Assembly (NCBI GenBank): GCA_947643225.1
Contig: CANRVH010000004.1
Coordinates: 1-57,171, forward strand
Origin: an uncultured Clostridia bacterium
GTDB taxonomy: Bacteria > Bacillota_I > Bacilli_A > RF39 > UBA660
DNA: 57,171 nucleotides
Direction: 5' to 3'
Shown: positions 1 to 57,171 of the stretch, one piece after another
How the letters are laid out: every line of letters begins with the position of its first letter
Position numbering within the stretch: the first letter of the stretch is position 1
The notes under the pieces: generated by a model
Told to the model about the DNA's origin: nothing
Seen by the model: only the letters and a program-made list of their open reading frames with translations
Database searches by the model: none
Translations under genes and position numbers: made by a program

Positions 1-68
1 TATCAAAGGTCTTCCTTTTTGTATGCATTCCCCCAAACCATTATACACAATCAATTGAATAGCGAATA

Positions 69-97
69 TTGCATAATATTTGCTTTTTTGTTATAAT
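69..97 (+). promoter_or_regulatory. Candidate sigma-A promoter TTGCAT-17 nt-TATAAT
   Basis: TTGCAT lies at 69-74, followed by a 17-nt spacer and TATAAT at 92-97. This is about 27 nt upstream of the SD/ATG at 124. It was read by eye, and the AT-rich background makes chance -10 matches common. Confidence 0.4.
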
Positions 98-123
98 ATC
101 CAACATAAATGAGGGGGGTTAAT

Positions 124-1047
124 ATGGAAGAAATTAATAATAGTAGAGATTATAATAGATGGAGTAGAATGTACCCTTTAGTCAAAATTTATTATGATTA
201 TTATGGAAATTTAGATATTCAAAGTGATTTTAAGACAAAAAATGGTTACGAAAGAGATGATGATGGTGAATATGTTGGTGCTTGGATTAGGGATCTAAGA
301 ACATATTACAATGGGAAGGGCATTGTCTCTTTAGATAAGGACAAAATAGAAAAGTTAAATGCTATTGGAATGATCTGGGATGTTTATCAATATAGATGGA
401 ACAAGATGTATCTTTTAGCCAAAATTTATTATGACTATCATGGAGATTTAGATATTCCTAATGATTTTAAAACGAAAAATGGTTATGAAAGGGATGATGA
501 TGGTGTCTCTTTGGGGACATGGATTAGAGATTTGAGATCTGTTTATCATGGGAATAAAAATACTCTTTTAGATGAGGAAAGAATAAAAAAATTAAATGCT
601 ATTGGAATGATTTGGGATATTTATCAATATAGATGGAATAAAAAGTATCTTTTAGCAAAAGCTTTTTACGATCATAATAGTCATTTAGATATTAAGTCGA
701 AGTTTAAAACTTTAGATGGTTATACAGAAAATTCTAATGGAGTTAATATGGGGAATTTTATTCAGGTACAAAGAAAGCGATATTTAGGATTTTTAGAACC
801 AAATTTTTCGGATGAACAATTATTATTATTAGAGGATATAAGAATGCTTTGGTTTATTAAAAAAAATAAATTTTATCAAGAGGAGATCATTACAGATGAA
901 AATAAAAGTAGGAAGCAAATCGAGATTTATAATCGGCTTCGTTCTTATTTAAATAAATTTTCTCATAATAATGCTCTGTTTTGTAAAGAGGAACTTAATC
1001 AATGTTTTCTTCATGATTTAGAAGGAAAATATTTTGTAAAAAAATAA
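124..1047 (+). CDS. Protein built from three tandem helicase-associated (HA, PF03457-like) domain repeats
   Basis: The ORF track gives 109..1047. I moved the start to ATG 124, which follows a GAGGGGGG Shine-Dalgarno at 111-118. There are three 79-aa repeats, each with RW..(M/K)Y.L.K..YD..G.LDI...FKT..GY......G.W(I)RDLR....G....L......KLNAIGMIWD.YQY. This matches the W...Y..L..Y...G...VP......G..LG.W....R pattern of HA domains. Confidence 0.6.
   Translation: MEEINNSRDYNRWSRMYPLVKIYYDYYGNLDIQSDFKTKNGYERDDDGEYVGAWIRDLRTYYNGKGIVSLDKDKIEKLNAIGMIWDVYQYRWNKMYLLAKIYYDYHGDLDIPNDFKTKNGYERDDDGVSLGTWIRDLRSVYHGNKNTLLDEERIKKLNAIGMIWDIYQYRWNKKYLLAKAFYDHNSHLDIKSKFKTLDGYTENSNGVNMGNFIQVQRKRYLGFLEPNFSDEQLLLLEDIRMLWFIKKNKFYQEEIITDENKSRKQIEIYNRLRSYLNKFSHNNALFCKEELNQCFLHDLEGKYFVKK
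157..867 (+). repeat. In-frame tandem triplication, period 237 nt (79 aa)
   Basis: Units start at AGATGG (Arg-Trp) at 157, 394 and 631. Units 1 and 2 are also clearly similar at the DNA level, for example AATGGTTAYGAAAGRGATGATGATGGTG at 241 and 478. Unit 3 is more diverged. Confidence 0.8.
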
Positions 1048-1110
1048 AATGATTTAACTTTATTTGCTATCCGTATTAATTCATGTTATCCTTTTAAAGG
1101 GTGTGTAAAG

Positions 1111-1689
1111 ATGAAATTAACGAGTAAAAAAGCATTGGAGATGTTAGATGATGCTAGAGGGAAAACAAGGGATGATGGTTGGATTGATCATTCTATTTGT
1201 GTAGGGAATACTGCTGAAAGATTAGCAAAAGCTTTGGATTTAGATAGTGAAAAGGCCAAAACATTAGGATATATCCATGACATTGGAAAGCTTAATCATT
1301 TTTATTATCATGTTATAGAAGGGTATCATTATTTAAAGGATTTAGGATATGATATAGAATATTGTCGTATTTGTTTACTTCATTCATATTTAAATAATGA
1401 TATTTATTGTACTGCAGGTGGTTTTCCTAAGGATGTGCCTATTATTACTAATTTTATTAAAAATCATCCTTATACCATTTATGAGAAAATTATTAATTTA
1501 TGTGATTTGATGTGTACTTCTGTTACTGTTACTCTTGATAAAAGACTTATTGATGTTATTAGTAGAAGAGGGGCTTATGAAAATACTCAATATCATGTTA
1601 GAGAAGCTTATAAATTAAAACAATATTTTGATGATTTACTTGGTTATGATTTATATAATTTATTTCCTGAGATTAAGGATCATTTATAG
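1111..1689 (+). CDS. HD-domain phosphohydrolase
   Basis: H...HD metal-binding signature in ..WIDHSICVGNTAERLAKAL..(x)..LGYIHDIGK. GGGTG-type SD lies upstream of the ATG. Confidence 0.7.
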   Translation: MKLTSKKALEMLDDARGKTRDDGWIDHSICVGNTAERLAKALDLDSEKAKTLGYIHDIGKLNHFYYHVIEGYHYLKDLGYDIEYCRICLLHSYLNNDIYCTAGGFPKDVPIITNFIKNHPYTIYEKIINLCDLMCTSVTVTLDKRLIDVISRRGAYENTQYHVREAYKLKQYFDDLLGYDLYNLFPEIKDHL

Positions 1690-1772
1690 TAGTGGAAGTA
1701 GTATAGTAAAATTAGTATGTCTAATAAAGCATATTTTTAGATGCCATGTTATAAGATATTATAGGTGATATA

Positions 1773-2855
1773 ATGCATAAAAAATATGATAAAATACTTT
1801 TTATCTCAGTGCTTATTTTATTAGCTTTTGGTCTTGTCATGATTTACTCAGCTTCTAGTATTTGGGCAGAATATAAATTTCATGATAGTTTTCGATATAT
1901 TAAACAACAAGCTTTATTTATTGTAGTTGGGCTTATTTTGATTAGAATGATTATGAATATTGACTATAATAAATATTATGAGAAAGCAAATATCATTCTA
2001 GGTATTTGTTTTTTACTTCTTATTTTAGTTTTGATTCCAGGTATTGGTACCATTCGAAATGGTAGTAGAAGTTGGTTTGGTATAGGACCATTTGGTGTTC
2101 AACCTAGTGAGTTTGCTAAACTTGGATTAATTATTTTTACGAGTAAGTATTTATCAAATAGTAATAAATTTTTAAAAAGTTATAAAAAGGGTGTCTTTCC
2201 GATTCTTGGTGTGATGCTTATATTTTTTGGTTTAATTATGTTACAACCTGATCTAGGGACGGGGTTAGTTTTGGCAATGACAATTGTTTCTTTATTGTTT
2301 ATTGCTGGTGTTAATATGAAGTTTTTCTTTGGTGTTGGTATATTAGGAATTATTGGGGTTATTGTTTTAATTATTATTGCTCCTTATCGAATGGATCGTA
2401 TTACAGCATTCGTTGATCCTTGGAAGGATCCTTTAGGAACGGGGTTTCAAATTATTCAATCTTTGTATGCTATTGGTCCTGGGGGACTTCTTGGGAGAGG
2501 TTATTTAAAAAGTATCCAAAAACAGTTTTATTTACCAGAACCACAGACTGATTTTATTTTTTCTATTATTACTGAAGAGTTCGGAATAGTGGGTGCTTTT
2601 ATTGTGGTAGGATTGTTTGTTTTGGTTTTAGTTAGAGGAATTAAGATTTCTTTAGATGCTAAAGATTCTTTTTCTAAATATTTGGCTTTTGGTATGACCT
2701 TTCAAATTATTTTTCAGGCTATTATGAATTTAATGGTTGTTGTTGGATTAATTCCTGTTACAGGTGTTACTCTTCCATTTATTAGTTATGGGGGAAGTAG
2801 TTTATTAATTACTTTGGTATCTATCGGAATTCTTCTTAATATTAGTAAAAGATAA
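1773..2855 (+). CDS. ftsW: SEDS-family peptidoglycan polymerase FtsW/RodA/SpoVE
   Basis: 360 aa with about 10 TM helices and typical SEDS motifs (SRSWF.IGPF.VQPSEFAKL, QPDLGT, PEP.TDFIFS...EE.G, LP.ISYGGSS). FtsW versus RodA cannot be distinguished from sequence alone. Confidence 0.8.
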   Translation: MHKKYDKILFISVLILLAFGLVMIYSASSIWAEYKFHDSFRYIKQQALFIVVGLILIRMIMNIDYNKYYEKANIILGICFLLLILVLIPGIGTIRNGSRSWFGIGPFGVQPSEFAKLGLIIFTSKYLSNSNKFLKSYKKGVFPILGVMLIFFGLIMLQPDLGTGLVLAMTIVSLLFIAGVNMKFFFGVGILGIIGVIVLIIIAPYRMDRITAFVDPWKDPLGTGFQIIQSLYAIGPGGLLGRGYLKSIQKQFYLPEPQTDFIFSIITEEFGIVGAFIVVGLFVLVLVRGIKISLDAKDSFSKYLAFGMTFQIIFQAIMNLMVVVGLIPVTGVTLPFISYGGSSLLITLVSIGILLNISKR

Positions 2856-2969
2856 AGTATATTTAGGGAACAATTTTAAATCTTTAAATTTGATTGAGTT
2901 TATTATTAATATTTTAGTCGTTAAAAATATCAATAGGTGTTAAAATAAATCATAATTTGAATGATTTAG

Positions 2970-3905
2970 ATGGATATTATGGAGTATGCATTTGTTACTA
3001 TTAATATTATATTTATTCAAAGGATGGGATGTAATATTGTTTTTGTATTAATTAATAGATTATTTAAAGTTTATATCAGTAATTCTAGTAATAAAGGTGT
3101 AGAATATAGAAAAGTTTTATTTTATACATTGGAGGAATATGGTGGCATATATGTTAAGTTTTTACAAGTGTTACCTTTAGAAGAAATTTATGAAGAGTGG
3201 TCTACCTCTAGAGGATATGATGTATTTCACCATGTTAAGGAAGAGTATATGGCTATTACATCTGATTTTGTTTATGGGATCTCATTCTGGAAATATTATT
3301 TTTCTACCAAGTAATTAAATTGCACTTATAGATTTTGGAATTATTACACTAAAACCGATTTCACAAAAAGCGTTTTATTTTTGAGTGATAATCTTAATTA
3401 TGAATAATTTTTTGGAAATACATTGATGTACTTTTGTCCAAATATGATTAATGCAATTGGTAAGTTTGATTTAGATCATATTTTAATAAATCTTGTTAGG
3501 GTACTTGAAATCAAATTGAGTAGTGAGGTTTGTAAAGATGAATTAGCTTTCAGTTATTTAAATCAAGATTATTTATTTAAAATAGTTACTGAATACTTAA
3601 ATGCTGAGAGAATATTGAATTTTGAAATTGATATGAGAAATTTTAAATTGATTAAAGCAATGCAGGCATTCCTTGGTTCAATAACTACATTGGGGGATCA
3701 GTTCTGTGATTTTAATTTTTTGAGTTTAATGAAGGAAAGTATTCAATATTCTTTAAATTATGTAGAAAAGGTAGGAATAAATCAAGATTATAGTTATAAT
3801 ACAAAATATAATTTAAGTGAATTTTACGAAATCCTTTTGGAAATGTTTACTAATCTTGCAAATAAAGATCAATTATTATTTAATCGTTTTGTGGAGGGGA
3901 TGTAG
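2970..3905 (+). pseudogene. Decayed ABC1/UbiB-family atypical kinase gene
   Basis: Frame 0 (2970-3314) carries LEEYGGIYVKFLQVL, resembling the family motif LEELGPTFIKLGQ.LS. The kinase-core-like string GSHSGNIIFLPSN*IALIDFG (resembling H.D.HPGN....I.LIDFG) sits in frame +1 at 3277-3339 and contains an in-frame TAA at 3316-3318. Frame 0 resumes at 3423-3905. The spacing between the two motifs is much shorter than in intact family members. Confidence 0.5.
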
Positions 3906-3908
3906 GTT

Positions 3909-4103
3909 ATGCAAAATAATAAATTTTTAAAAAGCATTTTAATTCACATTAAATATCCATATACAGCTTTGATTATTGCGACAATGTGGATATCTATAGC
4001 AATAATCATTATAGAACAAAATGTTAATATAGATTTATTGTTAATTTGTACTACTGTTTGTACAGTAATTATTTCATTTTTAGGTTTTAGGAGTTCTAAA
4101 TAG
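3909..4103 (+). CDS. Small two-TM membrane protein, unknown function
   Basis: 64 aa with two hydrophobic helices. It starts 4 nt after the preceding ORF, and GGAGGGG lies upstream. Confidence 0.45.
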   Translation: MQNNKFLKSILIHIKYPYTALIIATMWISIAIIIIEQNVNIDLLLICTTVCTVIISFLGFRSSK

Positions 4104-4318
4104 AAGGATGTAGAAATAGTAAATTTTAATAAAACATGTAATTAATTAAAACTATGATTATTAAGGAAATTTCAAGAAAAAAATTTTGAGCGATCAAACT
4201 GTTTTTCATTAAAATTTTAGTAGTAGGCTATTTTTTCTTTTTATTCGTAGATTTAAACAAGCGAGTGTTGTTTTTTTTAAAAATTAACGTTATAATTATG
4301 TTAGGTATTGGTGATAGA

Positions 4319-5200
4319 ATGAATTATAAAAAATATGAAAGTGGCGAAAAAATATGTTCAAGAGAAGAGTATTTTGTTTTTCAAGAGGCTAAAATTTTGT
4401 CATTAATTGATGATGGGAAAATTTCTTTAGCTAGAAAGATTGTTATGGAAAATTTAAGTATCTATCCAAATGAGGTTAGGTTTTTAAAAATATTATCTAT
4501 TCTTAATGTTAGACAGAAGAATTATTTAGAAGCGATTAATATTTTAGAAGGTATAGATGGGGATTTTGATCATCATCTTTTAGATTTACTTTATGTAAAA
4601 GTCCATGATCAACAGAAAATGAAAGAAGTTTATCAAAAATATTACTCAGGTGCTTTTTTTTCAGACCAAGATGTTTATCAATATAATGATGCTCAATTTT
4701 TAGATTATCAAGTTCATCTTTATTTCAAAAAAATATATGATAATTGTTTTGTTTTGGATTGGGGGAAATTAGTTTATATCTGTAAACAACTCTATTCTTA
4801 TGATAATAGATTAGCAGTGGGGCATATTGAAGTTCATCATCAAGATAAAAAGGAAGTTAATAAAGGAATTTTTGATCCTGCTATTTCTATTTATACATTA
4901 TTTCGTCAGGTGCAAAGATATATTAATCTTAATATGGATAGAGGATTGTTTGATGGAACTATGTTTGATCGGTATTGTTTTTATTATCCAAATTGTGGAA
5001 GAAACCGAAAGGATAAGGAGACTAATTATTTTGAGGTAGTTTCTTTAGTTAATACTTCTCATATTATTACTATGTATCCTATGTCTTCTCAAGGATATAG
5101 ATATTATGATCTTTGTTATTTAGATGATATAAATAGTAAAAGTTTAGTAAAAGTCAAAAATGGTTTAGAACGTTTTCAAGGTAGATATGGTAATCATTAA
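4319..5200 (+). CDS. Hypothetical protein (helical, TPR-like N-terminal part)
   Basis: The ORF track gives 4265..5200. The hydrophobic GTG-initiated extension looks spurious, so ATG 4319 (MNYKKYESG) is preferred. No recognisable catalytic motif. Confidence 0.5.
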   Translation: MNYKKYESGEKICSREEYFVFQEAKILSLIDDGKISLARKIVMENLSIYPNEVRFLKILSILNVRQKNYLEAINILEGIDGDFDHHLLDLLYVKVHDQQKMKEVYQKYYSGAFFSDQDVYQYNDAQFLDYQVHLYFKKIYDNCFVLDWGKLVYICKQLYSYDNRLAVGHIEVHHQDKKEVNKGIFDPAISIYTLFRQVQRYINLNMDRGLFDGTMFDRYCFYYPNCGRNRKDKETNYFEVVSLVNTSHIITMYPMSSQGYRYYDLCYLDDINSKSLVKVKNGLERFQGRYGNH

Positions 5201-5240
5201 TTTTTTTAGGGTTATTGTTAATAGTATGTAAAATCAAATC

Positions 5241-5273
5241 AAAAGGCGAGAGTTATTATTCTACTCGCCTTTT
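5241..5273. terminator. Bidirectional rho-independent terminator between convergent genes
   Basis: AAAAGGCGAG (5241-5250) pairs with CTCGCCTTTT (5264-5273), with a 13-nt loop. There is an A-run on one side and a T-run on the other. Confidence 0.75.
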
Positions 5274-5278
5274 GATCA

Positions 5279-5941
5279 TTATTTTGTTTTCATTTTTACT
5301 TTAATTGTTGGATTTTGTCTTTCTTTCTTGTCCCAGTTTATTTGTTCTTGCTTAAATTCCATTAAATTGATTGCATTAGCTAGAGAAAATAGAATTTCAG
5401 CATGTAAGTTAAATTCAGTCCATAGTTGACCATTTTTTAATCTTTTTAATTCTTGAAATTTAGGATTTTCTTTAGAAAGAGAAAGTTGAGAAAGGAGATT
5501 AATTATTTCTAATTTGTATTTTTTAAGTACTATAGAATTATAGGTATAATCATTAATTTTTCCAGCTCCTAGAGTACTATTGTAAATTGGTTTCCATTGT
5601 TTTTCAAATGGACAAAGGCAATCGGAATAAATTTTTAGCACTTTTTTTCTAAAATTTAGTGTATCTAAGTTTTCTAGTGCATTGGCTAGAGAAATTAGCA
5701 TATTAGTATATAAACTTAAAATGTTATGTTGTTCATTTTTTAATTGATTCATTAATTTAGTAATTTCTTCTCTATAACTTTCAAGTTCTTGGGGATTAAA
5801 GTCTAGTTCCTTGTTTCCTTCCTTTTTGATAATAGTTTTGGTATCTTTATTAATCATTTTATGTGTTTTTTTATGACACTTAAAATAAATTTCTAATATT
5901 TTTTTTTCAATTTTTAGTTCTTCTAGTCCGATTTTATCCAT
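5279..5941 (-). CDS. Hypothetical coiled-coil-type protein
   Basis: 220-aa ORF that is K/E/N-rich, with an internal echo (ISLANALENL / FSLANAINLM). GGGGGAA SD lies upstream of the ATG. Confidence 0.55.
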   Translation of the reverse strand: MDKIGLEELKIEKKILEIYFKCHKKTHKMINKDTKTIIKKEGNKELDFNPQELESYREEITKLMNQLKNEQHNILSLYTNMLISLANALENLDTLNFRKKVLKIYSDCLCPFEKQWKPIYNSTLGAGKINDYTYNSIVLKKYKLEIINLLSQLSLSKENPKFQELKRLKNGQLWTEFNLHAEILFSLANAINLMEFKQEQINWDKKERQNPTIKVKMKTK

Positions 5942-6085
5942 TAGGAGTTCCCCCTTTAAGTGAGTATAATTATATCATAAAATAGAAAAAAATTCAACTT
6001 TTTCTTTTCTTTTAATTTGTAAGTGATATAATAGTGAATACTTAAGTTATATGTTAATAACATATGTTGTAATTGGGAGGTTCGA

Positions 6086-6610
6086 ATGAATATAGATGAT
6101 TATAATGCAGTTTTAGAAAAAATTGTTTCTGATGATTGTAAGAGAATTATGAATGAAATATTAGAATTATATCGTAAAAGGGTAGAGGTTAATAAGAGTT
6201 TTTATCAACTAGTAAGAGAGAAAATTAATCCTAAATATTTTTATCTTTTGGAGGATTATTATACTAATATTACTAATTTTATTCCCGAAGATTTATATAT
6301 TTGTCCTAATGGAAAGTGGGCTTTAGTTACAGGAGAAGAATTTGATGAAATTTTATTAGAAGAAAAGTATTTAGTTGATTTTTCTAAAAAAGGAATATCA
6401 AAAGTAATTGATTTAATTATTAATGATCTTATCAATAGTAATAGTAATGATTTTTTTGATGTTGTTAATAAATATATTAAACCATTATATGAAAAGGATA
6501 ATCAAATTAATCATTCAAGATATATTGTTGATGAAATATATCGTGGGTTAAAAAAAAGAGGCTATATTATTGAGAGTATTAGTCCTTTAATAATTAAACC
6601 ACTTAATTAG
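6086..6610 (+). CDS. Hypothetical protein
   Basis: 174-aa ORF with GGGAGG SD 7 nt upstream. No recognisable motif. Confidence 0.55.
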   Translation: MNIDDYNAVLEKIVSDDCKRIMNEILELYRKRVEVNKSFYQLVREKINPKYFYLLEDYYTNITNFIPEDLYICPNGKWALVTGEEFDEILLEEKYLVDFSKKGISKVIDLIINDLINSNSNDFFDVVNKYIKPLYEKDNQINHSRYIVDEIYRGLKKRGYIIESISPLIIKPLN

Positions 6611-6874
6611 TTATTGTTTTATGTACATATCAACTCTAGTTGGTAACTTTTTTGCTTTTAATGCTGTTTTTTCTTCAAATAATAGTTTGGTTTCTATTCC
6701 AAATGATTTTGCTATTGTATCAATATTTTTACAAGTCAGATTTGCATCATCTGTTTCAATAACACTAATGTATGCCATTTTAAATTTTGTCTTTTCAGCA
6801 TATTGTTCTTGAGTAAGGCCTCTTTGGTATCTATGCCATTTGGTATTAAGCCCTACTAACTGCATTGCATTCAT
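6611..6874 (-). CDS. XRE-family helix-turn-helix transcriptional regulator
   Basis: 87 aa with LTQEQYAEKTKFKMAYISVIE......N.DTIAKSFGIE, a classic HTH_3 pattern. GGAGGTGAA SD lies upstream. Confidence 0.75.
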   Translation of the reverse strand: MNAMQLVGLNTKWHRYQRGLTQEQYAEKTKFKMAYISVIETDDANLTCKNIDTIAKSFGIETKLLFEEKTALKAKKLPTRVDMYIKQ

Positions 6875-7105
6875 TTACTTCACCTCCAAGCTTTAGATAA
6901 AACTTGTTAAATTAAACCTTATCCATAAATAAATTATAAAATTACAATAATACAAACTTAATACCATTAAAAATTATTAAGTTTTAAATTAATAATCGTT
7001 CTTGTTGATATTTTATACTTTTATGAATTAAAGTTATAATCTTATTATAAGATAGTTCTAATTTAAGTGTGATTGGTTAACTGATAATTTACTATTCTTA
7101 AAATG

Positions 7106-7114
7106 TGGTATACT
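7106..7114 (+). promoter_or_regulatory. Extended -10 element TGgTATACT
   Basis: TGGTATACT lies 21 nt upstream of ATG 7135. The same 13-mer GTGGTATACTAAT recurs upstream of deoD (43344-43356). Confidence 0.4.
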
Positions 7115-7134
7115 AATTAATAGGAAGTGATAAT

Positions 7135-8361
7135 ATGGCTAGAGTGATAATTATTGGTGGTGGAGCGAGTGGATTAGTTTCTGCTATAATAGCAAGAAAG
7201 AAGAATCATGATGTTCTTATTTTAGAGAGAAATTCTATTTGCGGGAAAAAGATTTTATCAACTGGTAATGGGAGATGTAATTATTTTAATGATGATCAGA
7301 ATATTAAACATTATCATAGTTGTGATGAGGATTTCCTTTCTAGGATTATTACAGATCAGAGAATAGAAGAAGTATTAACTTTTTTTCACCAGCTTGGTAT
7401 TATTCCTAAAATTAAGGAGGGGTATTATTATCCTTATTCTAATCAAGCGATTAGTATTCAAAATACTTTAGTTGAAGAAGCTAAACGATTGGGGGTACAA
7501 ATTGTGTATGATACCTTTGTCTCTTTGATAAAAAAAGATTTGTCTGGTTATATTATTGAAACAGTTAATGAAACTTTTCAAGCAGATCGTGTTATTTTAG
7601 CAACAGGTGGAATGGCTAATCCTAAACTGGGAAATGATGGAAAAGGATATTCTTTAGCAGAAAGTTTAGGTCATACAGTGATTAAACCTTTGCCAGCTTT
7701 AGTGCAATTAAATACAACAGGTCGTTTTTTAAAGGAGTGGTCTGGAATACGAGCTGATGTTAAAATTAAACTTTGTCAAGATGATCAATTCGTTCAAGAA
7801 GAAAGTGGGGAAATCTTATTAACTAATTATGGTGTAAGTGGAATTTGTGTGATGCAATTGAGTGGATTTGTTGCTAGGGGGTTAGATGAGGGAAAAAGAG
7901 AACAGTTAGTGATTAATTTTCTTCCTCAGTTTGCAAGTAATAGACAGGAATTTATCCAATTTATGGATGATCGTAATCAACTTCTTTCTAATAGAAATAT
8001 TTCTCAGTTATTAGATAGTATTTTAAATTATAAGTTGGTTCATGTGTTGATTAAAAGCGCTAGTCTTGCTGGTTCTATAAGATGGGATCAATTAACGATC
8101 AGAGAAAAGTCTATTTTGGCTAGTTGTTTTGTAGAATTTAGGTTAGATGTTATTAGTACAAATTCTTTTCAAAAGGCACAAGTAACAAGTGGAGGAATTC
8201 CTCTTTCAGAAATTGATATGGAAACAATGGAATCTAAAATTGTTGATGATCTTTATTTTGCAGGGGAAATATTAGATGTTAATGGAGATTGTGGGGGTTA
8301 TAATTTAACCTTTGCATGGATTAGTGGATTAGTTGCGGGAAGAGTTGGTGAAAATGCTTAG
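7135..8361 (+). CDS. HI0933/BaiN-family NAD(P)/FAD-dependent oxidoreductase
   Basis: IIIGGGASGL dinucleotide fold, the GNGRCN motif, and C-terminal TSGG(I).L.EI......S.....LYF.GE.LD..G.CGGYN. Confidence 0.8.
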   Translation: MARVIIIGGGASGLVSAIIARKKNHDVLILERNSICGKKILSTGNGRCNYFNDDQNIKHYHSCDEDFLSRIITDQRIEEVLTFFHQLGIIPKIKEGYYYPYSNQAISIQNTLVEEAKRLGVQIVYDTFVSLIKKDLSGYIIETVNETFQADRVILATGGMANPKLGNDGKGYSLAESLGHTVIKPLPALVQLNTTGRFLKEWSGIRADVKIKLCQDDQFVQEESGEILLTNYGVSGICVMQLSGFVARGLDEGKREQLVINFLPQFASNRQEFIQFMDDRNQLLSNRNISQLLDSILNYKLVHVLIKSASLAGSIRWDQLTIREKSILASCFVEFRLDVISTNSFQKAQVTSGGIPLSEIDMETMESKIVDDLYFAGEILDVNGDCGGYNLTFAWISGLVAGRVGENA

Positions 8362-9982
8362 AATAAGGCAAATTGAAGTTCCTATTGATAGTGAACAAGA
8401 AAAAATGATCAGGAAAAAATGTAGTAAGATTTTGAGGGTTAGAGAAGATGAGATTGTCGGTTTAAAAATTAATAAAAAATCTCTTGATGCTCGAAAAAAG
8501 CCTTTTTTGTATTATGTTTATGAGGTTGATGTTTCTGTAGTTAGAGAGGAGAAAATTCTTTCTAAAACTAGAAATCGTGATGTTTTTCAAATGCCAGAAG
8601 AGGTCTATCATTTTCCTAATCAAGGAGAGGAAAGGTTAAATTTTAGACCAGTTATTGTTGGTGCAGGTCCTGCTGGACTCTTTTGTGGTTATATGCTTGC
8701 TACTTATGGATATCAACCTCTTATTCTTGAAAGGGGTGAAAAAGTAGAGGATAGAATCAAAACAGTAGAAGAGTTTTGGCAAAGTGGTAAATTAGATTTT
8801 TCATCAAATGTTCAATTTGGGGAAGGAGGAGCGGGAACTTTTTCTGATGGAAAGTTAACTACATTAGTTAAGGATCCTTTTTATAGACAAAAGAAAGTAT
8901 TGGAAATTTTTGTAGAGTGCGGAGCTCCTCAAGAAATTTTATATGAGAGTAAGCCTCATATTGGAACGGATTTATTGAGAAATATTATTATTAATATGAG
9001 AAATAAAATTATTTCTATGGGCGGAGAATTTCGGTATCATAGTTTGCTTACTGACCTTGTTATACGAGATAATCAAATTAAGCAGATTAAGATTAATAAT
9101 CAAGAAATGATCGATGTAGATGTTCTAGTATTAGCTTTAGGTCATAGTGCTAGAGATACATTCGAAATGCTTTCTAAAACTGAGATAGTCATGAGAGCGA
9201 AACCTTTTGCAGTTGGAGTTAGAATTGAGCATCCGCAATCTATGATTAATGAAAATCAATATGGAATGGAAAATAGTAAAATTTTACCACCTGCTAGTTA
9301 TAAACTAACTTATCATACAAAGGATAATAGGGGAGTGTATACTTTTTGTATGTGTCCTGGTGGATTTGTTGTAAATTCTTCATCTGAGGTTGGTTATTTA
9401 GCAATTAATGGAATGAGTAACTATAGGCGAGATACCGAAAATGCTAATAGTGCAATTATTGTTACTATTTCACCTAAAGATTTTGGAGAAAATCCATTAG
9501 ATGGTTTGAATTTTCAAAGAAATTTAGAGAAAAAGGCTTATCTTTTAGGTAAAGGAAAGATTCCTATTCAAACTTATGGAGATTTTAAATGTGACCAGAA
9601 GTCTATTTCTTTTGGTGATGTAAGGCCTATAATGAAAGGAAATTATATTTTTAGTAATCTTTGGGAGATTTTTCCTAATTATATTACTAAATCTTTAATT
9701 GAAGCCATTGAATATTTTGATACAAAAATTAAGGGATTTGGGAGAAGTGATGCTATATTGTCTGCTGTTGAAAGTAGAACTTCTTCTCCTATTAAAATAG
9801 AAAGAAATAATTTGGGGGTTAGTGCTATTTTAGGTGTTTATCCAACAGGTGAAGGTGCAGGATATGCTGGTGGTATCACTTCATCTGCAATGGATGGGAT
9901 TTTTCAAGCAGAAAATATTGCGAAAAAATATCAAAATTTTGATTTTGTGGAGGAAACAAATGTTGAAAAGATTGAAAGATAA
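8354..9982 (+). CDS. FAD-dependent dehydrogenase (COG2509-type)
   Basis: The ORF track gives 8333. ATG 8354 (MLRIRQIEV..) is the likely start and overlaps the upstream stop by 8 nt. Motifs: VIVGAGPAGLF, GGAGTFSDGKL, CMCPGG.VV, YP.GEGAGYAGGI.SSA.DG. Confidence 0.75.
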   Translation: MLRIRQIEVPIDSEQEKMIRKKCSKILRVREDEIVGLKINKKSLDARKKPFLYYVYEVDVSVVREEKILSKTRNRDVFQMPEEVYHFPNQGEERLNFRPVIVGAGPAGLFCGYMLATYGYQPLILERGEKVEDRIKTVEEFWQSGKLDFSSNVQFGEGGAGTFSDGKLTTLVKDPFYRQKKVLEIFVECGAPQEILYESKPHIGTDLLRNIIINMRNKIISMGGEFRYHSLLTDLVIRDNQIKQIKINNQEMIDVDVLVLALGHSARDTFEMLSKTEIVMRAKPFAVGVRIEHPQSMINENQYGMENSKILPPASYKLTYHTKDNRGVYTFCMCPGGFVVNSSSEVGYLAINGMSNYRRDTENANSAIIVTISPKDFGENPLDGLNFQRNLEKKAYLLGKGKIPIQTYGDFKCDQKSISFGDVRPIMKGNYIFSNLWEIFPNYITKSLIEAIEYFDTKIKGFGRSDAILSAVESRTSSPIKIERNNLGVSAILGVYPTGEGAGYAGGITSSAMDGIFQAENIAKKYQNFDFVEETNVEKIER

Positions 9983-10601
9983 TTGGCAGTGGGCTGTAGT
10001 CCTTTTTTCTTTATTCATTGTTATAGATTTTATAATAAAAATTTTAGGTGGAGAAATTCTACAATTAGATCGTTTTTTTCATCATCTAATTGTAGAAAAT
10101 TTAAGAAGTGATTTTTTAACTCCAGTGATGAAGTTTATTACCATACTTGGTGGTAGTTATGTTGTTATAGGAATAGCAGTTCTTTCCTTTTTGATTCTTT
10201 CTAATAAAAGATGGAGTTTTTTGATTAGTCTTAATCTTGTTTTTGTTTTTTTACTTAGTCAAGGTTTAAAATTTTTGATTCAAAGAGAAAGACCTTTTGG
10301 ATATCATTTGGTTATAGAAAAAGGTTTTAGCTTTCCTTCAGGGCACTCTATGGTATCAGCCGCCTTTTATGGTTTTATTATTTATTTGATTAGTCAAAAT
10401 TGTAAAAGTAAAAAAGTTAGGATTTGTTCTGTTGTTTTGGTTATTATTTTCATTTTACTCATTGGAATTAGTAGAGTTTATTTAGGGGTTCATTATATGA
10501 GTGATGTGATAGCAGGGTTCTTTCTTTCGGCTTTTTATTTAACTTTATATATTAAGGTGATTAATCAATATATAGATGGGAGAAAAAGGAATGAAAAATA
10601 A
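9960..10601 (+). CDS. PAP2-family lipid phosphate phosphatase
   Basis: The tripartite PAP2 signature is present: KFLIQRERP / PSGHS / SRVYLGVHYMSD. The ORF-track start 9834 lies inside the previous gene, so ATG 9960 (MLKRLKDNWQW + TM) is preferred. Confidence 0.8.
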   Translation: MLKRLKDNWQWAVVLFSLFIVIDFIIKILGGEILQLDRFFHHLIVENLRSDFLTPVMKFITILGGSYVVIGIAVLSFLILSNKRWSFLISLNLVFVFLLSQGLKFLIQRERPFGYHLVIEKGFSFPSGHSMVSAAFYGFIIYLISQNCKSKKVRICSVVLVIIFILLIGISRVYLGVHYMSDVIAGFFLSAFYLTLYIKVINQYIDGRKRNEK

Positions 10602-10962
10602 AAATATGATTATTAGTTTTCAACATGCTTTTAGTGGAATAATTTGGGTAATTCAATCTGAGAGAAATATGAAAATTCATTTTTTAATTATGTTTATGGT
10701 TATTTTTTTTGGATGTTTTTTGCATATTCATTTATCAGAGTGGATTATATGTATTATTTTATTTGGATTAGTTATTGCTGCAGAGTGTTTTAATACTTCT
10801 ATTGAAAGGATAGTAGATCTTTGTAGTCCTAATCAAAATCAGTTGGCTAAGATAGCAAAAGATACTTCAGCAGGGGCAGTTCTTATTTTTGCTATAATAT
10901 CTGTTATTATAGGATTAATAATATTTTTACCTAAAATCATAAAAATACTATGTTCTTTTTAA
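10591..10962 (+). CDS. dgkA: Diacylglycerol/undecaprenol kinase family (DgkA)
   Basis: 3-TM protein of about 120 aa with F.HA..G.......ERN.+IH and AE.(F)NT(S)IE..VDL......AK..KD.(S)AGAVL. The start is ambiguous (10576 or 10591). Confidence 0.8.
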   Translation: MKNKNMIISFQHAFSGIIWVIQSERNMKIHFLIMFMVIFFGCFLHIHLSEWIICIILFGLVIAAECFNTSIERIVDLCSPNQNQLAKIAKDTSAGAVLIFAIISVIIGLIIFLPKIIKILCSF

Positions 10963-11123
10963 AACAGAAAAATATGTAGAAAAAGGTCTAAAACTTACAA
11001 ATTATAGATTTTTGTTGAAAAAGATGGAATTTCATTTTATAATAATGCCTTAAAAAGGGAAAAAATTGATATTTGATAGACAATCATGTTTTATCTGTTT
11101 ATAATGAAAATGTGGAGGAAATA

Positions 11124-13100
11124 ATGAAAAATATGTTATTAAATATTTATAATATTCAACAACTTTTAGAAGCTAAATTGGTAAAGAAAGAGATGAGAGG
11201 TGTTCTATCTTCATCTAGAAAAAGAAAAAAATTGTTAGAATTTTATAAAGATTTAAAGATGAGCCATAATCATTCGTGGTATGAAGAAGTATATGAAAGA
11301 AATAAGCATAATTTAGAAAAAGTTGCTTTGTTTTATAGAGGAAATAAAATTACTTACGACCAATTATTCGAAAGGGTTGAAGAGGTAGCAAAGTCACTAA
11401 AGTATTTTGGAGTTTTAAAAGGGGATGAGCTCCCTGTTTGTATGTCTAATACTCCAGAGTTGATCTATGTTTTATTAGCTGCTAGTAAGATAGGTGCTAA
11501 ATTAAATATTTTTGGCGCAGATTATGATCAGGATTATATTAAAAGTATTATCAATAGTACTCATTCTGACATATTAATTGCAACGGATGATCAATATAGT
11601 AAGATTAAGGATTTGGTAAAGGATACTAATGTTAAGAAAAAAATTATTTCTTCTCTTGCTGATTCTGTTCAATATGATCAATTCAATTATTGGATGATGG
11701 ATGATCCATTATTTACTTATCGAAGTAAAGTACAGGATTATCAAGATGAGGATTCTACTGTAATGAATTTTATCGAATTTGTTCAAAGTGGAAAAAATTA
11801 TAAAGGCATGACCTTAGAAAAAGGAAAATTGAATGATGAATTTCTTATTACTTATACAAGTGGATCTACTCAAACTACTTGTCCTAAAGCTATTGTTCAT
11901 CGAAATAGGAGTCTTATTGCTATGGCAATGTCACATGATACTAGGTATTCTGCTCTTCCTTCAATGAAGGGAATTAGTGGTTTGGCATATATTCCTCCTC
12001 ATTCTAATACAGGTATTATTAGTAGTGTTTCAGATGTGTTATGTCAATGTGGTATAGTTGCTTTAGAACCAATTTATTGTAAATTTTTCTTTTTAACGTC
12101 ATTAATTATTAATCAGGTTAATATGGCACTTGCTACTAGGAGTCATTATATACAAGCAATAAAAGATAGTCAGAATAAAGAAAAATATCCGAATGGGGTT
12201 GAGTTAAGAGAGTTGTACGTTGCAACCTCAGTAGGGGAACCAACTTCTAAAAATGAACTTAGATTTATTGACCAAGGACTTGCTAGGATGAAAGCTGGAC
12301 TTAATCATTTACCTAGACCATTAGGACCAGCTAGACTTTCTACAGGTGGGGGTGATTGTGAGCATGGAGGACTTTATTTTCAATTATTCCAATCTTTACG
12401 GGATAAATTTAGTATTTGTGGAGATGCTGGAATGAAGCCATTTTTACTTGCTAAACCAATTGTTTTGAAAGCTGATGGATCAATTTGTAAACCAAATGAA
12501 TTAGGTAGATTGGCAGCTGATTCAATTTGTACAATGAAGGGTTACAATAATAATAGACAAGCTACGGAAGAATTCTATATTAAAGATAAGTATGGCAGAA
12601 AACATGGTGATCAAAAAGTGTGGGCTTATCTTGATAAGGGAAATTCTGTTCATATGAAGGGTAGAATGGGAAATGAGTTAATAGTTGCAAATGAAATTAT
12701 ACCAACATTCGAGGTTGCAGATGTAATTTTGAAAGATATTAAAAATATATTATCTTGTGAGGTGGTAAATGTAACAGATAATACAGGCCAGGATACTTTA
12801 GTTGCTCATATTGAATTACAACCTGATAGTGCAAAATTAGAAGAAGTATTAAAGAATGCTTATATAAGGCTTCAAGGTTCTTTTTCTTTAGAGGTTATTA
12901 GTAGAGTTTTATTTAGAGTCAGAAGCAATCAAGAATCATTTCCTCTAACTGGTTGTGGTAAGAGAAATGTTCCTGCTTTAGAGGCAGAAGGGGTATCTTG
13001 CCAATGTTTAATTCCAAAAGTAGATAATGATTGTATATCTTTTTCAAAATATTTGGAAAATAACCAGATAGAAAAAACAAAACGGTTCGTTAAGTCTTAG
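11124..13100 (+). CDS. AMP-dependent (adenylate-forming) synthetase/ligase, acyl-CoA-synthetase-like
   Basis: ATG 11124 follows GGAGG, while the track start 11073 has no SD. The core motif YTSGSTQTTCPKAIVH corresponds to A3 TSGSTGxPKG, and a C-terminal PLTGCGKR corresponds to the A10 Lys. Confidence 0.7.
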   Translation: MKNMLLNIYNIQQLLEAKLVKKEMRGVLSSSRKRKKLLEFYKDLKMSHNHSWYEEVYERNKHNLEKVALFYRGNKITYDQLFERVEEVAKSLKYFGVLKGDELPVCMSNTPELIYVLLAASKIGAKLNIFGADYDQDYIKSIINSTHSDILIATDDQYSKIKDLVKDTNVKKKIISSLADSVQYDQFNYWMMDDPLFTYRSKVQDYQDEDSTVMNFIEFVQSGKNYKGMTLEKGKLNDEFLITYTSGSTQTTCPKAIVHRNRSLIAMAMSHDTRYSALPSMKGISGLAYIPPHSNTGIISSVSDVLCQCGIVALEPIYCKFFFLTSLIINQVNMALATRSHYIQAIKDSQNKEKYPNGVELRELYVATSVGEPTSKNELRFIDQGLARMKAGLNHLPRPLGPARLSTGGGDCEHGGLYFQLFQSLRDKFSICGDAGMKPFLLAKPIVLKADGSICKPNELGRLAADSICTMKGYNNNRQATEEFYIKDKYGRKHGDQKVWAYLDKGNSVHMKGRMGNELIVANEIIPTFEVADVILKDIKNILSCEVVNVTDNTGQDTLVAHIELQPDSAKLEEVLKNAYIRLQGSFSLEVISRVLFRVRSNQESFPLTGCGKRNVPALEAEGVSCQCLIPKVDNDCISFSKYLENNQIEKTKRFVKS

Positions 13101-13107
13101 AAAAGTG

Positions 13108-13180
13108 CATGTCATATGACATGTATTTTATTATGGAAAGCATCAGTTTTCCATAATAAAATCATCTGCTATGCAGGTGA
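13108..13180 (+). other. Three consecutive hairpins downstream of the ligase gene
   Basis: The first is the perfect palindrome CATGTCATATGACATG (13108-13123). The second is a 14-15-bp perfect stem, TTTTATTATGGAAA (13126-13139) paired with TTTCCATAATAAAA (13148-13161). The third is TCATCTGC/GCAGGTGA (13162-13180). No canonical U-tract follows, so this may be an atypical terminator or another structured element. Confidence 0.4.
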
Positions 13181-13283
13181 GAAATCTAAAAAGCAAAAGC
13201 ATTCAGTAAAAATATAAAATCAAATATAGATGAGAGCCAATTATCTCATACTAAATATGATTATCAATATCATATTGTTTTCA

Positions 13284-13313
13284 TTTACATTAATATGAAA
13301 TTAGTGTTATAAT
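13284..13313 (+). promoter_or_regulatory. Candidate promoter TTTACA-18 nt-TGtTATAAT
   Basis: TTTACA lies at 13284-13289 and an extended -10 TGTTATAAT at 13305-13313, about 30 nt before the kinase start. Confidence 0.45.
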
Positions 13314-13344
13314 TTAAATAGATATAATAGGAGTGAGTGGTTTT

Positions 13345-15204
13345 ATGATTTTGAGTTCTTTATATTTGCCAACTTGTTGTCTGTTTTTTAGTATTTTGCT
13401 TAATATTGTATTTTTTTCTAAGCAAAGAATTACTAGTTATGAAACAAAATTATATAAAATACTAATCGTTTCTAATCTGATTTCTCTTATAATGGAGTTT
13501 ATTTGTACTTATTTTTCTTATCATTATACATTTTTTGTTAGTGATTTTGTTATTAAAACTTATTTAATGATATTGCTGTTATGGATTACTACCTTTACGA
13601 TTTATATTAATAATATATCCAAAATTTCTAAGTTGGAAGAAAAAAAGTTTAACTATTTGAAAAGAATTTGGGTATATCTTTTATTTTATAGTATTGTTAT
13701 TATTATTATTATTATATTACCCATTAAATATAGGATTACCCAATATGGAGCAAATGCTTATGGAATGAGTGTAGATGTGATATATGTAGTTAGTTTAATT
13801 TATGCAATTACATGGTTATTTTCTTTGTTTAAAAATATTAGAAATATTCGTAATAAAAGATATTTGCCATTGTATATTTATTCTGTTCTTAGTTTTATTA
13901 TTGCCTATATGCAAAGACTATATCCAGGATTGTTATTAATCACACCAGTAGAAACATTTGTTACATTTTTAATGTATTTTACAATTGAAAATCCTGATTT
14001 ACAGATGATTAGTGAACTTAATATTGCAAAGGGCGAGGCAGATAGAGCGAATAAGGCAAAAACTGAATTTCTTGCTAATATGTCTCATGAGATCAGAACC
14101 CCTCTTAATGCGATAACTGGTTTTAGTCAGGCGTTATCTGAAGAAGAAGGAATGCCTGATAGCGCTAAAGAGGATATTCGAGATATTATTTCTGCTTCTA
14201 ATAGTCTTTTAGAAATCGTTAATGGAGTTTTAGATATTTCTAAAATTGAGGCAAATAAAATAGAAGTTGTCAATAAGGTTTATTCGCCTAGTGAAATTTT
14301 TCGGGATTTACAATCGTTGACTAAAGTAAGAATTGGTAATAAACCAATTGAGTTTCGTACTTATATTGATTCGACAATTCCTAAAAGGTTATATGGTGAT
14401 CAGGGAAGAATCAAACAAATTATTTTGAATTTGCTGACTAATGCTGCTAAGTATACTGAAGAAGGATATATTGATTTTAAAGTTAGTTCCTTGGTTAAGG
14501 ATGATGTATGTAGGTTTATTATTTCAGTTGAGGATACAGGTAAGGGAATTAAATCTGAACAAATTGATCGTTTATTTAATAAGTTTGATCGATTAGATGA
14601 AGAGGAAAATATTACAATTGAGGGAACAGGCCTTGGACTTGCAATTACTAAAAAATTATTGGAATTGATGAATGGTGAAATAACTGTTCAGAGTGTTTAT
14701 GGAAAAGGATCTAAATTTACTGCTTATATTGATCAAAAAATAGTAAGAGAAGAAAATACTGATATTGATCAATCAGAAAAATTAGAGGTCTTGACAGAAA
14801 CTAGTAATCCTGTTTATGATTATACTAACCGAAAGATATTAGTAGTAGATGATAATAAACTCAATTTGAAAGTTGCACAAAAGTTGCTTAGTAAGTATTG
14901 TGTTCAAGTAATTCCTGTTCAAAGTGGTTTTGAATGTATTGATAAAATTAATTTAAAGGAAGAGTTTGATTTAATTTTATTAGATGATATGATGCCTAAG
15001 ATGAATGGAAAAGAGACCCTAAAAAAATTAAGGGAAATAGAGAATTTTAATATTCCTGTTGTTGCTTTAACTGCTAATGCTTTATCAGGGATGCGAGAAG
15101 AATACTTGAATCAGGGATTTGATGATTATTTGGCAAAACCGATTGAAAAGGTAGAATTAGAAAAAGTTTTGGAGACTTTTTTAGGAGGGAATAATAAAAT
15201 ATGA
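13345..15204 (+). CDS. Hybrid sensor histidine kinase (multi-TM sensor, HisKA, HATPase_c, REC)
   Basis: ATG 13345 follows AGGAG. There are about 7 TM helices, then the H-box [18 protein letters not shown] boxes ([28 protein letters not shown]) and a C-terminal receiver (ILVVDDN...[11 protein letters not shown]...ALTANA). Confidence 0.9.
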
Positions 15205-15953
15205 AAGATAGGAACTTTTTAATTCAAAATGGGGTAAATATTGAGAAAAGTTTAGAATTATTTGGTGATATGGAAACCTATAATGAAACCTTAAAAGATT
15301 TTGTTACAGAGATTACTACTAAGAAAAGTAATTTGGAAAAATATAAGGAAATATCTGATATGGCTAATTATGCTATTTATGCTCATTCAGTTAAAAGTGA
15401 TTCTAAATATTTTGGTTTTGATCATTTAGCTGAGCTTGCTTTAAATCATGAAATGGCCGGCAAACAAAACAATATGTATTATGTTTCTGAACATTTTCCT
15501 GAATTTATATCAGAGCTTGATCGAGTTTTAAATATTGTTAGAGAATATATGGGAATGGATGTTGTTAAGGAGGAGATTAAAAGTATAGATGGAAATAAGG
15601 CTACCATACTAGTAGTAGATGATTCGGCAGTAATTAAAAGATTTATTCAAACTGTTTTTCATCAAAAATATCAAGTTTTGGAGGCTACAGATGGAAATGA
15701 AGCAATTCAGATTATTCGTAGTGGCAAGTATAATATTAGTGCAATGCTTCTTGATTTAAATATGCCTAATGTTAATGGACTTCAAGTACTTGAATATTTT
15801 AGGCAGAATAATTTATTTCATCAGATTCCAACAACAGTAATTACTGGTGTTGGTGCAGATGAGATTCTTTTAGAGGTAAAGAAGTATGATATTAGAAAAA
15901 TTATATTGAAACCATTTAATGAAAGGGATATTAGAGGTGCTGTAGAGGTATAA
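15201..15953 (+). CDS. Hpt-REC phosphotransfer/response-regulator protein without an output domain
   Basis: The start overlaps the kinase stop (ATGA). The N-terminal Hpt motif is [13 protein letters not shown]. The C-terminal receiver is [10 protein letters not shown]...[11 protein letters not shown]...KPF. There is no DNA-binding or enzymatic domain. Confidence 0.8.
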
Positions 15954-15977
15954 AAGAATAATATAGAGGTGATAGAA

Positions 15978-16403
15978 ATGAAAAAAATTAATTTAAATCA
16001 AAATACAAAGGTGATTGTTGCAGTTTTAGTTGTTCTTTTGGCAATCGTTTTTGGGTTTGTAGCTACTAAGATTATGAAGGGAAATAATCGTAATGATGTA
16101 GCAACGATTTCTAAGAAGTTAATTGAAGATAAGAAGTATGGAAACTTAACTTTTTCTGATATAGAAGTAATTGAAGAAAAAGAGTTAAATCATATAGCAA
16201 TTAATGTTATTAATCACTCTAATGAGGCTTTTAAACAAGAGTATGTTAACGTTGTATTTAGAAAGGAAAATAATGAGGTGATTGATACTATGGGGGTTGT
16301 TATACCAGATACTGAGGCGAATGGAAATTCAAGAATTGATATGGTAGTAGATAAGAAAGTATTAAAGTCTTATACTTTTACAATTGAAAAGAGTAAAGAG
16401 TAA
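15978..16403 (+). CDS. Small N-terminally anchored extracytoplasmic protein, unknown function
   Basis: ATG 15978 follows AGAGG. One TM helix (VIVAVLVVLLAIVFGFVA) is followed by a beta-rich domain of about 110 aa. Confidence 0.55.
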   Translation: MKKINLNQNTKVIVAVLVVLLAIVFGFVATKIMKGNNRNDVATISKKLIEDKKYGNLTFSDIEVIEEKELNHIAINVINHSNEAFKQEYVNVVFRKENNEVIDTMGVVIPDTEANGNSRIDMVVDKKVLKSYTFTIEKSKE

Positions 16404-16455
16404 ATAGAAGCATTTTGTTATGGTTCTATTTTTTTCAAATATGGATTTGAAAATG

Positions 16456-16484
16456 TTGCAAAAGAGATAAAATGATGATAAGAT
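16456..16484 (+). promoter_or_regulatory. Candidate promoter TTGCAA-17 nt-TAAGAT
   Basis: TTGCAA lies at 16456-16461 and TAAGAT at 16479-16484, 27 nt before ATG 16512. Confidence 0.35.
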
Positions 16485-16511
16485 TTAAATAGAAAATAGA
16501 GAGGTGTAAGT

Positions 16512-17684
16512 ATGACCAATAAAGATATGCGAATAAATCTATTTGTAATTGTACCATTACTATTAACAGTTATTTTAATTGGAGGAGGGATAACTTATGC
16601 CCTTTTTACTAAAACGGTTAATACTGATAAAGAGATTATAGTCGGTACAGGAACAAAGTATATTGGAATATATGGGGAGGGAAAGAATGATATCCAACTT
16701 GGAAAAAGGTATACTTTTACTGTTGAAAACAGGGGAGTTGTTAGTTCAGGGTATGAACTTTATTTGGAGCATGATGGTAGTAATACAATTTCTCCAGTAG
16801 ATATTATCTGTAATATAACTTCTACTTCTTCATCTATTGCATCTCCAAATATTCAAGTAACAGCAGATAAAACAACTTTAGTAGTAGGAGATTTGGTAGC
16901 AGGAGAAAAGGATACGATTACAATAGAACTTACAGGAGATACTAGTTTAATTTATAGGGGAAAAATAAAACTTAGATATGTAGATTATCGTACTCCGGAT
17001 TCACCTAAAAATAGAAATATAGTAGCAATATATACTTATAATGATGTGGAAGGATCAGATAATTATTGTGTATCAGGTGATGAGGCTACATGCCAATATT
17101 CAAAGTGTTATAAAGAAGAGTCTGAGGGTAGTTGCCCTGCTGGAACAATTGTAAAATATAAAGTAAATAGTACCACAACTAAAGATTTTCATGTATTATT
17201 TGATCGAGGAAATGTGTTGGTTATGCAGACTCGAACAGCAGTTTTAAATATGATAAAATGGAATGAGAATAATGTTAATAGTGAAGGACCTATAACCATT
17301 TTGGCTGCTTTAGAAAATGCAACTGAAAATTGGAATAATGTACATGATCTTACTTATACATTAGGTGGTGCTTCATTAACAGGGGATACGATGTATACAG
17401 GGTGTAATAATAATTTAAAGTGTGAAACAAATACTTATACTCTTTCAGAAAGAACAGCAAAGGCGAGATTACTTACATTACAAGAAGCAACTAGTTTTGG
17501 ATGTGGATGGAGTAATAATTCTTGTCCAAAATACTTAACACCAGCAAGTGGATCTTATTGGACCTCTTCTAGTTACTCATCGAATGAAAAGGATGCTTTT
17601 TTGGTTTATAGTTCAGGGTTTGTTAGTCGTATTGGTTCTGCTCAACAAAGTGGTACTTTTGCAGTAGTAGAAATTTCAAAATAA
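16512..17684 (+). CDS. Secreted/anchored two-module protein: TasA/camelysin-like N-domain plus Cys-rich lectin-like (DUF1566/Lcl-C-like) C-domain
   Basis: GAGAGG SD. The signal/anchor ends in GGGITYALFTKT, close to the Bacillus TasA/CalY pattern GGGT(W/F)A.F.D. Strand motifs YTFTVENRG and YELYLEHDG are shared with the ORFs at 19034, 19638 and 24365. The C-terminal 225 aa are paralogous to 32064-32738 and end in ARLLTLQEA...YWTSS...A(F)...(x)..VV, like DUF1566. Confidence 0.55.
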   Translation: MTNKDMRINLFVIVPLLLTVILIGGGITYALFTKTVNTDKEIIVGTGTKYIGIYGEGKNDIQLGKRYTFTVENRGVVSSGYELYLEHDGSNTISPVDIICNITSTSSSIASPNIQVTADKTTLVVGDLVAGEKDTITIELTGDTSLIYRGKIKLRYVDYRTPDSPKNRNIVAIYTYNDVEGSDNYCVSGDEATCQYSKCYKEESEGSCPAGTIVKYKVNSTTTKDFHVLFDRGNVLVMQTRTAVLNMIKWNENNVNSEGPITILAALENATENWNNVHDLTYTLGGASLTGDTMYTGCNNNLKCETNTYTLSERTAKARLLTLQEATSFGCGWSNNSCPKYLTPASGSYWTSSSYSSNEKDAFLVYSSGFVSRIGSAQQSGTFAVVEISK

Positions 17685-17699
17685 TAATTTTAAATTAAA

Positions 17700-17738
17700 A
17701 GAGTTATGACTGTATTATATGTCATAGCTCTTTTTTTG
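17700..17738. terminator. Bidirectional terminator between convergent genes
   Basis: AGAGTTATGAC (17700-17710) pairs with GTCATAGCTCT (17721-17731) with one G-U, followed by T7. The stop codon of the minus-strand gene (17715-17717) sits in the loop. Confidence 0.7.
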
Positions 17739-25193: not shown

Positions 25194-27341
25194 ATGAATG
25201 AAGTAATTGTACAAGAGATAGCGAATAACCTTAATATTACTAAAAACCAAGTAGAGGTAGTTTTGAAATTACTTAGTGAGGGAAATACGATTCCCTTTAT
25301 TGCTAGATATCGAAAAGAAGCAACAAAGGCATTAGATGAGGAACAGATTAGAAAGATAAATGAGGTTTATCTATATCAAGTAAATTTATTAAAAAGGAAA
25401 GAAGATGTCATTAGATTAATTGATGAAAAGGGACTTCTTACTGAAGAGTTAAGAACTTCTATTATGAAGTGTGAAAAACTAGTTGATGTAGAAGATTTGT
25501 ATCGTCCATATAAAGAAAAGAAAAAAACTAAAGCAACTGAAGCCATCAAGATGGGATTAGAAGATCTTGCTAAAATTATTATGTCATTTCCAATTAGAGG
25601 AACATTAGAAAGTATTAGTAGTAAATTTATTAATGAGCAAGTAAAAGATACAGAATTTGCTATAATTAATGCGGGATATATCATTAGTGAATGGATTAGT
25701 GATAATGCGAGTTATAGAAAATATATTAGAAATTTTATTAGTAGAAGTGGACAAATTACAAGCAAAATGAAAAAAAATGCTGAAGATTCTGATCAAGTAT
25801 ATGAAATGTATTATGAATTCACAGATTCAATAAAAAAAATCAAATCTTACCGTGTAATGGCCCTTGATCGAGGAGAAAAAGAAGGGATTCTTTCTATTAG
25901 TTTAACTTATGATAAAGATAGTATCATTAATTATTTAGAAAGTAAATTAATCAAAAATAAAGACTCTTTTGTAGTAGATGTGGTTAAAAATGCTATTGTA
26001 GATAGCTTAAAACGTTTAATTTTACCTAGTATAGAAAGGGAAATTAGAAGTGATTTGAAAGAAATAGCAGAAGAAGATTCTATTGTTAATTTTTCTAATA
26101 ATTTAGAAAAATTATTATTAACTCCACCGATGGCGGAAAAAACTGTTTTAGGATTAGATCCTGCTTTTCGTACAGGTTGTAAATTAGCAGTCCTTGATAA
26201 AACAGGAAAACCATTAGAAATAGCAGTTATTTATCCAACAGAACCCCATAATGATATTGAAAACTCTAAGAAGAAAGTTTTAGAACTAATTGAAAAATAT
26301 GATATTGATATTGTAGCAATTGGAAATGGAACAGCATCTAGAGAAAGTGAAAGTTTTATTGCTGATACCATTAAAGAGGCTAAAAGAAAAGTAGAATATA
26401 TTATTGTTAGTGAAGCGGGTGCAAGTGTTTATTCTGCGAGTGATCTAGCTATTCAGGAATTTCCTGATTTAACAGTTGAAAAAAGAAGTGCTATTAGTAT
26501 TGGTAGGCGTCTTCAGGATAGTTTAGCAGAACTTGTTAAAATAGAACCAAGAAGTATAGGAGTAGGACTATACCAACATGATGTTACTCCTAAAAAGTTA
26601 GATGAATCCTTAAATTTCGTTGTCAGCAAGGTAGTAAATGAAGTTGGAGTCAATATTAATACAGCAAGTCGTAGTTTACTTCATTATGTATCAGGACTCA
26701 CTAAGAAAACAATTGATGAAATTCTTGCAACTAGAGATAAAATCGGTAAATTTGTATCACGAGAAGATGTTCATAAGTTAAAGGGGATGACACCAAAAGT
26801 TTATGAACAGTCTATTGGTTTTATTCGTATATTAGAAGGGGATAATCCTTTAGATAAAACATCAATTCATCCTGAAAGTTATCCAGTTGCAATGAGACTT
26901 TTAGAAAAATTAAATTATACAGTTAACGATATAGGAAATACAGATTTAACTAAACAATTAGAAGAGCTTAGGCTAGATGAATTAACTGTTGAACTAGATA
27001 CAGATCATTATACATTAACAGATATTATTTCTTCTTTAAAAACTCCAGGAAGAGATCCTCGAAATGAAATGCCTAAACCAATTTTAAGAAGTGATATTCT
27101 TCATATTGAGGATTTACATATAGGAGATAAATTAGAAGGGGTAGTTCGTAATGTAGTAGACTTTGGTTTATTTATTGATATTGGACTAAAGAATGATGGA
27201 CTTGCTCATATATCAAAACTATCACATGAATTTATTAAAAATCCAAGAGAATTATTTAGTGTAGGGGATATTGTAACATGCTATGTAGATGAAATCTCTA
27301 TAGAAAAGAAAAAGGTTAGTTTAACCCTTTTAAATCATTAA
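25194..27341 (+). CDS. tex: Tex-family S1 RNA-binding transcription accessory protein
   Basis: 715 aa with TIPFIARYRKE, a YqgF-like core (LG.DPA.RTGCK.AV.D..G), HhH repeats and a C-terminal S1 domain (G.V..V..FG.F.DIG...DGL.HIS). Confidence 0.9.
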   Translation: MNEVIVQEIANNLNITKNQVEVVLKLLSEGNTIPFIARYRKEATKALDEEQIRKINEVYLYQVNLLKRKEDVIRLIDEKGLLTEELRTSIMKCEKLVDVEDLYRPYKEKKKTKATEAIKMGLEDLAKIIMSFPIRGTLESISSKFINEQVKDTEFAIINAGYIISEWISDNASYRKYIRNFISRSGQITSKMKKNAEDSDQVYEMYYEFTDSIKKIKSYRVMALDRGEKEGILSISLTYDKDSIINYLESKLIKNKDSFVVDVVKNAIVDSLKRLILPSIEREIRSDLKEIAEEDSIVNFSNNLEKLLLTPPMAEKTVLGLDPAFRTGCKLAVLDKTGKPLEIAVIYPTEPHNDIENSKKKVLELIEKYDIDIVAIGNGTASRESESFIADTIKEAKRKVEYIIVSEAGASVYSASDLAIQEFPDLTVEKRSAISIGRRLQDSLAELVKIEPRSIGVGLYQHDVTPKKLDESLNFVVSKVVNEVGVNINTASRSLLHYVSGLTKKTIDEILATRDKIGKFVSREDVHKLKGMTPKVYEQSIGFIRILEGDNPLDKTSIHPESYPVAMRLLEKLNYTVNDIGNTDLTKQLEELRLDELTVELDTDHYTLTDIISSLKTPGRDPRNEMPKPILRSDILHIEDLHIGDKLEGVVRNVVDFGLFIDIGLKNDGLAHISKLSHEFIKNPRELFSVGDIVTCYVDEISIEKKKVSLTLLNH

Positions 27342-27354
27342 TCTTAATATAGAA

Positions 27355-27384
27355 AAGTAAGATTTAAATAATCTTATTTTTTTG
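27355..27384 (+). terminator. Rho-independent terminator after tex
   Basis: AAGTAAGATT pairs with AATCTTATTT (10 bp, one G-U) around the loop TAAAT, followed by a T-run. Confidence 0.6.
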
Positions 27385-27421
27385 TTTTCTCTAATTTAGC
27401 AAATAATAGCGATGAATTATT

Positions 27422-28057
27422 TTAGTAAAGAATCGTAATCTTTTTATTGATATCTTGAATTAGGCTATCTTCTTTTAAGGCCTTTAATTCTCTCATCATG
27501 GCACTACGGTCGATTGCTAAATAATCGGCTAGATCAGTATAAGAATAACTTAAATTAAAAATTTTGGAATTGTTCTTTTTTGACTGTAATTCAAAGTAAG
27601 CTAGTAATTTACTTCGAATACTTCTAGTAGTAAGTAATTCAATTCTTTCATTTCTTTTAATTAGAGTTTTTGAAACAACTTGAAATAAATTATGGAGTAG
27701 CATAACAGCCGTTTGACTCGTTCTACATTTTTTTAATAACTCTTCATATTCAATAAAAGTGACTTTACAGTTAGTAGTTGCAATAACAGATAATTCACTA
27801 CTATTAGTAGAAATAAACATATCAGAAAAAATATCACCAGAAGATAGTTCATCGATAATGGTTCTGTCCCCATTATAATCAAATCGAATTAAATTGGCAT
27901 CACCGTTTTCCATAATGCCAATTAAATTTCTATTTCTAATAGAATAGGCAATCGTTTGACCAGATTTGTAAAAAAGTGTATTTGACTGTAAACTTGTTAA
28001 TAATTTTTGTAAACTTTTTGCTTCTATATTTTCATAAATTGTAGGTTTTATAAGCAT
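27422..28057 (-). CDS. Crp/Fnr-family transcriptional regulator
   Basis: 211 aa with an N-terminal cNMP-binding-like beta-roll and a C-terminal HTH (YSYTDLADYLAIDRSAMMRELKALKEDSLI). It is divergent from nrdD. Confidence 0.75.
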   Translation of the reverse strand: MLIKPTIYENIEAKSLQKLLTSLQSNTLFYKSGQTIAYSIRNRNLIGIMENGDANLIRFDYNGDRTIIDELSSGDIFSDMFISTNSSELSVIATTNCKVTFIEYEELLKKCRTSQTAVMLLHNLFQVVSKTLIKRNERIELLTTRSIRSKLLAYFELQSKKNNSKIFNLSYSYTDLADYLAIDRSAMMRELKALKEDSLIQDINKKITILY

Positions 28058-28099
28058 CTAAAAACTCTCCTTTTTTTTTAAAATATTATAATGTAAAAT

Positions 28100-28115
28100 T
28101 GTTGCATTTGCAACA
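28100..28115. promoter_or_regulatory. Perfect 7-2-7 palindrome TGTTGCA-TT-TGCAACA, candidate operator
   Basis: It lies 8 nt downstream of a TATAAT (28087-28092) and 58 nt upstream of the nrdD ATG, in the crp/fnr-nrdD divergent region. Confidence 0.4.
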
Positions 28116-28172
28116 GATTTTTTTAGAATAATATTTTATGATGTTTTTGTAACAGTAGAAGGAGATGTATTT

Positions 28173-30299
28173 ATGAAAGTAATTAAAAGAGATGGAAAAA
28201 GTGTTGACTATGATCGTGAGAAAGTAAGAATTGCTATTGGAAAGGCTAATATTTGTGTTCCAGAAAATGATAGAATAACAGATCGCCAAATAGAAAACAT
28301 TGTTAAATATATAGAGGGATTGAATAAAAGGAGAATGGTCGTAGAGGATATTCAAGATATTATTGAAGAAAAATTAATGTCTCTTAATAAGTTTGCTCTT
28401 GCTAAAGAGTATATTACTTATAGATATACAAGAGCTTTAGTTAGGAAGGCTAATACAACAGATGAATCGATACTAAGTTTAATTAAAAATGCCAATAAGG
28501 AATTGGCAGAAGAAAATTCTAATAAGAGTACTACTTTAGCATCAACTCAAAGGGATTATATAGCTGGGGAGGTATCAAGAGACTTAACCCGTAGAATTTT
28601 ACTTCCAGAAAAAATCAGTAAGGCACATGATGAAGGAGTATTACATTTTCATGATGCTGATTATTTTGTTCAACCAATATTTAATTGTTGTCTAATCAAT
28701 ATTGAAGATATGCTAGATAATGGTACAGTGATGAATGGTAAAATGATTGAATCGCCAAAGAGTTTTCAAGTAGCCTGTACAGTTACCACTCAAATTATTG
28801 CTGCTGTTGCTTCTAATCAGTATGGTGGCCAATCTGTTGATCTTTCCCATTTGGGCAAATTTATTAAGAAAAGTAAAGATAAATTTAAGAAACATATTAA
28901 AGCAAAATATGGAAAAAGTCTATCTAAAGAAGAAATTGAAAGCTTGGTTGCTGACCGAGTTAAAGATGAAGTAAGAGCAGGGGTGCAAACTATTCAATAT
29001 CAAATTAATACTTTGATGACAACTAATGGACAATCTCCTTTTGTAACTTTATTTATGTATTTAAAAGAAGATGACCCTTATATTGAAGAAAATGCAATGT
29101 TATTTGAAGAGGTTATTCGTCAAAGAGATGAAGGAATTAAAAATGAAAAGGGAGTATACATTACTCCAGCCTTTCCTAAACTAGTTTATGTTTTGGATGA
29201 AAATAATTGCTTAAAGGGTGGTAAGTATGACTATCTAACAAAACTTGCTGTAAAGTGTTCAAGCAAGAGAATGTATCCAGACTATATTAGTGCGAAAAAA
29301 ATGCGTGAAAATTATGAAGGGAATGTTTTCAGTCCTATGGGATGCAGAAGTTTCTTATCTCCTTTTAAGGATGAGAATGGTAAATATAAATTTGAAGGAA
29401 GATTTAATCAAGGAGTAGTATCTATTAATTTACCTCAGATTGGTATTGTAGCAGAGGGGAATGAGGAAACATTTTGGAAGGTATTTGATGAAAGATTAGA
29501 ACTTTGTTATGAAGCATTAATGTGTCGTCATGAAGCATTACTTGGAACAGTTAGTGATACTAGTCCAATTCATTGGCAATATGGTGCGATTGCTAGATTG
29601 AAAAAGGGAGAAAAGATTGATAAATATTTAAATAGTTGTTATTCAACTATTTCACTTGGCTATATTGGAATTTATGAACTTACAAAATTAATTAAAGGGG
29701 TAAGCCATACAGATCCTGAAGGTGAGCAATTTGCTCTTAAGGTAATGAATTATATGCGTGATAAATGTAATAAATGGAAAAAAGAAACAGGATTAGGTTT
29801 TGCCTTATATGGAACCCCAGCAGAAAGTTTATGTTATCGATTTGCACGAATTGATAAGGAAAGATTTGGCACGATTAAGGATGTAACAGATAAGGGATAT
29901 TATACTAACAGTTATCATGTAGATGTAAGACAAAAAATAGATGCTTTTACTAAGTTCAAATTTGAAAGTAAGTTCCAGCCAATTTCATCAGGTGGTTGTA
30001 TTTCTTACGTTGAAGTACCTAATATGAAACATAATTTAAAAGCCATGGAAGATGTTGTTAAATTTATTTATGACAATATTCAATATGCTGAATTTAATAC
30101 AAAATCTGATACCTGTCATAATTGTGGATACGTTGGAGAAATAGAAATTACTGATGACTTAGAATGGGTTTGTCCACAATGTGGAAATAAAGATAAAACT
30201 AAAATGAATGTTACTAGAAGAACATGTGGTTATCTAGGTGAGAATTTCTGGAATGTGGGAAAAACGAAAGAAATAAAATCTAGAGTAACTCACTTATAG
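28173..30299 (+). CDS. nrdD: Anaerobic ribonucleoside-triphosphate reductase
   Basis: N-terminal ATP-cone (VIKRDG..V.YD..K), a C-terminal Zn ribbon (CHNCG...CPQCG) and the glycyl-radical motif RRTCGYLG. Confidence 0.95.
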   Translation: MKVIKRDGKSVDYDREKVRIAIGKANICVPENDRITDRQIENIVKYIEGLNKRRMVVEDIQDIIEEKLMSLNKFALAKEYITYRYTRALVRKANTTDESILSLIKNANKELAEENSNKSTTLASTQRDYIAGEVSRDLTRRILLPEKISKAHDEGVLHFHDADYFVQPIFNCCLINIEDMLDNGTVMNGKMIESPKSFQVACTVTTQIIAAVASNQYGGQSVDLSHLGKFIKKSKDKFKKHIKAKYGKSLSKEEIESLVADRVKDEVRAGVQTIQYQINTLMTTNGQSPFVTLFMYLKEDDPYIEENAMLFEEVIRQRDEGIKNEKGVYITPAFPKLVYVLDENNCLKGGKYDYLTKLAVKCSSKRMYPDYISAKKMRENYEGNVFSPMGCRSFLSPFKDENGKYKFEGRFNQGVVSINLPQIGIVAEGNEETFWKVFDERLELCYEALMCRHEALLGTVSDTSPIHWQYGAIARLKKGEKIDKYLNSCYSTISLGYIGIYELTKLIKGVSHTDPEGEQFALKVMNYMRDKCNKWKKETGLGFALYGTPAESLCYRFARIDKERFGTIKDVTDKGYYTNSYHVDVRQKIDAFTKFKFESKFQPISSGGCISYVEVPNMKHNLKAMEDVVKFIYDNIQYAEFNTKSDTCHNCGYVGEIEITDDLEWVCPQCGNKDKTKMNVTRRTCGYLGENFWNVGKTKEIKSRVTHL

Positions 30300-30309
30300 G
30301 AGAAATGTT

Positions 30310-30861
30310 ATGCATTATGCCTCAATAAAAAAATATGATGTTGCTAATGGAGAGGGAATTAGAATATCTCTTTTCGTTAGTGGTTGTCCACATCATTGTA
30401 AAAATTGTTTTAATAAAGAAGCTTGGGATGAAAATTATGGCCAATTATTTACAAAAAAGGAAGAAGAAGAAATTCTAAATTTTCTAGGAGAAGACTATAT
30501 TGATGGATTATCTCTATTAGGAGGAGAACCAATGTGGCCTAAAAATCAAGAGGGATTATTACCTCTTCTTAGAAGGATAAAGGAAATGTATCCCAAAAAG
30601 ACTATATGGTGTTATACTGGATATTTATTTGATCAAGAGATTATGGATGAGATGTATTTATTAAATGAATTTACTAGAGAATTTTTATCTTATATTGATG
30701 TAATTGTAGATGGTAGATTTGTTGAGAAACTATTGGATAAATCTTTATTTTTTAGAGGAAGTTCTAATCAAAGAGTGATTGATGTAAAAAAGAGTCTAAA
30801 AAATAAAAAGGTAGTAGAGATAAAAATAAAGGGAGAAGGAGTTAAAGTACATGCGAAGTAG
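30310..30861 (+). CDS. nrdG: Anaerobic RNR activating protein (radical SAM)
   Basis: D.ANG.G.R.SLFVSGC.HHCKNCFN contains the CxxxCxxC cluster. It sits directly downstream of nrdD. Confidence 0.9.
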   Translation: MHYASIKKYDVANGEGIRISLFVSGCPHHCKNCFNKEAWDENYGQLFTKKEEEEILNFLGEDYIDGLSLLGGEPMWPKNQEGLLPLLRRIKEMYPKKTIWCYTGYLFDQEIMDEMYLLNEFTREFLSYIDVIVDGRFVEKLLDKSLFFRGSSNQRVIDVKKSLKNKKVVEIKIKGEGVKVHAK

Positions 30862-31303
30862 AGGATTTGAAGTGATAAAGGAATATCAAGATAAGGGGAT
30901 TAACTTACCTGTTAGGAAAACAAAATATTCAGCAGGATATGATGTGGAAGCAGCAGAAGATATTGTTATTCCATCTTTTAAAAAGGGAATAAAGCCAACA
31001 CTAATTCCAACAGGGTTAAAAGCTTATTGTATGGAAGATGAATATTATATGTTAGTAAATAGGAGTAGTGGACCAAAAAAGGGTTTAGTTATGGCTAATG
31101 GAATTGGAATCATTGATCATGATTATTATAATAATCAATCAAATGAGGGACATTTCTATTTTCAATATTTTAATATGAAAGATGAAGATGTTACTATTCA
31201 TAAGGGGGATATAATTGGTCAAGTTATTTTCCAAAAATATTTAATGGTTGATGGTGATCATGCCGAGGGTCAAAGAACAGGCGGATTTGGATCCACAGAT
31301 TAA
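30851..31303 (+). CDS. dut: dUTP diphosphatase
   Basis: SAGYD, NG.GIID.DY and C-terminal R.GGFGSTD motifs. The start overlaps the nrdG stop. Confidence 0.85.
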   Translation: MRSRGFEVIKEYQDKGINLPVRKTKYSAGYDVEAAEDIVIPSFKKGIKPTLIPTGLKAYCMEDEYYMLVNRSSGPKKGLVMANGIGIIDHDYYNNQSNEGHFYFQYFNMKDEDVTIHKGDIIGQVIFQKYLMVDGDHAEGQRTGGFGSTD

Positions 31304-31394
31304 TATTAGATCATATAATAAGAATGTTGATTAATTATCAGTCCATTTTTTTACAATATCTATATAACAGATTATTATGTGCTATTTATTATGG

Positions 31395-31426
31395 AATACC
31401 TCAAGTTAAGAAGGGGTATTTTTTTG
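31395..31426 (+). terminator. Rho-independent terminator after dut
   Basis: AATACCTC pairs with GGGGTATT (8 bp, one G-U) around a loop of about 9 nt, followed by T7. Confidence 0.7.
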
Positions 31427-31820
31427 TAATATATATTTAAAGAAGTGTGAGGATTTGTTTATCTCAAAAATGAAATAAATTCAAAGAATGTGTATGTATC
31501 TTCTAAAAGATTACAGGTAGTTAAAACATGATCTGATAATGGTATTTTTGTATGTATTATGATGAGTCCTGTTCTTCCATTTATTACTGATAATGAGGCC
31601 AATAGGAGAGATTATTATTTTTTAATATATTATTAAATGTTATTATATCCGTTTATATATATGTTTGCGTGCTTTTGTTTTTTGTAAGATATTCGTATAT
31701 GTTTTTAATTGATTAGTGGTATGATAGGTTAATATAACAAAGGTAAGAAGATACGACAAAAAGAACTATAAAATTGTAAATTAAAGAGTTATAATAATAA
31801 AAGATATGAGGTGATATAAA

Positions 31821-32738
31821 ATGAGAATAATATTTAAAAAGAATTTTAATATATTAATAGGAATTATAATAATTGTAATACTATTGTGTGGAGGAGTATA
31901 TGCGGCAACAACAATTGCGGGAAATAGTATTACATATTCTAATACTAAGTCAGGTCTAAAATCTACTAATGTTCAAGGAGCAATTGATGAATTATATGAA
32001 ACTGCCAAATCACATTGTCCAGATGGTCATATTTGTTCATCACTTGTAAGGATAAAAGATAAAAACTCTAATATAGTAAAAGCTTATTTATATGACGAGG
32101 AAAATAGTAATAGTAAATGTATAATAGGTGATGAGTCAACTTGTAAAGAAACAACCTGTATAAATTATTCAAATCAGAATTATTGTCCATCAGGAACGAT
32201 CATTAAATATAAAGTGAACAGTTCAACAATAAAAACATTTTATGTTATATTTGATGAAGGAAAAACAATGACTATGATTGATCAGGAAGATACAGTTAAG
32301 GGTATTTCATGGAATGCCACATCTGATATTACAAAAGGCCCAATTACAGCATTAGTATCTTTAGAAAATATCACAAAAGGATGGACCAATGTTAATAATC
32401 AAACTTATACCTTAGGTAAAACTTCTTTATCTTTAGAGGGAGCTTATACAGGATGTAGTACAGCAAGTTCGTGTACAACTAATATCTATACTTTATCAGA
32501 ACGAACAGCAAAAGCAAGATTAATTACAATACAAGAGGCGTATGCGTTAGGGTGTACAGTATCACATAATTCATGTCCAAAATGGATTGTTCTTGGTAGT
32601 TCTCATTGGACATCTTCTGTTTATGTTTCAAGTCCCAATTCCGCTTATTATATTAATCATTCTGCTTTCTCAAATGTTTATTATACAAATGTTGATAATG
32701 AGATAACTGCACATGCTGTTGTTGTAGTTTCAAAATAG
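31821..32738 (+). CDS. Secreted/anchored protein with a Cys-rich lectin-like (DUF1566/Lcl-C-like) C-domain, paralog of 17010-17684
   Basis: GAGGTGA SD. The anchor ends in LLCGGVYAATT, followed by an ITYSN..SGL.STNVQGAIDELY stalk motif. The C-terminal 225 aa align colinearly with the 16512 gene, including 8 conserved Cys and the identical string YTLSERTAKARL. Confidence 0.55.
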   Translation: MRIIFKKNFNILIGIIIIVILLCGGVYAATTIAGNSITYSNTKSGLKSTNVQGAIDELYETAKSHCPDGHICSSLVRIKDKNSNIVKAYLYDEENSNSKCIIGDESTCKETTCINYSNQNYCPSGTIIKYKVNSSTIKTFYVIFDEGKTMTMIDQEDTVKGISWNATSDITKGPITALVSLENITKGWTNVNNQTYTLGKTSLSLEGAYTGCSTASSCTTNIYTLSERTAKARLITIQEAYALGCTVSHNSCPKWIVLGSSHWTSSVYVSSPNSAYYINHSAFSNVYYTNVDNEITAHAVVVVSK

Positions 32739-32743
32739 AAATA

Positions 32744-32780
32744 AAAGATAGTTAATATCATTATGATAGGCTATCTTTTC
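32744..32780 (+). terminator. Probable terminator
   Basis: AAAGATAG (32744-32751) pairs with CTATCTTT (32771-32778), with inner pairing TATCAT/ATGATA. The T-run is short. Confidence 0.5.
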
Positions 32781-32930
32781 TATTTACTATAAACATTTCG
32801 TAAAAAGAGAAAGTAAAAAAGAATGAATAGAAAAATAATTCTATAATAAATCATGTTTTTATGAAAAATTTAAACTTTTATTTTATATTTGTTTATAGTA
32901 TAATTTATTTATAATGAGAGGAGATCAAGT

Positions 32931-34166
32931 ATGAATGAAATATATACAGGAATAGATATTGGTACGAATAGTATTAAAATAATTACTGCGGAAAAGGTAA
33001 ATAATCAATTTAAAATTATTGCCAAAGAAGAGGAAAAATCTGATGGAATAAAAAGAGGCGTAATTGTAGATGTAAAAAAAGTTGCTAATTCTGTATATAA
33101 ATGTGTTGAAAAAATTGAGAATATACTTGGTGTTTCTATAAAAAAAATTATTACCTGTATTCCTACAGATGATTGTATTTTTAATATTGTTAGTGGGAAA
33201 ATAGAAACTTTTGATGAAAATAATATAACAGGAGAGGATATTAGCAGATTATTAAAAGAGGCAATTAGTGATCATATTAATGATGGTTATGAATTAGTAA
33301 CAGCTATGCCTATTGGATTTAAGCTGGATGATTCTAGAATGGTAAAAGATCCTAAGGGCCTTGTATCTAAAAGTTTAGAAGGTAGAATTGTGATTACAAT
33401 GGTTCCCAAAAGTAATCTCTATAACTTATTAAATGTTTTTCAAATATGTGAAATTGAAGTTGTTGATATTGCATTTAAGACGGTTGCAGACTATTTTGAA
33501 GTTAAAAATCAAAAATTAGATAATGAAGTTGGAGCAATTATTAATATTGGAGAAGATACAACTAATGTTTCCATTTATAATAAAGGGATTATGATTAAAA
33601 ATACGATTTTAAAAGTGGGAAGTTATTATGTAGATCATGATTTTTCCTATATTTATAAAATTGATTTAAATAAAGCTCGTGAATTAAAGGAAACTTTTGC
33701 TGTTTGTTCATCTCGATATGCTGATCAATATGATGAGGTTGAAGTAGTGAATGAAGTAGGACAAAATATTTTTATTAATCAGCTGGATATTGCCAAGGTT
33801 ACAGAAGCACGTATTACAGAAATTCTAAAAATTGCGAAAAAAGAAATAAAAAACTTAACAAATAGAAAAATAAGTTATATAATCATATTAGGTGGGTTAA
33901 GCGAAATAACAGGATTTCAGTATTTAGCAGAAGAAATTTTAAAGAATCGTGTAACTGTATATAATAGTACCACTGTTGGAGTACGACACAATAAATACGC
34001 TAGTGTCTTAGGTGTGATTAAATATTTTGATGATAAACTAAAACTTAGAGATAAGACATGTGAAATGTTTAGTAAGGAAGACATTAGTCAGTTAATTTCT
34101 ATAAGTAAAAATAATAAGGATAATGCTACGATAAACACAATGTTTGAGCAATTTCTTGATCATTAA
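32931..34166 (+). CDS. ftsA: Cell division protein FtsA
   Basis: Actin-fold start [11 protein letters not shown], and the gene lies directly upstream of ftsZ. Confidence 0.9.
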
Positions 34167-34179
34167 GGAGGAGAAGGTT

Positions 34180-35316
34180 ATGATAGGCGGATTAGAAATG
34201 GACCAGTTAGCAAAAATAAAAGTAATAGGTCTTGGCGGTGGAGGCGGAAATGCCATTAATAGAATGGTAGAGTCTGGTGTTAAGGGTGTTGAATTTATTG
34301 TTGCTAATACAGATTTACAAGTATTAAATAATTCTAAAGCCGATGTAAAAATTCAAATAGGAGCTAATCTTACAGATGGTTTAGGAGCAGGTGCTAAGCC
34401 AGAGATTGGAAAAGAAGCAGCAGTAGAATCTAAGAAAGAAATAGAAGATGCTTTAACAGGGGCGGATATGGTTTTCATCACTTGTGGAATGGGTGGTGGA
34501 ACAGGTACAGGGGCAGCACCAATAGTAGCTGAAATTTCTCAGGCATTGGGAGCTTTAACCGTTGCTATTGTTACAAAACCATTCTCGTTTGAAGGTAGAA
34601 GAAGAATGGAAAATGCTCTAAAGGGTATTGAAGAGTTAAGAAAACATGTAGATACTTTAATTGTTATTCCAAATGATAAGTTAAGAGAAATCATTGATAA
34701 ATCTACACCGATGTTAGAAGCATTTAAGGAAGTTGATAACGTTTTACGTCGAGGAGTTCAGTCTATCTCTGATTTGATTGCTGTTGTTGGATTAGTTAAT
34801 CTAGATTTTGCTGATATTAAATCGATCATGAAAGATTCTGGTAATGCAGTTATTGGTATTGGTATTGGTATGGGTGAAGATAGAGCGATTGAAGCTGCTA
34901 AAGAAGCGGTTGCTTCTCCACTTTTAGAAAATAATATTGATGGAGCAACAGATGCAATTATTAATATTACAGGTGGGGTTAATTTAACATTATTTGAAGC
35001 TGAGCAAGCGGCAGAGGTTGTTCGTGCGGCATCTAAAACAGATATTGATACAATTTTTGGTGCAGTAATTAATGAAAATTTAACAGATGAGGTAATAGTA
35101 ACAGTTATTGCTACTGGATTCGATAAGAAAACAAAACAAAAGATATTGGAACAAGATAGAAAAAGTCAAGAAATACTACAAATTCAACCAGAGATTTCTT
35201 CTGTACGTCGTCGTAGCGAAGAAGTGTTACATGAAATGCCAGTAGTTAAAGAGGCATCAAATGAAGATGATGATGAATTTGAATTACCACCATTTTTACA
35301 AAATAAAATATTTTAA
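34180..35316 (+). CDS. ftsZ: Cell division GTPase FtsZ
   Basis: ATG 34180 follows AAGGAGG, whereas the track start 34144 is a TTG inside ftsA. It has the tubulin signature [15 protein letters not shown] and the C-terminal peptide [12 protein letters not shown]. Confidence 0.95.
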
Positions 35317-35339
35317 AGGTTTCGTCTGAACCTTTTTTT
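35315..35339 (+). terminator. Rho-independent terminator after ftsZ
   Basis: AAAGGTT pairs with AACCTTT (7 bp) around a 7-nt loop, followed by TTTT. Confidence 0.7.
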
Positions 35340-35409
35340 GTATAAAAATAATAATTTACAAAATGGAATAAATATGTTATAATATACTGCTGAAAGGGGA
35401 GAAATAGTG

Positions 35410-37035
35410 ATGAATATTAAGAAAATAATTAGTGAATTAAGAATATATCGATTTGTAAATAGATGTAAAAAGGATAGACTAAATTATGAGATATACTTTC
35501 CTAAATTCTGTAATATGGAAAAATTTCCTAGGTTGATTAGAAAAATAAATCGTCTGAGTTCTGCAGAAAAGGAGTATGTGTTATCTCCAATAAAATCAAT
35601 GAAATATGGTTTGAATATAGATGAAGTATATATGATTATGAAAAATCAATTAGATATTGTAAGGAAAAGGCATGAGCATAATATTGTTGATTTATCAAAG
35701 TTATATTTATCAACTGCTCGTATTTCTAAATCTGTCTATAAAGAATTGGTTAATAGCTATATATATAATAAACCCATAGGAGAATATCGAGCAAAGCACT
35801 ATATTGATATTTTTATGGAAAAACCATTTGATTTCAATTTTAGTAAACCAGGATGTAGTTCGATTTCAATTGATGGTTTAGCACCAGATAAGTTAAGACA
35901 AGCTCTAAAACATAATCAATATGGTTCCAAATTTTTATCTGTTTATCATCGTTTATCTCAAGAGGAAAAACAAAGTTTGAATAATATGGATGAGGAGCAA
36001 TTTCAAAAAGTTTTAGATTTCCTTTTTGTTAATCATGATTTAGAAGATGATTGTAATTATAATTTTCAGAGTAGAAAAAAATTGTTAATAGGATGTGGTG
36101 ATATTTCTAAAAAAATTGATTCACTTAGACTGCTTCCTGATTATTTAATAGATTATCTTAGTTTTGATTGTAATCATACTTCAAAGAAAAATTTTTATCA
36201 TCATATTAATTTTAATTCAGTAAATTGGCTAAAAGAGTTATCTGCTACCTCAGAGGTTCAAGCAACCAATATTAAAAATTTAATTAAAAAGGGAAAGATA
36301 TTTAATCTTCCTTGCGAAAATATTCAAGAAATATTTAAAAATGTTCGAAAAAGTGGAATAAAAGATGAAACAAATACAACTAGATATAGAGCTAAAATGA
36401 AATTTTTAATCGATGATCAAGGTGGCTTTGCTTTTGATATAAGAAATATAACTCTTCTAAAACATACTTTAAATTTTATTTGTCAAAATGATAGTGAACT
36501 AGTATTAAATCAAAAATTTAATGTTTTAAATGCATTACGTGAGGAATTGAAAAATAATCAAATAGATGAGCAATTATATAGTGAATACTTATCGTTTTTA
36601 AATGAGGGATTAGAAAGAAAGACAGAAAAAGAAAAGGTTAGACAGATAAGAGCACGTAGTAAATATTTCGAAGATCATACTCTTTCAGATTTTGCGGAAC
36701 AATTACAAGATAAACCACAACAAGAAAAATTAAAAGAACTTTTCCATCAAAATCAAAAACCAAAGAGGATGGTACAAAATTATAGATTTGCTTTAATGAC
36801 TAATGATTATCAATCGGAAGTGGTTGATATGATAATAAATATGCTTTCTGAAATAGAAGATGTAAATTATTCAAAAATGCTTTTATCTTATATTAAATCT
36901 GAACAATTTAGAAATCTGGGTATAGAAAAACAGAAGAAACACTTAACAGTACTAATTGATATGCTGAAAGAGGAAAATAAGAATATCAACAATATAAAAT
37001 CTAATTCGTTAGAAAAGAAAAAACAGGTGGCATAA
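35410..37035 (+). CDS. Hypothetical cytoplasmic protein (541 aa, K/N/E-rich), no recognisable domain
   Basis: Long uninterrupted ORF with GGGGAG SD, no TM segment or signal, and terminators on both sides. Confidence 0.6.
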   Translation: MNIKKIISELRIYRFVNRCKKDRLNYEIYFPKFCNMEKFPRLIRKINRLSSAEKEYVLSPIKSMKYGLNIDEVYMIMKNQLDIVRKRHEHNIVDLSKLYLSTARISKSVYKELVNSYIYNKPIGEYRAKHYIDIFMEKPFDFNFSKPGCSSISIDGLAPDKLRQALKHNQYGSKFLSVYHRLSQEEKQSLNNMDEEQFQKVLDFLFVNHDLEDDCNYNFQSRKKLLIGCGDISKKIDSLRLLPDYLIDYLSFDCNHTSKKNFYHHINFNSVNWLKELSATSEVQATNIKNLIKKGKIFNLPCENIQEIFKNVRKSGIKDETNTTRYRAKMKFLIDDQGGFAFDIRNITLLKHTLNFICQNDSELVLNQKFNVLNALREELKNNQIDEQLYSEYLSFLNEGLERKTEKEKVRQIRARSKYFEDHTLSDFAEQLQDKPQQEKLKELFHQNQKPKRMVQNYRFALMTNDYQSEVVDMIINMLSEIEDVNYSKMLLSYIKSEQFRNLGIEKQKKHLTVLIDMLKEENKNINNIKSNSLEKKKQVA

Positions 37036-37039
37036 AAAT

Positions 37040-37064
37040 AACATCTCTTTAGTTGAGATGTTTT
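37040..37064 (+). terminator. Rho-independent terminator
   Basis: AACATCTC pairs with GAGATGTT (8 bp) around a 7-nt loop, followed by TT(A)T. The track start of the next ORF (37053) lies inside this hairpin. Confidence 0.6.
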
Positions 37065-37160
37065 ATGATGGCAGAAATAAATATAAGTCAAAATGGTCAT
37101 CTTTTTCTCTTTTGTTCCCTTTTAATATGTGATATGATATATATAATAATGGAGACTGAT

Positions 37161-40100
37161 ATGATGAAAAAGTTGAATGATAGAGCATTTACAATGATAG
37201 AGTTAATTGCGGCAATTACCATTATGGCATTATTGATGCTTATTATTATTCCTAATATTTTTGGTATTGTTGAAAAAAATAAAAAAACAACTTATTTAAA
37301 TGATGCTAAACAACTTATTACTATGGCTAAAAATCAATATGAGGCAGATCCTACAATTACTGAGCCAACTGATTCATTATGTTTAGTATTTAGACTTAAG
37401 GATTTAAGAAAATCGGGTCTTGAGAAAGGTCCAAATGGTGGAAAATATAATGGCACCTATTCTTATGTTACAATTAATTATGAATCTGGTAAATATATTT
37501 ATGGTGTTCAACTTCTTGAGGAGTATTCAACGAGAGGGAAAAGTAATTATCGAGGTATTGCTTATACTAAACAGGCTGATTTACAAAAAAGTAATATTGA
37601 AAAAAATACCAATTCTATGGAAAATTATACAGATCTAAGCTCTTTATCTGTTTCAAGTTCTTGCCCAAATGGGTTAGTTTTTTCTGATGGTAGTATTGGT
37701 AATAAAGATAATCTAGATAGTGAGATAAAAGAGGGAGATGTATTAACAGTAAATTATAGAATAGGATCTAATGTGGAAGAAATTGGTTCTGAGGTAGCAA
37801 CTTGTACTGTACCAGAATCAAAAAAGTATTGTATAGTTACATTACCTTCTATTAAGGCAAAAGATGGATATAATAGTGTAGGTTGGTCAAGATCAAAGGG
37901 TGCACGATCAGGAGATAAACAATCGATATATTTAACCAAAATAAGTAGTGTGTATTATGCTAATGCTATTGATGATATTGCTCCAGCTATCAATCTTTCT
38001 AAGCAAGAAGATCAACTATATACTAAGGAAAAAGCAATAGATGTTGATTTAGTTGATTTAGGAGTTGGGTTAGATCAAGATATCGTTGTAAAATATGGTT
38101 GGTCTTTATCTAATAATGTAGAACCTGGAAATTATATCGAGGTTAAGCCAGATTACCAAAAAGGAAGTAAGAAAGTGACTTTTCAAGCAGAGGGAAATAA
38201 TTTGAATGGTGATTATTATTTATGGGTTGAACCAATTAATTTGCAGGATATAGAGGGAAATGAAAATAAGAAGAAAATTATATCTGAAGGTGTGTTTAAA
38301 TATAATATTACTCGTCCAGCTTGTCGTTTTACTAATATTAACTCTACGATAGTGGGGGATCAAGAAACAATATTGTTAACTTGTACAGATGATGAAACCA
38401 GTGTAATTAGTCAAAACCTTACTATTGATGATTTTTCTGTATCATCGGATAATGGCAAAATAGTATCTGTAAGTGATGCAAGAGAAGTAGCGAATGGATA
38501 TGAGTATCAGGTTACTGTTGAGGGAGTGGGAACAGGTGGTTTTTCTGTCGTTTTTTCTAAAGATAAAATTCAAAACGGCGCAGGTAATATGAATGAGGAA
38601 ACATCTAGTCCAGAAATAGTTGTTAATGGGAAGGTTTATCATGTTCAATATATATTAGGAGATAATATGTCTAATATAGATGATGGTGAGGAAAATTGTA
38701 CAACGACAGGTAAAAGTTTAGAATGTGAAATAATGCTACCAACAATTAAGGCAAACGATGGATATACTGCAGATGGATGGTATTATAATAATACTAAGAT
38801 TGGGGAAAATGGCCAGTATATAATTAGTGGAGATATTCAATTAAATGCAAAAGTTAAACCACGTGTATATACTGTGATTTATGATTATGAAACAAATGGT
38901 GGGACTTCTGTAGCAATTACTCCAAATTCAGGAATTACTGAGATTAAGGAATTAGAGCGAATTGGAGAATTTGCTTATACAGGAGATCAGATTATAAAAA
39001 AAGAAGAGAAAAGAATTGAGGCAATTAAAAACAATTGGGAGTTTGTAGGCTGGAATACTGATCCTGATGAGGTGATAGCATTAGATGAGTATTACATAAC
39101 AAATAAGTTATCCCAAGATGTGGATCAAATTACTCTTTATGCAATTTTTAGAAGGAGAAAAACTGCTAAGGTCTATTATTATAATCCAGAAGAAAGAGAC
39201 TCATTTGAAGAAGTTAGTTGTTATATATACAATAATGCTCCAGATGAAGATGTTTGTAATTTTACTATACCAGATAAAGTAGAAAAGAGTGCACCAGAAG
39301 GATTTAATTATGTTGGATTATTATCTAATTGTTTAGAAGATTGGACAATAGATTCACAAATGACAGATCAATCTGAAGATAGGATAGAATATACTAGTGA
39401 AAATCCAGTTTATTATGCGGTTTATCATAATAGTTATGTAGTTAACTATATTAAAGAAGATACTATAGATAATATTATAGATACTATCCAAGATGAAGGT
39501 GATGAGGAGCCTGATACTGGTGAAGATTCTGGAACTGATGAGAAAGATGATACTAACAAGGGACCAGAAACTAGTGAGGAGTCCGATATTAATGGGGGAT
39601 CTGGAACTGGTGAGACGCCTGATATTAGTGGAGGAACGGATACTAATACTGATGAGGGAGTTGATACCGATGGGGATAATAATGAAGATACAAAAAATAA
39701 TATCATTCAAATTTTATTTGATGCTTATTTATATCATAGAACGGGTTATGATACATCATACAATATTAAATTGCCAAAACTAACACCACGTCGTGGATAT
39801 ACTAATACTAAATGGACAGAGATTTTAGATAGCGAGGGAACGAAGGGGAATATTTTTGCACCAGAACAAGTTTATACATTAACAAGTAGTACAACAACCT
39901 TTTCTGCAAGTGCCGAGGATATTGAAAAACCAACATGGTCAATAGTAAGTGCTGAAAAAGACTGTAATGATTTAAAAATTACTATACAAGGCTCGGATAC
40001 TTCTGGACAGACTATAAGTAGTTTAAAACTTGATAAGCTCTCAATAAAAATTGGTGGAAAAGAAAATAGTCAAGGATTAAATACAACATTATCTGAAATT

Positions 40101-40667
40101 CCATCAGAGTCATCAGAGTTTATAGGAGGAACAGTACAACATGTTTTAACAATTAAGAATTATAATCAACAAGGAGAGATTAATATTACTATATCAGAAT
40201 CTACCTTAAGAGATGGTGCTGGAAATACCAATGTTACCACTTCATTAATTTATCCTGAAACAGGAATTTATGATGTTTGTGAACCAGATGAACCAACATG
40301 GACAATAATAAGGGTTGAAGAGGATTGTGATAGTTTAAGAATTATTTTACAAGGTACTAGTCCATCTGGTAAAGTAGAGAGTAATTTAAAATTGGAAAAT
40401 TTAGTAATTGAGCTTGGAAATGAAAATATTTCTGAATCTACAACAGTAGAAAAAGTTCTATCTAAAGTTTCATCAGAGTCATCAGAATTCATTCAAGGTT
40501 CAGTTCAATATATTTTAACATTGAAGGGTTACAATCAAATAGGAGATGTAAAGATTAATATCTCAGCAGCTACCTTAGAAGATGAAGCAGGGAATATGAA
40601 TCAGGCTGTCTTATCTAGTTATCCTAAGGAAGAAATTTATCATATCTGTCAATCTACAACTTCATAG
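37161..40667 (+). CDS. Giant modular type IV pilin-like (class III signal) surface protein
   Basis: GGAG lies at 37151-37154, then ATG 37161. The N-terminus MMKKLNDRA/FTMIELIAAITIMALLMLIIIPNI has a short basic leader, Ala at -1, Phe+1, Glu+5 and a hydrophobic helix of about 20 aa, very like ComGC/pseudopilins. About 1130 aa follow. They contain several Listeria-Bacteroides (Flg_new)-type repeats (..LP.IKA.DGY...GW), Ig-like modules ending in x-(A/E)-G-N-x-N, and an acidic D/E/T/G linker at 39480-39700. Confidence 0.7.
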   Translation: MMKKLNDRAFTMIELIAAITIMALLMLIIIPNIFGIVEKNKKTTYLNDAKQLITMAKNQYEADPTITEPTDSLCLVFRLKDLRKSGLEKGPNGGKYNGTYSYVTINYESGKYIYGVQLLEEYSTRGKSNYRGIAYTKQADLQKSNIEKNTNSMENYTDLSSLSVSSSCPNGLVFSDGSIGNKDNLDSEIKEGDVLTVNYRIGSNVEEIGSEVATCTVPESKKYCIVTLPSIKAKDGYNSVGWSRSKGARSGDKQSIYLTKISSVYYANAIDDIAPAINLSKQEDQLYTKEKAIDVDLVDLGVGLDQDIVVKYGWSLSNNVEPGNYIEVKPDYQKGSKKVTFQAEGNNLNGDYYLWVEPINLQDIEGNENKKKIISEGVFKYNITRPACRFTNINSTIVGDQETILLTCTDDETSVISQNLTIDDFSVSSDNGKIVSVSDAREVANGYEYQVTVEGVGTGGFSVVFSKDKIQNGAGNMNEETSSPEIVVNGKVYHVQYILGDNMSNIDDGEENCTTTGKSLECEIMLPTIKANDGYTADGWYYNNTKIGENGQYIISGDIQLNAKVKPRVYTVIYDYETNGGTSVAITPNSGITEIKELERIGEFAYTGDQIIKKEEKRIEAIKNNWEFVGWNTDPDEVIALDEYYITNKLSQDVDQITLYAIFRRRKTAKVYYYNPEERDSFEEVSCYIYNNAPDEDVCNFTIPDKVEKSAPEGFNYVGLLSNCLEDWTIDSQMTDQSEDRIEYTSENPVYYAVYHNSYVVNYIKEDTIDNIIDTIQDEGDEEPDTGEDSGTDEKDDTNKGPETSEESDINGGSGTGETPDISGGTDTNTDEGVDTDGDNNEDTKNNIIQILFDAYLYHRTGYDTSYNIKLPKLTPRRGYTNTKWTEILDSEGTKGNIFAPEQVYTLTSSTTTFSASAEDIEKPTWSIVSAEKDCNDLKITIQGSDTSGQTISSLKLDKLSIKIGGKENSQGLNTTLSEIPSESSEFIGGTVQHVLTIKNYNQQGEINITISESTLRDGAGNTNVTTSLIYPETGIYDVCEPDEPTWTIIRVEEDCDSLRIILQGTSPSGKVESNLKLENLVIELGNENISESTTVEKVLSKVSSESSEFIQGSVQYILTLKGYNQIGDVKINISAATLEDEAGNMNQAVLSSYPKEEIYHICQSTTS
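39930..40664 (+). repeat. Tandem duplication of a 121-aa (363-nt) Ig-like module at the pilin C-terminus
   Basis: PTWSIVSAEKDCNDLKITIQG...SESSEFIGGTVQHVLTIKNYNQQGEINITISESTLRDGAGNTN begins at 39930. PTWTIIRVEEDCDSLRIILQG...SESSEFIQGSVQYILTLKGYNQIGDVKINISAATLEDEAGNMN begins at 40293. Confidence 0.85.
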
Positions 40668-40699
40668 TTTAGTAAGTATAACAGATTTTAATTTACTAT

Positions 40700-40740
40700 A
40701 AGATAAGATATATTTATATTATTCTTATCTTTTTCTTTTA
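40700..40740 (+). terminator. Probable terminator after the pilin-like gene
   Basis: AAGATAAG (40700-40707) pairs with CTTATCTT (40724-40731) around a 16-nt loop, followed by TTTCTTTT. Confidence 0.5.
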
Positions 40741-40811
40741 TTAAAAAATTAAGTCTTTAAAAAAGATTAAAATACATGTTATAATTAAGATAGAATGAGG
40801 TGTAAAGATAT

Positions 40812-43103
40812 ATGGCAAAAAAGAAAAAGAAAAAAGAAGTAAAAAAGGGTTTTGAGCATAGTGCAGAACTTTATGGAGTTTTATTTGTCTTAATGGCCAT
40901 TTTAGGGGTAGGGAAATATGGGCCAGTTGGTCGAGTAATTGCATCCTTTTCTTTATTTTTAGTGGGCTCTCTTTATATTCCTTTATTAATTGTTTTATTT
41001 ATGATAGGGGGGTATTTAATTATCAAAAGAGAGTGGCCTGACTTTTTTACTACAAAACTTATCGGAACATATATTGCTGTTTTGGGGTTTCTAATTTTAA
41101 TGCATAGAGAATTTGTTGTCCAAAATGATGGAAATATGGTTACGATATTTAGAGAAACGATTAATCAATTAGTAGCAGGCTTCAATAGTATTATGAATAG
41201 TGGTTCTTTAAGTGATGTGTTTGCAGTAGGAGGAGGAATTACAGGGGGAGTTCTTGCTATTATTTTCGATAAACTATTTTCTGTTGTAGGAATGGAAATT
41301 GTTGCTTTTGTTATGATTATTTTAGGAATACTTTTATTTACAGGATTTTCTATTCTAGATATTATGCAAGAAAAATATAGAGAACAGCATGAAAGAAGAT
41401 TAGAAAGAAAGGCAGAAAGAAAAATGGTTACAAAGGATTCAAAAGAGAATTCACCTGAAAAGAGTCCTGTTATTATTAGTGGTGATGAAGAGGATGAAGA
41501 AAGAATATCAGACAAGAAGGTAATTACTAGTATTTCAGAATTAACTAATCCTGTAAAAACTGAAACTGAGATTGTAGAAGAAAATAAGGAAGTTCAAACT
41601 GTTACACCAACAATCCATCAGAGTCAAAAAAAATATGTTTTGCCATCTATTGATCTTTTAGATAAACCTAAAAAGAAACAGGGAAAAACAGATCAAAGTG
41701 CAATAGAGAATAATATTATTAAACTAGAGGATGTATTAAAAGAGTTTGGAATTAGTGGTAAAGTAGTAGAAGTTCATGTAGGACCTACTGTTACTCAGTA
41801 TGAGTTAGAAATAAAATCTGGTACAAAAGTAAGTAAAATTTTAAATATTAATCGTGAAATTGCTTTGGAACTTGCTAAAAAAGATGTTAGAATTCAGGCT
41901 CCTATTCCTGGTAAAAGTACAGTTGGTATTGAACTTGCTAATGATGAGGCGGCATCTGTTTCATTTAGGGAGATTATGGAGAAAGTTCCCAAGTCTAAGG
42001 CTGATTCTAAATTACTTGTACCTTTAGGTAAGAATATTATGGGTAATATGATTTCCTGTGAGATTAACAAAACTCCTCATTTACTAGTTGCTGGTTCAAC
42101 TGGTTCAGGAAAGTCAGTTTGTATTAATGGAATTATTAGTTCAATTTTAATGAGAGCAAAACCAGATGAAGTAAAACTAGTTTTAGTTGATCCTAAAAAG
42201 GTAGAATTTTCTATGTATGAAGGGATTCCTCATCTTTTATGTCCAGTTGTAACAGATCCTAAAAAAGCAAGTGTTGCTCTTGCTAAGACAGTAGTAGAGA
42301 TGGAAAATCGATATGAGTTATTTAGTCAAACTAAAACAAAAAATATTGCTTCATATAATGAATATATAGAAAATAGAAATAAAGCTCTTCCTGCTGAAGA
42401 AAAGGAAAAGAAAATGCCATTTATTGTTGTAATTGTAGATGAGCTTGCAGATTTAATGATGGTTGCTAGTAAGGATGTTGAGGCGAGTATTATGCGTATT
42501 ACTCAGATGGCACGTGCGGCAGGAATTCATTTAATTATCGCTACTCAAAGACCATCTACTAATGTTATTACTGGTGTTATTAAAGCCAATATTCCATCAC
42601 GTATTGCTTTTGCTGTTAGTAGTAGTATTGATTCACGTACTATTCTTGATACGATGGGAGCAGAAAAACTATTAGGAAAGGGTGATATGCTCTTTATGCC
42701 TATGGGAGAGGGAATTCCTGAACGTGTTCAGGGGGCATTCATTTCAGATGATGAGATTAAAAGATTAGTTGAATACTCGATCGAACAACAACAGGCTGAA
42801 TTTGATCCCGCTTTTGAAAACTTGGAGGTGACTCAAACAGATAAATCAGCTTCTCAAATAGAAGATATGAAAGAGGTAGAAGAGTATGATGATCCATTAT
42901 ATAATGAAATCGTAGATTTTGTTGTAACTAGTGGAAAAGCAAGTGCATCTTTACTTCAAAGAAGATTTAAATTAGGATATAATAGGGCGGCTAGAATTGT
43001 TGATTTACTAGAAGAAAGGGGAATAATTGGACCACCTAATGGATCTAAGCCGAGAGAAGTTTTGGTTAAATTGGAGGAAACTGATCAGGCAGAGGGTGAA
43101 TAA
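40812..43103 (+). CDS. ftsK: DNA translocase FtsK/SpoIIIE
   Basis: N-terminal TM helices, a linker, an ATPase domain with Walker A GSTGSGKS, Walker B VVIVDELADLM, and a C-terminal winged-helix gamma domain (LLQRRFKLGYNRAARI.D.LE..GI). Confidence 0.95.
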   Translation: MAKKKKKKEVKKGFEHSAELYGVLFVLMAILGVGKYGPVGRVIASFSLFLVGSLYIPLLIVLFMIGGYLIIKREWPDFFTTKLIGTYIAVLGFLILMHREFVVQNDGNMVTIFRETINQLVAGFNSIMNSGSLSDVFAVGGGITGGVLAIIFDKLFSVVGMEIVAFVMIILGILLFTGFSILDIMQEKYREQHERRLERKAERKMVTKDSKENSPEKSPVIISGDEEDEERISDKKVITSISELTNPVKTETEIVEENKEVQTVTPTIHQSQKKYVLPSIDLLDKPKKKQGKTDQSAIENNIIKLEDVLKEFGISGKVVEVHVGPTVTQYELEIKSGTKVSKILNINREIALELAKKDVRIQAPIPGKSTVGIELANDEAASVSFREIMEKVPKSKADSKLLVPLGKNIMGNMISCEINKTPHLLVAGSTGSGKSVCINGIISSILMRAKPDEVKLVLVDPKKVEFSMYEGIPHLLCPVVTDPKKASVALAKTVVEMENRYELFSQTKTKNIASYNEYIENRNKALPAEEKEKKMPFIVVIVDELADLMMVASKDVEASIMRITQMARAAGIHLIIATQRPSTNVITGVIKANIPSRIAFAVSSSIDSRTILDTMGAEKLLGKGDMLFMPMGEGIPERVQGAFISDDEIKRLVEYSIEQQQAEFDPAFENLEVTQTDKSASQIEDMKEVEEYDDPLYNEIVDFVVTSGKASASLLQRRFKLGYNRAARIVDLLEERGIIGPPNGSKPREVLVKLEETDQAEGE

Positions 43104-43344
43104 ATAAAAGTATAAAAGTAGTAGAGGTAAGTCAATAGGTTAGATATATGCGAGTGATATTGTTTACTTTAATGGGAAGGATTTTGCTCACCCTCTCTTT
43201 TTTATTTGGTCCTATATTTCAGGTGGATAATTTTCGAAAATATAGGTTTATAATAGAGGAATATAAATTCATCTTTATGAATAAATAAAAATGTATCTTA
43301 ATTGTGAAAATCTTATCCTTAATATAGTAGATTTTTCCATTTAG

Positions 43345-43353
43345 TGGTATACT
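43345..43353 (+). promoter_or_regulatory. Extended -10 element TGgTATACT upstream of deoD
   Basis: TGGTATACT lies 22 nt before ATG 43375. The leader is near-identical in layout to that of 7135 (GTGGTATACTAAT...AGGA.G.GATA.T ATG). Confidence 0.4.
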
Positions 43354-43374
43354 AATATTAAGGATGGTGATAGT

Positions 43375-44079
43375 ATGGCAACGCCACATATAGAAAGTAA
43401 AAAAGAGGATATTGCGAAAATCGTTTTGATGCCAGGTGATCCACTAAGAGCTGAAATGATTGCTAAAAATTATTTAGAAGATTATAGAATAGTGAATCAA
43501 GTTAGAGGAATGAATGCTTATACTGGATTATACAAAGGAAAAGAAGTAACTATTTTTCCATCGGGAATGGGTATTCCTAGTATGGGGATCTATTCTTATG
43601 AATTATTTAAATTTTACGATGTCGAAAAAATTATTAGAATAGGAACTACGGGAGCTTATACAGAAGAGTTAGATCTTTTTGATCTTGTTTTAGTAGAAAA
43701 TAGTTATTCTAAATCTAATTATGCATTAGATTTGTATAATTCAAATGACCATGTGATAGCAGCTGATCAAAATTTAAATGCTCAAATTAAAAAAATTGCT
43801 GATAAAAATAAAATAAAGTTGCATACTGGTAATGTATATTCTACTGAAACCTTTTATGATTCTCATTCTAATATAAAAGAGTTGTATCATGATTATAATT
43901 GTTTAGGAGCTGAAATGGAAAGTTATGCACTTTTTCATAATGCAAGTTTTTTAAATAAAGAAGCAACCTGTATTTTAACAGTATCTGATAATTTAATCAC
44001 AAAAGAGGAAACAACTAGTGAACAAAGACAAAATTCTCTACATCAGATGATCGAACTTGCTTTAAATTCTATCTTATAA
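43375..44079 (+). CDS. deoD: Purine nucleoside phosphorylase DeoD type
   Basis: Starts with MATPHI, followed by PGDPLRA..IA, G..V...S.GMG.PS and EMES.AL. Confidence 0.9.
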   Translation: MATPHIESKKEDIAKIVLMPGDPLRAEMIAKNYLEDYRIVNQVRGMNAYTGLYKGKEVTIFPSGMGIPSMGIYSYELFKFYDVEKIIRIGTTGAYTEELDLFDLVLVENSYSKSNYALDLYNSNDHVIAADQNLNAQIKKIADKNKIKLHTGNVYSTETFYDSHSNIKELYHDYNCLGAEMESYALFHNASFLNKEATCILTVSDNLITKEETTSEQRQNSLHQMIELALNSIL

Positions 44080-44117
44080 AATAAAAAAAAGTGATCATAC
44101 TAAGAGGGAGGGATAAT

Positions 44118-45380
44118 ATGGAATATTTAAAGAAAAATTTAGGATCATACAATTTACATCTCATTAAAAATGAAAAATTTAAATCAATAATGATAAAAGT
44201 TTATTTTAGAGAACCAATTAGGAAAGAAAAAATTACTATTCGAAATTTTTTAACAACAATGTTAACTTTTTCTACTAAAAAATATCCAACAAAAAGAGAA
44301 ATGTTTTTGAAAACACAGGATTTATATTCTTGTAATATTTCTAGTAGTGATTCTAGACTTGGAAATTATTTGAATACTTGTTTTAAATTATCTGTTTTAA
44401 AGGATAATTATACAGAAGAAGGAAACTTAGAAAAGGCAATAGAGTTTTTAAGTGAAATCATTTTTATGCCAAATATTGAGAAAAATAAGTTTGATGAGCA
44501 GTCGTTTGATATTGTTATGAATCAGGCTTGTCTTTCCTTAAGTAGTATTAAGGAAAATGCATCTAGTTATAGTTTAATTCGTATGTTAGAAAATATGGAT
44601 CCTGATTCTCCTATTTCTTATCGTTCATTTGGCTATTTGGAAGATTTAAAAAATATTACAAGAGAAAATTTATATGAATATTATCAGTCAATGTTAAAAA
44701 ATGATGATGTAGATATTTTTGTAATTGGCGATATTGACTTTGAAGAAATTGATCCATTAATTAGAAAGTACTTTAAACAAAAAACATTTAAAAAAACAAG
44801 TACTAACTTTTTAGTATCGGCTAAAAAAGCTTCCTTAAAGAAGAAAGTGATAACAGAGGAGAATGATTCTACTCAATCAAAATTGGCAATTGGTTGTAGA
44901 GTTAGTAATATAAGTGATTATGAAAGAAATTATCCATTAACACTTTACAATATTATACTAGGTGGAGGGACAGACTCTAAATTATTTAAAGAAGTAAGAG
45001 AAAGAAATTCATTATGTTATTATATTGGAAGTACAGCTAATAAACTTGATCATATCTTATTAATTCGGGCGGGTATTTCAAGAGAAGATTTTAAAAAATC
45101 GGTTAAATTAATTGAAAAACAAATGAAAGAGATCGCTAGAGGAAATTTCTCGGATGAAGAGTTGGAACATGCTAAGGAGTTATATCAGACAGCAATTGAT
45201 GAGATAGGAGAAAGTCAAGCTGAAATTATTTCTTCTTATTATATGATTGAATTACTTGGAGTAGATGATCTAGAAACAAAAGCAGAGAAAATGAAAAAGG
45301 TGCTAAAAAAAGAAATTGTTAAGGTAGCGAAAAAAGTAAAAATAGATACCGTATATATGTTAGAGGGTGTAGAAGAATGA
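44118..45380 (+). CDS. M16-family peptidase-like protein, catalytically degenerate subunit
   Basis: ATG 44118 follows GAGGGAGGG. It has an insulinase-fold length and pattern, but the HxxEH position reads RNFLTTM. It is paired with an active partner downstream, as in ymfF/ymfH-type pairs. Confidence 0.7.
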   Translation: MEYLKKNLGSYNLHLIKNEKFKSIMIKVYFREPIRKEKITIRNFLTTMLTFSTKKYPTKREMFLKTQDLYSCNISSSDSRLGNYLNTCFKLSVLKDNYTEEGNLEKAIEFLSEIIFMPNIEKNKFDEQSFDIVMNQACLSLSSIKENASSYSLIRMLENMDPDSPISYRSFGYLEDLKNITRENLYEYYQSMLKNDDVDIFVIGDIDFEEIDPLIRKYFKQKTFKKTSTNFLVSAKKASLKKKVITEENDSTQSKLAIGCRVSNISDYERNYPLTLYNIILGGGTDSKLFKEVRERNSLCYYIGSTANKLDHILLIRAGISREDFKKSVKLIEKQMKEIARGNFSDEELEHAKELYQTAIDEIGESQAEIISSYYMIELLGVDDLETKAEKMKKVLKKEIVKVAKKVKIDTVYMLEGVEE

Positions 45381-46681
45381 TGAAAAAAATTGATTTTTCT
45401 AAAGAATTAGAATTAGAGGGGTATTATGAAAAATTAGCTAACGGTTTAGAAGTTTATTTAATCCCTATGGAAAATAAAGATAAATACTTTTTGACGTATG
45501 CTACTAAATTTGGATCAACAATAACTTCATTTATACCAGGAGATGCTAAAAAGGAAGTAACTGTACCAGATGGTATTGCACACTTTTTAGAGCATAAAAT
45601 GTTTGAGCAAGAAAGTGGAGAAGATCCTTTTACCTTCTTTTCTAAAAGTGGAACAGATGCTAATGCTTCTACTTATTATGAAGGAACAAGATATATTGCA
45701 TCAGGAACAAAAAACTATGAAGAAAATCTTCGTTATTTAATTAATTATGTTAATAGCCCTTACTTTACAGATGAAAATGTGGAAAAGGAAAAAGGAATTA
45801 TTGCACAGGAAATTAATATGTATAAGGATCAAGCTGAATATGCAATTGAAAATACATTAAGAAAAAATACATATCATAAGGATCATCATAGAATAGATAT
45901 AGCAGGTGAAGTGAAGGATATCCAAAAAATAACAAAGGAGCAGTTATATCTATGTTACAATAATTTTTATCAACCTAGAAATATGTTTTTATTGGTAGTT
46001 GGAAAATTTGATGTAGAAAAAACAAAACAAATTATAGATGAATTACTTCGACCATTAGAAAATAAGACAGAAACGATTCCTATAGTAAAAGAGATAAAAG
46101 AACCTTTAGCAGTTAAGAAGAAAGAAGAAACTGTTCCATTTAATATTACTGTTCCTAAAATTATGATTTCTATAAAAACACCTACTAGTAACTTTAAAAT
46201 AGAGGAGGAAATTAAACTAAATCTCTATATCTATATAATTATGAGTACTGCCTTTGGTAATGGTTCTCTTTTTAAAGAAAGAGTAATGAATCAAAATTTA
46301 ATGACAAAGTTTTATACAGATTGTGAGGATATTCCGCGTTATAAGACAATCTATTTATATGCAGAAAGTTCTAATCCTGATGAATTACTTGAAGAAATAT
46401 ATAAAGAGTTTGATCAAATACAAGTTACTGAGGAAGACTTAAATCGCTTTAAGAAAGTATTGATTGCTCAAGAAATTAAACAAGCTGATTATGTAGATGG
46501 AGTGACAATTAGTATTACTAATGACATCATTAAATATAATCAATTGCATCAGGATCCAATAGGTCTTTATAAAAGTTTGACGATTGAAGAATTAAATCAG
46601 GTATTAAGTGCAATAGAGTTTAAAAATAGAGCTTTAGTTACTTATATACCAAAAAATATGAATAAAAAATCTAACGAATAA
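45377..46681 (+). CDS. M16-family zinc peptidase (active-site HxxEH present)
   Basis: The inverted zinc motif is present in GIAHFLEHKMFE. The start overlaps the upstream TGA. Confidence 0.8.
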   Translation: MMKKIDFSKELELEGYYEKLANGLEVYLIPMENKDKYFLTYATKFGSTITSFIPGDAKKEVTVPDGIAHFLEHKMFEQESGEDPFTFFSKSGTDANASTYYEGTRYIASGTKNYEENLRYLINYVNSPYFTDENVEKEKGIIAQEINMYKDQAEYAIENTLRKNTYHKDHHRIDIAGEVKDIQKITKEQLYLCYNNFYQPRNMFLLVVGKFDVEKTKQIIDELLRPLENKTETIPIVKEIKEPLAVKKKEETVPFNITVPKIMISIKTPTSNFKIEEEIKLNLYIYIIMSTAFGNGSLFKERVMNQNLMTKFYTDCEDIPRYKTIYLYAESSNPDELLEEIYKEFDQIQVTEEDLNRFKKVLIAQEIKQADYVDGVTISITNDIIKYNQLHQDPIGLYKSLTIEELNQVLSAIEFKNRALVTYIPKNMNKKSNE

Positions 46682-46842
46682 GGATAAATTTAAAATAAAG
46701 AAATAGGTAATTCTATTTTTTTTTAGTTTTAAATTTATAATTTATTTTTCAAAAGGTCAATTTTTTATGGATTTAATTATATATGTATTGATTGTACTAT
46801 TTATTTGTATTATAATCAATATAATAAGGAAGTGAAGTATAA

Positions 46843-48582
46843 ATGAAAGGGCTTGGGATAAAAGAATCTTTTATCTATATGAAAAAAGCATATAGATATA
46901 TGGAAGATAATAAAAAGTTATTTATTATATATGTTGTTTTGAGTATTTTAATTGGTATTATTGGAGCGATTGTTCCTCTTATATCAGCACAGGTTGTAAT
47001 TAAAATGCAGTCTGAATTGTGGTATCAACTTATTGCTATAGCTTTATTTTTTGTAATTATGAAGATGCTTTCTAGTTTTGTTGGCTATCTTTCTAGTAGA
47101 GTTTCAAGGGTATTTTATAGAGAAACTTATTTAAATTTGCAAGTTGAGGTAGCAAGAAGTATTATTGATTTAGAAACAATAGAGATAGATAAAAATTCAT
47201 CTGGAGTATTTATTGATCGATTAAGTCAAGATACATCAAATATTGCAGAAGTTTTTAGAACAATTTTTAAAAGATTAAATATAATTATTACTAATGTTGG
47301 AATCCTTTTTGCTGTATTTGCAATTAACAAAATTATTTTTTGTTATTTTGCTATTGTTCTATTTATTATGTTTAATTTTGAAAGAATGTATTTAATTAGA
47401 CATTTTGAAAGACAAAAATATTTTAAAAAAGTAAAAGAAGCAAATACTGGATTAGTTTCTGAGCTTGTTCGTGGTATTAGAGATATTAAGGTTCTAAATT
47501 GCTATTCTGATTTTGAAAATAAGATTTATAAAAAATTAAAAAAGGCAAATAAGATTCAATATCAAATGTCTGAAATTACTAAACGATATGAGTTATTACG
47601 AGAATTTTTAAAAAATGTCTTTAATTATATCTTTATTTTAATTGGTATATATTTAGTATTTGAAGGGAATTTACTTGCATCTAGTTTTGTTATTCTTTTT
47701 ATGTACAGTGATAAAATTTTTGATTTTTTAGTTACAGTTATTGATTTATTAGAGGTGTTAAAGGATTTTAATTTGTCTGCTGAAAGAGTATTTGAAATTA
47801 TAGATGGAAAATATAAGAAGGAAAAATTTGGTGATCAGGTTGTAGAAAAATTAAATGGTGATTTTACCTTTGAAAATGTTGATTTTGGATATAGAAAAGA
47901 TGTTATGGTTATAAAAAATATGAATTTAGAAGTACCAGCTTTTAAGACTACAGCTATAGTAGGAGAAAGTGGTGCAGGAAAAACTTCTGTTTTTAACATG
48001 ATTACAAAACTATATAGAATAAGTAATGGTAAAATTATGATTGATGGTATAAATATTAATGATCTTACGGAGGAGAGTTTGAGAGGAAATATTTCTTTAA
48101 TTACTCAAAATCCATATATTTTTAATTTTTCGGTTAAGGAAAATTTTCAAATTGTGAAAAAGAATGTAACCATGAAAGAGATAGAAGAAGTTTGTAAAAA
48201 AGCCTGTATTCATGATTATATTATGTCTCTTCCAGAGAAGTATGATACTCAATTAGGTGAAGGTGGTGTAACTTTATCTGGTGGTCAAAGACAAAGAATT
48301 GCTATTGCTAGGGCTTTGCTTACAGATACGAAAATAATTCTATTTGATGAAGCAACTTCAGCTCTTGATAATGAAACACAACAAAATATCACAAAGGCAA
48401 TAAATAATTTACAGGGAAATTATACAATCATTATTATCGCTCATAGATTATCTACAATAAAAGAAAGTGATCAAATTGTAGTAATGAAGGCTGGTAGAGT
48501 AGTGGGAGTTGATACTCATAAAAATCTTCTTAAGAGTAATCAATATTATCAAAAATTATATGCTAATGATATGAAAAGGTAA
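46843..48582 (+). CDS. ABC exporter, fused permease/ATPase (MsbA/ABCB type)
   Basis: 6-TM N-domain, Walker A GESGAGKTS, signature LSGGQRQRIAIARAL and Walker B ILFDEATSALD. Confidence 0.9.
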   Translation: MKGLGIKESFIYMKKAYRYMEDNKKLFIIYVVLSILIGIIGAIVPLISAQVVIKMQSELWYQLIAIALFFVIMKMLSSFVGYLSSRVSRVFYRETYLNLQVEVARSIIDLETIEIDKNSSGVFIDRLSQDTSNIAEVFRTIFKRLNIIITNVGILFAVFAINKIIFCYFAIVLFIMFNFERMYLIRHFERQKYFKKVKEANTGLVSELVRGIRDIKVLNCYSDFENKIYKKLKKANKIQYQMSEITKRYELLREFLKNVFNYIFILIGIYLVFEGNLLASSFVILFMYSDKIFDFLVTVIDLLEVLKDFNLSAERVFEIIDGKYKKEKFGDQVVEKLNGDFTFENVDFGYRKDVMVIKNMNLEVPAFKTTAIVGESGAGKTSVFNMITKLYRISNGKIMIDGININDLTEESLRGNISLITQNPYIFNFSVKENFQIVKKNVTMKEIEEVCKKACIHDYIMSLPEKYDTQLGEGGVTLSGGQRQRIAIARALLTDTKIILFDEATSALDNETQQNITKAINNLQGNYTIIIIAHRLSTIKESDQIVVMKAGRVVGVDTHKNLLKSNQYYQKLYANDMKR

Positions 48583-48639
48583 TAAATTATCTTTTTCTTT
48601 TTTTCTAAAGATGATAAAATAATACTAGGATGTGATGGT

Positions 48640-49737
48640 ATGAATTCTATGTTAATGACAGAAGAGGTAAAACGAAAAAAAAATTTTAAAGGTCTATTCT
48701 TTATTCTTTTTATTATTATGATTATTGGAATCATTGTTTTCTTAATTTATACAGGTATAATCAATAAAAAGAAGGAACAAGAAAGGAAGAAAAAAGAAAG
48801 GGAGATTACCTCTTTAAATAGTGAGTTACAAGATATATATGGATTTGCTATATCTAATAATTATATAACTGCCTTAAAAAAAGATGGTTCTATTTTCTAT
48901 ATTTATAATTTATTGCAGGGAACAGGAAATTTAGGAGATTTTACTTATTATACTTATCATAATGATCAATTATATCTTTTATTTAGTGATCAAAATTTAT
49001 ATACAATCTCTTTAAAAGAGGGGAATGGAGTATATGAATTGGTTAAAAAAAATACTTTGGAACCAATAAACTGTCTAAATGGTAGTGTTGGAAAAACTAG
49101 TGATATTGCTTTTGATCAGGCTACTGTGTATTTAAATACTTCTTCATGTGGAATAAATAGACTAAGATATGATCGAAAAAATAAAAAACAGGACATAGAA
49201 ACATTGAAGATATTTAATCAGGCAGGAATTGATTTTGAGTATTCAAAGACAGATCAATCTCTATATGTGAAAGCTGATCAGGCGATTCATCAGTTTAATA
49301 TGAAAACAAAAGAAATTACTACTATTGCTAATTCAATTAATTCTAATGTTCCTTTAAAACTAAAATCTAATATTTTGATTTATTCTAATACAAATGGCAA
49401 TACAACAACTTATTATGGATATAATATAAAAACAAAGCAAAGTAGTAAAATCGCTGAAAATGTTTCAGATTTAATATTATATCAGTCTTCTTTTATTTAT
49501 AGAAGTCATGATACGATTTATCAGTTAGTTAAAGATAAAAGTAAGGTCATCTATCAGGCTCACTACAATCAGTTAAATAATATGCAATTAATTAATAAAG
49601 ATACACTTCAAGTGATTGACTTTGATTCTGATGATTTAGAAAAGAGGAGAATCATTAATATTGATCTTTCTTCTAAAAAATATGAAATAACTCAAAATAT
49701 GAATGAATTTTCTAGTATAGTGGAGTATACAAAATAA
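48640..49737 (+). CDS. N-terminally anchored extracytoplasmic protein, beta-rich, unknown function
   Basis: One TM (LFFILFIIMIIGIIVFLIY), a K/E-rich linker, and about 290 aa with repeated aromatic/Asn-rich strands. The start is ambiguous. Confidence 0.5.
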   Translation: MNSMLMTEEVKRKKNFKGLFFILFIIMIIGIIVFLIYTGIINKKKEQERKKKEREITSLNSELQDIYGFAISNNYITALKKDGSIFYIYNLLQGTGNLGDFTYYTYHNDQLYLLFSDQNLYTISLKEGNGVYELVKKNTLEPINCLNGSVGKTSDIAFDQATVYLNTSSCGINRLRYDRKNKKQDIETLKIFNQAGIDFEYSKTDQSLYVKADQAIHQFNMKTKEITTIANSINSNVPLKLKSNILIYSNTNGNTTTYYGYNIKTKQSSKIAENVSDLILYQSSFIYRSHDTIYQLVKDKSKVIYQAHYNQLNNMQLINKDTLQVIDFDSDDLEKRRIINIDLSSKKYEITQNMNEFSSIVEYTK

Positions 49738-50444
49738 TGGAATACCCTAATAGATGGACAGAAGAAGAATATCAGCGGTTTAAAGAATATTTAAAAGAGA
49801 ATGTTGACTTGGGTTATCAAAAGTTTTCTCAAAAATTGATTTTTACTAATTATCTTATTTTAGGGATACGAGTACCAATTTTAAAAAAGATAGCTAAGGA
49901 AATATTTAAAACTGATTGGGAATCTTTTTTAGCAATAAAGAATAAGGATAGTTATGAAGAATTGTTATTGGAATCATTTGTTATTTGTTCAATAAAGGAT
50001 TTTACTGTTGCTAAGAAATATTTTAATCAATATATTAAAAAAATAGATAATTGGGCTTTATGCGATTTAACTGTTGCTGCTTTTAAAATAATAAAAAAGA
50101 ATAAAGATTATTTTTTTTCTGAAGTAGAAAAATATATTTCTAGTAGAATGCCTTTTACAATAAGAGTAGGAGTAGTTATTTTAAATAGTTACTATGTTGA
50201 GGAAGAATATTTAAGTAAAATTTTTCAACAGATTGAGAGAATAAAAAGTAAAGATTATTATGTAAAAATGGCAGTATCTTGGTTACTTAGTACATGCTAT
50301 ATTAAATATCCAGAAAAAACTTTAACCTATTTAAAAGAAACATCTATAGATATTTTTACTTATAATAAAACGATTAGTAAAATATGTGATTCTCATCAGG
50401 TTGATGTTAGGCAAAAAAATAAATTAAAAAAACTCCGTAAATAA
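49737..50444 (+). CDS. DNA alkylation repair (AlkD-like HEAT-repeat) protein
   Basis: 235 aa with GIRVP.L+KIAKEI, W.LCD and typical all-helical repeats. The start overlaps the upstream stop (TAATG). Confidence 0.65.
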   Translation: MEYPNRWTEEEYQRFKEYLKENVDLGYQKFSQKLIFTNYLILGIRVPILKKIAKEIFKTDWESFLAIKNKDSYEELLLESFVICSIKDFTVAKKYFNQYIKKIDNWALCDLTVAAFKIIKKNKDYFFSEVEKYISSRMPFTIRVGVVILNSYYVEEEYLSKIFQQIERIKSKDYYVKMAVSWLLSTCYIKYPEKTLTYLKETSIDIFTYNKTISKICDSHQVDVRQKNKLKKLRK

Positions 50445-50448
50445 AAAG

Positions 50449-50478
50449 GAAGATCGTTCATTTTTAGATTAGATCTTC
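50449..50478. terminator. Bidirectional terminator between convergent genes
   Basis: GAAGATC (50449-50455) pairs with GATCTTC (50472-50478) around a 16-nt loop. It is flanked by A-rich and T-rich runs. Confidence 0.55.
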
Positions 50479-50480
50479 TT

Positions 50481-51347
50481 TTATTGATATAGTTCTTGTT
50501 TAATTAATTCCAAATTGTTTTCCATAATATGAATATAATTCTTTTTTTCTTCTCTTTCTTTATCTGTTAGATTATCTAATTTATGAAGATTTACTTCTTT
50601 TATATTCGTATATTTTTTTAATATATTTTCTGTATTATGACTTAGAGAATCTCCCTTAAAATTATAAATATAGCTAATGGCTCCACTAGTGATTAAGGTC
50701 TCTGCTTCATTAATTGTTTTATCACTTGCTTGATCATCTAAACAAATTACCGTAAGGCCGAATTTTTCTAAATATTTTAATTTTTGTTCATTGACTAAAA
50801 TAATTTTATTTTTTGTACCTTGAACAGTTAGGCGATAATTAGCATCTAATTCAGATAAAGTAACTTTCAATTTTTCATATGATTCTTTTATCTCTTTTTT
50901 TAAATAAGTACTAGTAACATATTCTTCTAATCCTAATTGAATATTTTTGGCAATCATTAATAGGGAAGAAGGGTTAAGCCAAAGTTCTTCTGGACTATAT
51001 TCTTCTTCTATAACATAAGAAGAATCAATAATTTTTAAGTTATTATTTAAATCAAGTAAATTAACAGCTAAATTTCTTTCTTTTTTTATTACACCAGTAT
51101 AGATAAATAATCCTTTTTGACTATAATCTTTTTTTTGTTTATTTGTAACTTTATATTCATCAATTAAGACTCCATCAGGGTATATCGATTCTATATTTGC
51201 ATGTTTTCCATATAATTCTGAAGTAATATACTCATTTGCATAATTAGTAACAATGATATCTATATTTTCCATATCATCTTGGCGACAACCTGTACATAAA
51301 AATAAAAATGCTATGCCTAAAACAAATAATCTTGTTAATTTTTTCAT
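50481..51347 (-). CDS. Lipoprotein with ZnuA/TroA-like solute-binding-protein pattern (metal-ligand positions degenerate)
   Basis: ATG 51347 (MKKLTRLFVLGIAFLFLCTGC) gives a lipobox L-C-T-G-C. The overall length and pattern (IVT.Y......S...G....I.S+.P.G.....Y, LWLNPS, two-lobe layout with a long helix) resemble cluster A-I SBPs, from memory. No ABC partner is adjacent. Confidence 0.4.
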   Translation of the reverse strand: MKKLTRLFVLGIAFLFLCTGCRQDDMENIDIIVTNYANEYITSELYGKHANIESIYPDGVLIDEYKVTNKQKKDYSQKGLFIYTGVIKKERNLAVNLLDLNNNLKIIDSSYVIEEEYSPEELWLNPSSLLMIAKNIQLGLEEYVTSTYLKKEIKESYEKLKVTLSELDANYRLTVQGTKNKIILVNEQKLKYLEKFGLTVICLDDQASDKTINEAETLITSGAISYIYNFKGDSLSHNTENILKKYTNIKEVNLHKLDNLTDKEREEKKNYIHIMENNLELIKQELYQ

Positions 51348-51348
51348 T

Positions 51349-51570
51349 TTATTCTCCCTTTTTACTTGGAACAGGATCATACCCAGATCCACCCCAAGGA
51401 TTACATCTAAAAATTCTTTTTGTTCCTAAAAATAAACCTCGAATTGTTCCATATTTATGAATAGCTATTTTCATATATTCAGAACAAGAAGGATTGTAAC
51501 GACATTTTTTATGAAATTCTCCAGGTATTTTTTGATAGAGATTGATTAGGTAGAGTATAATCTTTTTCAT
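51349..51570 (-). CDS. yidD: Membrane protein insertion efficiency factor YidD
   Basis: 73 aa with YQK.....CRYNPSCSEY...AI.KYG...G..LG.KRI.RCNPWGG.GYDPVP. Confidence 0.9.
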   Translation of the reverse strand: MKKIILYLINLYQKIPGEFHKKCRYNPSCSEYMKIAIHKYGTIRGLFLGTKRIFRCNPWGGSGYDPVPSKKGE

Positions 51571-51711
51571 ATCAATGCCTCCAATATTATTCTACTAAAA
51601 AAGTATAGTTCTTTCAAGAAATTTATTGTTCTTCTTTTATACAAAAGTTAATTATTTCTTGTGAAAATTATGTTATAGCATAGAAATTATGAATTAAAGT
51701 TAAATTTTATT

Positions 51712-53337
51712 TTACTTTTTTAATATTTTCTGATCATAATCTAATCTTTTTGGTGAAAAGATTATTCTATCTTTATATTTAACTATTTGATTACTAGAAA
51801 GACTAATCAATTCATCACAAAAATAGGCTTTTTCTAAAACTCCTACTGTAATTACTAATTCTTCATATTGATTAAAAAAATCTTCATTATTATAAATATA
51901 TCTTAAAATACTAAGATTATAATCAAAATTCATCTTGTTAGAAATATTGTCTTTCTTATTTTTATCATTAAATTTTGCATCCCTATATTTAAAGAACCAC
52001 TTAAAAACGTATTCAGAATCAAAAGTGTACTCTATTTGACTTTCATTTTTAAATTTTTCTATTTCACGATCTAAACAATTGATAAATACTTTAGCATCAC
52101 TTTTTGTTCCTATAATTTTTTCTAAGGCTTCATAAATAATATGTATATCTGATTTTGTATAGGCCTTTAATACAACATCACTTCCTACTAAATCACATAG
52201 TAATTTAATAGTAGTGATTTCGGGAATGTAAATATGCATATCAAAATAATTATGTACTCCTGTATATATTGAATAAGGATCATCATCAAGATATTCTCTA
52301 TTTAGTAGTTCTGTTACTCCTTCTTGAAGGAAAGTAGGAATAGCCTTGATATTAAATAAGGCATGAATATTTTCATGATGTCGAATGTGTTCTTGAATTT
52401 TTTGATCTTTACAAAAATCTTCAATTAATAATTTATCAGGTAGGAATTGTGCTAGAACTTTTGGATTGTCTTGTTCTGCTTTTTCTCTAAATAAATATTT
52501 TAATTTACTTAATGTCTGATAACTTTTATTTTTATCGAGATAAGGATTTTCTTCAATAATAGTAATTAAATCATAAAATGTTTCTTTAATATGATCATCT
52601 AACAACTCATTTTCATAGATAGAGTTTAATAAGTAATAATTATTTATATTACTATCTTCAAGGCTAGATTCTGGGATTTTTCCTGTTAATTCTGTTTTAA
52701 GGTTATTTTTTATATGATTGATTTCTTCAGTAGAAAAAACTAATTGATTGTCTTTATATGGTCCATGAGATTGAAAAGAATTGCTAGTATAGGATGCTAT
52801 TGAAATACTTCCTAAAATTAATCCTAATTCTAAAAGTGTTCTGACTTTTTGATTTTTTTTGGTTTTAATGTACATTTTATAATCATCAATTTGATTGACA
52901 ATATGATATAAATGATTGGCTTTACAAATAATATCAATAGTCAAGCTTTCAAGTTCAAGTGAGTTATCTTCATGATCTTTTTCAACTAATAAATATTCTA
53001 ACTGGTCAATAAGTGTTTGGCAGGATACTTTTAGTGAGGCAACATAATCATTGAAAATTTGTAATGATTTTGAGTCAAGTTCATATTGTTTATTTAAAAT
53101 TAAATTTTTCATTTTTATATTTTCTTCTTCTATATATAAACATATTTCTTCTTCAATAAGAGAAATATCACAATTTTTAACAAAATTTTTTATTTCGTTA
53201 TAGGATAATAGTAATTTTAATTCATCATCATTTGTTCTATATAGTTTGATTGATTTCTTTTGATTTTTAAGTTTAATGTACTTTATTATTTGTTGATAGG
53301 GTAAAGTAGTTGAAGTACTTCTTTTTTTCTTAATCAT
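51712..53337 (-). CDS. Single-pass membrane protein with an extracytoplasmic HExxH (putative zinc metalloprotease) domain
   Basis: 541 aa with an N-terminal helical region of about 165 aa and a TM segment LLELGLILGSISIASY (aa about 168-183). HENIH lies at nt 52363-52377 (aa 321-325), followed by QEGVTE 14 residues later. Confidence 0.45.
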   Translation of the reverse strand: MIKKKRSTSTTLPYQQIIKYIKLKNQKKSIKLYRTNDDELKLLLSYNEIKNFVKNCDISLIEEEICLYIEEENIKMKNLILNKQYELDSKSLQIFNDYVASLKVSCQTLIDQLEYLLVEKDHEDNSLELESLTIDIICKANHLYHIVNQIDDYKMYIKTKKNQKVRTLLELGLILGSISIASYTSNSFQSHGPYKDNQLVFSTEEINHIKNNLKTELTGKIPESSLEDSNINNYYLLNSIYENELLDDHIKETFYDLITIIEENPYLDKNKSYQTLSKLKYLFREKAEQDNPKVLAQFLPDKLLIEDFCKDQKIQEHIRHHENIHALFNIKAIPTFLQEGVTELLNREYLDDDPYSIYTGVHNYFDMHIYIPEITTIKLLCDLVGSDVVLKAYTKSDIHIIYEALEKIIGTKSDAKVFINCLDREIEKFKNESQIEYTFDSEYVFKWFFKYRDAKFNDKNKKDNISNKMNFDYNLSILRYIYNNEDFFNQYEELVITVGVLEKAYFCDELISLSSNQIVKYKDRIIFSPKRLDYDQKILKK

Positions 53338-53476
53338 TCCAATCCCTTCCTTTTAGTTGCTCTGTTATTTTAGCATATATATGTTAAATAGTAAAGGAAT
53401 TTATAGTTAGTAGGATAAAAACTATTATTATTTACTATTTTAGAAAAATGAACTATAATGTAATAGGTGATGAAGA

Positions 53477-54142
53477 GTGGATGAATTATTTAAGAAATTA
53501 GGAATTAAACCAAAGGATTTTTCTCTTTATGAAAGAGCTTTTTCCCATTCTAGTTATGCTAATGAGCATCATAAAAAACAAGATTATGAGCGGTTAGAAT
53601 TTTTGGGTGATGCTATTGTTGATTTGGTTGTAGCAGATTATTTATATGAAAATTTTACAGAAAATGAAGGCGAAATGACTAAAGTAAGAGCAAGCTATGT
53701 ATGTGAAAATGCTTTATATCAATACTCTATGGATTTAGGATTAAATCACTATATTAAATTAGGTCATGGAGAGGTAGATAAAGAAGATATTTTAAAAAAG
53801 GCAATTATTGCTGATATTTTTGAGGCTTTTATGGCAGCAATATATTTGGATTTGGGTTATGCAACAGCAAGAAGAGTAGTTTTGGCAATTATTGTTCCTT
53901 ATATAAAAAAGCATATTACTTTTTTTAGTGATTATAAATCAGCACTACAAGAAGCTGTTCAAACAGATAAAAAAAGTGTTCTTTATCATTTAGTTCATGA
54001 AGAGGGACCATCTCACAAGAAGGTTTTTACTGTTGAGGTTAGAATAGATGATATTATTTATGGAACAGGCATAGCAGGTTCTAAAAAAGAAGCTGAACAA
54101 AATGCGGCGAAAGCTGCACTAGACAAGTTAGCAACGAAATGA
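53477..54142 (+). CDS. rnc: Ribonuclease III
   Basis: GTG start. It has the signature ERLEFLGDA, a second acidic cluster (D.FEA...A.YLD) and a C-terminal dsRBD (GP.H.K.F...V......G.G.SKKEAEQ.AA..AL). Confidence 0.9.
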   Translation: MDELFKKLGIKPKDFSLYERAFSHSSYANEHHKKQDYERLEFLGDAIVDLVVADYLYENFTENEGEMTKVRASYVCENALYQYSMDLGLNHYIKLGHGEVDKEDILKKAIIADIFEAFMAAIYLDLGYATARRVVLAIIVPYIKKHITFFSDYKSALQEAVQTDKKSVLYHLVHEEGPSHKKVFTVEVRIDDIIYGTGIAGSKKEAEQNAAKAALDKLATK

Positions 54143-54220
54143 TATAATAAGGCAGATAATTTCTTCGAAAAAATAAAAAGTAATCCACAGATAGATCAAA
54201 AGAAAAAGAAAGGAAAAAAT

Positions 54221-55873
54221 ATGAGCAAAATAAAAATATTTAGTTTAGGTGGATTAAATGAAAATGGAAAAAATATGTATATCGTTGAAGTAGATAAGAA
54301 AATTTTCGTTTTTGATGCTGGACTAAAATATGATAATGATATTAATTTGGGAATTGACTACATTATTCCCAATTATGATTATTTAATTAAAAATAAAAAA
54401 AATGTAGTAGGAATTTTTTTAACTCATGGACATGAAAGTCATATCGGTGCTGTACCAGATATATTGAAAACTTTGCCTGGTATCCCAGTTTATGGAACAA
54501 AATTAACTTTAGAGATATTAAAAAATGATTTAGATGAACGGACAATGAAAAAGGCAAAGTTGATTGAGTTAAAACCACACATAAAAATTAATTTTGGAAG
54601 GCTTTCCATTTTTCCAATTAGTGTAACCCATTCTATTCCTGATGCTTTATTATATGTTTTATATACTCATGATGGGGCGATTGTTTATACGGGTGATTAT
54701 GTATTCGATTCTACTGTTCCAGCTCCTTATCAGACTGATATTGGAAAATTAGCTTATGTTGGAAAACAAGGAGTTTTATGTTTACTTAGTGAATCAATGT
54801 ATGCAGCACTACCAGGGCACACAAGTCCAAATAATCGAGTTGCTTCTTTTATTAAAAGTGTTTTGAATAAAAGTGAGAATAGGATTATAGCGACAATTTT
54901 TCCTGCCCATTTTTATCGTATTCAAGAGATTTTTAATGAAGTTAGTAAGACGAATAGACAAATTGTTATTATGGGAAAAAAACTTCAGGGAGTCATTTTT
55001 AAAGCAATAGAGGATGGATATTTAACGATTCATAAAAATAAAATTGGTAATTTATCCAATATTAACGATAAAAATATAGTAATTTTAATTTCTGATGAAA
55101 GAGAAAAACCATTTGCTAATTTGGAAAGAATTATTAGAGGGTATGATAAGTATATTACAATTAAGGAAACAGATACAATTTTTATTACAGAGCCTGCTTA
55201 TGAAGGAATTGAAAAAAGAACAGCAGAAATTATGGATGAAATTGCTATGCTTGGTGCAGATGCTACATCTTTATCTAGTAAGAAACATTTACTTCATCAT
55301 GCATCACGAGAGGATTTAATGTTAATGATTAATTTAATGAATCCAAAGTATTATTTTCCTGTAAAAGGTGAATATCGAAATTTATATGCAAATGCTATGG
55401 TTGCCGAAGAAATAGGAATTTCTAAAGAAAATATTATTTTAAAACAAAATGGAGATGCTATTGAGTTTATTAATGGAGTTTTAACTGATCATAAGGAACA
55501 TATTAAAACTGATGAGGTTTTAATTGATGGAACAAGTGGAGAAGATGTTGGTGATTTGGTTTTAAAAGATAGGGAAATGATTGGAGAAAATGGAATTGTC
55601 ATTGTTAGTTGTACTCTAGATAAAATAACAAAAAAAATTATTGGGGGACCAGAAATACTAACAAGAGGATTTATTTATGTTAAAGATAATCAACCATTAC
55701 TTGAAGAAACAAAAAGTTTATCTGAAGAATTAATTGAAAATAATATTGAAATTAATGTTAAAAGGGTGGATTATTCTAGAATCAAGAATGAGGTTAGGGA
55801 TAAACTTGGTAAATTTTTCTATGAAAAAACAGGATCAAAGCCAATGATTATTACTGTTATTCAGGAAGTTTAG
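54221..55873 (+). CDS. rnj: Ribonuclease J (variant metallo-beta-lactamase motif 2)
   Basis: 550 aa, starting I.SLGGL.E.GKNMY, with beta-CASP and a C-terminal domain. Motif 2 reads THGHESH at 54422-54442 instead of the canonical HxHxDH. Confidence 0.85.
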   Translation: MSKIKIFSLGGLNENGKNMYIVEVDKKIFVFDAGLKYDNDINLGIDYIIPNYDYLIKNKKNVVGIFLTHGHESHIGAVPDILKTLPGIPVYGTKLTLEILKNDLDERTMKKAKLIELKPHIKINFGRLSIFPISVTHSIPDALLYVLYTHDGAIVYTGDYVFDSTVPAPYQTDIGKLAYVGKQGVLCLLSESMYAALPGHTSPNNRVASFIKSVLNKSENRIIATIFPAHFYRIQEIFNEVSKTNRQIVIMGKKLQGVIFKAIEDGYLTIHKNKIGNLSNINDKNIVILISDEREKPFANLERIIRGYDKYITIKETDTIFITEPAYEGIEKRTAEIMDEIAMLGADATSLSSKKHLLHHASREDLMLMINLMNPKYYFPVKGEYRNLYANAMVAEEIGISKENIILKQNGDAIEFINGVLTDHKEHIKTDEVLIDGTSGEDVGDLVLKDREMIGENGIVIVSCTLDKITKKIIGGPEILTRGFIYVKDNQPLLEETKSLSEELIENNIEINVKRVDYSRIKNEVRDKLGKFFYEKTGSKPMIITVIQEV

Positions 55874-55882
55874 GATGAAAAG

Positions 55883-55912
55883 ACGTTACTATTTAGTTAG
55901 TAATGTTTTTTT
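55883..55912 (+). terminator. Rho-independent terminator after rnj
   Basis: ACGTTACTA pairs with TAGTAATGT (9 bp, one G-U) around a 6-nt loop, followed by T6-7. Confidence 0.7.
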
Positions 55913-55989
55913 GTATAAATGAATTAAAATAGATTAAATGTGGTTGCATAATATACTAATATTTGATAATTTTAATTTAGGTGATGTAA

Positions 55990-56997
55990 ATGAAGGTGTT
56001 ACTATATGCAGAAGGATTAAAAACAATAGGAAAAAGTGGATTGGGAAAAGCTATTGAACATCAAAAAAGAGCGCTAGAATATATGAAAATATCCTATACT
56101 ACAAATATAGATGATGATTATGATATTTTACATATTAATACTTATTTTTTAAAATCTTATTTTCTTGCTAAAAGAGCGAAAAAGAAGGGAAAGAAAATAG
56201 TTTACCATGCACATTCTACTGAGGAGGATTATAAAGATGGATTCATTTTTGCTAAACAAACCTCTAAGTTGTTTAAAAAAGTGTTGATAAAATGTTATTC
56301 TTTAGGAGATATTATTGTGACTCCAACACCATATTCTAAGAGAATTTTAGAAGGATATAAAGGATTGGAAGGAAAAAAAATTGTTGCAATTTCTAATGGA
56401 ATTGAACTGGATTTTTTTAAAAAAGAAAAAAATGATCGAAAGGAATTTAGAAAAAAATATGGTTATACGGAAAAAGACAAAGTAGTAATTGGAATAGGCT
56501 TATATATTAGAAGAAAGGGAATTGTAGATTTTGTAGAACTTGCTAAACGACTTCCAGAGTATCAATTTATTTGGTTCGGGCAGTCTCCACTTGCTGCTGC
56601 AACTGATGATGTAAGAAAAGCAGTAAATACAAAACTTCCAAATTTGAAGTTTGCAGGATATGTAGAACAGGATCAAATTAGATTAGCTTTAGGAGGCTGT
56701 GATTTATATTTATTTCCAACATTGGAAGAAACTGAAGGAATTCCGATTATTGAGGCTTGCGCGATGAAATGTAATGCTTTAATTCGAGACATTCCTATTT
56801 TTGAAGGATATTTAGAGGATGGAATAAATGTCTATAAAGCAAAAAATATAGATCAGTTTGAGTCGAAGATTAAGAAAATTTTAAATCAGGACTTACCATC
56901 AGTTGCTAATCAATCATATGAAGTTGCCAAAGAAAGAGATATTAAGATGGTGGGAGAAAAATTAAAAAAGGTATATGAAGAGGTTATAGAAAAATAA
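55990..56997 (+). CDS. GT4-family (GT-B fold) glycosyltransferase
   Basis: 335 aa with the C-terminal E-x7-E region PTLEETEGIPIIEA and a typical group-1 layout. The substrate is not inferable. Confidence 0.75.
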   Translation: MKVLLYAEGLKTIGKSGLGKAIEHQKRALEYMKISYTTNIDDDYDILHINTYFLKSYFLAKRAKKKGKKIVYHAHSTEEDYKDGFIFAKQTSKLFKKVLIKCYSLGDIIVTPTPYSKRILEGYKGLEGKKIVAISNGIELDFFKKEKNDRKEFRKKYGYTEKDKVVIGIGLYIRRKGIVDFVELAKRLPEYQFIWFGQSPLAAATDDVRKAVNTKLPNLKFAGYVEQDQIRLALGGCDLYLFPTLEETEGIPIIEACAMKCNALIRDIPIFEGYLEDGINVYKAKNIDQFESKIKKILNQDLPSVANQSYEVAKERDIKMVGEKLKKVYEEVIEK

Positions 56998-57171
56998 TTT
57001 TTTATCATAGTGATAAGAAATACTCCTACTTCAAATAATAAGTATTAAAAAGTCTGATTAATTGAAGTTGGATTTTTTTTGTTAAGTATTAAAAAAATGT
57101 CAGAAAAAGTTTTGAACTTGTGTAGTTGTCAATGATGTGAGACAAAAATAAGTCGAAAAAAATATTAATTG

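What the first reader, a model, noticed from the sequence alone, without database searches (positions are those of the whole stretch)
17010..17684. TasA-like domain fused to a Cys-rich lectin-like module that recurs 14 kb away: candidate fibre-tip adhesin
Seen in sequence: residues from about 167 to 390 of the 16512 gene align colinearly with residues from about 82 to 305 of the 31821 gene (nt 32064-32738), with roughly half the positions identical by eye.
- Shared strings include CP(A/S)GTI(V/I)KYKVNS, GPIT.L..LEN.T..W.NV...TYTLG, and YTGC....(K/S)C.TN.YTLSERTAKARL(L/I)T(L/I)QEA..(F/L)GC......SCPK(Y/W).
- There are eight conserved cysteines.
- The tail (ARL.T..E ... (S/H)(Y)WTSS ... A(F/Y).(V/I) ... 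VV) resembles the DUF1566/Lcl-C-terminal, C-type-lectin-like family pattern (RLPT..EL ... YWSST ... A..V.F..G ... V).

Only the 16512 copy carries the TasA-like N-domain.

Inference: a polymerisable subunit carrying a binding module would be a natural tip or decorating adhesin for the fibre. The second copy carries the same head on a different stalk. Four probable disulfides in an nrdD-bearing anaerobe's surface protein are also notable.
Basis: partly seen in the sequence, partly recalled or inferred. Interest (0 to 1): 0.7.

Follow-up and report, generated by a model that had tools for sequence, protein, structure and literature searches.

The report
Lectin-fold head on TasA-like stalk
Two surface-protein genes of an uncultured low-GC gut bacterium share a 225-residue, cysteine-stapled domain with a C-type-lectin-like fold; it belongs to a large unnamed family that always sits at the outer end of fibre-subunit or membrane-anchored stalks, so it is most likely a binding head for adhesion.

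Summary
Residues 166-370 of ORF16512 and 81-283 of ORF31821 are 49% identical (E 1e-63), and all eight cysteines are conserved.

The shared module has no Pfam, NCBIfam or PDB sequence match. It models at pLDDT 95.5. Its best fold matches are:
- the DUF6273 N-terminal domain of the Thomasclavelia ramosa IgA protease;
- phage DUF6273 proteins;
- the Legionella Lcl C-terminal domain (DUF1566);
- classical C-type lectin domains.

So the "lectin-like" reading holds at fold level, with DUF6273 closer than DUF1566.

The module defines a large family (1,292 clusters at 50% identity). I found it only in a few uncultured gut Bacilli/"Tenericutes" MAGs, with more than 30 loci in one MAG, and not in phage, plasmid or viral collections. 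It always lies at the end opposite the membrane anchor. Stalks include TasA-like domains (about one third), a transmembrane helix plus an NVQxAIDEL motif, type IV pilin-like N-termini, and LRR or Flg_new repeats.

The N-domain of ORF16512 is homologous to three stand-alone paralogues (19019, 19638, 24365). It links to the TasA superfamily only through intermediate sequences.

"Adhesive head on a fibre subunit" is the best reading. The tip position, cleavage, polymerisation and ligand are untested. I rate it a new variant of a known kind.

The parts
16512..17684 (+). ORF16512, 390 aa: N-terminal signal/anchor, TasA-superfamily-like beta-sandwich and C-terminal lectin-fold head
   Evidence: ORF and translation. 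AGAGGTG ribosome-binding site 6 nt upstream. Ortholog P0047 is 56% identical and lies in the same gene order.
16512..16601 (+). Residues 1-30: hydrophobic helix ending in GGGITYA|LFT, a SipW/TasA-class signal-peptide-like motif. Cleavage is inferred.
   Evidence: The model shows a helix at residues 3-29. 'GxSYAxF' is the most conserved N-terminal element of the family, and A30 is nearly invariant. Related members hit Peptidase_M73, TasA, BsaA and cognate_SipW models here.
16602..16661 (+). Residues 31-50: unstructured N-terminal extension, a candidate donor strand
   Evidence: Low pLDDT (53-64) and no secondary structure in the monomer model. TasA-superfamily donor strands are likewise unstructured in monomers (bioRxiv 10.64898/2026.01.04.697558). 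This is an inference.
16662..17006 (+). Residues 51-165: eight-strand beta-sandwich (strands to residue 157) plus a short linker; homologous to ORFs 19019, 19638 and 24365
   Evidence: Model pLDDT is above 90 for most of residues 51-160. The family HMM gives E 2e-25. Pairwise against ORF19638, E 2e-4.
17007..17684 (+). Residues 166-390 plus stop codon: 225-aa head module, an enlarged C-type-lectin fold with four Cys pairs
   Evidence: AF2 pLDDT 95.5, pTM 0.92. Foldseek results. hhalign against DUF6273: probability 55%, E 1.2e-4. Cys-pair statistics.
31821..32738 (+). ORF31821, 305 aa: N-terminal TM helix, conserved motif, short Cys-containing linker, then the same head module
   Evidence: Ribosome-binding site. 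Ortholog P0002 is 70% identical and lies in a syntenic dut-X-ftsA position.
31929..32000 (+). Residues 37-60: ITYSNTKSGLKSTNVQGAIDELYE, the signature motif of the 'type A' stalk
   Evidence: Conserved in 49 of 188 family proteins. An almost identical string occurs in a gut-phage protein encoded directly upstream of two DUF6273 genes.
32061..32738 (+). Residues 81-305 plus stop codon: second copy of the head module
19019..19591 (+). Stand-alone TasA-like paralogue (190 aa), a candidate fibre subunit
   Evidence: Family HMM E 3.7e-23. Against ORF19638, E 9e-13.
19638..20219 (+). Stand-alone TasA-like paralogue (193 aa), closest to the family consensus
   Evidence: Family HMM E 6.7e-46, matched over its full length.
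24365..24976 (+). Third stand-alone TasA-like paralogue (203 aa)
   Evidence: Family HMM E 1.5e-34. Translation.
15969..16403 (+). Small TM protein (144 aa) directly upstream; conserved with the fusion gene in the ortholog locus; not a TasA-like paralogue
   Evidence: Not hit by the N-domain HMM. Its only homolog in the fetched loci is in L086, E 1.5e-52.
13333..15953 (+). Hybrid sensor kinase (13333-15204) and receiver-domain protein (15201-15953) directly upstream and co-directional; possibly regulatory
   Evidence: ORF13333 hits HisKA, HATPase_c and Response_reg. The second ORF's receiver domain is read from its translation and from Response_reg on the 249-aa ortholog in L086; it was not scanned itself. 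The same order occurs in L086. Any link to the adhesin is an inference.
17715..18896 (-). O-antigen-ligase-like membrane protein between the fusion gene and the small paralogues
   Evidence: PF13425 at 91.5 bits. A gene on the opposite strand sits at the same position in L086.

Best explanation
**What the genes encode.** ORF16512 and ORF31821 encode exported surface proteins. Their outer end is a 225-residue binding head: an enlarged C-type-lectin-fold domain, most like DUF6273, braced by four local disulfides.

**ORF16512.** The head is fused to a TasA-superfamily beta-sandwich. That domain is preceded by a SipW-class signal motif and a flexible N-terminal strand. The same domain is encoded alone by three neighbouring genes (19019, 19638, 24365). 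The most likely mechanism has four steps:
1. The protein is exported.
2. It is cleaved after the conserved ..TYA motif.
3. It joins a fibre built from the small paralogues by donor-strand complementation.
4. It thereby carries the head on the fibre, probably as the first-incorporated, distal subunit. This is the logic proposed for TafC of archaeal tafi and known for FimH/PapG.

**ORF31821.** It presents the same head close to the cell, on a short N-terminally anchored stalk.

**The ligand.** The head binds an unknown ligand, which could be a glycan or a protein from the host, from food or from another microbe. Specificity probably lies in the hypervariable C-terminal third of the domain.

**Shown.** The repeat, the fold, the family and its architectures, and homology of the N-domain to the paralogues.

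**Inferred.** Cleavage, polymerisation, tip position, disulfide formation and adhesion.

**Confidence.** The figure of 0.55 is for a surface-displayed lectin-fold binding head on a TasA-superfamily stalk. The specific claim that it sits at the fibre tip deserves about 0.3.
For: **The repeat.** 49% identity, E 1e-63.

**The fold of the head**
- AF2 model pLDDT 95.5.
- Best PDB fold match is 9qa6, the T. ramosa IgAse: E 3e-3, probability 1.0, 254 columns. Its N-terminal domain is described as an enlarged CTLD (PMC12237041) and annotated DUF6273 (PMC12402451).
- Next come Lcl_C (8q4e, probability 0.87) and dozens of CTLDs.
- In the viral structure library, DUF6273 proteins and tail-fibre/receptor-binding proteins match at E 1.8e-6 to 1e-3, TM about 0.5.
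- hhalign of the head family against 30 DUF6273 proteins is colinear over 181 columns (probability 55%, E 1.2e-4). YWT.S aligns to WWLRSP and GARAVV to GvRPaLIL.

**Disulfides.** The cysteines are kept or lost in neighbouring pairs.

**The head is always distal**
- In 161 of 179 proteins it is at the extreme C-terminus, behind an N-terminal anchor or signal.
- The other 18 are almost all signal peptide, head, low-complexity linker and C-terminal TM (one has a different Cys-rich tail).

**Partner stalks are surface or fibre modules**
- TasA-like: 63 of 188.
- Peptidase_M73 above threshold in P0054 and P0052.
- N_methyl pilin motif in P0160.
- LRR_5, Flg_new and Ig-like repeats.

**The N-domain**
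- The family HMM hits four window ORFs.
- Bridging members hit TasA, BsaA or Peptidase_M73 and also match a leave-out HMM over its full length, E 1e-19 to 1e-27.
- The best PDB profile hit is AbpX, a TasA-superfamily donor-strand fibril protein, E 0.006.
- The monomer model has a disordered segment between the TM helix and the sandwich.

**Conservation.** Orthologs of both genes occur in syntenic loci.

**Diversification.** Sequence variation and loop insertions are concentrated in module positions 166-215. Paralogues are expanded, with more than 30 loci in one MAG.

**Precedent.** TafC of tafi has a pilin-like N-domain and a C-terminal lectin-type domain. It is predicted to be the tip and initiator (PMC11821415).
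Against: - ORF16512's N-domain has no direct hit to TasA/Peptidase_M73 models.
- The Foldseek search of its N-domain model gave only generic beta-sandwich matches, with TasA not in the top 50.
- The ORF16512 subfamily lacks the PISDxxG loop and the RLWID motif of typical members, so it may not have a normal acceptor groove.
- No SipW-type or other signal peptidase gene was found among the window ORFs I scanned. The N-terminal helix could therefore remain as an anchor.
- The head reaches no curated family threshold, and 55% hhalign probability is not proof of homology.
- I saw no EPN/QPD or WND carbohydrate-binding motif on reading the sequences, so there is no evidence of sugar binding.
- Model coordinates could not be inspected, so S-S geometry is unverified. 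The Cys pairs could also bind metal.
- There are no expression or localisation data.
Confidence: 0.55

Rival explanations
1. Both proteins are monomeric, membrane-anchored adhesins. The N-terminal helix is an uncleaved type II anchor. The TasA-like sandwich of ORF16512 is only a rigid spacer, and no fibre is involved.
For: - No signal peptidase gene was found in the window.
- The monomer model shows a long TM helix at residues 3-29.
- ORF31821 and 49 other family members use a simple TM-plus-short-stalk design.
- The ORF16512 subfamily lacks motifs that are conserved in typical TasA-like members.
- The lineage is labelled Tenericutes-like in several MAGs, and membrane-anchored adhesins are usual in that group (background knowledge).
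Against: - The strongly conserved GxSYAxF motif lies exactly at the end of the helix. It is typical of a processing site, and relatives match SipW-cognate, TasA or BsaA models there.
- Three stand-alone paralogues of the same domain lie nearby. A mere spacer would not need them.
- The same head is also fused to type IV pilin-like N-termini.
Confidence: 0.25
2. The fusion protein polymerises with itself, or alternates with the small paralogues. The result would be a fibre decorated with heads along its whole length (a multivalent 'bottle-brush' adhesin), rather than a single tip copy.
For: - In TasA-type donor-strand assembly the donor strand is N-terminal, so a C-terminal appendage need not block elongation (inference from PMC9674648).
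- In the sampled MAG loci, fusion genes (46) outnumber stand-alone N-domain genes (17).
- Some members carry two heads in tandem.
Against: - The loci were selected by the head, so that ratio is biased.
- The ORF16512 subfamily's N-domain is atypical, which fits a specialised subunit better than a bulk one.
- Nothing here can distinguish a tip copy from decoration along the fibre.
Confidence: 0.12
3. The head genes are remnants of prophage tail-fibre or receptor-binding proteins, and serve no cellular function.
For: - The closest fold relatives include phage DUF6273 proteins, tail-fibre proteins and receptor-binding proteins.
- The NVQGAIDEL stalk motif recurs in a gut-phage protein next to DUF6273 genes.
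Against: - There is no sequence match in 50,697 phage records, in plasmids or in IMG/VR contigs.
- Both genes sit among housekeeping genes (murG, murB, nrdD, dut, ftsA, ftsZ), and their orthologs are syntenic.
- No phage genes were found among the neighbouring ORFs scanned.
- The proteins have N-terminal export signals or anchors, which are not features of virion proteins.
Confidence: 0.03
4. The head does not bind external ligands. It acts instead on the cell's own envelope, as a wall- or polysaccharide-binding anchor or as an enzyme. This would explain why the genes lie in the cell-wall/division gene region.
For: - The genes lie next to murG, murB, an ftsQ-like gene, an O-antigen-ligase-like gene and ftsA/ftsZ.
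- P0025 lies next to FemAB genes.
- C-type-lectin folds include enzymes such as FGE (background knowledge).
Against: - The head is always at the end opposite the membrane anchor, often behind long repeat stalks of up to 3,300 residues.
- The family is hypervariable and expanded in paralogues, which is typical of outward-facing binding proteins.
- No enzyme was among the top 50 fold matches to the head domain itself.
Confidence: 0.05

Closest known systems
DUF6273 (PF19789): N-terminal domain of Thomasclavelia ramosa IgA protease; gut-phage 'tentaclin' and DGR-target proteins
   Same: - Enlarged C-type-lectin fold of about 200 residues.
- Best fold matches in both the PDB and the viral library.
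- Colinear profile-profile alignment, with the aromatic-W-x-S and G-x-R-x-x C-terminal motifs aligned.
- Placed at the distal end of surface or virion proteins.
- Found in gut Firmicutes and their phages (PMC12237041, PMC12402451, PMC10743442).
   Different: - The Pfam HMM does not hit at E<=1 in any of 21 members.
- hhalign probability is only 55%.
- This family has four conserved Cys pairs, whereas the IgAse N-terminal domain lacks tethering disulfides and has a Zn site.
- It is not found in phages.
- There is no DGR template repeat in the window.
- It is C-terminal rather than N-terminal.
DUF1566 / Lcl C-terminal domain (PF07603; PDB 8q4e, Legionella collagen-like adhesin)
   Same: - Compact CTLD core at the C-terminus of an adhesin stalk.
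- Second-best PDB fold match (probability 0.87).
- Weak HMM hits in 2 of 21 members.
YWTSS ... AVV).
   Different: - It covers only about 78 of 225 residues (TMq 0.22).
- It scores below Pfam's threshold.
- The window's own two copies give no hit.
- The N-terminal half of the module, with two Cys pairs, has no counterpart.
TasA superfamily fibre proteins (TasA, camelysin/CalY, BsaA, archaeal AbpA/AbpX, tafi)
   Same: - N-terminal SipW-class signal motif, a flexible N-terminal strand, then a beta-sandwich.
- Several paralogues clustered in the genome.
- Relatives of the N-domain hit Peptidase_M73, TasA and BsaA models, and the family profile hits AbpX.
   Different: - ORF16512 itself gives no direct hit.
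- There is no adjacent sipW or tapA gene.
- It carries a large C-terminal head that TasA, CalY and AbpX lack.
- Polymerisation is untested.
TafC of haloarchaeal Tat-fimbriae; functionally FimH/PapG of chaperone-usher pili
   Same: Two-domain logic: one pilin-like domain for incorporation by donor-strand exchange, plus one lectin-type binding domain. TafC has the pilin-like domain N-terminal and the lectin-type domain C-terminal, as here.
   Different: - TafC's head is a laminin-G/ConA-like domain, and FimH/PapG have N-terminal lectin domains of another fold.
- Export routes differ (Tat, or chaperone-usher).
- TafC's tip position is itself only predicted.

Membership tests
DUF1566 / Lcl_C (PF07603) | Match to the Pfam HMM at or above its gathering score | tested here: not met
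   Neither window copy hits at E<=1. Only 2 of 21 family members hit weakly, best E 0.0093.
DUF1566 / Lcl_C (PF07603) | Compact C-type-lectin-like fold superposable on the Lcl C-terminal domain (8q4e) | tested here: inconclusive
   Foldseek E 0.06, probability 0.87, 78 aligned columns, TMt 0.36. The core is similar, but it covers only a third of the module.
DUF6273 (PF19789) | Match to the Pfam HMM at or above its gathering score (23.5 bits) | tested here: not met
   DUF6273 is not listed for any of the 21 members at E<=1. Genuine phage DUF6273 proteins score 60.7 and 38.9 bits.
DUF6273 (PF19789) | Remote homology by profile-profile comparison | tested here: inconclusive
   hhalign A2 against A5: probability 54.8%, E 1.2e-4, 181 colinear columns.
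DUF6273 (PF19789) | Same fold as solved or predicted DUF6273 domains | tested here: met
   The top PDB match is the IgAse chain, whose N-terminal domain is DUF6273 (E 3e-3, probability 1.0, TMq 0.46). BFVD DUF6273 proteins match at E 1.8e-6 and TM up to 0.53 (query-normalised) or 0.67 (target-normalised).
Canonical Ca2+-dependent C-type lectins (PF00059) | Lectin_C HMM match and the EPN/QPD plus WND calcium/sugar-binding motifs in a long-loop region | tested here: not met
   There is no Lectin_C hit. I saw no EPN/QPD or WND motif when reading the sequences and alignments; this was not a systematic pattern search. Fold matches to CTLDs have E of about 0.4 or higher.
TasA / camelysin superfamily (PF12389, NF046066, TIGR04090) | Match of the N-domain to a curated family model | tested here: inconclusive
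   ORF16512 gives no hit. Homologous N-domains do hit: P0054 scores 41.5 bits against a 22.5-bit cut-off, 3 of 28 members hit Peptidase_M73, and one member hits BsaA (7e-7) and TasA (1.5e-5). Those bridging members match a leave-out family HMM over its full length.
TasA / camelysin superfamily | SipW-dependent-type signal peptide (TIGR04088) and a dedicated SipW-type signal peptidase | tested here: inconclusive
   A conserved GxSYAxF motif lies at the end of the helix. TIGR04088 hits only 1 of 28 members, at E 0.055. No signal peptidase gene was found among the window ORFs scanned. The rest of the genome was not available.
TasA / camelysin superfamily | Jelly-roll or beta-sandwich core resembling TasA/AbpX | tested here: inconclusive
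   The model is an eight-strand sandwich (pLDDT 81). The Foldseek list is generic (PapG pilin domain, CBM35, CsuA/B) and TasA is not in the top 50. The sequence profile hits AbpX at E 0.006.
TasA / camelysin superfamily | Polymerisation by N-terminal donor-strand complementation | not testable with these tools
   No multimer prediction is available. The only related observation is a disordered segment at residues 31-50 in the monomer model.
Diversity-generating-retroelement target proteins (CTLD with C-terminal variable region) | A nearby template repeat matching the 3' end of the gene, and a reverse transcriptase | tested here: not met
   No second copy of either 3' region exists in the window apart from the paralogue itself. 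No reverse transcriptase was found among the scanned ORFs.

The most novel reading that the evidence does not exclude
Uncultured gut Bacilli build TasA-type donor-strand fibres whose ends are capped by interchangeable lectin-fold heads drawn from a large paralogue repertoire. Two kinds of protein would supply the caps. Fusion proteins such as ORF16512 bring their own pilin domain. 'Type A' proteins such as ORF31821, after cleavage at their conserved GVYA|A motif, would contribute only an N-terminal strand plus the head, making them strand-only capping adhesins. If so, this is a modular, swappable-tip adhesion system in a Gram-positive commensal lineage. It would also be evolutionarily linked to the receptor-binding modules of gut phages, through the shared NVQGAIDEL stalk motif and the DUF6273-like head.
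Probability: 0.1. Interest if true: 0.8.

Novelty: new variant of a known kind. Interest (0 to 1): 0.55.

Why it matters
**The lineage.** The organisms carrying this family are uncultured, small-genome, low-GC gut Bacilli known only from metagenomes. How they attach to host, mucus, food particles or other microbes is unknown.

**The family.** It has no annotation: at least 1,292 clusters at 50% identity, and dozens of paralogues per genome. The head has a confident C-type-lectin-type fold and sits on fibre-subunit-like stalks. That makes it a concrete candidate for their adhesin repertoire.

**TasA-type fibres.** It would extend TasA-type fibres from biofilm scaffolds to adhesin-bearing organelles in bacteria.

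**Immediate uses.** The head is a compact 225-residue domain with a high-confidence model. It is a practical target for recombinant binding screens and for a new Pfam entry.

Tried and rejected
- **SafA pilin similarity.** A single-sequence hit to Saf-Nte_pilin/SafA (PDB E 1e-5; Pfam 16.5-20.6 bits, below the 25-bit cut-off) vanished when the family profile was used (0 PDB hits at E<=10). I rejected it as a compositional or chance match.
- **Phage or plasmid origin.** tblastn against phages and plasmids, and a scan of IMG/VR, found nothing.
- **DGR hypervariation.** There is no template repeat in the window.
- **ORF15969 as a fourth TasA-like paralogue.** The family HMM does not hit it, and its only homolog is in the ortholog locus.
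- **Exact-sequence look-up of the two window proteins.** Neither is on record.
- **Word-indexed search with the ORF16512 N-domain.** It returned a single hit, P0189, which was too little to use.
- **Promoter and terminator scans.** Counts equalled those in shuffled sequence, so they are uninformative in this AT-rich DNA.
- **hhalign of the head profile against a single DUF6273 protein.** It gave nothing. Only the comparison against an alignment gave a signal.
- **Foldseek of the N-domain model.** It returned only generic beta-sandwiches.
- **Alternative genetic code.** I considered this for an in-frame TGA in a relative (L068). Other long ORFs of that MAG end in TGA, so it is more likely a nonsense mutation or a sequencing error.
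Full report
**1. The observation**

ORF16512 (16512-17684, 390 aa) and ORF31821 (31821-32738, 305 aa) are intact plus-strand ORFs with ribosome-binding sites.
- BLASTP aligns residues 166-370 of the first with 81-283 of the second: 49% identity, 66% positives, two gaps, E 1e-63.
- Over the full 225-residue module the pair is 46% identical.
- DNA identity is about 70% and confined to the most conserved stretch, so this is an old duplication.

**2. What the shared module is**

It matches nothing at curated thresholds in Pfam, NCBIfam or PHROGs. As a family profile it matches nothing among PDB sequences. A single-sequence match to the SafA pilin disappeared with the profile and is rejected.

An AlphaFold2 model built from a 21-sequence alignment is very confident (pLDDT 95.5, pTM 0.92).

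Fold matches in the PDB:
- The best match is the Thomasclavelia ramosa IgA protease, over 254 columns (E 3e-3, probability 1.0).
- Next is the Legionella Lcl C-terminal domain (DUF1566, probability 0.87).
- Then comes a long series of C-type lectin-like domains.

The IgA-protease N-terminal domain is described as a double-sized CTLD (PMC12237041) and is annotated DUF6273 (PMC12402451).

In the viral structure library the top matches are DUF6273 proteins, tail-fibre proteins and receptor-binding proteins (E 1.8e-6 and up, TM about 0.5). DUF1566 proteins rank lower. DUF6273 is a CTLD that serves as a DGR-diversified receptor-binding domain in gut phages (PMC10743442).

A profile-profile comparison of the head family with 30 genuine DUF6273 proteins is colinear over 181 columns. 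It aligns YWT.S with WWLRSP and the terminal GARAVV with GvRPaLIL, but reaches only 55% probability (E 1.2e-4).

Conclusion: the module is a C-type-lectin-fold domain, closest to DUF6273. It is not a formal member of either family. I saw no canonical Ca2+/sugar-binding motif on reading the sequences.

**3. Cysteines**

Across 166 aligned modules the eight cysteines are kept or lost as four neighbouring pairs:

| Pair | Both present | Both absent | One only |
|---|---|---|---|
| C21/C29 | 164 | 0 | 2 |
| C34/C43 | 113 | 50 | 3 |
| C133/C139 | 158 | 5 | 3 |
| C166/C173 | 159 | 6 | 1 |

This is the pattern expected of four local disulfides. The model coordinates could not be inspected, so geometry is untested and metal binding is not excluded.

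**4. The family**

An exhaustive HMM search of 1.84 billion representatives found 1,292 clusters at E<=1e-3 and 212 at E<=1e-30.

In species-representative genomes the module turned up only in a handful of uncultured gut MAGs. These are labelled Bacilli, Tenericutes or Erysipelotrichaceae, with two probably mislabelled. One MAG has more than 30 loci and another about a dozen.

It was absent from phage records, plasmids and IMG/VR contigs.

Placement of the module:
- Of 179 proteins with a complete module, 161 carry it at the extreme C-terminus.
- The other 18 almost all have a signal peptide, the module, a low-complexity linker and a C-terminal TM helix.
- So the module is always at the end away from the anchor.

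N-terminal partners among the 188 family proteins collected:
- a TasA-like domain: 63
- a TM helix followed by the motif YDNSxSGLxSTNVQxAIDEL: 49
- a plain signal peptide: 34
- type IV pilin-like N-termini: 13, with N_methyl confirmed in P0160
- other: 20; module incomplete: 9

Longer stalks contain BspA-type LRR, Flg_new and Ig-like repeats.

Sequence variation and loop insertions concentrate in module positions 166-215. Both window copies lack a loop of roughly 17 residues that most relatives have.

**5. The N-domain of ORF16512**

An HMM built from the N-domains of 61 other head-bearing proteins, with the window excluded, hits four window ORFs and nothing else, including ORF15969:

| Window ORF | E-value |
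|---|---|
| 19638 | 6.7e-46 |
| 24365 | 1.5e-34 |
| 16512 | 2e-25 |
| 19019 | 3.7e-23 |

So the fusion's N-domain is homologous to three stand-alone paralogues.

The link to TasA is indirect:
- ORF16512 has no direct hit.
- Homologous N-domains hit Peptidase_M73 above threshold (P0054, 41.5 bits), and the BsaA and TasA models.
- Those bridging proteins match a leave-out family HMM over its full length.
- The family profile's best PDB hits are AbpX chains (E 0.006). AbpX is a TasA-superfamily protein that polymerises by N-terminal donor-strand complementation.

The monomer model (pLDDT 81) has a TM helix (residues 3-29), a disordered segment (31-50) and an eight-strand sandwich. Its fold search was non-specific.

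The most conserved N-terminal element is GxSYAxF at the end of the helix. From my recollection of the TasA sequence, this resembles the SipW cleavage region.

No signal peptidase gene was found among the window ORFs scanned.

**6. Context and conservation**

Both genes lie among housekeeping genes:
- ORF16512 follows a hybrid sensor kinase, a receiver-domain protein and a small TM protein.
- It precedes an opposite-strand O-antigen-ligase-like gene, two TasA-like paralogues, murG, murB, an ftsQ-like gene, a large membrane protein and the third paralogue.
- ORF31821 lies between dut and ftsA/ftsZ.

Orthologs:
- The ortholog of ORF16512 (P0047, 56% identity) has the same flanking order.
- The ortholog of ORF31821 (P0002, 70% identity) is in a syntenic locus.

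This excludes a prophage origin.

**7. Mechanism**

The best-supported reading is a surface-displayed binding head.

For ORF16512, the head would be delivered onto a TasA-type fibre through its pilin-like domain. For ORF31821, it would be held near the membrane on a short stalk.

A published, predicted precedent for a pilin-like N-domain plus a C-terminal lectin-type domain at a fibre tip is TafC of tafi.

Rivals that the evidence cannot separate well:
- an uncleaved membrane-anchored adhesin;
- a fibre decorated with heads along its length.

Cleavage, polymerisation, position in a fibre, disulfide formation and ligand are all inferences.

**8. Verdict**

[quoted passage not shown] Its fusion to TasA-superfamily domains, and its expansion in uncultured gut Bacilli, appear not to have been described in the literature I searched.

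Novelty: new variant of a known kind. Interest: 0.55.

Noticed in passing
window 24365-24976 (+): A third stand-alone TasA-like paralogue (203 aa) lies between a large polytopic membrane protein gene and tex (family HMM E 1.5e-34). In the syntenic relative L003, an extra head-module gene (L003 2453-3370) sits directly after the equivalent gene. That extra gene is absent from the window.
   Followed up: partly
window 37161-40667 (+): A giant (~1,170 aa) protein has a type IV pilin-like N-terminus (RAFTMIELI; N_methyl 22.5 bits, above cut-off), a sub-threshold Flg_new match, and two long, near-repeated C-terminal segments. A similar 1,181-aa protein occupies the same position in L003.
   Followed up: partly
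window 13333-16403 (+): A hybrid sensor kinase, a receiver-domain protein and a 144-aa TM protein are tightly packed directly upstream of ORF16512. The receiver protein, the small protein and the fusion gene recur in the same order in the ortholog locus L086. This may be a dedicated regulatory unit for the adhesin.
   Followed up: partly
window 17715-18896 (-) and 22960-24297 (+): An O-antigen-ligase-like membrane protein (PF13425) and a 445-aa polytopic membrane protein with no Pfam match are interleaved with the TasA-like genes and murG/murB. They might glycosylate or anchor the surface proteins.
   Followed up: no
window 19662-19670: An A9 homopolymer lies in codons 9-11 of ORF19638, the TasA-like paralogue closest to the family consensus. 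It could act as a slipped-strand on/off switch, or it could be chance in 27% GC DNA.
   Followed up: no
L030 5992-6005; L068 775-777: In related MAGs some fusion genes are split exactly between the N-domain and the head. One split is a frameshift at an A8 tract (L030). The other is a TGA replacing the invariant Gly codon of CxTGEE (L068). These could reflect phase variation, pseudogenes or assembly errors.
   Followed up: partly
L085 (phage contig MT835625.1) 2216-4448: A human-gut phage contig encodes a protein containing YSNTGSGLEATNVQGAIDEL, nearly identical to the stalk motif of ORF31821. It lies immediately upstream of two genuine DUF6273 genes. This hints at a shared stalk-plus-head module between phage fibres and these cellular proteins.
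   Followed up: partly
window 17007-17684 and 32061-32738: Both window copies of the head lack a loop (average about 17 residues; 'NYLxxSTSYGGTVN...') that most family members have after the CPxW motif, including the ortholog P0047. This is in the most variable part of the domain.
   Followed up: partly
L007 and L023 (MAG CASRZP01): Some family proteins carry two head modules in tandem.
   Followed up: no
window 31821-31910: The TM helix of ORF31821-type proteins ends in a conserved G-V-Y-A-A motif, which resembles the GxSYAxF motif of the TasA-like class. The two classes might share the same processing enzyme.
   Followed up: no

What the first reader, a model, noticed from the sequence alone, without database searches (positions are those of the whole stretch)
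37161..40667. Orphan 1168-aa modular type IV pilin-like protein between ftsZ and ftsK
Seen in sequence: MMKKLNDRA/FTMIELIAAITIMALLMLIIIPNI is a textbook class III (prepilin) signal, with a basic leader, Phe+1, Glu+5 and a hydrophobic alpha-1 helix. The exception is Ala instead of the near-invariant Gly at -1.

It is followed by more than 1100 aa of adhesin-type modules: Flg_new/Listeria-Bacteroides-like repeats, at least 4 Ig-like modules and an acidic linker.

Established knowledge: pilins and pseudopilins are normally 100-200 aa. The modular pilins described in Streptococcus sanguinis carry a single extra module and sit in pil operons.

Here the gene is monocistronic, with terminators on both sides. 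No pilB/pilC/pilD or comG genes occur in 57 kb.

Inference: it is either a giant tip-located pilin displayed by machinery encoded elsewhere, or a protein that uses the pilin helix simply as a membrane anchor.
Basis: partly seen in the sequence, partly recalled or inferred. Interest (0 to 1): 0.8.

Follow-up and report, generated by a model that had tools for sequence, protein, structure and literature searches.

The report
Giant modular type IV pilin adhesin
This gene encodes a very large surface protein whose first ~180 residues are a genuine type IV pilin module carrying about ten Ig-like/Flg_new-like modules, one member of a sizeable, undescribed family in uncultured gut Bacilli where pilus genes are routinely scattered around the chromosome.

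Summary
Window 37161-40667 (+) encodes a 1168-aa protein with a class III (prepilin) signal that passes the curated PF07963 and TIGR02532 cut-offs. A ~170-aa pilin head follows, then about ten beta-modules and a 70-aa acidic linker. No pilB/C/D gene lies in the 57 kb.

It is not an orphan. The pilin module defines a large family (834 representatives at E<=1e-10). Of the best 150, 33 are giants of 850-1700 aa and 105 are ordinary pilins under 300 aa. F+1 and E+5 are nearly invariant. Ala at -1 is a tolerated minority variant.

A standalone 177-aa pilin, 64% identical, occupies the same ftsZ-[X]-ftsK slot in a relative.

In related gut MAGs, pilC-pilD form a two-gene unit far from most pilin genes. 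Several MAGs or contigs hold both pilC-pilD and giants with this head. One relative (L166) has pilC-pilD-pilB, murG-ftsZ and an ftsZ-adjacent modular pilin within 14 kb.

Best reading: a modular minor pilin displayed by dispersed type IV pilus machinery. This is a large new member of a known kind (Raynaud et al. 2021). The window's own genome could not be checked for machinery.

The parts
37040..37062 (+). Hairpin just after the stop of the upstream 542-aa ORF. It is a possible weak or bidirectional terminator.
   Evidence: Stem AACATCTC/GAGATGTT, dG -12.1 kcal/mol, z -3.0. The scan calls it a terminator only on the - strand. The T-tail on the + strand is weak.
37122..37154 (+). Promoter-like TTAATA-17-AATAAT (37122-37150) and GGAG ribosome-binding site (37151-37154), 6 nt upstream of the ATG.
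   Evidence: (9 of 12 matches) and direct reading of the sequence. These are consensus matches only.
37161..40667 (+). CDS of the 1168-aa modular prepilin-type protein, stop codon included.
37161..37187 (+). Leader peptide MMKKLNDRA (aa 1-9). The predicted prepilin-peptidase cleavage is after Ala9.
   Evidence: PF07963 and TIGR02532 pass their cut-offs. Residue 1 of solved mature pilins aligns to F10. The family -1 residue is Gly in 137 and Ala in 10 of 150.
37188..37346 (+). Alpha-1 helix (aa 10-62) with F+1, E+5, Pro+22 and a hydrophobic alpha-1N. This is the only hydrophobic segment in the protein.
   Evidence: AF2 helix 7-62 or 12-62. Invariant F10, E14 and P31. Hydrophobic 19-mers start only at residues 9-19.
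37347..37694 (+). Globular pilin head (aa 63-178): a 4-stranded antiparallel sheet, with invariant Cys74 and Cys168.
   Evidence: AF2 core pLDDT 84-90. hhalign against a standalone 180-aa pilin gives 99.9%, E 3e-33.
37728..39479 (+). Six to seven beta-modules (aa 190-773). Flg_new-like modules are at ~190-270 and 486-567, Ig-like modules at 275-385 and 386-485, and further modules at 569-673 and 681-773.
   Evidence: AF2 secondary structure and pLDDT. Sub-threshold Flg_new at aa 522-564. Repeat 192-242 ~ 490-540. Foldseek hits only multi-beta-sandwich proteins.
39483..39698 (+). Disordered acidic D/T/G/E-rich linker (aa 775-846). It is hypervariable between homologues.
   Evidence: pLDDT ~27-30. 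Composition. Identity to homologues is 6-33%.
39702..40652 (+). Distal modules (aa 848-1164): one Flg_new-like module, then a tandem duplication of a ~120-aa Ig-like module (922-1041 ~ 1043-1164).
40700..40743 (+). AT-rich hairpin followed by TTTTCTTTTATT. It is a plausible intrinsic terminator for a ~27-30% GC genome.
   Evidence: dG -7.9, z -2.0. Sequence read. It fails the scan's requirement for 3 or more G-C pairs.

Best explanation
The gene encodes a modular minor type IV pilin that works as a filament-borne adhesin.

Shown:
- The N-terminal 178 aa are a complete, conserved type IV pilin module: leader, F+1/E+5/P+22 alpha-1 helix and beta-sheet head.
- The module is homologous to standalone pilins.
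- It is followed by ~1000 aa of beta-sandwich and Flg_new-like modules with a flexible acidic linker.
- There is no other anchor.

Inferred:
- After Sec-dependent membrane insertion, a PilD-type prepilin peptidase removes MMKKLNDRA and methylates Phe1.
- The pilin module is then loaded by a PilC platform and PilB ATPase encoded elsewhere in the chromosome.
- The ~1000-aa cargo cannot pack into the filament body. The protein is therefore incorporated rarely, most likely at the tip as a priming subunit.
- The fast-evolving distal modules then project beyond the thick Gram-positive wall and bind host, mucus or other cell-surface ligands.
- The ftsZ/ftsK location reflects inheritance of an old pilin slot, not a role in cell division.
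For: Pilin module:
- Curated class III models pass.
- The AF2 model has a long helix packed on a 4-stranded sheet, with core pLDDT 84-90.
- hhalign against a standalone 180-aa pilin in the same MAG contig as homologue P0008 gives 99.9%, E 3e-33, covering helix and head.
- A standalone 177-aa pilin, 64% identical, sits in the same ftsA-ftsZ-[X]-ftsK-M16 slot.

Family:
- 834 representatives at E<=1e-10. Of the best 150, 33 are 850 aa or longer.
- In those 150, F+1 is present in 144, E+5 in 147, and -1 is Gly in 137 or Ala in 10.
- A charged Glu conserved inside the only hydrophobic segment fits pilin biology better than a simple anchor.

Conservation gradient:
- The pilin module is the most conserved part in every homologue, and the linker is the least conserved.
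- All 17 differences from the 99%-identical strain protein P0001 lie after residue 291. My own calculation gives p~0.008 for this under uniform substitution.

No other anchor: there is no LPXTG motif and no second hydrophobic segment.

Machinery in relatives:
- pilC-pilD units were found in 78 of 79 and 102 of 119 loci from gut Bacilli MAGs.
- Modular pilins of 498-768 aa with this head domain lie 6-7 kb from pilC-pilD in L138, L157, L160, L164, L170, L175 and L183.
- MAG RUG12568 has a 1318-aa giant with this head (L027) and pilC-pilD (L239). MAG CAKPMY01 has a window-type pilin (L028) and pilC-pilD (L301).
- L092 reads trmK-T2SSF-A24 peptidase-dnaB-dnaI-871-aa class III ORF.
- L166 reads pilC-pilD-pilB-...-murG-murB-ftsQ-ftsA-ftsZ-[342-aa modular pilin]. 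Its FtsZ is 67-72% identical to the window's.

Literature:
- Modular pilins are an established class and are predicted to be tip-located (PMC8179133).
- Cleavage after Ala, and pilin genes lying away from the machinery, are both accepted (PMC3244431).
Against: - No prepilin peptidase, ATPase or platform gene could be shown for the window's own genome, or for the five MAGs that carry window-type giants (CAOJDX01, CAKPLP01, CATJZL01, CATKYP01, CAJTKB01).
- Foldseek of the pilin-module model against the PDB gave no significant hit. The best E was about 1, with pilins among the top hits only at TM <=0.40.
- PDB sequence-profile hits cover only alpha-1.
- The T2SSE ATPase lies next to pilC-pilD in only 13 of 79 and 11 of 119 loci. 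A complete assembly system is therefore documented for only some relatives.
- The L166 ftsZ-adjacent pilin shares only alpha-1 with the window's module.
- Tip location, processing and adhesion are all inference.
Confidence: 0.6

Rival explanations
1. Pilin-anchored surface protein or pseudopilus stub. The class III signal is processed by PilD, but the protein is not carried on a long retractile pilus. It stays as a membrane-anchored monomer, or caps a very short wall-spanning pseudopilus. The pilin module then acts as a general display platform that replaces sortase anchoring.
For: - The genes are dispersed and usually far from any ATPase (T2SSE adjacent in 13 of 79 and 11 of 119 loci).
- Giants are numerous and come in tandem sets: five ~685-aa genes in L061 and two giants each in L026 and L027.
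- Arrays of up to 11 small pilins occur. This suggests a display repertoire more than one dedicated pilus.
- The same Ig-like module is also carried by a protein with a different N-terminal signal type (P0012).
- There is no LPXTG motif.
Against: - E+5, P+22 and the whole head domain are conserved as in polymerising pilins.
- Homologous standalone pilins exist, which only make sense as filament subunits.
- Complete pilB-pilC-pilD sets exist in relatives.
Confidence: 0.25
2. Unprocessed signal-anchor. Because of Ala at -1 the leader is not cleaved, and the N-terminal helix serves only as a type II membrane anchor for an adhesin.
For: - Ala replaces the more common Gly at -1.
- No peptidase has been shown in this genome.
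Against: - Ala at -1 is an accepted cleavage residue (PMC3244431).
- Close homologues alternate between Gly and Ala with the rest of the motif unchanged.
- The charged E+5 and the pilin head are conserved, which a plain anchor would not require.
Confidence: 0.07
3. Cell-division or sporulation-linked envelope protein. The conserved position between ftsZ and ftsK would reflect a functional link with the divisome or forespore engulfment, not with adhesion.
For: - The ftsA-ftsZ-[X]-ftsK-M16 slot is kept in 6 of 7 distinct family loci, although the pilin diverges to 35-66% identity.
- The lineage encodes sporulation genes, CotE and SpoIIGA-SigE.
- L166 also has a pilin directly after ftsZ.
Against: - Homologue P0008 lies elsewhere, between yqeH and dnaG.
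- The gene has its own RBS, a promoter-like site and flanking hairpins.
- Its modules are adhesin-type and evolve much faster than the neighbouring genes. FtsZ and FtsK best-HSP identities are 77-93%.
- L166 suggests the adjacency is a remnant of a larger pilus-gene region.
Confidence: 0.05

Closest known systems
Modular type IV pilins PilB (vWA module) and PilC (lectin module) of Streptococcus sanguinis (Raynaud et al. 2021, PMC8179133; PMC9934059)
   Same: Both come from monoderm bacteria. An N-terminal class III signal and a small pilin module are linked to non-pilus 'effector' modules with a presumed adhesive role. Tip display is predicted.
   Different: - The S. sanguinis proteins carry one extra module, are roughly 450 aa or less, and are encoded inside the pil operon.
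- This protein carries about ten modules in 1168 aa and has a 70-aa acidic linker.
- Its gene sits among cell-division genes with no machinery within 57 kb.
- There is no sequence similarity beyond alpha-1.
Multi-domain modular pilins in the InterPro survey of Raynaud et al. 2021 (264 architectures; the extreme case is an 860-aa Candidatus Falkowbacteria protein with 12 repeats)
   Same: The same design principle: IPR012902 at the N-terminus followed by several non-T4P domains.
   Different: - This family reaches 1000-1700 aa.
- Most of its modules are invisible to Pfam. Only 6 of 32 giants show Flg_new.
- It therefore falls in the 'underestimated' fraction that paper predicted.
CofB/TcpB-type large minor pilins of type IVb pili (ETEC, Vibrio cholerae), as discussed in PMC8179133
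   Same: A pilin module followed, through a flexible linker, by beta-repeat and beta-sandwich domains. They are thought to sit at the pilus tip and to prime assembly (plus my own knowledge for the priming role).
   Different: - They belong to diderm T4b systems, are ~500 aa, and are encoded in the pilus operon.
- No homology was detected here.
Com pseudopilins ComGC/ComGE of Bacilli
   Same: They give the best NCBIfam hits for the N-terminal ~60 aa. The same clade of bacteria encodes comG or pil-type genes near efp.
   Different: - Scores are far below the cut-offs: ComGE 26.4 against 49, and ComGC 22.3 against 75.
- Com pilins are ~100 aa with a different head.
- This protein is not a member.
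PilY1/PilC tip adhesins of diderm type IV pili
   Same: A large, modular adhesin presented at the pilus tip, built from a 'carrier' and 'effector' modules.
   Different: PilY1 is not a pilin. It docks through a beta-propeller onto minor pilins. In this protein the carrier is the pilin module itself.
Sortase-anchored (LPXTG) multi-Ig adhesins and Listeria internalin B-repeat (Flg_new) proteins of Gram-positive bacteria
   Same: Strings of Ig-like and Flg_new modules with acidic or flexible spacers, typical of surface adhesins.
   Different: - There is no Sec type I signal, no LPXTG and no C-terminal anchor.
- Attachment is through an N-terminal pilin module instead.

Membership tests
Type IV pilins / class III signal peptide proteins (PF07963, TIGR02532, IPR012902) | Match to the curated N-terminal cleavage/methylation models above their cut-offs | tested here: met
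   PF07963 scores 22.5 bits (cut-off 21.2). TIGR02532 scores 20.3 bits (cut-off 16.3). All 32 other giants tested also match PF07963.
Type IV pilins / class III signal peptide proteins (PF07963, TIGR02532, IPR012902) | Short basic leader ending in Gly or Ala, a hydrophobic residue at +1 (usually Phe), and Glu at +5 | tested here: met
   MMKKLNDRA|FTMIE. In 150 family representatives F+1 occurs in 144, E+5 in 147, and -1 is Gly in 137 or Ala in 10. Cleavage after Gly or Ala is accepted (PMC3244431).
Type IV pilins / class III signal peptide proteins (PF07963, TIGR02532, IPR012902) | About 50-residue alpha-1 helix with a hydrophobic N-terminal half, packed on a globular beta-sheet head | tested here: inconclusive
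   AF2 gives a helix at 7-62 and a 4-stranded sheet with core pLDDT 84-90, and P+22 is invariant. Foldseek against the PDB found no significant match: best E ~1, PAK pilin TMt 0.40. Homology to standalone pilins over helix and head is strong.
Type IV pilins / class III signal peptide proteins (PF07963, TIGR02532, IPR012902) | Cognate prepilin peptidase (A24) in the same genome, with actual cleavage and N-methylation | not testable with these tools
   The window's genome is not in the searchable collections. None was found in the 57 kb. Related MAGs encode A24 peptidases. Processing needs experiments.
Type IV pilins / class III signal peptide proteins (PF07963, TIGR02532, IPR012902) | Assembly ATPase (T2SSE) and platform protein (T2SSF) in the same genome, with incorporation into a filament | not testable with these tools
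   Absent from the window. Present in relatives: L166 has pilC-pilD-pilB, L260 has pilC-pilD-T2SSE, and L051 has T2SSE. They were not retrieved for the five MAGs with window-type giants, but the scans were truncated.
Modular pilins (sensu Raynaud et al. 2021) | An N-terminal pilin module followed by one or more modules that are not specific to type IV pilus biology | tested here: met
   The pilin module is aa 1-178. About ten beta-sandwich and Flg_new-like modules and a linker follow. A standalone orthologue-like pilin without cargo sits in the same slot.
Modular pilins (sensu Raynaud et al. 2021) | Presentation by the filament (tip exposure) and a direct role of the extra module in a pilus function | not testable with these tools
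   Inference only. Supported indirectly by faster evolution of the distal modules.
Com pseudopilins (ComGC, ComGE, ComGF; NCBIfam equivalogs) | Score above the equivalog cut-off | tested here: not met
   ComGE scores 26.4 against 49, ComGC 22.3 against 75, and ComGF 17.4 against 80. Only the N-terminal ~60 aa align.
T2SS major pseudopilin GspG | Score above the TIGR01710 cut-off | tested here: not met
   19.8 bits against 88.85.
Sortase-anchored LPXTG surface proteins | C-terminal LPXTG-type sorting signal with a hydrophobic tail | tested here: not met
   No [LIS]PX[TSA][GANS] motif and no hydrophobic segment outside residues 9-37. The C-terminus is ...IYHICQSTTS.
Flg_new / Listeria-Bacteroides repeat proteins (PF09479) | Pfam gathering threshold reached | tested here: inconclusive
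   The window protein scores 21.1 bits against 27, in one stretch at aa 522-564. Homologues P0003-P0010 and 6 of 32 other giants pass.

The most novel reading that the evidence does not exclude
In a large clade of uncultured low-GC gut and rumen Bacilli (labelled Bacilli, Erysipelotrichaceae or 'Tenericutes' in the MAG records), the type IV pilin module has become a general display platform.

- It carries a rapidly diversifying repertoire of giant adhesins, up to ~1700 aa, sometimes in tandem sets.
- The adhesins would be mounted on filaments or short wall-spanning pseudopili built by a dispersed pilC-pilD / pilB system.
- In effect this would take over the role that sortase-anchored adhesins play in other Gram-positive bacteria.
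- The ftsZ-adjacent and trmK-adjacent pilin slots would be relics of an ancestral dnaG-sigA-trmK-pilCDB-murG-ftsAZ-pilin super-locus, which is still intact in L166.
Probability: 0.3. Interest if true: 0.7.

Novelty: new member of a known kind. Interest (0 to 1): 0.5.

Why it matters
If the reading is right, some of the least-known human and animal gut bacteria (uncultured low-GC Bacilli) present their main adhesins on type IV filaments and not through sortase.

- The cargo sizes, 1000-1700 aa, exceed the 860-aa maximum noted in the 2021 survey of modular pilins.
- This raises a mechanical question: how does a type IV assembly machine handle a ~125-kDa cargo and pass it through a thick cell wall?
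- It also gives a defined set of fast-evolving surface proteins as candidates for host or mucus attachment in these lineages.

Practically, the case shows that pilin genes in these genomes cannot be found by looking in operons, and that most of their cargo domains are missing from domain databases.

Tried and rejected
Approaches that led nowhere:
1. An exact-sequence look-up of the window protein found nothing on record.
2. A single-sequence genome scan matched 74 stretches but no relative. The window's species is therefore not in the reference set.
3. Foldseek of the pilin-module model against the PDB gave no significant hit. I do not count it as a fold confirmation.
4. Contexts of small-pilin homologues (P0013, P0014, P0028, P0034, P0035, P0043) and of L010 were searched for adjacent machinery. 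None lay within 10 kb.
5. L011, a Lachnospiraceae pil operon, was too distant to act as a lineage probe. It served only as a phmmer seed.
6. The PilD pattern scan and the PilC-motif DNA scan did not return the five MAGs with window-type giants. These are non-results, not absences.
7. The final PilD profile search gave 4,234 hits. None shared a contig length with a giant-carrying contig.

Ideas considered and rejected:
- The L166 ftsZ-adjacent pilin as a strict orthologue. It is rejected because only alpha-1 aligns.
- SipW/TasA-type signals on neighbouring ORFs. NCBIfam gave no support.
- Membership of the ComG or GspG families. The scores are far below the cut-offs.

Full report
OBSERVATION

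The ORF is real. The longest reading frame runs from TTG 37053 to the stop at 40667. Homologue N-termini and a GGAG ribosome-binding site 6 nt upstream support the ATG at 37161, which gives 1168 aa. The N-terminus, MMKKLNDRA|FTMIELIAAITIMALLMLIIIPNIF, matches the curated class III models above their cut-offs: PF07963 scores 22.5 against 21.2 bits and TIGR02532 scores 20.3 against 16.3 bits. It is the only such motif in the six reading frames of the 57-kb window.

Pfam annotation of every ORF of 100 aa or more found no T2SSE, T2SSF, A24 peptidase or ComG gene. The gene order is murG-murB-ftsQ ... ftsA-ftsZ-[542-aa unknown]-[this gene]-ftsK-PNP-M16-M16.

The claim of 'terminators on both sides' is only partly borne out. 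A hairpin lies on each side (dG -12.1 at 37040-37062, and dG -7.9 at 40700-40731 followed by TTTTCTTTTATT). Neither passes the consensus terminator scan on the + strand.

ANATOMY

An alignment of the first ~178 aa with nine homologues shows these invariant positions: F+1, E+5, Pro+22, two cysteines (C74, C168) and several head-domain motifs (GPNxGxY, SYVT, YGVQL, RGIxY).

AlphaFold2 on this alignment gives a 56-residue helix packed on a four-stranded antiparallel sheet, with core pLDDT 84-90. That is a pilin-like topology. Foldseek against the PDB found no significant match, however (best E ~1; pilins and pseudopilins among the top hits only at TM <=0.40). I therefore rate the fold test as inconclusive. 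PDB sequence-profile hits (Geopilin, PilA, PilE1, GspG) cover only alpha-1 and place mature residue 1 at F10.

The full-length model (pLDDT 73) shows the following:
- six to seven beta-modules at aa 190-773;
- a disordered D/T/G/E-rich linker at aa 775-846;
- three more modules at aa 848-1164, the last two being a tandem duplication.

Foldseek with the full-length model returns only multi-beta-sandwich proteins: alpha-2-macroglobulin, Ig-receptor ectodomains and the SbsC S-layer protein. Flg_new is below threshold in this protein (21.1 against 27 bits) but passes in homologues. There is no LPXTG motif, and the only hydrophobic segment is alpha-1N.

THE N-TERMINUS IS A BONA FIDE PILIN MODULE

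- A standalone 180-aa prepilin, on the same MAG contig as homologue P0008, aligns to the module over helix and head (hhalign 99.9%, E 3e-33, 40% identity).
- A profile search found 37 standalone pilins of 112-285 aa that share the module.
- The closest of these, P0013 (177 aa, 64% identical), occupies the same ftsA-ftsZ-[X]-ftsK-M16 slot as the giant gene.
- Six of seven distinct loci that carry window-type giants keep that slot (FtsZ and FtsK best-HSP identities 77-93%), while the giants themselves are only 35-66% identical. P0008 sits elsewhere.

The giant therefore looks like an old resident pilin gene that accreted cargo modules.

THE FAMILY IS LARGE

An exhaustive HMM search of 1.84 billion representatives found 13,729 hits at E<=1e-3, 834 at E<=1e-10 and 53 at E<=1e-30. 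Of the best 150, 33 are 850-1699 aa, 12 are 300-849 aa and 105 are under 300 aa.

In these 150 proteins F+1 occurs in 144 and E+5 in 147. The -1 residue is Gly in 137 and Ala in 10. Ala at -1 is thus a minority variant, concentrated in the window's subfamily, where close homologues switch between Gly and Ala. It is an accepted cleavage residue (PMC3244431).

All 32 other giants tested carry PF07963. Only 6 show Flg_new, and most of the cargo is unannotated.

The pilin module is always the most conserved part and the linker the least. All 17 differences between the window protein and the 99%-identical strain protein P0001 lie after residue 291. That is the pattern expected for a conserved assembly module carrying diversifying display modules.

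WHERE IS THE MACHINERY?

The window's species is absent from the searchable collections, so its genome could not be examined. In relatives the picture is consistent.

Pilin genes sit among housekeeping genes. Two slots recur: after ftsZ, and in the dnaG-sigA-trmK ... GHL10-[1-11 pilins]-AP endonuclease-PBP(-L33-efp) region. In Erysipelotrichales the comG operon is reported to lie next to efp (PMC12786226).

Reference-genome scans returned mostly uncultured gut and rumen 'Bacilli', 'Erysipelotrichaceae' and 'Tenericutes' MAGs.
- In these, pilC-pilD is a tight two-gene unit (78 of 79 and 102 of 119 loci).
- The T2SSE ATPase is adjacent in only 13 of 79 and 11 of 119 loci.
- A PilC motif, AYEM[LI][VL]TGE, is specific to the clade (78 of 79 ingroup against 0 of 6 outgroup).

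Co-occurrence with the window-type head domain is documented in three ways.
- On one contig: modular pilins of 498-768 aa with this head lie 6-7 kb downstream of pilC-pilD in L138, L157, L160, L164, L170, L175 and L183. L092 reads trmK-T2SSF-A24 peptidase-dnaB-dnaI-[871-aa class III ORF].
- In one MAG: RUG12568 has a 1318-aa giant with this head (L027) and pilC-pilD (L239). Hadza MAG CAKPMY01 has a window-type pilin and an 817-aa class III ORF (L028) and pilC-pilD (L301); its SigA is 88-93% identical to those of window-family loci. CALVJD01 has a 693-aa class III ORF (L085) and pilC-pilD-T2SSE (L260).
- In one region: L166 carries pilC-pilD-pilB(-)-[530-aa class III ORF]-murG-murB-ftsQ-ftsA-ftsZ-[342-aa modular class III protein] within ~14 kb. 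Three ORFs just upstream are of the sizes expected for dnaG, sigA and trmK, but I did not verify them. L166's FtsZ is 67-72% identical to the window's. Its ftsZ-adjacent pilin shares only alpha-1 with the window's module, so it is a positional analogue. The locus still shows that both 'orphan' slots flank a complete pilus gene set in a relative.

The five MAGs with window-type giants were not retrieved by my PilD or PilC scans. A final PilD profile search gave 4,234 clusters and no usable link. This remains untested, not negative.

INTERPRETATION

The best-supported reading (about 0.6) is a modular minor type IV pilin. It would be cleaved and N-methylated by a PilD-type peptidase and loaded through its pilin module by dispersed PilC/PilB machinery. 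Because the ~1000-aa cargo cannot pack in the filament body, it would be incorporated rarely, most likely at the tip. The distal Ig-like modules would then project beyond the wall as an adhesin.

Rivals:
- a processed but non-polymerised, pilin-anchored surface protein, or a cap on a short pseudopilus (0.25);
- an unprocessed signal-anchor (0.07);
- a division or sporulation-linked role suggested by the synteny (0.05).

Processing, polymerisation, tip location and ligand binding are all inferred.

COMPARISON WITH WHAT IS KNOWN, AND NOVELTY

The design is that of the modular pilins defined by Raynaud et al. 2021 (PMC8179133). They catalogued more than 1,200 such proteins in 264 architectures, including multi-domain ones up to 860 aa. 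They predicted tip exposure and noted that the class is underestimated because many modules lack database signatures.

This protein meets the sequence-level definition. It fails the ComG and GspG equivalog cut-offs and has no sortase signal. It differs from the characterised S. sanguinis PilB and PilC in size, module number and genomic isolation.

I file it as a new, very large member of a known kind. The family-level picture is, as far as my literature searches show, not described. That picture comprises giants making up about a fifth of the closest representatives, tandem sets of giants, dispersed machinery and a relic super-locus. It is the more interesting part.

Noticed in passing
window 16512-17684, 19019-19591, 19638-20219, 24365-24976, 31821-32738 (all +): Unannotated ORFs with an N-terminal membrane anchor that ends in G-x-[STV]-Y-A-[LTA]-[FIT]-[TS]-like motifs (ITYALFT, SYALFT, SYATISF, VYAATT). 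From memory these resemble SipW/TasA-type signals, but NCBIfam gave no support. ORFs 16512 and 31821 share a Cys-rich C-terminal domain (…AKARL[LI]T[LI]QEA…YWTSS…). That domain resembles the C-termini of giant-pilin homologues P0004, P0009 and P0010 and of the L166 ftsZ-adjacent pilin.
   Followed up: partly
window 35407-37035 (+): A 542-aa ORF with no Pfam or NCBIfam hit is inserted between ftsZ and the pilin gene. It is present in the 99%-identical strain (L016, 539 aa) but absent from the same slot in L012, L014 and L017.
   Followed up: partly
L020:9431-16478 and L021:6443-13472: Eleven tandem prepilin genes (187-227 aa) lie between a GHL10 glycosidase-like gene and an AP endonuclease gene. 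No machinery lies within 10 kb. Several of the genes share the window-type head domain.
   Followed up: partly
L061:1252-12037; L026:9986-17761; L027:4423-13954: Tandem sets of giant class III genes. L061 (Hadza Bacilli MAG) has five consecutive ~685-aa genes. L026 and L027 each have two giants of 1013-1397 aa side by side.
   Followed up: no
L166:7258-20697: A relic 'super-locus' in Bacillota MAG SIG208: pilC-pilD-pilB(-)-173 aa-[530-aa class III ORF with a Gly-rich C-terminus]-murG-murB-ftsQ-ftsA-ftsZ-[342-aa modular pilin]. It links the two pilin slots seen in the window's lineage.
   Followed up: partly
L106-L303 (e.g. L092:4655-6889): pilC-pilD is a conserved two-gene unit in gut low-GC Bacilli MAGs, often directly after dnaG-sigA-trmK. 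The PilC motif AYEM[LI][VL]TGE is clade-specific (78 of 79 against 0 of 6). The matching prepilin-peptidase clade has more than 4,200 database clusters.
   Followed up: yes
window 22960-32738: Compared with relatives L017 and L166, where ftsQ is directly followed by ftsA, the window has a ~10-kb insertion between ftsQ and ftsA. It carries two unknown ORFs, tex, a crp-family regulator, nrdD-nrdG, dut and a 305-aa surface-protein-like ORF.
   Followed up: no
L044, L056, L060, L067/L139, L087, L094 and others: Several contigs whose records are titled 'uncultured Muribaculaceae' (Bacteroidota) carry low-GC Bacilli-type pilin and pilC-pilD loci. The bins are probably mislabelled or contaminated.
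   Followed up: no
L092:12252-12761 and L166:12748-14340: Glycine-rich domains (Pfam ALK_LTK_GRD, 79 bits, in L092) occur next to, or fused to, class III proteins in two loci. Their function is unknown.
   Followed up: no
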